Shown in pieces: positions 1 through 32,000 of a DNA stretch of 32,000 bases. The stretch lies in assembly GCA_963805875.1 (NCBI GenBank), contig CAWDWE010000002.1, positions 136,039-168,038 of the forward strand, read 5' to 3'. Position 1 is the first letter of the stretch. Every line of letters begins with the position of its first letter. Source of the stretch: Pirellulaceae bacterium (GTDB lineage Bacteria; Planctomycetota; Planctomycetia; Pirellulales; Pirellulaceae). Under the pieces are notes generated by a model that saw only the letters and a program-made list of their open reading frames with translations, was not told the DNA's origin and did no database searches. The translations under genes were made by a program, and so were the position numbers.

Positions 1-136
1 CGCAGCGAGAAGCCCGGTGAACCGGGCTGAAATGTTTCGCGTTGCTCTATTACCCGGCATAAATGCCGGGCCTAATACCGCTGCGCGGAAACGCCTGGTG
101 AACCGGGCCACTACGACTCGTATCGTACGGCGAGGG

Positions 137-460
137 CTACTGCCCGCGCAAGACCTGGTCGATGCGATTTTTCTCCACGGAGTTATCCGTGCTACCCGCG
201 ACGATTCCCTCCCGGCGGCGTTTCTCTTCGGCCAGTTCCTGATAGTAAGCGCGGATCGCTTCGATCTTCTCGCGCCGCTCGCGGATTTGGCGAATTTTTC
301 GCTGGCCGCGCGGGCTGTCGACCTCAAGATGGTACGCCTTGAGCGTGTGCAGCTCCTGGGCGTCGGGCACGAGCGGCTCGTCGTCGACGGCCGTTTTTTC
401 TTCGTTACATCCGCAGAGGCTGACCAGGGCCAGCAGCAGGCAGAGGGTGAATCGACGCAT
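137..460 (-). CDS. small putative lipoprotein (107 aa)
   Basis: N-terminal signal peptide MRRFTLCLLLALVSLCGC with a lipobox-like L-C-G-C. The C-terminal half is charged and helix-prone (EKIEAIRAYYQELAEEKRRRE). No family recognised. Confidence 0.5.
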   Translation of the reverse strand: MRRFTLCLLLALVSLCGCNEEKTAVDDEPLVPDAQELHTLKAYHLEVDSPRGQRKIRQIRERREKIEAIRAYYQELAEEKRRREGIVAGSTDNSVEKNRIDQVLRGQ

Positions 461-481
461 GGGGAAACCTCGTTTTGCGTG

Positions 482-576
482 GTACGACGGCTTAGGGCCG
501 TGGGATAGGCTTCCAGCCTGTCATTTTCCGCGCGACAGGCTGGAAGCCTATCCCACTTACGTCCTGGCCGTCGTAC
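482..576. repeat. GC-rich imperfect palindrome between two minus-strand genes (possible terminator / REP-like element)
   Basis: Perfect 21-bp arms gggataggcttccagcctgtc (502-522) and gacaggctggaagcctatccc (534-554) with an 11-nt loop. Outer arms are gtacgacggc (482-491) and gccgtcgtac (567-576). It lies immediately downstream of the stop of the 581-1822 gene. Confidence 0.8.
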
Positions 577-580
577 AACG

Positions 581-1822
581 CTATTTGGTAAAATCGACCT
601 GATACGGGTATTTCCCGCGCCAGAGGGCCAAGGCCCGGCCGGCGTGGGAGAGGAATGAATTATTCTTCGCGACTTGCTGTTCGTCGAGTTCGTCGATCGT
701 GCGGACCAGCCACTGCGCCGCCCGCACGAGCACTTCGCGATCGGGCGGAAGAATCTCCTGCTTGTCCCGGGCAGGGACCAGCGCCCACCATTCCAGGGCG
801 TGCCCGGTGGCGATAATGCGATCGCCGAGTCGGTCGCCGACGGTTTCCGTCGGCTCACGGCTGGCGGGGGTGGCGGTCGGCCAGTCTTCGTTCCAGAAGC
901 CGTCGGCGTGTTGGTGATCGACCAGTTTTTTGGTCTGTTCTTGCAAATACTGAACGATGTCGGCCCGCTTCTTTTGGCTAAGCATCGGCTGGGGGCCGTC
1001 CCACCCGTCGTCGGCCCGCAGCAGCACCACCAAGGCGTGCAGGCGATGATTGCCCATGCAGACCCCTTGGGGCATCTGTTGCCGCATGATGCGGTCGGCC
1101 AGCATGTCGAACGAGACCTCTTGCCCATCGGAGGTGACCCAACGGTTGACCCCTTCGATGAACAGGGCGTAGGTGACGGTGGACCACTCGTATTCCGGCT
1201 GATTGAGGCTGAAGTCGCGGAGCGATTGCTCGACGAGGTCGCGGAAGGTGGTCTGACGAACGGGGGTGATGACAGGATAGCTCAGCGGCGTGCCGACTTC
1301 CGCCAGACAGGCCATCGTGTGGTCGTCGTGCGAAGAGCTGAGCTGCCCGTCGAATTCGCGAATTCGCAGGCCGGGTTGATCGTCGATTTCCAGCAGCAGC
1401 GGCTTCGCTTGGGCCGTCTGGGGGCCGTAGAGGGCGACAAACGCACGGTGATCCAGCAGCAACTGCCGCATCTGCTGGCCCCAGACGAACTGCGGGTCGT
1501 CGAATTCCGCCTCGGCGCCCCAGAAGCGGAGGTTGTGATCAACGTGGCCGATGACCGTATCGACGCCGAAAAAGCGGGGCCGCAGCTTGCGCAGCACGCT
1601 GGCGAGCTGCTCGTCGGTGACCATCTGCGGCTCGTCAAACAGCGGGGCGATTTCGCGCGGCGTCTCGCGCAGCGGCGGGAGCTGCGCGCGCTGGTCGAGC
1701 TGCCAGTTTCGCCAGGTGATGCCGGCGGCGGCCACGCCGACTAAGCACAACTGCGCGATGACAAACGGCGCGATGCGGCGCGAAGTCGTGGGCGATTTGT
1801 CAGGCTTTGCTGAAGAAGTCAT
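581..1822 (-). CDS. conserved hypothetical protein with one N-terminal membrane anchor (413 aa)
   Basis: Long ORF with non-repetitive, protein-like composition. It has an N-terminal hydrophobic helix (IAPFVIAQLCLVGVAAAGITW) followed by a soluble domain. The overlapping plus-strand ORF 674-1744 is Arg/Gly/Pro-rich shadow sequence. Function not recognised. Confidence 0.7.
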   Translation of the reverse strand: MTSSAKPDKSPTTSRRIAPFVIAQLCLVGVAAAGITWRNWQLDQRAQLPPLRETPREIAPLFDEPQMVTDEQLASVLRKLRPRFFGVDTVIGHVDHNLRFWGAEAEFDDPQFVWGQQMRQLLLDHRAFVALYGPQTAQAKPLLLEIDDQPGLRIREFDGQLSSSHDDHTMACLAEVGTPLSYPVITPVRQTTFRDLVEQSLRDFSLNQPEYEWSTVTYALFIEGVNRWVTSDGQEVSFDMLADRIMRQQMPQGVCMGNHRLHALVVLLRADDGWDGPQPMLSQKKRADIVQYLQEQTKKLVDHQHADGFWNEDWPTATPASREPTETVGDRLGDRIIATGHALEWWALVPARDKQEILPPDREVLVRAAQWLVRTIDELDEQQVAKNNSFLSHAGRALALWRGKYPYQVDFTK

Positions 1823-1853
1823 TTAAATTCTCAAACTGAAAACTGTGACGAAA

Positions 1854-2057
1854 TGAACCACGGATTTAACGGATAGCACGGATAATTTGCTGCTATTCAC
1901 GACCCTCGCGCACTACGCCCCCTCCCGCCGCAACGGGCGGCGAGGGGAAGGTTGCTCGCGAACGTAGTGCAAAATCACGGCTCCACCGACACAAGGTCGG
2001 TGGGGGCCAACTTCACTTGGCTGAAGTGCTACCTTTTATTCAAGTAATCCGTGGTTC
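1854..2057. repeat. about 200-bp composite palindromic (MITE-like) intergenic element
   Basis: 12-bp perfect terminal inverted repeat gaaccacggatt (1854-1865) / aatccgtggttc (2046-2057). Inside are three acggat motifs, an imperfect GC hairpin and a 46-nt unit, cgtagtgcaaaatcacggctccaccgacacaaggtcggtgggggcc (1963-2008). That unit recurs at 3953-3998 and 4062-4106. Confidence 0.7.
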
Positions 2058-2083
2058 CATAAAACGATTCCTTCTCACATTAT

Positions 2084-3898
2084 CTAACCTACCGGCTCTT
2101 TTCCTGTTGTCTCGGCTGCGCTGTCGGCCCGCTGTTGGCCCGGTATTTTGACGACGCGGGTGAAGACGGCGGCCTGGTCGTCTTCGAACCGCCGGCTCCA
2201 ATTTTCGCTGCGGTTGAGCACGCCGAAGAATGTCGCTTGCTGCTTCTTGTCGACAACAATTGTGTCGACATCGTAGCGGTCGAGGACGTTGCCCCAACCG
2301 GTGCTCACGCCTAGCACGCGTTGATAGTCGCGCCATACTTGCGGCGGAACGAGGTGAATGTTGCTGGTGACGAATGGCTCATATTTCCAGGGAGGTTCGG
2401 CTTGCGCGGCTGGCTGCGCGGCGGATTGCGGCGCGGCGTTTTCGGCGGCGGCCAGTGCCTCGTCGCTTGGATGCACCTGGCGGGCCAGCCAGTCGCCCCA
2501 CCACTGCGGCCCAAAGACGATGCCGCCGGGGACTTCACCGGCCGTGTAGGCGGTATTCAAGTAGGTGACGAGCTGGATCGGGGTCTCTTGGCCGTAAAGC
2601 TGCCGGGGCGTGCGGGCCTTCTTCTTGAGCACGGGCTGGCTGACGGGCGAGAAGGCGAAGGCGATCCAAACCAGCAACAGGGCGACGAGCGTATAGCGAA
2701 ACGAATGGCCCGGCGGCAGGACGAGTTCGCCCTGGTCGACACCTTCCGCGGCGCTCTGTTCCGCTGCGGACGATGACGGCTCTTCGCGGCGGACGGGGAG
2801 CAGCCGCGAGAGGATCTCCGCTATGTGCGGGGCCAGCACCACGACGTAGACCGCCGCATACCAGCCCATCATCCGCACGCCGCCGATGGCCGCCAGCCCA
2901 AACACGGCCAGCAGCAACACCTCGACCGGGCGAATCTTCCGCCGGCTATGCCGCCAGATGACCAGCAGCAGAATGATCGAAACGGCGAACTCGCGCCCGC
3001 CAATGCCGAGCACCACGAGCGGCTGCCATTCCAGCACGGTGGCCAGATTCGAATTGCCGGCGAACCGAATCGTGTAAATCCAGAGATCCAGCCCGTAGGG
3101 ATTGAGCAGCGTGGCCACGAGGGCCAGTTCGGTGAGGAAGGTCCAGCGGCGGACCTGGGCGTCACGAATGACCTGGGCGATGCTGCGCGTCTGCCAAGCG
3201 ACTTCGACGATTCTGCCCAGCCAGAAGCAGCCCAATACGGCCAGCCCGACCACGAACGACCCGTGCAGATTGGCCCAGAGGGCGAAGAGGACGGGCACGC
3301 CGACCCAGGTGCGCCAGTTGAATGAGATCGTTGGCTGGTCGTCCGCGTCCACTCGCTGGGCGTTTCCGCGCACCAACAGCAGAAACTGCAGGGCAAAGAG
3401 CAGCGCGGCGAAATTTTCTGGCCGGATGGTGGCGAAGCGGCTCCAGCCGACGAAGATCAACAGCCCCGTCCCGGCCACGCTCAGCCAGAGGCGGCGGGTT
3501 TGCAGAAAAAAGACCCGCGTCCAGACGATGTAGGTCAGCAGATTTACCAGGGCGAACAAATTCGACAGGCTTTCCGTCCCCAGGTAGCGATCAAACGATG
3601 CGAAGATGAGCTGCGACAGCCAGGCGGAATCGATCACCCGCATCCCCTGGGCCAAGGGCATCCAGGGGTCGGCGGTGGGCAGGGCGAAGTGATCGAGCAT
3701 CCAATCGCCGTAGCCGACGTGCCCCCAGAGGTCGGTGACGCGGAGCGGGATGTAGTTGAGCACGACGAACAGCACGCCAAACAGCGCCACGGTCAAAACC
3801 TGCTCCAGGTTGAGGGCGAAGCGCGGGCTAATCTTGGGGGCGAATTTGTACGGCTCGATGCCTGTGGTGGGCTGAGGCGGTTGTTTCGTTGTTGACAT
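2084..3898 (-). CDS. polytopic integral membrane protein with a C-terminal extracytoplasmic domain; possibly a GT-C-type glycosyltransferase or polymerase
   Basis: The ORF runs 2084-3994. I place the start at ATG 3898 (MSTTKQPPQ) because the codons upstream lie inside the 3953-3998 repeat. More than 10 hydrophobic segments (for example LTVALFGVLFVVLNYIPL, VPVLFALWANLHGSFVVGLAVLGCFW) precede a roughly 200-aa soluble tail. The functional guess rests only on architecture and the nearby exosortase locus. Confidence 0.7.
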   Translation of the reverse strand: MSTTKQPPQPTTGIEPYKFAPKISPRFALNLEQVLTVALFGVLFVVLNYIPLRVTDLWGHVGYGDWMLDHFALPTADPWMPLAQGMRVIDSAWLSQLIFASFDRYLGTESLSNLFALVNLLTYIVWTRVFFLQTRRLWLSVAGTGLLIFVGWSRFATIRPENFAALLFALQFLLLVRGNAQRVDADDQPTISFNWRTWVGVPVLFALWANLHGSFVVGLAVLGCFWLGRIVEVAWQTRSIAQVIRDAQVRRWTFLTELALVATLLNPYGLDLWIYTIRFAGNSNLATVLEWQPLVVLGIGGREFAVSIILLLVIWRHSRRKIRPVEVLLLAVFGLAAIGGVRMMGWYAAVYVVVLAPHIAEILSRLLPVRREEPSSSAAEQSAAEGVDQGELVLPPGHSFRYTLVALLLVWIAFAFSPVSQPVLKKKARTPRQLYGQETPIQLVTYLNTAYTAGEVPGGIVFGPQWWGDWLARQVHPSDEALAAAENAAPQSAAQPAAQAEPPWKYEPFVTSNIHLVPPQVWRDYQRVLGVSTGWGNVLDRYDVDTIVVDKKQQATFFGVLNRSENWSRRFEDDQAAVFTRVVKIPGQQRADSAAETTGKEPVG

Positions 3899-3952
3899 AA
3901 AGCATTGCCCGGCGATGGGCGGATTTGTTTGTGTAAGACAGCAGACTGAATT

Positions 3953-4106
3953 GGCCCCCACTGAGCTTGTCTCAGTGGAGCCGTGATTTTGCACTACGAT
4001 TTTTAGTCGCTGATCACTCCGCGATCAGCTTCGTGGACCGCGGAGTGATCCACGACAAAGACGTAGTGCAGAATCATCGCTCGACCGACGCAAGGTCGGC
4101 CGGGGC
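3953..4106. repeat. composite palindromic element built from two inverted copies of the 46-nt unit
   Basis: 3953-3998 is the reverse complement of the 1963-2008 unit. The flanks are identical and the hairpin carries two compensated base-pair changes. 4062-4106 is a more diverged direct-orientation copy. Between them lies a 12-bp inverted repeat, gatcactccgcg (4012-4023) / cgcggagtgatc (4040-4051). Confidence 0.8.
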
Positions 4107-4158
4107 GTCAAATTATTTCGCTTCTTTCGCGGCTGCGTAACTTCTGAATGAACTCCGC

Positions 4159-7100
4159 TTACAACCGGGCCAGTTGCCGTTTGGCTTCCGCCTCATCCTC
4201 GGCGGGCAGGCCCAATTCGACGGCGCGGCTGAGCATATCCTTGGCCTGCGACGGTTGGCCGGCGATCAGCGACAGACCCAATTGATACAACAGCGGGGCG
4301 GAGGTGGGATGTTTGACCACCGCCTGCTTGAGAATCGTCTGGGCCTTCTGCGGTTGCCCCGCCTTTTTGTAAACGATCGCCATCGTGTCGACGAACTCGA
4401 CGGGAAGCTGATCGATTTCGGCCCGACTTCTCTTTTGCACGTCTTCGATGACCTTGACCGCTTCCTGCGGCTGGTTCATGTGCATCGCCAACAACCAGGC
4501 CAGGTTGTTGCCGGCGATGAGGTCGGCGGGCTGGTCGTCGAGCACGGCCCGGAAATGGTCGCGGGCTTTCTCGCGCAGGGCGTTGCTGCCTTCGATGCCG
4601 GCCTGTTTGAGGTAAACGCGGCCCAGGAAACTATTGGCAGCGGCCCGCTCGGCGATGCTGTCGCCGGCCGCGGCCAGCGCTCGCCCGCCCCATTGCTGGG
4701 CGTCGGCGAAATTGTTTCCCGCGGCGAAGGCCTGCGCCACGAGCAGGATTTCATACGGCTTTTTCGAGGCGCCGACTTTTTCAGCCGCCAGCGTGCGGGC
4801 TTCGTCGCCGCGATTGGCATTGAGCAACATATTCAGCTCGCCCACGACGTAACGCATGTCGTCCGGCTGGGACTGACGGGCCCGCTTCATTTGGGCGATG
4901 GCGCTGTCCACGTCGCCGAGTTCGCGGTAGAGATCGGCGATTTGCTGGTGAATGCCATAATCGTTCGGGCGGCGCCTGGCGTATACCTGCAGCACCTTGA
5001 CGGCATCTTCCAAACGCGGCGGTTCGGCCTTGCGGAAGCACTCGGCCAGGAGCAAGTAGCCGCGAGATGAATTCGGCTCCATCTGCACGGCCGCTTGGGC
5101 GTGCTTGACGCCGTCTTGTATCTTGCCGGCGCCGATGCTGGCCTGGGCCGCCATCGCTTGCAAATCGACATTCGTCGCGTCCAGCTTGAGGGCGTTCTGC
5201 AATTCCACCAGCGCGTTGGCGTAATCGTTCTTGAGGAGAAATGCCTGCGCCTTGAGGCGGGGAATGTTGGGGTCGGTGGGCGAGCGGCGTTCGGCTTCGG
5301 CCAACTCACGCATGGCGTCGTCGAAGCGATCCAGCTTAAGCAGGAAGTCGACCTTCATCACGCGCAGGGACAAATCGCCCGGCCGTTTGGTCAACATTTT
5401 GTCGGCTTCGGCGAGGGCCGCTTCCGGGCCATCGGTTTCGGCGATTTTCTGCGCAGCGCGTCGGAAACCGTCGCTTGCACTTGACCCTGATATTTCGACA
5501 CGCCGGCCAGGTCGGAGATTCCGTCCAGCACGCCGCTGTAGTCGCCCTGTGCCTGGTGGATCTTCGCGAGCATCATCTGCAGCGCTTGATTCCGCGGGTT
5601 CGAGGCGAGTGCCTTTTCGAGGTTTTCCACGCCGGCCGGCTCGTTGCGCTCGATGAAGGCGATCGAGGCCCGGAACAAATAGCCGGCCGTCTCGGTCCCT
5701 TGGTTGGCGACCAGCAGATCGCACTGCGACTTCGCCTCGTCGATTTTCCGCGCGCCCAGCAGCGCCTGGACACGGTAGACCAGCAGCGTGTTGCGGGCTT
5801 TGTCCGATAGTTCGGCAAGGCCTTCCAATCGGTTGAGCGTGTTCAGAGCCGCGGCGGGTTGCTTGTTGCGGATTTGCCAGCGGGCCAGGGCTAATTGGCG
5901 GAGTTCGTCGTCCGGCGATCCGGCCGCGTAATCCTCCACGACCTTGTTGGCTTGCGTCGTTTCCCCCTCCTCCTTGAGGATGCGGGCCTCGAGCATCGCC
6001 AGCGAGAGTTCGTCGGGATAGGTCTTCCGCGCCGCGGCCAGGTACTGCTTGGCTCGGGGGCGATCGGCTGGATCCTTGCTGTCGTCCCAGAGCCAAGTGA
6101 TAGCCAATCCATAGGCGTTAGGGGCCAGGTCGGTGTCGCGCAGCACGATCAATCGCTGTTTGGCGTTCTCCCATTGCCCCAGGGCCAATTGGGCGCGGAG
6201 CAGGTCGAACTCAATGCGATCGCCGCCGCCTAGCAACTGCTGTTTCCAAGCCTTTTCTTCGTCGCTGAGCGTGTCGTCAGCCTCTTGCAGCGACTGCAGC
6301 ATCGTGATCGCCTGATCCCACTCTTCGCGGGCCATGTGCGTGCGAGCCAGCGACATGGTCACGAGAATTTTATCGCCCATCGTCCGCCTGGCCTGCAGGA
6401 ACTGCGAGTGGGCATCGTCCAGCCGGCCTTCGTGCAGGGCGACGCTCCCCTTGAGCAGATGGCTCCAGCCCTCGAAACGATTGCTTTCGAGGAGTTTGTT
6501 CAGATGCACGTCTGCTTCAGGAAACTTGCGCTGCATGATCAACACCCGCGCGGCCAGCAAGTGCAGATCAAGATTCTGATTGCCCGCGTTGTCCCCCATC
6601 TTTTCCGCGGCGGCCAAGCCATCGTTGAGAACCTTCAACGCTTCGTCATACTGTCCGCGGCTCATCAAGGTGCGGGCCGTGTTCCAATACACCAGCAGCG
6701 GCGCCACGCTTTCGGCTTCTTCCGCGGCGTCCAGCGCCGGCGCCGAGCTTCTCTACCCGCGCCGCCAATTCGTCCCGCAACAGTTCGTGGGCCGTTTCGG
6801 TATGCAGCGGGGGGTAACGCAGATTGAACAGCGCCAACGATTGCGCCGCCGCGTTGGCCAGCAGCCGCTTGTCCATCAGGCCGCCCTCGTCCAACTTGTC
6901 GCAACAATCAACGACGACTTTCACGCGTTTGAGCGCTTCGGCCGGCTCCTCAGCCCGATCTTGATAGGCCAGCATCAACGCCAGCATTCGCTCGCGGTCG
7001 TGCGCCGTCAGCAGGCCGAGTTGCTCGGCGTCGAGTCGCTCGGCCAGATCCTTGGCGCTTTCTAAGACAGCGTCGGACTTTTCCTGATCTTCGAGTTCCC

Positions 7101-7671
7101 AATACAGCTTCGCCTCGAACCCGAGGGTTTCAAAGACGCGCGTCGATACGAGATTGGGAAATGCCTTAAATAATGCTTCGGCACTGACCTGGTCTTTGCG
7201 TTCGACAGCGTGCCAGGTTAGCGCGAAGTGGGCGTCGGCGTCTTTGGGATCGGCTTTGTAGACCTTCTCCGCGATTGTTTTCGCCTTGCCCCATTGAGCG
7301 GGATTTTGCAGATACGCCCGCATCAACCGCCGCTGCAAGTCCAGATCGCCCGGTCGCAATTCGGCCGCGCGGGCGAGTTGCTCTGTCGCTTCGGGGTTGG
7401 CGAGATAGGTCGGCGGCCGCCCCTGTTGGAGCGCATAGTTGAGGATCACTCGGGACATCAGCTCGTGCCCCCGGTCGTGATCGGGATAGCGCTTGAGCAG
7501 CTTCTGCAAGTTAATGTGGGCGGCCTCGTAATCCTCGTTCTCGAACGCTTCTTCGGCCCGCGACCAGTAATATCCCGGAAATCGTTTGGCGACGGTGAAT
7601 CCGAGCGCGACCAGCGCGCCGATCGTCAGCAAGACGAGAACGACCAGCATCGCAATGCGGCTTTTTGGCAT
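4159..7671 (-). pseudogene. giant TPR-like repeat protein of the exosortase locus (PrsT-like, about 1,170 aa), interrupted by two apparent frameshifts
   Basis: Three consecutive ORFs (6646-7671, 5391-6707, 4159-6096) join into one protein if 1-nt frame changes are allowed at two places. The first is about 6731-6750 (..LAARVEKLGAGA | LDAAEEAESVAPLLVYWNTARTL..). The second is about 5465-5495 (..AGVSKYQGQVQA | SDGFRRAAQKIAETDGPEAALAEADKML..). The out-of-frame tails are Arg/Pro/Gly junk. The protein has an N-terminal anchor (MPKSRIAMLVVLVLLTIGALVALGF) and helical TPR-like repeats throughout. GGGAGA lies 6 nt upstream of ATG 7671. Confidence 0.8.
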
Positions 7672-7726
7672 GGAATATCTCCCAAAGAACTTCTAAATAA
7701 GATTGTTGATTCGAGGTAAAACCCAA

Positions 7727-8431
7727 CTAATTCAGTGACACTGGCAGGCGTTGGCAACCACGCACGGCGTCTGGTCCCAGATAAGACTGAAACGCCGCGT
7801 CACACAGCCGCACGAAATCAATTGCCCCGCTGGCCGCGTCCGGCATCATCGTATCCGGCGCCGTCACCTGCAGGGTGACGCTCGCCTCGCGCCGGCGGAG
7901 TTTCTGGAATGTCTTCTGAAAACCGTCTAATTCGGCCGCCTGCTGCGAGGGCAGTGTGTAATGCCAATAGTAAACGAGCCTCGTGTCGTTCTCATCGCCA
8001 TAGCGCAGTTGCTGCACCGGCGACTTTTGGCCGGGAACTTCGACCAGCGCCCGGCCCCCTTCGACTTCGTGATATCCCGCGACGGGGTAGCAAACCTCCG
8101 GATGATGGCCGCGATCTTCGCCCACCTCGGAATAAACCACCCACACCTGCAAATGCTGCCCCGTCTCGACGTTCTGATAAACGCGCTGCAGGTGCTCCAG
8201 CGGATGCACATAGACCGTGTCGACCGTCTCATCGAGCTTCTCATCTTTTCCAACCTGTCGCCAACGGCCGCCGCCCAGTTCCTTGGGAAAATCCTTCAAC
8301 GCCTTGGTCAGCTTGCCGGGAGGATTGTCGCCCGAACCTTCCAGATGGGCCAACACGACCGTCTGCGTGATCAGGGCCACCACGGCCACGACGACAACCA
8401 CGATAACGCGATGGACAAGTTTGCTGGACAT
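7727..8431 (-). CDS. EpsI-family exosortase-associated protein (234 aa)
   Basis: N-terminal TM helix (VIVVVVVAVVALITQTVVLA). EpsI-like core LQVWVVYSEVGEDRGHHPEVCYPVAGY and later RLVYYWHYTL. GGAG Shine-Dalgarno upstream of the ATG. It starts 41 nt downstream of the exosortase gene on the same strand. Confidence 0.85.
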   Translation of the reverse strand: MSSKLVHRVIVVVVVAVVALITQTVVLAHLEGSGDNPPGKLTKALKDFPKELGGGRWRQVGKDEKLDETVDTVYVHPLEHLQRVYQNVETGQHLQVWVVYSEVGEDRGHHPEVCYPVAGYHEVEGGRALVEVPGQKSPVQQLRYGDENDTRLVYYWHYTLPSQQAAELDGFQKTFQKLRRREASVTLQVTAPDTMMPDAASGAIDFVRLCDAAFQSYLGPDAVRGCQRLPVSLN

Positions 8432-8472
8432 GTAGTGCTCCGCTCTTTTTTGCGTTTTAACTCAGTTCGATG

Positions 8473-9500
8473 TTACGCGGGTTGCGGCGATTCGGCCGAC
8501 GGGGGCGCTGCGGCGTTCCGCTCGCGATACCAATCGTCCATCCCTGCCATCAGCCAGGCGACCAGCACCAGCACCAACGCCGCCACGCCGATCATGATCA
8601 TGCCTTCATACTCGTGTAGTTTTCCCGTGGCCCATTGCGGCCCAGCGTGAATCATGATCAGGCCGGTGCCGAACACCCGCAGGCAATTCACAAGGATCGC
8701 CACCGGCGCGGCCACGGCCACCAACATGCCCGATAGCGCATGCTTCGCCCACTGAGATAGGCGATGGCAAACGCCAACGCCAGAATCGCCGTCAGCGATC
8801 GCAACCCGCTGCAGGCGTCTCCCACCAGCATGTCGTGGTCGCCGCGGATGTTGATGCGATAACCCGTGCGAATCGCCGGTTCGCCGATCAGGTCGAACAA
8901 AGTCACCGTGAAAATGCTCGCGAAGTGCTGCAAGGGCAGCGCCATTTTCTGATACACGAACGCCGGCAACGGCGCGGCGAAGATCAGGAAGAAAACGGGG
9001 AAGCCGTAAACCGCATTCGCCTTTTTTCCGCCCAGCGCCATGAGCACGCCCAGCAAGATAAAAATCAGGCCGACCACGTCGATGAACAACAATCGCCAGC
9101 CCAAAAACACGGACACCAGGTGCAGCAAAAAGCCGAAGGCGATTTCCAGGCAACCAATTGTCACGCAGCGCCGCGGCACATTCTCGCTGACCGGCAACAC
9201 TTCGTGCCGCGTGTAAGCCAGATAGCCCAGCGCCGCGGCAAACACGGGCACGACATAGCCGTGTGAGTAGTTGGGATCGATCTCCCAAACCTTGACCAGT
9301 TCGATCACCGTGCGGTAATAAATCAGCCCAATCGGCAGCAACACGCCCGCCAGCAGACCCACGTCCCGTTGCCAGGTGGGCCATCCCTCGGCGGCATCCG
9401 ACGCAGTCTCATCCAGCGCAACGCTATCCTTGGCCGCTTGCTCGTCGGCAGGCGGCTTCTGCTGGGTCCCATTCGGGGGTTGACGATCCGCAACGGACAT
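8473..9500 (-). pseudogene. exosortase (EpsH/Xrt family transpeptidase) with one apparent frameshift
   Basis: N-terminal part (frame of ORF 8688-9572): DPNYSHGYVVPVFAA, multiple TM helices, and the catalytic-Cys motif GDACSGLRSL (Cys codon 8811-8813). The C-terminal part continues in the frame of ORF 8473-9384 (GMLVAVAAPVAILVNCLRVFGTGLIMIHAG..HEYEG). The frame switch is near the GGG run at 8729-8731; adding one G gives ..AYLSGRSMRYRGMLVAVAAPVAILVNCLRV... The start is probably ATG 9500 (MSVADRQ), not 9572. Confidence 0.85.
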
Positions 9501-9640
9501 AGACACTGCCCCGAGTCGCAGAGGTGATAAAAGAAAAGGAAGACAGAGAAAACCTTCTCGCATTATGACCAACGCTTACGAGAAATTAAAGCTATTGGCG
9601 CAATCCCCGGTAATTTCGTCGCCGCCCACCCGGATAACCC

Positions 9641-9755
9641 GTAGGGTGCGTCAAGCAAAGCCCACCCATTGCAACGTCAGCCCTAAAATCCTGCGCGGCC
9701 CAGATGAAAGAGTTCGAATGGCCGTGAAACTGCTTTGCGCCGACGCACCACGCTG
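9641..9755. repeat. palindromic element of the 'TAGGGTG(C/G)GTC..GCAAAG' family (copy 1 of 3)
   Basis: Left arm gtagggtgcgtcaagcaaag (from 9641) and right arm ctttgcgccgacgcacc (about 9733-9750) are inverted relative to each other. Related arms occur at 11672-11778 and 14890-15030. Confidence 0.65.
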
Positions 9756-10307
9756 GCGAAGGTGCGCAAAGCACCTGGAATGACGATTCAGGGCGTCACT
9801 CAGGCCAATTTCACAAGTTTCCCTTATCGCCGGCAAGATTTCGCAAGATGGCGCTGCATGGAAAACGCGTAAGCCCTTACAAGACAACATCTTCCCGCAA
9901 GATGGCGCCTGTGCGCTACACAGTGCGACCACCGCCCGCCCCCGAAGACTCAAAAAGTGTAAATCCAGGTTTACAGATTCAGCGCAAACCTAGCGCGCTA
10001 AGGCTTACACTTTTGCGCAGGCTCGCCGGCCGTCGTAGGGTCAGTCTGGAAATTTCTTTTACTTTTCTTGACCACCACCGTACGGCGATTCACTCTAGCT
10101 GGCTTACCCAGCTTGCGGCGGGATGGATCGTACACAGCATCCATAAACCATTGCACAGAAGCAGTTTGCGCGATATCTTGGTAAAGGAACTTCGCTTAGG
10201 AAAGGCCGCCCTGTGTAGGGAAACACCACCACTTACGGTTCCCCCATCAACTTGTAAATTGATTCGCCACTTAGGGGGGGTGTCGATCTTAGAATTTTTT
10301 CGCCAAT

Positions 10308-10323
10308 TGGCATAGGGAATGCT
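10308..10323 (+). promoter_or_regulatory. candidate sigma-54 (-24/-12) promoter upstream of the PEP-CTERM gene
   Basis: TGGCAT-aggga-ATGCT has the GG and GC dinucleotides at the exact GG-N10-GC spacing of the TGGCAC-N5-TTGCA consensus. It faces the PEP-CTERM gene, about 285 nt upstream of its ATG. Two GAFTGA-type activators are encoded nearby. Confidence 0.35.
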
Positions 10324-10606
10324 CTTTACGTCTGCCCGTAGGAGGTTCGAGTCGACAGAGTGCGGCATTGCGCAGAATGGGTGCTTAACAAGAGTAGACG
10401 CCCAATTAGTTCGATTTCGCGGATGCAACAGCTAAATGCATGTCGACGGCTCGCTTGATTTCATGGAAGTCGCAACCGACGCTTGAGAACTGAAAACAAT
10501 AGCTTACACGAACACCTTTCCGTGAATTCCCAAATCGCTTGCATAACTTTGCCAGCCCAGTCACAATAGATGGAATTCGCGGTTTTGTCCTATTGAGGAT
10601 TGTCAA

Positions 10607-11627
10607 ATGATACAACAGTTACGGATCGCACTTATTGCGGCCATTGTGCTCGTCGGATGCCTGTCCGGCGTTGAGGCACGCGCCGATGTGTCGATAACGG
10701 ATATTCAGACCATCTATGCGGGGAACGTTAGTCTCCCTGGACCTGTTTTTGCGGGACCACCAACTGTTGATATAACCGCCATCAATTTCTCTGGCGGAAA
10801 CTCATACATCAACGGCTACACCGGGCCGGGACCGACGTCTTTGGTAAACACTGTCGTTGCTACCCAGTTAAATAGCGTTAACTTGGCTGCGGGGGGGGCA
10901 GATCCGTCCTTGTTCGGTCCAACGGGCGGCATCCTTTATGCTGTTTTTGCTCTGCAAGGAACAGTTTCGGGATCTACCACTTTGTATTCGTCCGGGATGC
11001 TAGAGATTCGCGAAAATTCGACATTCGATTCTGAAGACCCCACCACATGGGCAGGGACGACAATTGCGACGCTGCAAATCAAACCGCAAGAGGGACTATT
11101 GACCGGACGGTTGTTTGGCTTACCGCAGGCAGAAGATCCACCAAACGCCGTCATGCCTGATTTGGAAATGACGCCGTCAAGTCTGGTCAACATCGGGAAC
11201 ACGGATGTAGGCACTTCAACAATTGACTTGGCGATCCTCTTTGAGTCGTTAAATCTAGATGCCGATGGTGACACGAATGATTTCCTTAGCGGCAGTCAAC
11301 TTGAGGCTTCAGGTAAAAGCGGAAATTACGTGCTGATGTGGAATTCAGATAGCCAGTTTCAAAATCTGCCTGGCGTGTTTGGTCCTGCGCAGATCGCCGC
11401 GTTGGATGGAGAATTTTCGGCCCTTCTCGGTGAAAATTTCGAGAATAATCTCACGGGTGGAAGCTATTCGCCCAATGGCATCGACTTCTTCACGAATTTG
11501 CAAGGCATGCGCGATCCCCGGACTTCAGGTCGTCATCCCCGAGCCGTCATCCATCGTGATTTGGGGGCTATTGGCCGTGATCGTAGGGTGTGCCGCGACC
11601 CGGTTGCGTCGCCGAAAAGCACTCTAG
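10607..11627 (+). pseudogene. secreted PEP-CTERM-anchored protein (exosortase substrate) with one apparent frameshift before the sorting signal
   Basis: GAGGA lies 7 nt upstream of ATG 10607. Signal peptide MIQQLRIALIAAIVLVGCLSGVEARA, then a Gly/Asn/Ser/Thr-rich body. The canonical sorting signal is in the +1 frame (ORF 11379-11627): VIPEPSSIVIWGLLAVIVGCAATRLRRRKAL*. It consists of PEP at 11538-11546, a TM helix and a basic tail. The frame switch is at about 11495-11520. Confidence 0.8.
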
Positions 11628-11671
11628 CCGGGATTATTCACCTGCGGTGGGCCAAGCTCGCCCAAGTGAAC

Positions 11672-11778
11672 GGTGCGTCAGGCGCAAAGCGGTCGATCGG
11701 CCGTTCACACCCTGTTTTCCCATTGACGCTCAATAACGAGCGCCGACCCACCACGATCACGGCTTTGCTCGACGCACC
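11672..11778. repeat. palindromic element of the 'GGTGCGTC..GCAAAG' family (copy 2 of 3)
   Basis: Arms ggtgcgtcaggcgcaaag (11672-11689) and ctttgctcgacgcacc (11763-11778). It sits in the gap between the convergent PEP-CTERM and activator genes. Confidence 0.6.
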
Positions 11779-11802
11779 CAACAAGTCCATAAATAATTCG
11801 GG

Positions 11803-13206
11803 CTAGTCGTCCGTGCGGCGGTCTTTCATTTGGATCCGATACTTGCGGATCTTGTTGTAGAGCGTCACCCGGCTGATGCCGAGGGCGCGGGCGGCGGCCG
11901 CCCGATTGAAGTCGTGCAGGCGAAGCATTTCTTCGATGGCCTCTTGCTCGGTCTTGGCGACTTCGCTCGACAGCCCGACGGAAATCGTTTCGCCTAGCGA
12001 GATAGTTCTCGCCTCTTGGGCCTCGGCCAGCATTTCCGGTGAAAAGAGGTTGGGGGTGATGACGCCGTCGGGGCAGAAGAGCACGCTGTGGCGAACTTCA
12101 TTACGCAGTTCGCGGATGTTGCCCGGCCAGGAATAATGCCGCAGCAGCTCGAGATATTCCGGGTGGATCGCGGTGACATTCAGATCGCGCTCGCGGCAGC
12201 AGTCTTCGATAATCTCCGTGGCCAGCGGAACAATATCACCCTGCCGCTCGTGCAGCGGCGGGATCTCGAACTTCACCTCGTTGAGGCGGAAGTAAAGGTC
12301 GGCCCGGAACTTCCCGTGGTCGATCGCCTCTTCCAGGCTCTGATTCGATGCGCCGACGACGCGGACGTCCACCTTGCGGGTATCGTTTCCGCCCACCGGC
12401 TCGAACTCGCCCGTTTCGATCACGCGGAGCAGGTTCGCCTGTTGCTCCAGATCGAGCACGTCGATTTCATCGAGCAGCAGCGTGCCGCCGTTGGCCACCT
12501 CAAACTTGCCGAGCTTGTCGCGATCAGCGCCCGTGAAGGCGCCCCGCAGATGCCCGAACAATTCGCTCCCCATCAATTCGCCCGGCATGGCGCCGCAGGC
12601 GATGTTGAGAAAACGCTTATGGCTGCGACGCGAAAGATCGTGGATCAAACGGGCGAAGGTGGTTTTGCCCGTTCCGGTGTTGCCGACCAAGAGAATCGTA
12701 AAATCGTGCTCGGCCGCCCGCTCGATCTTCTCGAAGAGCGGAAACAGGCTCGGCGTGTAGGTGAAGTAGCGACGGTCTTCGACGAACAGTTCACGATGCC
12801 CGCTGCTCATTCGGGTGTTTTTTGCATGCCCCAGTTTCAACGCTTCGTCCAACATCCGCGGCAGTTCCGCCAGGCTCGCCTGAAAGCCAATGGCGCTGGC
12901 CATCGTGCGATCAGCGATGGCCGCCCAGTCGAGCGGATAACCCCGGTCGACGATGGCGACGCGGGCGCAATCCGTCGGCACGTTGCGGGCAAGCCGCCGA
13001 TTGGCGGTCGGCAAGTGCTGCCAATTCGTGCCGCTGCTGAAGTCAAGAAATATCCACTGGGGAGAGCCCAGCGGTAGATCGTTGTTCAACAGCGCGGACC
13101 ACTCGACAAGTACGACTTCGCATCCGCATTTGCTCGTCAGCGCATCATCAAACTTTTGACGTACCGCGTGACGGTCAGAAACAATCCACGCAATCCTGTC
13201 GCTCAT
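11803..13206 (-). CDS. sigma-54-dependent transcriptional activator (bacterial enhancer-binding protein) with an atypical N-terminal domain
   Basis: AAA+ core with Walker A GNTGTGKT, the sigma-54 contact loop GAFTGA (LRGAFTGADRDKLGKFEVANGGTLLLDEID), WPGNIRELRN, and a C-terminal Fis-type HTH (AAARALGISRVTLYNKIRKY). I place the start at ATG 13206 (MSDRIAWIV). The N-terminal roughly 150 aa resemble a receiver domain only loosely. Confidence 0.9.
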   Translation of the reverse strand: MSDRIAWIVSDRHAVRQKFDDALTSKCGCEVVLVEWSALLNNDLPLGSPQWIFLDFSSGTNWQHLPTANRRLARNVPTDCARVAIVDRGYPLDWAAIADRTMASAIGFQASLAELPRMLDEALKLGHAKNTRMSSGHRELFVEDRRYFTYTPSLFPLFEKIERAAEHDFTILLVGNTGTGKTTFARLIHDLSRRSHKRFLNIACGAMPGELMGSELFGHLRGAFTGADRDKLGKFEVANGGTLLLDEIDVLDLEQQANLLRVIETGEFEPVGGNDTRKVDVRVVGASNQSLEEAIDHGKFRADLYFRLNEVKFEIPPLHERQGDIVPLATEIIEDCCRERDLNVTAIHPEYLELLRHYSWPGNIRELRNEVRHSVLFCPDGVITPNLFSPEMLAEAQEARTISLGETISVGLSSEVAKTEQEAIEEMLRLHDFNRAAAARALGISRVTLYNKIRKYRIQMKDRRTDD

Positions 13207-13807
13207 TGCGAATCCTCTAAGTCCTACCAGGGACGGCCGGCGCACGAACTCGCGCGTTCAAAGCGCTGGCCAGGGGGGGAGCAGCAATTTTTAGAGCAGA
13301 GTAGCTGATACCTTTACATCCATGCAGTTTCTCACTAGTGCTTTCATTCTGATTCACCGAGACGAGCTTGTAAAGGATTTGGCGTCACGAAATTTGGGCG
13401 AATTGGGCATTGTCCGTCAGCCTGTTGCCGACGTGCGGGGACAACGCGATTCATGTACGCCGAGTGGTAGGGTTTACGCTCCCCCCGGCAGAAGTTAGAA
13501 AACTAAATCATAAATAAGGTATGATTACGATGGCGTGCGGAATCGCGCCATCTTGAAACCAACGCGCTCTTTCTCCCCCCAATTCGGGATGAATTGGTTG
13601 GCCCAGTCTTCTTCCGTGTCCTCGGATCACCTACTCTGCGAAAGATCAATTCGCACAAATTGCGCTTCTCCCGCGAAGTGCGGCCCAAACCATGACCAGC
13701 CAGCCGAACACCGCGACGGAGAGCACGCTGGCGCCGGGTGAGAACACCGCGGCCTCCCAAGTCGCCGGTGGCGCAGGGCGGCGCCTCCCAATTCGCTGTG
13801 GATCGAC

Positions 13808-14870
13808 ATGTACAGCATCCTCCTGGTGGGGGTGATCCTGGCGTATTACACGGTGATGATTTTGTTCGCGGGAAAATTGTTTGTCTGGACAGTTGACCTG
13901 ATTCGGTGGGTTTTTTCAGCCGGCTTTCACCTGGGGACGATTCCCGGCGCGTTGGCCATCCTCATTTTGGTGTTTCTCTGCCTGCGCACGGTGCGGCATT
14001 TGATTTACGCGTCGGTGGGCCTGGTGACCACGGTGCATGACGACGTGCCGGAGGCCAGCGAAGGGCTGCCACTGGAACGCGACGACCAACCGCGGTTGTT
14101 CGAACTGGTCGACGATGTCGGCCAACAGGTGGGCTCGCCGATGCCCAACGAAATCCGCGTGATGTATGCGCCGGAAACGTATACGGTCGAGCTGCGAAAA
14201 TTCGGACTTAGCCCGCAACGTCGCTTGGTGATGGTGCTGGGCTTGCCGCAATTGTCGGTGCTGACGGTGGCGGAACTGCAGGTTGTGCTGGCCCACGAGT
14301 TGGCCCATTTTGGCCGCGGCGACACGCGGCTGATCGTTTTCTGCGCGATTTTTGGCCGGTTTAGAGCGTTCCATTGAATCCATTGGGCATCGCTGGTGGC
14401 ATTGGATCGATCCGATTTACTGGTTTCAGTTGGGCTATCATCGCGCGTTTGCCTTGCTTTCTGCCCCCGTGCAGCGTCACCAGGAATTGCGGGCCGATTG
14501 CATCAGTGCCGCGACCTTCGGCGGCGAGTTGGCCGCCCGCACTTTACTGAAGGATTGCCTGCTTTCACATCAGTTCATGGCGGCGCTGGCTTCGTATTAC
14601 CCCGGCGAAAACGGCCCAACGGGCGACAATTTCTTTCGCTGGTTCCGCAGCCAATGGCACGATTTCACACCGGGGGGGCAGGATTACCTGCTGCGCCGAT
14701 TGGAGGCTGAGGAACGAGAGTCGTTCTGGGATCCCGACCCAACGATCTCCCAACGAGTTTCGTTGATGCGAACCTTCCCCACGCAAGAGCCACAACCGGC
14801 CCGGCCGGCCAGTGAGCTGATCGAGGGTCTGCCGGCGCTCGAAAATCGCCTGCACGATTTGATGTATTAG
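13808..14870 (+). pseudogene. M48-family (HtpX/Ste24-like) zinc metallopeptidase, membrane-anchored, one apparent frameshift
   Basis: N-terminal TM helices and the HExxH motif in VVLAHELAHFGRGDTRL. Reading continues in the next frame (ORF 14352-14870: ..FSARFLAGLERSIESIGHRWWHW..). The switch is at the T4 run 14337-14340; a T5 run would restore one ORF. Confidence 0.8.
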
Positions 14871-14889
14871 TCCAGTTTCTTGACGACCG

Positions 14890-15030
14890 TGTAGGGTGGG
14901 TCGAGCAAAGCCCTCCGGTTGGTGGGTCGGCGCTCGCTGGCCAGTTTGCCCAGGAGTACAAGGTGTCAGCGGCGCATCGTCGCTTTGCGCTGACCCACCG
15001 CGCAATTCAGCGAGCTTGACCCACCCTACA
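14890..15030. repeat. MITE-like palindromic element (copy 3 of the TAGGGTGGGTC family) flanked by a 16/17-nt direct repeat
   Basis: Terminal inverted repeats tgtagggtgggtcgagc (14890-14906) and gcttgacccaccctaca (15014-15030) match 16/17. There are nested inner inverted repeats (ggtgggtcggcgc / gcgctgacccacc). Flanking direct repeats are tccagtttcttgacga (14871-14886) and tccaagtttcttgacga (15047-15063). Confidence 0.75.
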
Positions 15031-15151
15031 TGAATAATCCGGGTTGTCCAAGTTTCTTGACGATTCGCCAAGTTCTGCTACCGTGAACTGTAAGGCATTC
15101 GGCCGGCAATGTTCTTTTCCACGAGTTCTATCTGAGAATGGACCCCACGTT

Positions 15152-16468
15152 TTGAATCGCATCTACCATAGCGGTGCAGTCCCCGTTGCGTGGCTCTTGC
15201 CTTGCGCATGGGGTCTGTTGTTGGCCGCGGCGCATGTGGCATCGGCGGCACCGATCGAAGACGCCGCGGCGTCCTTCGAGCGCTTCTCGAATGTGGCGCC
15301 CGGTGTGGAGATGCTTGAGCTGCAAGTGGCCAAGGAGTCGTTTGGCAAGGGAGACATCGACAAGTGCCGCCGGCATCTCGATGCGGCCCGCGCGAAACTC
15401 TCCGAGCAAGAGGGGCGAGGCGAACTCCCCCCCACCGATTTGATGTTGGCCAGGCTCTATGTCGCGTACGGCAAGAAAGAGATCGCCAAAGGGATGCTCG
15501 AAAAAATCGCCGTCGAACATGCCGGCCACCCGGAGGTCTATTTGCTCTTTGGCAATCTCGCGCTGGCCGAAGGGCGTTATACCGACGCCATGCTGCACTT
15601 TGAAAAGTCGCTGAACGTCGGTCGGCCGGCCGGTTGGATTGAATCGCAGGCGAAGGCTCTGTTTTACGAAAGCTACGCCGGACAGGCCAAAGTCGCTGAG
15701 CGGCGAGAGGACTGGTTCAAGGCGCAGGTGGCGCTTAAGCAGTGCATCAAGGTCGAACCGGACAAGGCGGACTTGCGCGATCGATTGGGCGCAGCGCTGT
15801 TCATGCTTGGGCGTGAGGAAGAGGCCTTCGAGCAGTTCCAAACCGCTGCCCGGCAAGACATAAAGATGAACCCGGCCGAAGTTTCGATGGGCGTCATGTT
15901 CGCCCGCACGGAGGATTATAATAGCTCCCGTAAGGCGTTCGAGGCGGCCTTGAAACGTTATCCCGACGACGGCCGCGTGCATTATGAGATGGCTGGCGTA
16001 TTGCTGTTGTCCGATCAGGCGGCCGAAGCGAAAGAGCATTCCGACAAGGCAGCCGAAATGGGCATCGATACTCCCCAGCTGACCATGCAGCGGGGCTACA
16101 TCGCTCGCCAATTGCGCGACTACGCGGCAGCCGAAAAATTCTTCACGCAGGCGCTCACCCAATCGCCCAGCGACTTCGAGGCCATGAATCAACTGGCCCT
16201 CGTGCTCATCGAACAAAACGACGAGAAAAAGCAGCAGCGGGCGCGGGAGTTGGCCGAACTCAACGTACGGCGGTTCCCGAAATCGTCGCACCCGCTGTCG
16301 ACGCTCGGCTGGGTCTATTACAAGCTGGGCCGCAAAGACGAAGCCCGCCGCGCGCTGCAAATGGCCGTCTCGCGAGCGCCAGTGCGCACCGAGTCGCTTT
16401 ATTATCTCACTCGCCTGCTCTGGGAAAATGGTGAGAAGGATGACCGCACAAGTTGGCCGAGCAAATGA
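15152..16468 (+). CDS. secreted TPR-repeat protein; both the start and the C-terminal end are uncertain
   Basis: Signal-peptide-like N-terminus (VPVAWLLPCAWGLLLAAAHVASAAP) followed by many TPR-like repeats (..GRYTDAMLHFEKSL.., ..YAAAEKFFTQALTQSP..). There is no in-frame ATG. TTG 15152 is possible, or ATG 15138 (MDPTF) if the T4 run 15150-15153 is really T5. After about 16443 a protein-like tail continues in another frame to 16545 (..HKLAEQMKPAIDKPGLFVLRPEVKQWFQSESL*). Confidence 0.7.
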   Translation: MNRIYHSGAVPVAWLLPCAWGLLLAAAHVASAAPIEDAAASFERFSNVAPGVEMLELQVAKESFGKGDIDKCRRHLDAARAKLSEQEGRGELPPTDLMLARLYVAYGKKEIAKGMLEKIAVEHAGHPEVYLLFGNLALAEGRYTDAMLHFEKSLNVGRPAGWIESQAKALFYESYAGQAKVAERREDWFKAQVALKQCIKVEPDKADLRDRLGAALFMLGREEEAFEQFQTAARQDIKMNPAEVSMGVMFARTEDYNSSRKAFEAALKRYPDDGRVHYEMAGVLLLSDQAAEAKEHSDKAAEMGIDTPQLTMQRGYIARQLRDYAAAEKFFTQALTQSPSDFEAMNQLALVLIEQNDEKKQQRARELAELNVRRFPKSSHPLSTLGWVYYKLGRKDEARRALQMAVSRAPVRTESLYYLTRLLWENGEKDDRTSWPSK

Positions 16469-16613
16469 AACCGGCCATCGACAAGCCGGGCCTGTTCGTC
16501 TTGCGGCCCGAAGTGAAACAGTGGTTCCAGTCGGAATCGCTGTAGCCGAAATCGCAAGAGTTTCGGACGTCCTCCGATACACTTTGCGAATGGCTGAAAT
16601 TTTGCAAATTCAG

Positions 16614-17492
16614 CTACACCGAGCGACTCATCGCGCGCTGAACAGCCTCTCCCATATCTCCCGGACTCTGTGCGACTTCGATGCCGGCAGACTCCAGCGC
16701 CGCAATCTTCTCCTCCGCCGTCCCTTTGCCGCCGGAGATGATCGCCCCGGCGTGGCCCATGCGCTTGCCGGGCGGGGCGGTGCGGCCGGCGATGAAGGCG
16801 GCGACTGGCTTGGTGACGTGCTGCTTCACGAAGGCGGCGGCTTCTTCCTCCGCCGAGCCGCCGATTTCGCCGATCATTAAGATCGCTTCGGTTTGATCGT
16901 CTTCCTGAAACCGGCCCAACAGGTCGATAAAATTCGTCCCCACAATCGGATCGCCGCCGATGCCGATGCAGGTTGATTGCCCCAGTTTCAGGTTGCTCGT
17001 CTGCCAAACGGCTTCGTAAGTCAACGTGCCGCTGCGGCTGATGACGCCGACTTTCCCGCGGTTGTGAATGTAACCCGGCATAATGCCGATTTTGCACTCC
17101 TCTGGCGTGATGATGCCCGGGCAATTCGGCCCGATCAGCACCGCCCCACTACGGCGGACGACTTCGTACACGCGGACCATATCCAGCACCGGCACTCCCT
17201 CGGTGATCGCCACAATCACCTTGATGCCCGCGTCGACCGCTTCGAGAATCGCATCGGCGGTGAACGCCGCCGGCACGAAGATCATCGTGGCATCGGCGCC
17301 GGTTTTTTCAACGGCTTCAATCACCGTATCAAACACCGGCACACCCAGCACCTCCCGCCCCCCCTTGCCCGGCGTCACCCCGCCGACAAGCTGCGTGCCG
17401 TATTCTTTGCAATGCCGAGAATGAAATTCGCCAGCCGTGCCGGTGATGCCTTGGCAGATGAGTTTGGTGTTTCTGTCAACAAGGATGGACAT
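16614..17492 (-). CDS. sucD: succinyl-CoA synthetase (ADP-forming) alpha subunit
   Basis: Full-length 292 aa with hallmark motifs: [27 protein letters not shown], and the phosphohistidine loop [18 protein letters not shown]. Confidence 0.95.
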
Positions 17493-17520
17493 TGGTTTTC
17501 GTCTCAGTTAAAAGCGGCGT

Positions 17521-18252
17521 CTATTGATCTTCATCAAGTACGACGAACGAATTGTGAAATCGATCGATATCTTCTCGAAGCTGAGCGTGAAGTGCCGGAG
17601 GAAACTGTGCGCTCAACATGTAATCACTCGAACCCACGCTGAGGAACACCATTTCGGCGGCAATTGTTGAGTGCGCTGCCACGAGTTTACGAGCAGGGCG
17701 ATTGTCAACGACGACATCCAACAGTTCCACGTCAACGCCCTTCTTCGTGAACTTCCCCTTCAACTGTTGGCAAACGTCATCCTCGGGGCGATCACCCAAA
17801 AACTCAGCCTGCAATACACTAAATTCCGCACCACTCGGCGTGAAAGTAACGACTGTGTGCATAACCCCGCCTGGCGCACCATTCTGCCCCAGACCTTTGA
17901 TCATTTGGTCGCGATATTTTCCCGGCAGCTCCACTTCGAAAGATCCGCGAGTCGCCCTCGCGGCGCACCAACCATCCGGTTCTAGTTGGCCGGCGGCTGT
18001 CCGATACACAATTAATTCTCCGTTGGGGACGTCATCGTATTTGCCGTCGCTCGCTTGTGCATTTACTAGGGGAGATTCCGTCAATGTTTTTTCTGTTATG
18101 CGATCGTCGATTTTGACTTCAACTTCACCGCGGCTGGTCGCGCTATTCGACTGAGCATTCGACGGTGACTGAACATCTGGCGGACTACACGCACATAGTC
18201 CCGCAACAATGCTGCAACAAAGCATTCGGCAAAGGTTGGGAAATATGAACAT
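17521..18252 (-). CDS. putative lipoprotein of unknown function inserted between sucC and sucD (243 aa)
   Basis: Signal/lipobox-like N-terminus MFIFPNLCRMLCCSIVAGLCACS. GC content is visibly lower than in the flanking sucC and sucD. No family recognised. Confidence 0.6.
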   Translation of the reverse strand: MFIFPNLCRMLCCSIVAGLCACSPPDVQSPSNAQSNSATSRGEVEVKIDDRITEKTLTESPLVNAQASDGKYDDVPNGELIVYRTAAGQLEPDGWCAARATRGSFEVELPGKYRDQMIKGLGQNGAPGGVMHTVVTFTPSGAEFSVLQAEFLGDRPEDDVCQQLKGKFTKKGVDVELLDVVVDNRPARKLVAAHSTIAAEMVFLSVGSSDYMLSAQFPPALHAQLREDIDRFHNSFVVLDEDQ

Positions 18253-18276
18253 GGCCTTACGCAGATTGGTACTTGC

Positions 18277-19463
18277 TCATGATGCGACCGCCGCCACCAC
18301 CTTCTTTGCCGCATCGTTCAAATCGCTCGCCGTGATGCAATCGACGTCGCTTTCTTCCAGCATTTTGCGGCCTTCTTCGACTTCCGTCCCTTCCAGCCGC
18401 ACGACCAGCGGGACGTTGAAATCGAGCTGGTGGTAGGCTTCGATTAAGGCGGTGGCGATGGTGGTGCAGCGCATGATGCCGCCGAAGATGTTCACCAGCA
18501 CGGCCTTCACGGTCTTGTCATCGAGCAGAATGCGAAACGCCTCGGTGACCTGCTCGGTCTTCGCCCCGCCGCCGACATCCAGAAAGTTGGCCGGCTCGCC
18601 GCCGTGCAGTTTGATGATGTCCATCGTGCTCATCGCCAGCCCGGCGCCGTTGACCAGGCAGCCGATGTTGCCGTCGAGATTGACATAGGACAGGCCCGCC
18701 TCGCCCGCCCGCACTTCGGCCGGGTCTTCTTCGGACAGGTCGCGCATTTCGGCGACTGCCTCGTGGCGGAAGAGGGCGTTGTCGTCGAAGGTGAGCTTGG
18801 CATCCAGGGCGAGCAGCTCGCCGGCGCCAGTCACGACCAATGGGTTGATTTCCACCAGGCTGCAATCCTGCTCGACGTATAGTCGGCACAGAGCCGGGAG
18901 AAATTTCATTGCGCTCTTTACCGTCGGGCCGGATAGGCCGAGTCGATAACAAAGCTTTCGCACTTGAAACGGCTCGAGGCCCACGTCGGGATCAAACCAC
19001 TCTTTGATGATCTTTTCCGGTGTTTCCGCTGCGACTTTTTCAATCTCGACGCCCCCCTCGGTCGAGGCCATTAGCACGGGTTTGGCCTGCCTCGGTCGAG
19101 CACAATGCCCAGGTACAACTCGCGGGCGATGTCGCAGCCCTCTTCGACGAGCACCTGATGGACCGTCTTGCCTTCCGGGCCGGTCTGAATCGTGACGAGC
19201 GTCTTACCGAGCAAGCGGCCCGCGACCTGTTTGGCCTCGTCGGCGCTCTTTACTAATTGCACGCCTCTCTGCTGCTCGTCCCCTTGGATGGTTCCTTTGC
19301 CCCGGCCGCCCGCGTGGATTTGGGCCTTCACCACGGCGATCTTGCTGCCGAGATTATTAAACGCCGTAGCGGCATCCTCCGGCGAGCGAGCCACACTGCC
19401 GCGCGGCACGGTCACATTCGCCTGGCGAAAAATCTCTTTGCCTTGAAACTCGTGAATTTTCAT
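18277..19463 (-). pseudogene. sucC: succinyl-CoA synthetase beta subunit with one apparent frameshift
   Basis: The N-terminal ATP-grasp part begins at ATG 19463 ([22 protein letters not shown]...[11 protein letters not shown]). The remainder is in ORF 18277-19077 (..[36 protein letters not shown]..). The switch is at about 19080-19092; one extra G in 'agg cca aac ccg' gives [17 protein letters not shown]. Confidence 0.9.
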
Positions 19464-19539
19464 GTCGCGGCGTCCGCTGCTGGTGGTCGATGGATTCCAA
19501 CCAAACCGCGAATTATAGCGCCGCTGGGGCAGCTTCACA

Positions 19540-19605
19540 ACACTAGCCCGACGCGTAAGCGAGGGAATCCGCGCGGATTCCCTCGCTTACGCGTCGGGCT
19601 AGTGT
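19540..19605. repeat. perfect 66-bp palindrome ('ctagcccgacgcgtaagcgagg' family, copy 1)
   Basis: acactagcccgacgcgtaagcgagggaatccgc (19540-19572) is the exact reverse complement of 19573-19605. It lies between the sucC start and the stop of the NtrC-type regulator. A second, diverged copy is at 28399-28460. Confidence 0.9.
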
Positions 19606-19627
19606 GCTAGTAACGCCGATCGCCGCC

Positions 19628-21003
19628 TTACGCCCGCGCCCCGTCTTCCAACCCCAACCGCTTCATCTTTTTATAAAGCGTCGTGCGGTTGATGCCCAGC
19701 GCGTCGGCCGTTTCGTTGCGGTTCCAACTGTGCCGCTCGAGCGCGTCGAGGATGATGCGGCGTTCGGGGCCGGAGAGGGCGTCTTTGAGCGACTGCTGGC
19801 CTTGCGGCTCGACATAAACGGGCGCGTCGGCGGTGAGGTCGGGCGGCAGGTCGCCCATGCCGATCACGTCCCCTTTGCCCAGCAGCACGGCCCGCTCGAT
19901 GACGTTCTGCAGCTCCCGAACATTGCCCGGCCAGCGATAGCGCTGCAAAGCGGCGGTCGCTTCATCGCTGAAGCCGCGAACTTGCTTGCCGGTCTCTTCG
20001 CAAACCTCGCCGAGAAAATGCTTCGCCAACAGCGGGATGTCGGAGAACCGCTCCCGCAGGGCCGGCAGTTCAATGTTGATCACGTTGACGCGATAAAAAA
20101 GGTCTTGCCGAAACGTCCCGTCGGCGACGCGCTTGGTGAGGTCTTCGTTCGTCGCCAGAATTACGCGCGAGTCGACGTGAAACGTCTTCGTGCCGCCGAC
20201 TTGCTCGAACTCGAATTCTTGCAACACCCGCAGCAGCTTCACTTGCAAGCCGGGCGAGGCGGTGCCGATTTCGTCGAGGAAGATCGTGCCGCCATCAGAC
20301 TGCTTGAACTTGCCGATCTTGTCGACCGACGCGCCGGTGAACGAACCGGCGACGTGGCCGAACAGCTCGCTCTCTTGCAATGTCTCAGGCAGCGCCCCGC
20401 AAGCGACTTCGACGAATGGCCCGCCGCGGCGCCGCTGCGGCGATGAATGGCCCGCGCGATCAGCGATTTTCCCGTGCCGCTTTCGCCGGTGATCAGCACG
20501 GTCGCCTTGGTGTCGGCGATGCTGTCGACCATGTCGTAGATCCGCAGCATGCGGTGGTCGTGGCCGACGATGCTGTCCATGCCGAATCGCAGGTCGAGTT
20601 GCTCTTTGAGTTGCTGGTTCTCTTCCATCACGCTCCGCTGCGAGAGCGCGCGCTGGATGGCCATGTTCAGTTCTTCGTCGATCAGCGGCTTGGTGAGCAG
20701 ATCGAACGCCCCCGCCCGAATCGCCTCGATGCCCGTCTCGACTGTGCCGTAGCCGGTCAGCAGGATAACTGTCGCGTCGGGATGATGCTCGCGGCAGTGG
20801 GCCAGCACGTCGAATCCGTCGCCGTCGTCCAGGCGAATATCAGCTCAGCACCAGATCGAACGACGTCTCTCGCAATTTCGCGATCGCCTGCTGGCAACCA
20901 TCGGCCGCCTGCACCTGATATCCCTGCTCGACGAGCCAGGCGGCCATCGACTCCCGCAGATGACGATCGTCGTCAACCAACAATAGTGATCCGTTATTCA
21001 TAG
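19628..21003 (-). pseudogene. NtrC-family sigma-54-dependent response regulator (receiver + AAA+ + Fis HTH) with two apparent frameshifts
   Basis: Three ORFs join into one protein. The receiver is MNNGSLLLVDDDRHLRE..FDLVLS (20840-21003), and the frame changes at about 20842, where an extra T breaks the expected DLVLSDIRL. It continues [32 protein letters not shown], with a second frame change at about 20415-20440. It then continues ..[63 protein letters not shown] (to 19628). Confidence 0.85.
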
Positions 21004-21588
21004 CCTGCTTGTTCCTGCTCGCCTCGGAGATATCGCGGATTCCGATGGCATGTTGGCAGCGGCGCCGGGGAGCGGGCAACACTGTGGTTTGGGTGATTGG
21101 GTAATTTGCAGAAAATAGGAGTTGGCTTCTGTCGTGAATATCTACGTCACAGGATGCCTAGGGTCAACAAACGAAGCGAAACGGAAACATCGACGGAAGT
21201 CTTTGCCAGCTATGAAGTTCGGTCGTATCGACACGTCCGCCAAGACCGGCCGATTCGGTTAGTGCGGTTCTCCGCAAATTCACGTTCGTTCCGACCGCGA
21301 TACTGGTGGGCACCGTATTTACAGTTACTATTAGGGGGAGGATGACTGGGCGGAGGGAGGGCGGATACCCCCATTTGCCTGTCATGCTTTCCACCGTTCT
21401 TTTTCACGCACTAGGAGTCTATCCCACCCGATTGAGGTTTTGCTCGACGTTTCCAGTAGGGGAATGTTCATCCAGGTTGGCCGCGGGAGGCCGCCCGGCG
21501 TTTCCTTGGGGAGCTGAGGACAGACGAGAGGCCAATCGGATGGCAGCCATCGGACTTCCGTGCAGACGCCTTAGTCGAGGAGGCTTTC

Positions 21589-22227
21589 ATGGTCGCGAGA
21601 ATTAAAGTGGTCGTCGCGGATGACCATCCCATGGTCCGTAGCGGTTTGCATAGTTTGCTCGAGGGGACGAATATCGACATTGTCGGCGAAGCGACCGACG
21701 GCGATGAAGCGCTCACGCAAACGCGAAAGTATCATCCCGATGTCCTGCTGCTTGATATCCGCATGCCGGAGAAAGATGGCATCGACGCTCTGGGGCAGCT
21801 CAAAAGCGATTCGCCGAATACCAAAGTCGTCGTGCTTTCGACGTACGACAACCCCACGTATGTGGCCCGCGCGGTGGCGCTGGGCGCTTGCGATTACGTG
21901 CTGAAAGGCAGCCCGCGGGAGACACTCGTCACGGCAATCACCAACGCCGCCGCCGGTCAAGCGCCGCACGCCGACAGCGTGCTACAAAAGGTCAAAGGGG
22001 CGATGGCCAAGCGTTACGACGCGGACAACCACGACACTCCGCTGACTAACCGTGAAATGCAAGTGCTGCGACACGTTGCGCTCGGTCTAAGCAACAAGGA
22101 GATCGGCACGTCGCTCACTATTTCTGTCGAGACCGTCAAAGAGCACGTGCAGAACATCCTCCGCAAGATCGACGCCACCGATCGCACGCAAGCCGCTGTC
22201 TGGGCCGTCCGCACTGGCCTGGTTTAG
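21589..22227 (+). CDS. NarL/FixJ (LuxR-type HTH) response regulator
   Basis: GAGGAGG Shine-Dalgarno 6 nt upstream of the ATG. Receiver domain (KVVVADDHPMVRSGL..DVLLLDIRMPEKDG..VVVLST) and a C-terminal LuxR HTH (LTNREMQVLRHVALGLSNKEIGTSLTISVETVKEHVQNILRKI). Confidence 0.9.
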   Translation: MVARIKVVVADDHPMVRSGLHSLLEGTNIDIVGEATDGDEALTQTRKYHPDVLLLDIRMPEKDGIDALGQLKSDSPNTKVVVLSTYDNPTYVARAVALGACDYVLKGSPRETLVTAITNAAAGQAPHADSVLQKVKGAMAKRYDADNHDTPLTNREMQVLRHVALGLSNKEIGTSLTISVETVKEHVQNILRKIDATDRTQAAVWAVRTGLV

Positions 22228-22236
22228 CAGCGCGAA

Positions 22237-22273
22237 GTAGGACGGATTGTACTGAAGCACAAATCCGTCCTAC
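22237..22273. terminator. hairpin between convergent genes (possible bidirectional terminator)
   Basis: 12-bp perfect stem gtaggacggatt (22237-22248) / aatccgtcctac (22262-22273) with a 13-nt loop. It lies between the stop of the NarL-type gene (22227) and the stop of the 22270-23100 gene. There is no clear U-tract. Confidence 0.4.
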
Positions 22274-23100
22274 ACGGTCGTCGCCGGTTGATGCAACAGC
22301 GCGAGCAGTTCATCGGCTCGCCCTGTGGACAGAAGTTCGTCCACGGTTTGCGCCCATTCGTCGTTGAATCCCACAACGACTTCAGAATTGTCGAGATCGA
22401 CAACCTTCGCCTGCATTTGCTTCGCGCAATGCTCGGCGTCGAGCTTATCCTCCGGCGCCGCCATCAGGCGAAACGCTCGGGCGGGCGAGTGCTTCAAGCC
22501 GGTGGAAAAGTGAAGCTGCTCGCGGCGATCCGGCGGCAGTACATTAAACAGCCGATCGAGCCAGATCCGCAAGTTGTCGCCGCTACGTACAAGCACGTTT
22601 CCCTCGGCTGCAGCACACGCCAACTGCAACACCTTATGGCGAGTCGCTGCATCGCCCAGCGGATCCAAGAGCGCCGCCAGCGCGGGCGACGCACGTCCGC
22701 GCAACTTAATCGGCGGCAAGTCCTCAGAAAATCGCCGCATCACCCGCAAGTGTCCCGCGGCGACCACCGCGTCGAGCAGGCGGAACGGCTGATGGGCGAA
22801 CCGCTCGAGCACGTCCGCCGTCGCCAGCAAAAACGTCGTGTACACCTTCGGGCCGCCTCGCCCGCTGTACTCGGCTCCGGCGGGGACGGACTTCGAGACG
22901 CAAAAGGTTCCATCGCTTAAGCGATGAAAATTGATGCTCCCGCTGCGGGCGTCCGGGCGTAATAGCGAATCGTGCGCCGGCGCCCAAGCGGTCAACTCCT
23001 CCGCCTGCTCCGTCGAAACGCCGCTGCTGGTGGCCACCAGGTGGTAGCCGTCCATGCGGTCAGTGCGGGCGGAGGTGAAGATGGCTTGTTCTACGAGCAT
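22270..23100 (-). CDS. hypothetical protein translationally coupled to the GTPase; possibly a GAP1-like GTPase-associated protein (276 aa)
   Basis: Its start overlaps the upstream stop (TAATG). The N-terminus, MLVEQAIFTSARTDRMDGYHLVATSSGV, resembles from memory the 'Q-x-x-[YF]-T-S ... G-[FY]-x-x-x-A' opening of GTPase-associated (GAP1-type) proteins. The rest is not recognised. No TM segments. Confidence 0.6.
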   Translation of the reverse strand: MLVEQAIFTSARTDRMDGYHLVATSSGVSTEQAEELTAWAPAHDSLLRPDARSGSINFHRLSDGTFCVSKSVPAGAEYSGRGGPKVYTTFLLATADVLERFAHQPFRLLDAVVAAGHLRVMRRFSEDLPPIKLRGRASPALAALLDPLGDAATRHKVLQLACAAAEGNVLVRSGDNLRIWLDRLFNVLPPDRREQLHFSTGLKHSPARAFRLMAAPEDKLDAEHCAKQMQAKVVDLDNSEVVVGFNDEWAQTVDELLSTGRADELLALLHQPATTV

Positions 23101-24014
23101 TATTTCAGTTGCTCCACCAACCAGCTAAACGGCTCCACAATGCCGCGCGGCTCGATCCGCAGCGGCGTCTGCGAAAACGCCCCGCCGTCGCGATCGCCAT
23201 CGGCACACGCCCCGGCCACACCGCTGGCGAAGAACTTGTGCCGGCGAAAGCGCTCCTGGCACTGTTGCCACACGCCCGGCGCCTGCTTTCTGGCAAAGGC
23301 CGCCGGGTCGTCGAAACATTCTTCGCATTGATCCGACTTGCTGAAGATCATCGCCACCGGGCGACTCGGCCAGCCGGTCTTGCGATCGTTGTCCAGTTCC
23401 ATCAAGTAACTGAGTATCTTCATCGTGAAGAAGTCCTGGTCCTGATGCCCGGCGGCGATGCGGGCGGCGTCGACCAGCACAATCACGCCGGCGCACTGGA
23501 GCAGCAGCGAGCGAATCACCGGGTACGAATTCGGATGATCCGCCTCGTGCAAAATTGTCTCGCCCGCCATATCCGGCATGATGAGTTCCAGCGGGCGTTT
23601 GCGGGCTTTCATCCGCACCTGGCAATGCACCCAATTCCAGCGATCCGGCTCGTTCGGCGTTTTGGCCGGGAATTCGCAGCGCGATAGCGCCTTCATCGTG
23701 TTCTGTTGCAGCGTGATCGAAAACGCGCCGCGAGCGAGGATTTGCAGCCGCGAATCCTGCCGCGATAGCATGTCGGTGAGCATGCCCAGATAAACCGTCT
23801 TCCCCGCGCCGGTCGAGCCGATGCAGGCGACCATCTGCGGCTGGATGTGCTGCGTGTTGGCTTGATGCGTCAGCGCCATCGGAGCGTAGCAGTGCCGGCA
23901 CAACTCCGCGTCGAACGTGTTCGGCCCGTCGCAGACGTAGCACGGCACTTGCGCCGTGTACTGCGCCAGGCGATAGGAGTCCAACGGCACGATGACGTTG
24001 CTGGTGTCGTTCAT
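23100..24014 (-). CDS. zinc-ribbon-fused small P-loop GTPase (304 aa)
   Basis: N-terminal CxxC..CxxC (CYVCDGPNTFDAELCRHC). G1/Walker A is IGSTGAGKT (23796-23819), G3 is IMPDMAGE (DxxG), and the G4-like motif is FSKSD. The ATG directly abuts the TAG of the upstream gene. Confidence 0.75.
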   Translation of the reverse strand: MNDTSNVIVPLDSYRLAQYTAQVPCYVCDGPNTFDAELCRHCYAPMALTHQANTQHIQPQMVACIGSTGAGKTVYLGMLTDMLSRQDSRLQILARGAFSITLQQNTMKALSRCEFPAKTPNEPDRWNWVHCQVRMKARKRPLELIMPDMAGETILHEADHPNSYPVIRSLLLQCAGVIVLVDAARIAAGHQDQDFFTMKILSYLMELDNDRKTGWPSRPVAMIFSKSDQCEECFDDPAAFARKQAPGVWQQCQERFRRHKFFASGVAGACADGDRDGGAFSQTPLRIEPRGIVEPFSWLVEQLK

Positions 24015-25232
24015 CTACACTTCCTCGCAAACAAGTTCGTGTTCAGCGGGTACGTCGCTCGCCGTCTCGGCCGCCGCGCTGCGCAAATCGCACAGGCCGA
24101 TCGCGCAGCGAAATCCGATGTTGTGTTTCCGCGCCAAAGGGCTGTCGCCGCTTTGGAATTGGCAGGTCGCCTGACTCTCAAAATAGGTGTCGAAAGCGCC
24201 GCCGCGGAGACTCTTGAGCGAAACGTCCGGCTCCTGCCCGCCCGCCCAGCGATGCCACAGCCCGAACGAATCGCCGGTCCATTCCCAAACATTGCCGACC
24301 AATTGATAGACGCCGGCCACGCTCGCCCCGGCGTCGAAGTCGGCGACCGGACAAGTCCGCCCCAGGCCGGCGCTCCAGATGTTCGCGCGATCCGGTTCCC
24401 AGGCGTCTCCCCAGGGATAACGCCGTTGCTTGGGCAAGCTGCGCGGCGTCGGCATCGGCCAGCAGCCCGCCTTGACCCACTCTGCATCGCTCGGCAGGCG
24501 CTTGCCGACCCAGCGGGCATAGGCGCTCGCTTCGTGCCAGGAAACGCCGACGACCGGATGATCATCCTCGCCGCGCGGGTAGCTGCCGTCCTTCCAATAG
24601 TGCGGCCCCGTCTGCCCAGTGAGGTCGGTAAATCCGAACACGGCCGGCCAGATGTTGGCGTCCCAGAGGGCCATCTGTTCGTAACCGCCGGCTTCGATAA
24701 ATTGCTTGAATTGGTGGTTGGTCACCGGGTGGCGGTCCAAGAGCACGGCCTCCACGCGAACGACCTGCCCGGCCGACCGCACAGGGCGTTCGTCGGCGTC
24801 GCGGTCGTCGGGCTGGCTCATGAAGACATCCCCTTCAGGAACCATCGCCATGTGCTCTTCCAGCGCGGCGTTCGCCTGGGCGACCTGTTCTTTGGACAAG
24901 TTGGCGGCGACCTGCGGCCGCATCAATAGGGCGTAGCGGCTCTGCCAGAGCATCTCGCCGACGAGGTCGTTGGGATCGCCCGGCGGCTTGCGCGATGCGG
25001 CCTTTGAGCGTATTGCGATTACCGTATGCTGCTGTTCCACCGATTCGTTGGACGCAGAGCTGCGACGCTTCGCACTTCGGGCGGTCCAAAACGTCCACGC
25101 CAGCCCGGCCAGCGCGACGACACCGCCCGCGGGCATCAGCCACGCGCTTTCCGCTTGCGTTCCCACCCAGCATAGGCCCAGCCCCCCCAGCAATCCGGCC
25201 CCGCCTAGGGCGACTCGCGTGAATGTTTTCAT
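24015..25232 (-). CDS. membrane-anchored FGE-sulfatase (SUMF1-like, C-type-lectin-fold) domain protein, probably non-catalytic (405 aa)
   Basis: Two N-terminal hydrophobic helices (ALGGAGLLGGLGLCWVG; GGVVALAGLAWTFW). FGE-domain signatures: LDRHPVTNHQFKQFI, HPVVGVSWHEASAYARWVGKRLPSDAEW, GNVWEWTGD, LRGGAF, NIGFRCA. The canonical catalytic 'C-H-x-S-Y-C' pair after RGG is absent (RGGAFDTYFESQATCQFQ). GAGG Shine-Dalgarno upstream. Confidence 0.85.
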   Translation of the reverse strand: MKTFTRVALGGAGLLGGLGLCWVGTQAESAWLMPAGGVVALAGLAWTFWTARSAKRRSSASNESVEQQHTVIAIRSKAASRKPPGDPNDLVGEMLWQSRYALLMRPQVAANLSKEQVAQANAALEEHMAMVPEGDVFMSQPDDRDADERPVRSAGQVVRVEAVLLDRHPVTNHQFKQFIEAGGYEQMALWDANIWPAVFGFTDLTGQTGPHYWKDGSYPRGEDDHPVVGVSWHEASAYARWVGKRLPSDAEWVKAGCWPMPTPRSLPKQRRYPWGDAWEPDRANIWSAGLGRTCPVADFDAGASVAGVYQLVGNVWEWTGDSFGLWHRWAGGQEPDVSLKSLRGGAFDTYFESQATCQFQSGDSPLARKHNIGFRCAIGLCDLRSAAAETASDVPAEHELVCEEV

Positions 25233-25274
25233 GATCGTATGCCTCGCTCTGTCTGTCGCTACTTCGAAGACGAT

Positions 25275-26237
25275 TTATTGCAGTTTCCGCTTCCGCCTTT
25301 GCGCCACGTCCTTTTGCAGCTTCGCAAATTGTTCCATGATCGAATCGACCACCGGCTCGGCGGGCGGCGGCGGGCTTTCGCGCTGTGGCGCCGGCGATGC
25401 GACGGTTTGTTCGCTCGCGGCAGTGCGCTCGACCGTTTGCCGCGACCAGCCGCCGGCTTGCGTGTCGATGATTTGCCGCAGGTTTTTCAGTTCCACCGAC
25501 CAGAGCGCCTGTTGGTGTGTCAACTGATCCTTCTGTTCCGCCAATGCTTCAGAAAGCTCCGCGGCGCGGCGGCGGACCATTTCCAGTTCCGTTTCTAAGG
25601 CCACGCGCTCGTGGTCGGAATCGGAGTTCGATACTTCCTTGTCCAATTGATCGATTTGCTCTTGGAGCTCCAAAATCGTCTTTCGCGATTCGGAAAGCTG
25701 CGTCTGCGTGCTGGCGAGTTGCTCGGTCGCGTCGGCTCGCCGGGCCAACTCGTCGCGGCAGACGTCCAGGCGCTGCTTCAAATCGTCGCGCTGCTCTTCG
25801 AGCTTTGCCACGACCGCCTGCAACTGCCCGCTGTTTGGATCGTCGCCGGCGCTGGCGCGGGCTAAGGTGATGTCGCTGCGGACGCTGTTTAGCTCGGCGG
25901 TGAGTTGTTCCAACTGCTGCTGCATCAGTTGCTTGATGTCGTCGTTCTGCGAACTGCGTTCTTGTAGCACTTGCTCGCGTTCTTCAAGCCGCGCCTTGCG
26001 CAGGGCGATTTCGGATTGCCGCTGCGAAAGCCGCGTGCCCAATGCTTCCATGGCCGCGAACGATGACTCGACGAAGCTTTCCAATTGGCCGCGCTCCTCG
26101 CGCAGCCGTCGCAGCGTCTCGGCGATGAGGGCCACGCCGGGAAGATTGTGCAGGTCGATGTTGGGTAGTTCTAAGCTGGCTTGGGACACAGAATTAACCT
26201 GTTGATCGCGAAAAGGCACAGCGGGCTTCGGCGACAT
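25275..26237 (-). CDS. coiled-coil protein (320 aa), first gene of the GTPase operon
   Basis: About 230 aa of heptad-like Glu/Gln/Leu/Arg-rich sequence (..LEEREQVLQERSSQNDDIKQLMQQQLEQLTAELNSV.., ..ILELQEQIDQLDKEV..). The tail is Pro-rich and then basic (..MEQFAKLQKDVAQRRKRKLQ). It ends 42 nt upstream of the FGE-domain gene. Confidence 0.7.
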   Translation of the reverse strand: MSPKPAVPFRDQQVNSVSQASLELPNIDLHNLPGVALIAETLRRLREERGQLESFVESSFAAMEALGTRLSQRQSEIALRKARLEEREQVLQERSSQNDDIKQLMQQQLEQLTAELNSVRSDITLARASAGDDPNSGQLQAVVAKLEEQRDDLKQRLDVCRDELARRADATEQLASTQTQLSESRKTILELQEQIDQLDKEVSNSDSDHERVALETELEMVRRRAAELSEALAEQKDQLTHQQALWSVELKNLRQIIDTQAGGWSRQTVERTAASEQTVASPAPQRESPPPPAEPVVDSIMEQFAKLQKDVAQRRKRKLQ

Positions 26238-26422
26238 ATTTCAAGATGAGGGTGCAAAGTCTCGCCACGAAAACTTTAGGTCAACATTTGCCACCCGGCA
26301 AAAAGAGGCCCGCCGGCAGCCGGCAGAATCGACACGATCGCCCCACGTGGAGGCAGGCGGCCCGCCTGCCTCATCTCAGCAAGATGGAAACCGCAGGCGA
26401 GCCGCCTGTGGCCACCCTTAAC

Positions 26423-26487
26423 GGGAGGGCGAGGCTCCTGCCGAGCCGCCGAGCGTCAGCGAGGCTCCGCGGGAGCGTCGCCCTCCC
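26423..26487. repeat. GC-rich palindromic repeat(s) in the mtaB / operon intergenic region
   Basis: 10-bp arms gggagggcga (26423-26432) / tcgccctccc (26478-26487) enclose duplicated gcgaggctcc motifs. A separate palindrome, gaggcaggcgg-c-ccgcctgcctc, lies at 26350-26372, and a small hairpin cggc-aca-gccg at 26491-26501. Confidence 0.7.
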
Positions 26488-26509
26488 AAACGGCACAGCC
26501 GTTCGTGTC

Positions 26510-27799
26510 TCAAGACAGAGCCGATAGCAAACGCGAAGAAATCCGCCCATTTTCGGCGGACTGGGTCACAACTTCGACTAGCTGCCCCACCCGCGAAGGA
26601 TCACCGGCGACAACGACCGGCGCGTAGCGGCAGGCTGTCCCCTGCAGATAACCGGCAGAATCGTCGCAATCACGCTCGACTAGCACAGTCAGCCGCCGGC
26701 CAATGAGCCGCCGAAAATACTCGTCGCACAGCTCGCGTTCTAACTCGGCCAACCGCCGCCCCCGCTCGGATTTCACCTGCTTGGAAAGCTGCCCCGGCAT
26801 TTCAAACGCCGGCGTGCCGCGGCGGGCGCTGAAGGGGAAGATGTGAATCTTCGAGAACCCAACTCGCCGAGCCACGTCGCAAGTGGCGGCGAACTCTTCC
26901 TCCGTTTCGCCGGGAAAACCGACGATGATGTCGGTCGTAATCGCCGGTTCGTCGAGCGCGTCTTTGAGCAGATGGCAGCGATCAATAAACCGCTGGCTCC
27001 CCCAGCGCCGCCGCATCCGCCGCAAAACCGTGTCGCTGCCGCTTTGCATCGAAATGTGCAAATGAGGGCAAACCTTTTCGGGATGCTCCGCCATCACCCG
27101 AATCAACTCCCGCGTGACTTCCGTTGCTTCGATGCTGGACAAGCGGATGCGAAATTCGCCCGGCAAAGCGGCCAGCCGTGCGACGAGCGTCGCCAAGCGA
27201 ATCCAGTCGTCCTTCGTCCGCCCACGATTCCATTCCACCCCGTAGTGCCCCAAGTGAATGCCGGTCAGCACGATTTCCTTGTAGCCATTCGCGATGAGCC
27301 GCTCCGCTTCGGCGACAATATCCTCGATCGGCCGGCTGGCCAGATTTGGCCGCACGTGCGGGATGATGCAAAAGCTGCACCGCAACAGGCAACCGTCTTG
27401 CACCTTGATATACGCCCGATGCCGGTCGCCGAACCCGGAAATCCCCGTCGGCACGTTGACCACGCCGAACCGCCCCAACAAATCCGGCAACTCGCGCTTG
27501 TCCGTCACTACCTCGACGACATTGGGCAGCTTCGCGACTTCGTCCGGCGCCCGCGTGGCGTAGCAGCCCATCACCACGATCCGCGAATCCGGGTTATCAC
27601 GGGCCAACCGCCGAATCACCTGCCGGCTCTTCGAATCCCCCTCGGACGTGACCGTGCATGTATTCACGACGCACAAATCAGCCGCGTCGCCTTCCTGCGC
27701 ATCCGCATACCCGGCCGAAACCAGCCCTTCGCGGACGTATTCGGTTTCGTACTGGTTGACTTTGCAGCCGAGGGTGACGGTTTTGAGCGTAGCGGGCAT
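26510..27799 (-). CDS. mtaB: MiaB-like radical-SAM tRNA methylthiotransferase (MtaB type)
   Basis: N-terminal UPF0004 domain (TLGCKVNQYE..CVVNTCTVT), radical-SAM CxxxCxxC (GCLLRCSFCIIP), SGSDTVLRRMRR, and a C-terminal TRAM-like region. I place the start at ATG 27799, with GAGGGG upstream. Confidence 0.9.
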   Translation of the reverse strand: MPATLKTVTLGCKVNQYETEYVREGLVSAGYADAQEGDAADLCVVNTCTVTSEGDSKSRQVIRRLARDNPDSRIVVMGCYATRAPDEVAKLPNVVEVVTDKRELPDLLGRFGVVNVPTGISGFGDRHRAYIKVQDGCLLRCSFCIIPHVRPNLASRPIEDIVAEAERLIANGYKEIVLTGIHLGHYGVEWNRGRTKDDWIRLATLVARLAALPGEFRIRLSSIEATEVTRELIRVMAEHPEKVCPHLHISMQSGSDTVLRRMRRRWGSQRFIDRCHLLKDALDEPAITTDIIVGFPGETEEEFAATCDVARRVGFSKIHIFPFSARRGTPAFEMPGQLSKQVKSERGRRLAELERELCDEYFRRLIGRRLTVLVERDCDDSAGYLQGTACRYAPVVVAGDPSRVGQLVEVVTQSAENGRISSRLLSALS

Positions 27800-27928
27800 G
27801 GCCCCTCGTGGCGACAAGCTGCCAGCTTATCAGCCCGGTGTGGGAAACGGGTTTGGAATCGCGAATGAAATGCTTCAAACAGCCAATTCGTATCAACAAT
27901 GACGAGTCTGCAAGCTGGCAGCTTGCGA

Positions 27929-28288
27929 CTACGTAACCTCCGGCTCAATACTCGCGGACATCGACCCCTTGCACCGCGCAATCAACTTGTCCGCCCCAAA
28001 GGCGTGAATCTGATCGCGTTTGAGTTCCGCGTGCTCGCGGGTGGTGGTCAAAACAACCGCCCTGCCGGAGCTGTCGACCTCCTTGGCGATTTGGAAGCCT
28101 CGCTGCTCGGCGTGATGAAAAAGATCCTGCATCATGCGGATGACGTAGTCGAAGCTGTGGTCGTTGTCGTCCCACAGTACCACGTGATAGCGGGGCTGAC
28201 GCTTACGCTTTTCGTCGTTTTTTTCCTTGCGCCGCTTCTCGGTCACGTCCTCGGGCACGGCGACGGCGGCTGCGGATTTCTCGGCCAC
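27929..28288 (-). CDS. clpS: ATP-dependent Clp protease adaptor ClpS
   Basis: Core YHVVLWDDNDHSFDYVIRMMQDLFHHAEQRGFQIAKEVDSSGRAVVLTTTREHAELKRDQI is typical of ClpS. It has a basic, Lys-rich N-terminal extension and a GTG start at 28288. Confidence 0.9.
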   Translation of the reverse strand: MAEKSAAAVAVPEDVTEKRRKEKNDEKRKRQPRYHVVLWDDNDHSFDYVIRMMQDLFHHAEQRGFQIAKEVDSSGRAVVLTTTREHAELKRDQIHAFGADKLIARCKGSMSASIEPEVT

Positions 28289-28398
28289 TGGCAGGGTTCC
28301 TGTTGCATCAATTCCTTCGCGGACACACTTTTCCGCCCCCCCGGATTGGTCTGGCGGGGCACGTAAGGCTATATTGTACGCCTTTGCCGCCCACGTGT

Positions 28399-28460
28399 AC
28401 TAGCCCGACGCGTGAGCGAGGAGTTTCCGGCTGCATTCCTCGCTTACGCTTCGGGCTAGT
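28399..28460. repeat. palindromic repeat ('ctagcccgacgcg..agcgagg' family, copy 2)
   Basis: Arms actagcccgacgcgtgagcgagga (28399-28422) and tcctcgcttacgcttcgggctagt (28437-28460) have 2 mismatches and a 14-nt loop. It belongs to the same family as 19540-19605. It occupies the false 5' extension of ORF 28303-29856. Confidence 0.85.
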
Positions 28461-28482
28461 GTGTAAGGATTGTGAAAACGCT

Positions 28483-29856
28483 ATGACTGCATTGGACGAC
28501 TATCTCGCTGAGCACCGCGAGCCGTTTGAGGACGACCTCTGCGAGCTGCTGCGAATCCCCAGCGTCAGCGCCGACAGCAAATACAAGGCGGACGTGCTGG
28601 CCGCCGCCGATTGGATTCACCAGCAATTCACCGGCATCGGGCTAACGTCCGAACTGGTCGAAACGGCCGGCTATCCGGTCGTGTACGCCGAATCCCCACC
28701 CGTCGAAGGCGCCCCGGTGGCGCTCGTCTACGGTCATTACGACGTGCAGCCGCCCGACCCGCTGGGCCTCTGGGAAACTCCGCCGTTCGAGCCAACGAAG
28801 CGCGACGGCAACATCTACGCCCGCGGCGCGACCGATGACAAAGGGCAAATGCTCACGCATGTGAAAAGCGTGCAGGCCTGGCTGGAAACGGAGAAGAAGC
28901 TGCCGCTGCAGGTGAAATTTGTCATCGAAGGGGAGGAAGAAGTCGGCAGCAAGAATTTGTCGCCGTTCTTGCATGAGCATCGCGATCGGCTGAAGTGCGA
29001 CGTGGTTGTCATCAGCGACACCAGCCAATTCGGCCCCCGGCAGCCGGCGATAACTTACGGACTGCGGGGCATCGCTTACTACGAACTACGCCTGGCCGGT
29101 CCCAAGCAAGACCTGCACTCCGGCACGTTCGGTGGCGCGGTGACCAATCCGGCCGTCGCCCTGGCGCGAATGCTTACGTCGATCATCGACGACGAAGGCC
29201 GCGTGCAAATCCCGGGCTTCTACGACGACGTGCAGCCGCTCTCGCAAGACGAACGCGAACAGCTCGCCGCGCTGCCGTTCAGCGAGGCGAACTTTTTCAA
29301 GCAGGTTGGTGTCGAAGGAAACTGGGGCGAGCAGGGATTCACCACTTTGGAACGGCGCTGGGCGCGGCCGACGTTCGACGTCAATGGTCTGGAAAGCGGC
29401 TATCAAGGTGAAGGGGCGAAGACGGTGCTGCCGTCACACGCAGTTGCCAAGTTCAGCTTCCGCCTCGTGCCGGAGCAAGACCCACAGCAGATCACCGAGT
29501 CGCTACGAGTGTTCTTGGAAGAGCGGCTGCTGCCCGGCATCACGATGGAACTCGTCGACATGCACGGCTCGCCCGGCTGCGTCGTGCCGCTGGATAGCCC
29601 GTTCATGGCGGCGGCCGCGGCGGCGATTGAAAAGGGCTTCGGTCATTCGCCCGTTTATATCCGCGAAGGCGGGTCGATTCCGATTGTCAACGATTTCAAG
29701 GAACTACTCGGCGTTGATACACTGCTGTTGGGCTGGGGCCTCGACGACGACAACACCCACGCCCCCAACGAAAAATTCAACCTCTCCGATTACCACCGCG
29801 GCATCAAAGCGAGCGCGTACCTGTGGCGCGAGTTGAGCCGGGTGAGTGTAGGATAA
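28483..29856 (+). CDS. M20-family metallopeptidase (dipeptidase / deacylase-like)
   Basis: The start is at ATG 28483 (MTALDDYLAEHRE), downstream of the repeat. M20 signatures: LVYGHYDVQP, ARGATDDKGQ, FVIEGEEEVGS, and a C-terminal REGGSIP. Confidence 0.9.
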   Translation: MTALDDYLAEHREPFEDDLCELLRIPSVSADSKYKADVLAAADWIHQQFTGIGLTSELVETAGYPVVYAESPPVEGAPVALVYGHYDVQPPDPLGLWETPPFEPTKRDGNIYARGATDDKGQMLTHVKSVQAWLETEKKLPLQVKFVIEGEEEVGSKNLSPFLHEHRDRLKCDVVVISDTSQFGPRQPAITYGLRGIAYYELRLAGPKQDLHSGTFGGAVTNPAVALARMLTSIIDDEGRVQIPGFYDDVQPLSQDEREQLAALPFSEANFFKQVGVEGNWGEQGFTTLERRWARPTFDVNGLESGYQGEGAKTVLPSHAVAKFSFRLVPEQDPQQITESLRVFLEERLLPGITMELVDMHGSPGCVVPLDSPFMAAAAAAIEKGFGHSPVYIREGGSIPIVNDFKELLGVDTLLLGWGLDDDNTHAPNEKFNLSDYHRGIKASAYLWRELSRVSVG

Positions 29857-29935
29857 CACGCTGCCCCGAACGGGCGAAAGCGAACCGGACACTGCTGTCG
29901 CCCTTTCAGGGCTTGAAATTCATCGACGCCCGAAA

Positions 29936-29980
29936 CCGGGGGCTAACGCCCCCGGCTACGCGCTGTCGTCCCTTCGGGAC
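29936..29980 (+). terminator. two GC hairpins downstream of the M20 gene (terminator or REP-like)
   Basis: ccgggggc-taac-gcccccgg (29936-29955) and gtccc-ttc-gggac (29968-29980). No obvious U-tract. Confidence 0.35.
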
Positions 29981-30004
29981 TAAGCCAACGCTGGAAATTA
30001 AGTC

Positions 30005-30415
30005 ATGCTCGACCGCAAATACATTCTCGAAAACGCCGCCGCCGTTAAGCAAAACTGCATCGACCGCGGGGCGACCGCCGATGTCGACGGCCTGGTAAAG
30101 CTCGAAACCAAGCGCCGCGAGTTGTTGCAGAAAGTGCAAGACCTCAACACCCAGGCGAACCAGGTCAGCAAGACGATCGGCCAGGCGAAAGACGCCGCCG
30201 AGCGCGATGCCCGCAAGGAGGAAGGCCGAAAGCTCCGCGAGCAAAAGGACGCTGCGCAGACCGAACACGACGAACTCGAAGAAAAGATCCTCGACATCGC
30301 CCGGATGATTCCCAACCTCACCCACCCCGACGCGCCTCTCGGCGAGGATGACCAGGCGAATCTCGAGCTTCGCAAGGGCGCAGAGCAAACACCGTACCTG
30401 AACGAAATACAATGA
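30005..30415 (+). pseudogene. serS: seryl-tRNA synthetase, N-terminal coiled-coil arm only (truncated at the compositional junction)
   Basis: MLDRKYILENAAAVKQNCIDRGA..LLQKVQDLNTQANQVSKTIGQAKD..IPNLTHPDAPLGEDDQANLELRKG matches the SerRS N-terminal tRNA-binding arm. The reading frame ends after 136 codons, whereas SerRS is normally about 420-430 aa. The last few codons lie in AT-rich foreign sequence. Confidence 0.85.
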
Positions 30416-30433
30416 AAAATATAAACATAACCG

Positions 30434-31098
30434 TTATGTATTGCTCAACCAATTTTTTTCAATGTAATTACCAGCGCCATCCTGATACCAGATATTATAC
30501 ATTACAACTTTTAAAACCGCGCTTTTATAGTCATCCGGATATTCTGTTTTCAATTTGTAGAAAGCACGGGCAGCCGTATTGCCACCTCCCCATGCCTAAT
30601 GTAAACGGGAGCAGGATTTTTTTCTAATAAAACCTGCACAATTTTTTAAGACCCCGCGGGTGTCAATCCAATTATCCTGGGCTAAAAGTAATTTTAGCAC
30701 CAGGTTTGAGTTCCCATCTTTTATTTATCAATCCTCGCAGGTGATCATTATCCTCTATCCCCAATGCAACTAATTTCTCTTAACTTATCTATAGTGGGAT
30801 AATTGGGATTGTGTTTAATCAGGTTCGGAGACAATTTAGCGTATGCCTCTAATTGTTTTTCATACCAGTTTTTTTGCCATGTCCCTCTCTCTGGAATATT
30901 GAATTTGTTTCAACTTATAGCAGATACTTCAACGTCAACAGGTATACAGTAAAAACCGTATCATTGAACTGTGATCATCAACATCTCCATTGGTCATTAT
31001 GATAACTCTTGTTTTTTTGACTTGTTCTGCGCATTTAAACCTGTTATCGCTGATAAAAGAATAATATATATTAGCAATAAGGAAATTTTCTTTAAATT
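30434..31098 (-). pseudogene. DUF1593-like (nucleoside-hydrolase-like) secreted protein, multiply frameshifted and 3'-truncated; Bacteroidota-like
   Basis: Minus-strand fragments in different frames: a signal peptide KKISLLLIYIILLSAITGLNAQ, then KKTRVIIMTNGDVDDHSSMIRFLLYT, then NIPERGTWQKNWYEKQLEAYAKLSPNLIKHNPNYPTIDKLREI, then AWGGGNTAARAFYKLKTEYPDDYKSAVLKVVMYNIWYQDGAGNYIEKNW. One shift is at the 7-nt homopolymer 31012-31018. No start codon was resolved. The assignment is from memory of the DUF1593 motifs (TDgexDD..S..R.LLY, WGG.NT.A). Confidence 0.5.
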
Positions 31099-31105
31099 CT
31101 ATAAT

Positions 31106-32000
31106 CTATTTGTTTTTAGAATAATATATTCTCACAGCCATATACTTAGCTGATGGCCATCTGATTGTAAAAGTTCCGGAATGCATGCCGTCAATTTCGC
31201 TAACGGTCATGTTCCATGTATCCAGGACATCCACCTGATATCCCTTCCCTTCCGGCATGGTGAAGCCTTTTTCGCTGGTCACTTCTTCTCCGAAACAGTA
31301 TAGATAGTAATCGTTTCCAGCTTCTGCTGATACACTATTGAGGGTTGTCAGCCCTCCGGGTAATGGTTTGGAATCGTTATTCAGGACTTCCTTACTGAGC
31401 GAGGATACCGTTTAGAACTTTTCCCAACAGGATACCGCCTTTCCAAAAGTATAAAGTGTTACTATAATATTTGCGATGGGTGGCATATGCTCCCTTAGTG
31501 GTGGCCATCCAATGACGGTATAATTCTTCTTCGCCACTAAGCTTGCCCCAATAAGCCCCCAAATCTCCTTCGTAACCATATTCATCGAGTAAGACAGGTT
31601 TATCATACTCAGATTTAAATGCGTGTAAATCGATTAATTCTTTGGCGTCTTTACCAATCTGGTAACTAATATGAGTAACCCAGTCTTTTTTCCAGTCATA
31701 CTTTTTTCCAGGAAGGGCATGAATCGAAAGTAAATGATTATATGGATCTGCATCCGCTACAATGTTACCAAGTGTATCCCAATATCCATATGATTTATCT
31801 ATCAAATCAAATTCGTTAGCCATCGACCACCAAATATTTTGATAAGCTGAAAGCCTGGCCGTTACATACTCTAAATAAAATTTCTTGTCAGCATCACTCA
31901 TCTTATCAAATCCAAATTCTCCTCTATCATAGGGATGAAATAAGATGAAATCTGCCTGAATACCTAATTCGTCTAAATCGCGCACACTTTTATCAATCAT
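31106..32000 (-). pseudogene. DUF4038/DUF5605-type glycoside-hydrolase-like protein; 5' end outside the window, one or more frameshifts
   Basis: ORF 31392-32000 (..ILFHPYDRGEFGFDKM..NIWWSMANEFDL..LLSIHA..LLDEYGYEGD..) continues in another frame. The continuation is LSKEVLNNDSKPLPGGLTTLNSVSAEAGNDYYLYCFGEEVTSEKGFTMPEGKGYQVDVLDTWNMTVSEIDGMHSGTFTIRWPSAKYMAVRIYYSKNK*, with the stop at 31106-31108. The frame switch is at about 31395-31425. The region is AT-rich. Confidence 0.65.

Follow-up and report, generated by a model that had tools for sequence, protein, structure and literature searches.

Four closely spaced genes in the 32,000 nucleotides of planctomycete DNA analysed here (the window) raise the question whether they form one functional unit, and whether such a unit would serve in conflict with invaders or in the ordinary biology of the cell. 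The initial annotation had described them as a tightly coupled operon and as a candidate GTPase-centred sensing or conflict system.

Layout and boundaries of the operon

The tight coupling was confirmed by the open reading frames and by the junctions read directly from the sequence. All four ORFs are intact and lie on the minus strand, as do all features located below. They encode a coiled-coil protein of 320 aa (25275–26237), a membrane-anchored FGE-sulfatase-fold protein of 405 aa (24015–25232; Pfam PF03781), a zinc-ribbon DO-GTPase of 304 aa (23100–24014; PF19975, PF19993) and a GAP1-type partner of 276 aa (22270–23100; PF20013, PF20014). The motifs that had been quoted from these proteins (GSTGAGKT, PDMAGE, FSKSD and MLVEQAIFTSARTDRMDGYHLVATSSGV) were all found. 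The stop codon of the coiled-coil gene is separated by 42 nt from the ATG of the FGE gene, the TAG of the FGE gene abuts the ATG of the GTPase gene (gtgTAGATGaac), and the stop codon of the latter overlaps the start codon of the GAP1 gene by 1 nt (aaaTAATGctc).

A strong stem–loop (GGACGGATT / AATCCGTCC; 22240–22270) starts at the GAP1 stop codon and separates the GAP1 gene from the response-regulator gene that converges on it. Its folding energy is −24.6 kcal/mol (z = −7.1), and 0 of 200 shuffled sequences were equally stable. This structure is likely the 3' end of the four-gene unit. At the other side, a consensus scan identified a terminator-like hairpin with a U-run downstream of a MiaB-like gene (26309–26327); this weak hairpin (−12.2 kcal/mol, z = −1.0) is the likely upstream boundary. 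No sigma-70-like promoter was found by consensus scan in 26238–26308.

Outside the operon the window contains at least six genes split by frameshifts, including those for NtrC (three pieces), SucC, an exosortase and a TPR protein. In the sister contig L003 housekeeping genes are fragmented likewise, so that the frameshifts look like errors of long-read assembly. That the operon is intact amid frameshifts had been remarked upon earlier and proved uninformative: at the frameshift rate of the window a 4-kb stretch stays intact by chance with P = 0.24–0.43.

Conservation of the gene order

We considered whether the four genes could be merely adjacent and functionally unrelated, their tight spacing reflecting genome compaction. 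This is a general possibility, and planctomycete genomes hold many FGE-sulfatase-domain genes. The GTPase is encoded in 203 species genomes, and 80 loci were fetched. The loci were picked by GTPase similarity, so that the sample is not a census of Pirellulales genomes. Enough flanking DNA was present for 62 loci, each from a different species-level genome of the Pirellulales/Planctomycetota, and 59 of these show the order coiled-coil–FGE–GTPase–GAP1 on one strand. The arrangement is far beyond chance, since the same order and strand recur in 59 of 62 species-level loci. The synteny on which the initial annotation had made its proposal depend is conserved in these species. Look-ups from the GTPase, the GAP1 and the FGE side recovered the identical arrangement. 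The flanking genes, by contrast, turn over completely, and even the most widespread neighbour occurs at about 31 of 86 loci at most. Colinearity despite this turnover, the agreement of the reciprocal look-ups and the existence of gene fusions effectively refute mere adjacency.

The commonest FGE–GTPase junction is a 4-nt overlap (51 of 82 loci), and the coiled-coil–FGE and GTPase–GAP1 spacings across loci are approximate, with starts set by the longest ORF. Natural fusions join FGE to GTPase (L042, P0341) and GTPase to GAP1-N2 (P0289, P0281), which suggests that the products form a complex. Distant members with 41% and 36% GTPase identity retain coiled-coil–FGE–GTPase or FGE–GTPase–GAP1; in the distant lineage L086 the GAP1 gene is not adjacent.

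Properties of the four proteins

The third gene had been taken to encode a zinc-ribbon small GTPase, and its product indeed scores above the Pfam gathering cut-off of 27 for DO-GTPase1/2 (PF19975, 52.7 bits; PF19993, 51.0 bits) and falls in no housekeeping family. By sequence no relatives were found in the PDB. The AF2 model (pLDDT 80.7) resembles Arf/Arl/Rag-type G domains, its best Foldseek matches being Arl6, Arl13B, Arf6, Sar1, SR-beta, Rab, EF-Tu and Gtr. The four cysteines of the zinc ribbon (C25-x2-C28 ... C39-x2-C42; 23889–23942) are invariant in alignments A1 and A3. In the aligned P-loop GSTGAGKT (residues 66–73; 23796–23819) G66 is invariant and G71, K72 and T73 are conserved to at least 90%. 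The G3 or Walker B motif DMAGE (residues 148–152; 23559–23573) has invariant D148 and G151 and, at the position of Ras Gln61, a glutamate (E152) conserved to at least 90%. In the G4-like motif SKSD (residues 225–228; 23331–23342; family consensus TKAD) K226 and D228 are invariant. Altogether the protein holds 12 cysteines, including an invariant pair C230-x2-C233. With all G motifs intact and Glu152 in place of the Ras glutamine, the GTPase would alternate between GTP and GDP states. Neither the GTPase nor its partner contains a TM segment, as had been stated before.

The partner was rightly recognized as GAP1-like: GAP1-N2 (PF20013) matches with 61.6 bits (1.1e-16; cut-off 24), and the protein is co-conserved with the GTPase. 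GAP1-M (PF20014) reaches 23.8 bits against a cut-off of 24 (5.3e-5), and 72 of 94 family members match it. The window protein represents a short N2+M form, whereas homologues of 415–476 aa are extended by a C-terminal helical module. In the AF2 model (pLDDT 93.5, pTM 0.91) the GAP1-N2 domain (residues 3–119; 22744–23094) has, according to DSSP, the longin-like element order beta-beta-alpha-beta-beta-beta-alpha-alpha. Between the model strands 66–76 and 84–93 lies the loop AEYSGRGG (residues 76–83; 22852–22875), of which E77, S79 and R81 do not vary among 94 sequences; Arg81 is a candidate arginine finger. The GAP1-M domain (residues 169–237, motif SFxTGLKxSPRRPFRL; 22390–22596) has invariant R193, L202 and R208, and S197, F198, T200, S205 and F210 are conserved to at least 90%. 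With its longin-like N-domain and alpha/beta middle domain, GAP1 would dock on the GTPase as a dedicated regulator, most likely as a GAP using Arg81 as FLCN/NPRL2 do on Rag GTPases.

The second protein has an FGE-sulfatase fold (PF03781, 4.1e-42, residues 126–377), and its homologues are 44–56% identical to it. A hydrophobic hairpin (residues 7–48; 25089–25214) consists of two Gly/Ala-rich segments (7–23 and 32–48) and an uncharged 8-residue loop, with two K/R in the N-flank, four in the C-flank and none in the loop. In the family the uncharged stretch, flanked by K/R at either end, has a median length of 38.5 aa, and a simple window method reports a single merged hydrophobic segment in about half of the homologues; the distant L086 protein has neither hairpin nor signal peptide. 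Judged by hydrophobicity and the positive-inside rule, a heuristic and not a trained predictor, the protein is probably N-in/C-in, its domain being predicted to be cytoplasmic on a hairpin anchor. Of the membrane-anchored lectin-fold sensor proposed initially, the anchor is consistent with the two N-terminal hydrophobic segments, whereas the predicted cytoplasmic location speaks against an external lectin-type sensor. Anchor and domain are connected by a linker helix (residues 85–113, LVGEMLWQSRYALLMRPQVAANLS; 24894–24980) that is strongly conserved in a 70-sequence alignment.

The catalytic Cys pair of FGE is missing, in agreement with the initial annotation. In the equivalent motif RGGAFDTYFESQATC (residues 343–357; 24162–24206) human Cys336 aligns with Thr349 and Cys341 with Glu352, and Cys346 is retained. 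The first position is Thr in 69 of 70 homologues, the second Asp/Glu in 70 of 70; the motif is near-invariant, not hypervariable. The protein thus shares the fold and the conserved GNVWEWT and RGG motifs with the FGE / EgtB-OvoA / SUMF2 family. What sets it apart are Thr and Asp/Glu in place of the catalytic Cys pair, the lack of a DinB domain, the hairpin anchor and the predicted cytoplasmic location. SUMF2, a direct sequence-search match, is non-catalytic and resembles the window protein in lacking the Cys pair. We picture the FGE-fold domain as a non-catalytic binding platform at the cytoplasmic side of the inner membrane, which would be produced in a coupled 1:1 ratio with the GTPase.

Alternatively, the FGE-fold protein could be a divergent oxidase or sulfoxide-synthase-like enzyme, with the Cys-rich zinc-ribbon GTPase and its partner as a dedicated assembly or metal-delivery factor. 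The conserved active-centre equivalent would suit an enzyme, yet the two cysteines that bind Cu are lost. In the PDB and NCBIfam the protein matches best the enzymes EgtB, OvsA and SenA, but its score of 102 for EgtB falls far short of the cut-off of 360 and a DinB/iron-binding domain is lacking. The 12 cysteines of the GTPase with the invariant C230-x2-C233 would fit metal delivery, although the modelled fold is TRAFAC Arf/Rab-like and not that of a G3E metallochaperone. FGE–GTPase is the tightest coupling in the operon (the 4-nt overlap and two fusions), but the DO-GTPase/GAP1 pair is described elsewhere with tubulin, HSP70 and kinases; because these partners are wholly different, the role of the pair is not specific to FGE. 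Nor would the coiled-coil scaffold have an obvious role, and we regard this explanation as quite improbable.

Matches of the first protein were of the coiled-coil type only (SMC/Rad50/JetC segments). Its homologues, 26–42% identical, lie upstream of FGE in 59 of 62 loci. The C-terminal motif PVVDSIMEQFAKLQKDVAQRRKRKLQ (residues 295–320; 25278–25355), an amphipathic helix with a polybasic tail, is near-invariant in 42 homologues, follows a variable Pro/Ala-rich linker and has the highest hydrophobic moment of the protein (muH 0.56); the distant L086 protein keeps it as DPVVQAVAAQLELLQ. The protein may act as scaffold or output, its C-terminal helix recruiting it to the complex or the membrane.

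Related systems and probable role

The initial annotation was right to point to the systems of Kaur et al. (eLife 2020; PMC7159879). They report FGS domains in some of the GAP1-N2 systems of planctomycetes, define DO-GTPases by a "conserved glutamate in Walker B" and class the DO-GTPase/GAP1 family as conflict systems. The window operon belongs, by its sequence, to this computationally defined DO-GTPase/GAP1-N2 family, as its FGS variant, an arrangement thus already described in silico; Kaur et al. devote one sentence and no experiments to the variant. Shared with the systems described there are the DO-GTPase with N-terminal zinc ribbon and Walker-B glutamate, a downstream GAP1 (N2 + M), an FGS protein, membrane proximity and occurrence in planctomycetes. 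In contrast to those systems, the window unit has no FNIII-repeat protein, a single zinc ribbon where two are usual, only one GTPase gene and a GAP1 without C-terminal module. Furthermore, its components do not vary from species to species, the locus behaves like part of the core genome and a coiled-coil protein is always present as the fourth component; for the planctomycete FGS variant we found no such partner mentioned in the text of Kaur et al. The constant order coiled-coil–FGE–GTPase–GAP1 is what is new here. We found no experimental work on such GTPase systems in the literature.

As in MglA–MglB of Myxococcus and other bacteria, a Ras-like GTPase with its Roadblock-fold GAP, a small TRAFAC GTPase adjoins a dedicated regulator of the Roadblock/longin group, and the shared logic would be spatial switching at the membrane or the cell pole. 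Longin domains have been linked to MglB (Zhang et al. 2012). Profile comparison, however, gave no sequence relationship; the modelled GAP1 is two-domain with a longin-type, not Roadblock-type, strand order, the GTPase has a zinc ribbon and Glu instead of Gln after DxxG, and FGE-fold and coiled-coil partners are added.

The best Foldseek matches of the GAP1 model (FLCN/FNIP2, DENND10, GATOR1 and TagF) point to the eukaryotic longin/DENN-type GAP complexes of Rag/Arf/Rab GTPases, namely FLCN–FNIP, GATOR1 NPRL2/3, DENND10 and C9orf72–SMCR8, in which a longin-order N-domain is likewise followed by an alpha/beta domain. We take the invariant loop arginine to be like those of the arginine-finger GAPs FLCN and NPRL2. 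The similarity is structural only and weak (TM 0.22–0.33, homology unproven), no sequence-profile signal was found between GAP1 and these eukaryotic proteins, and partners and cellular context are wholly different; the resemblance is a weak structural lead.

We consider it somewhat probable (roughly 55%) that the four genes constitute a single transcription unit for a membrane-proximal GTPase switch complex with a conserved cellular function. The main rival is a biological-conflict system, as proposed for the DO-GTPase/GAP1 class, including the planctomycete FGS variant, by Kaur et al. Here the FGS domain would bind or neutralise an invader molecule at the membrane, GTPase and GAP1 would set the threshold of activation, and the coiled-coil protein would build a containment or abortive-infection assembly. 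FGS domains are described as shared with VMAP/iSTAND ternary systems; the FNIII sensor said to typify GAP1-N2 systems, however, is lacking, the predicted location of the FGS domain is the cytoplasm and its site is near-invariant, a DGR-type repeat having been searched for and not found. Searches of the operon proteins found neither a toxin nor a nuclease, peptidase or pore domain, and 59 of 62 loci keep the same four genes instead of swapping effectors.

GAP1 and the coiled-coil protein do evolve faster than the GTPase (median pairwise identity: GTPase 61%, FGE 53%, GAP1 42%, coiled-coil 36%; carA 73%, aminotransferase 75%, AspRS 78%), and the GAP1 C-terminus differs in length among lineages. 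Nevertheless, operon divergence tracks that of carA, aminotransferase and AspRS (r = 0.61–0.96), and the flanks are housekeeping genes (AspRS, carA, aminotransferase, TrxB, LptE, BamD, RecO, YbeY, MiaB-like, ClpS). PADLOC gave no match for the GTPase, GAP1 and FGE-fold proteins, and no plasmids or viral contigs carrying the module were found. Conserved, vertically inherited immune modules exist, and a conflict role is possible but doubtful. Of the "sensing or conflict system" the predicted family membership stands, whereas the evolutionary pattern does not favour the conflict half.

The module is apparently single-copy and vertically inherited in Pirellulales and in related Planctomycetota, and it resembles core cell machinery more than an anti-virus system. 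Because of this evolutionary pattern, a conserved cell-biological role in envelope, polarity or membrane organisation is favoured over arms-race defence.

Organization and conservation of the operon

The four tightly packed minus-strand genes described in the initial annotation were found in the ORF list and in the sequence alike. They encode a coiled-coil protein (25275-26237, 320 aa), an FGE-fold protein (24015-25232, 405 aa), a DO-GTPase (23100-24014, 304 aa) and a GAP1 protein (22270-23100, 276 aa), all on the minus strand. The junctions read from the sequence are also those described: a 42-nt gap separates the coiled-coil and FGE genes, the TAG of the FGE gene abuts the ATG of the GTPase gene, and the GTPase and GAP1 genes overlap in TAATG.

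A strong stem–loop (GGACGGATT/AATCCGTCC; -24.6 kcal/mol, z = -7.1) extends from the GAP1 stop codon and is placed between the GAP1 gene and a convergent gene for a LuxR-type response regulator. A weaker terminator-like hairpin is situated between the upstream MiaB-like gene and the coiled-coil gene, which is the first of the four. Given the strong stem–loop at the 3' end and the weaker hairpin upstream, the four genes appear to be transcribed as a separate unit. A sigma-70-like promoter was not detected upstream of the operon by a consensus scan, a result that says little for a planctomycete. By eye, GC-rich inverted repeats were noticed in the upstream intergenic region (26340-26500, minus strand), namely GGGAGGGCGA...TCGCCCTCCC, about 45 nt apart, and GGCAGGCGGGCCGCCTGCC; they might terminate the MiaB-like gene, belong to a repeat element or be a regulatory site.

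The GTPase has 1443 relatives in a 90%-clustered database, and the best 120 of these are all about 302 aa long and 62-86% identical. Among 1.84 billion representatives 324 relatives were detectable, the full-length ones (about 300 aa) grading from 60% to 31% identity, and relatives turned up in 203 genomes when each species was represented by a single genome. Contigs were looked up from GTPase and from GAP1 relatives, the latter including Bremerella alba, and all of them gave the order unannotated protein of about 290 aa, FGE-sulfatase, DO-GTPase and GAP1-N2. By BLASTP these four proteins are homologous to those of the window (GTPase 59-68%, FGE 44-56%, GAP1 35-42% and coiled-coil 26-42% identity). 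The two loci reached from FGE homologues, one attributed to Thermoguttaceae, contain the same operon. We fetched 80 loci, each from a different assembly and all from Pirellulales or other Planctomycetota. Where the flanking DNA was long enough (62 loci), the four genes are colinear and on one strand in 59, which bears out the predicted conservation of the neighborhood, and the proposed co-conservation of the 276-aa protein with the GTPase likewise holds, GAP1 lying downstream in 59/62. The three remaining loci comprise one in-frame FGE-GTPase fusion and two in which the coiled-coil gene was undetected. In 51 of 82 cases the FGE and GTPase genes overlap by 4 nt. That the four genes are adjacent by chance is excluded.

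At larger distances, parts of the arrangement are kept. The coiled-coil, FGE and GTPase genes stand together in locus L086 (4601-9322; GTPase 41% identical), where GAP1 is not adjacent, and the FGE, GTPase and GAP1 genes in locus L088 (GTPase 36% identical). The gene downstream of the GTPase in L086 encodes an RNase HII-like N-terminus instead of GAP1. Independent natural fusions were also found: GTPase and GAP1-N2 are joined in the relative proteins P0289 (460 aa) and P0281 (626 aa), and FGE and GTPase in P0341 (570 aa) and in locus L042 (5843-7906, 687 aa). Some of the four may be assembly or frameshift artefacts. All are joined in the expected orientation and, together with the translational coupling, they support the view that the operon products may form a complex.

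In the window the operon is flanked by genes for a MiaB-type methylthiotransferase, ClpS, an M20 peptidase and two response regulators, and at the loci of relatives by AspRS, carA, an aminotransferase, thioredoxin reductase, a LutB-like protein, LptE, BamD, RecO and YbeY. As the most widespread neighbor family is common to no more than about 31 of 86 loci, the four genes themselves are the conserved unit.

Several neighbors were seen repeatedly. A fliM gene is found close to the operon in two arrangements, each in a different sub-clade: it lies several kb upstream (L001 1311-1772; L002 1-291) or, in Bremerella-type loci, immediately downstream and convergent (L004 9278-10327; L005 9256-10287). 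A functional link was considered and dismissed as probably coincidental, fliM being found at under 8 loci in the neighbor clustering. Divergently upstream of the coiled-coil gene, 30 loci carry an uncharacterized Cys-rich family (representative of 166 aa, L043 971-1471) with an N-terminal hydrophobic, signal-peptide-like segment, and 20 loci a likewise uncharacterized hydrophobic, probably membrane-located family (representative of 138 aa, L054 3838-4254). Neither is present at the corresponding position in the window.

The four proteins

The initial annotation had pointed to GTPase-centred conflict systems predicted by Kaur, Burroughs, Iyer and Aravind (eLife 2020). This link is correct. The paper, from which the Pfam families for DO-GTPase and GAP1 originate, describes the DO-GTPases as a new family of TRAFAC GTPases in which a Walker-B glutamate is conserved and zinc ribbons are frequent at the N-terminus, GAP1 as their downstream three-domain partner (N, M, C), and some planctomycete GAP1-N2 systems with FGS domains (PMC7159879), so that the arrangement was already known in silico. 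The window operon shares with the DO-GTPases of that study the family HMM match, the P-loop, the Walker-B glutamate, the zinc ribbon and the downstream or fused GAP1. We considered two main readings of the operon. First, it could be a membrane-proximal GTPase switch serving a conserved cellular process; second, it could be a conflict (anti-invader) system, which was the original reading and is favored by the membership of the DO-GTPase/GAP1 family.

The suggested comparison of the GTPase with the double-GTPase families gave matches above the gathering score, to DO-GTPase1 and DO-GTPase2 (PF19975/PF19993) with 52.7 and 51.0 bits at a cut-off of 27; among the matches listed, both Pfam marks are present on 120/120 homologues. 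In the alignments a single zinc ribbon is invariant (CxxC...CxxC: C25, C28, C39, C42); the two-ribbon pattern usual in GAP1-N2-type systems is not matched. The P-loop GSTGAGKT (G66...GKT73), the G4-like K226-x-D228 (family consensus TKAD), C230-x-x-C233 and the C-terminal PLRIEPRG motif are invariant or nearly so, and so is K118-T119, which probably contains the switch-I threonine. D148-x-x-G151-E152, with Glu at the position of Ras Gln61, is invariant or at least 90% conserved. The AF2 model (pLDDT 80.7) matches the G domains of Arl6, Arl13B, Arf6, Sar1, SR-beta, Rab, EF-Tu, YcjX and Gtr at probability 1.0 with TMt up to 0.68. From these Arf/Arl/Rab-type matches of the model, the GTPase is predicted to be of the TRAFAC small-GTPase fold and outside any specific housekeeping family, as the initial proposal had presupposed. 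The GTPase profile, searched against PDB sequences, detected no solved structure of a relative and returned P-loop noise only. NCBIfam holds no model for the GTPase or for GAP1.

The FGE-fold protein carries an FGE-sulfatase domain at residues 126-377 (PF03781, 4.1e-42), an FGS component shared with the planctomycete GAP1-N2 systems. Among solved structures it is closest to the FGE-like domains of EgtB and OvsA, followed by SUMF2, CalU17 and true FGEs, and the PDB alignments are confined to query residues 130-328. Compared with wild-type human FGE, the catalytic Cys pair is missing as had been claimed, Cys336 being replaced by Thr349 and Cys341 by Glu352, while Cys346 is retained. Thr is found in 69/70 and Asp/Glu in 70/70 homologues at these two positions, which lie within the near-invariant motif RGGAFDTYF[DE]xQATCQFQSG (70 homologues). 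Three identities were rejected for this protein. A SUMF1-type FGE would keep the Cu-binding Cys pair (human Cys336/Cys341). An EgtB/OvoA/SenA synthase scored 102 against a cut-off of 360, with profile positions 139-413, the C-terminal FGE-like part, matched only, and no DinB-type iron-binding domain is present in the protein. For an FGS/C-type-lectin protein diversified by a DGR, no template/variable repeat pair was found within the 32-kb window, no repeat touches 24015-24400, no reverse transcriptase is among the annotated neighbors in the window, and the C-terminal motif is near-invariant. With the Cys pair lost, DinB absent, the EgtB score low and the repeat pair not found, the domain is, as judged from its sequence, not an FGE, an EgtB-type enzyme or a diversified antigen receptor; it has a fixed, conserved site for a putative ligand.

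These findings also bear on a minor alternative, namely that the GTPase is a maturation factor for a divergent FGE-fold enzyme. The metal ligands are missing from the FGE-fold domain, the GTPase fold is TRAFAC and not G3E, and the DO-GTPase/GAP1 family uses unrelated partners elsewhere, all of which argue against a maturation factor.

The N-terminus of the FGE-fold protein has two hydrophobic segments (residues 7-23 and 32-48) separated by an uncharged loop of 8 residues, with 2 K/R on the N-terminal and 4 K/R on the C-terminal side; across the family the median length of the uncharged stretch is 38.5 residues, with K/R on both flanks. By the positive-inside rule, applied as a heuristic and not as a trained predictor, we infer an N-in/C-in hairpin with the FGE domain cytoplasmic. 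The distant FGE homologue of L086 has neither hairpin nor signal peptide, which fits a cytoplasmic domain. The predicted orientation speaks against the conflict reading.

Pfam matches of the 320-aa coiled-coil protein are of coiled-coil type only. The rod is poorly conserved, whereas the last 26 residues (PVVDSIMEQFAKLQKDVAQRRKRKLQ), preceded by a variable Pro/Ala linker, are near-invariant; they combine the highest amphipathic moment of the protein with a polybasic tail behind it. This end resembles a membrane-targeting or partner-docking helix. PADLOC matched the coiled-coil protein alone of the four, to segments of LmuB, JetC and ZorA. We rejected this likeness as that of generic coiled coils, that is, composition matches.

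The 276-aa protein had been proposed as a GAP1-like partner, and the search against the GAP1-N families confirmed GAP1-N2 (PF20013, 61.6 bits at a cut-off of 24), which was matched in 94/94 family members by the Pfam scan. GAP1-M (PF20014) is probably present as well, judging by its near-threshold score (23.8 bits against a cut-off of 24, E 5.3e-5) and by its occurrence in 72 of the 94 relatives (E up to 5, best 5.4e-7). The third globular domain, GAP1-C, is missing, as the protein stops about 40 residues past GAP1-M. The relatives are 36-60% identical and range in length from about 230-310 aa up to about 330-476 aa. At 415-476 aa, the long forms carry a further conserved helical module at the C-terminus, for which a Pfam search gave no match and which the clade of the window (276-305 aa) does not have.

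The AF2 model of GAP1 is confident (pLDDT 93.5, pTM 0.91). In the predicted structure residues 1-114 follow the order beta-beta-alpha-beta-beta-beta-alpha-alpha, which is the longin order shared at the N-terminus with the longin/DENN regulators (FLCN, FNIP, DENND, NPRL2/3), and residues ~120-276 form an alpha/beta domain. Within the longin-like domain, the loop AEYSGRGG contains the invariant residues E77, S79 and R81; R193 and R208 in the M-domain motif SFxTGLKxSPRRPFRL are invariant too. FLCN and NPRL2 are arginine-finger GAPs, and by analogy Arg81 is a candidate catalytic arginine. At sequence level, none of the families DENN, longin, folliculin, NPR and TagF was matched when the 94 relatives were scanned with Pfam (E up to 5), and a PDB search with the GAP1 profile gave nothing meaningful.

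Other features of the window

At least six genes of the window are split by frameshifts. These include the genes for a TPR protein (4159-7671), for the exosortase EpsH (8473-9572; Pfam profile positions 4-194 and 194-253), for SucC (18277-19538; ATP-grasp_2 positions 1-117 and 121-202) and, in three pieces, for an NtrC-type sigma-54 activator (19628-21082). As the sister long-read contig L003 shows the same fragmentation of housekeeping genes, the frameshifts are probably long-read assembly errors and not pseudogenes. By a Poisson estimate the chance of a 4-kb stretch escaping frameshifts is P = 0.24-0.43. For both reasons the intactness of the operon, to which the initial annotation had drawn attention, is not evidence of selection.

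Further features were observed outside the operon. The exosortase gene adjoins large TPR-repeat genes, and the region 4159-9572, unrelated to the operon, is a possible PEP-CTERM/exosortase protein-sorting locus. A 65-nt element at 19540-19605 forms a perfect 33+33-nt palindrome and has a second copy at 28399-28463 with 82% identity. The copies are intergenic, one after the SucC fragments and the other within the M20 peptidase ORF as called at its longest, at the 5' end; the element looks like a REP-type repeated palindromic element. A repeat of 46-48 nt at 1962-2010, 3951-3998 and 4061-4106 is inverted (92% complementarity) around the ORF 2084-3994 (636 aa, no Pfam match), the third copy being direct and just past the ORF. 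These repeats may mark the termini of a small mobile element or belong to a further REP family. About 3 kb, a possible inserted segment, is enclosed by two adjacent inverted-repeat pairs (54 and 69 nt, 74-78% complementary) at 11628-11805 and 14868-15043, near a dip in GC content to 0.51-0.55 at 10-12 kb. At the window edge (30001-32000) the GC content drops from about 0.61 over 0.46 to 0.38; the ORFs 29906-30412 and 31392-32000, both on the minus strand, have no Pfam match, and this part is possibly foreign DNA.

Inheritance and proposed role of the operon

Between the same genome pairs the median identity is 61% for the GTPase, 53% for FGE, 42% for GAP1 and 36% for the coiled-coil protein, and 73% for carA, 75% for the aminotransferase and 78% for AspRS, on whose subset of pairs the GTPase reaches 77%. 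These identities correlate at 0.61-0.96. No relatives were found in the viral contigs and plasmids searched. The pattern is that of a module vertically inherited under purifying selection, unlike a shuffled defence island.

This divergence, congruent with that of core genes, and the core-genome flanks speak indirectly against a conflict system, as does the absence of any PADLOC, plasmid or viral association. Moreover, in contrast to the conflict systems of Kaur et al., the components do not vary between close relatives: the same four families are present in 59 of the 62 loci, the FGS site is near-invariant, and the only component variation across loci concerns the GAP1 C-terminus. Effector domains and the FNIII sensor are absent. 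The GAP1-N2 systems of Kaur et al. include a rapidly evolving FNIII-repeat protein that the window operon does not have, and no FNIII match was found in the four proteins, in the flanking genes of the window or in the called genes of the relatives' loci L001-L005, L089 and L090. The proposal of a GTPase-centred sensing or conflict system thus stands in its family assignment, while its conflict half is disfavored by the constant components and the core flanks.

The best-supported reading is that the operon encodes a membrane-proximal GTPase switch for a conserved cellular process. At the cytoplasmic face of the membrane the FGE-fold protein would act as a platform; the GTPase would be the switch, GAP1 its dedicated longin-type regulator and the coiled-coil protein a scaffold or the output, and the four proteins would jointly serve this process. 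A farther-reaching version, which we consider unlikely, holds that GAP1 is a bacterial longin-plus-DENN-like protein which, with the DO-GTPase, forms the counterpart of Rag/Arf-FLCN/GATOR1 in a core four-protein housekeeping machine of Pirellulales. The pair might then be a relative of these eukaryotic membrane GTPase switches, working together with a cytoplasmic lectin-fold platform anchored by a hairpin and with a coiled-coil scaffold that binds the membrane, and the machine would organize a housekeeping membrane or cell-cycle process rather than fight invaders. Pirellulales are described as FtsZ-less budding bacteria with elaborate membrane invaginations.

The operon adds a member to a computationally defined kind that is itself already known. 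What is added is the fixed coiled-coil component, the predicted cytoplasmic orientation of the FGE domain, the vertical core-genome behavior, the natural fusions and the longin/DENN-like lead for GAP1. The DO-GTPase/GAP1 proteins are a large class known from one comparative-genomics paper only; neither the literature nor the PDB sequence search yielded a solved structure, biochemical assay or phenotype for a member, and a literature search found no experimental work on DO-GTPase, GAP1 or the operon in planctomycete genetics. The planctomycete version is unusually simple and constant, with one GTPase, a short GAP1, an FGE-fold and a coiled-coil protein and no variable effectors. It therefore lends itself to reconstitution of the core switch and, being simple, is a good choice for the first experimental study of a DO-GTPase/GAP1 switch.

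To our knowledge, planctomycetes lack FtsZ and most known division and polarity regulators. If the core-genome behavior reflects a housekeeping role, planctomycete cell biology would gain a concrete candidate module, and part of the family now called conflict systems would need re-reading. In the literature, eukaryotic small-GTPase regulators have been traced only to MglB/Roadblock, and DENN is held to be a module confined to eukaryotes; if the longin/DENN-like fold of GAP1 holds, it would bear on the origin of these regulators.
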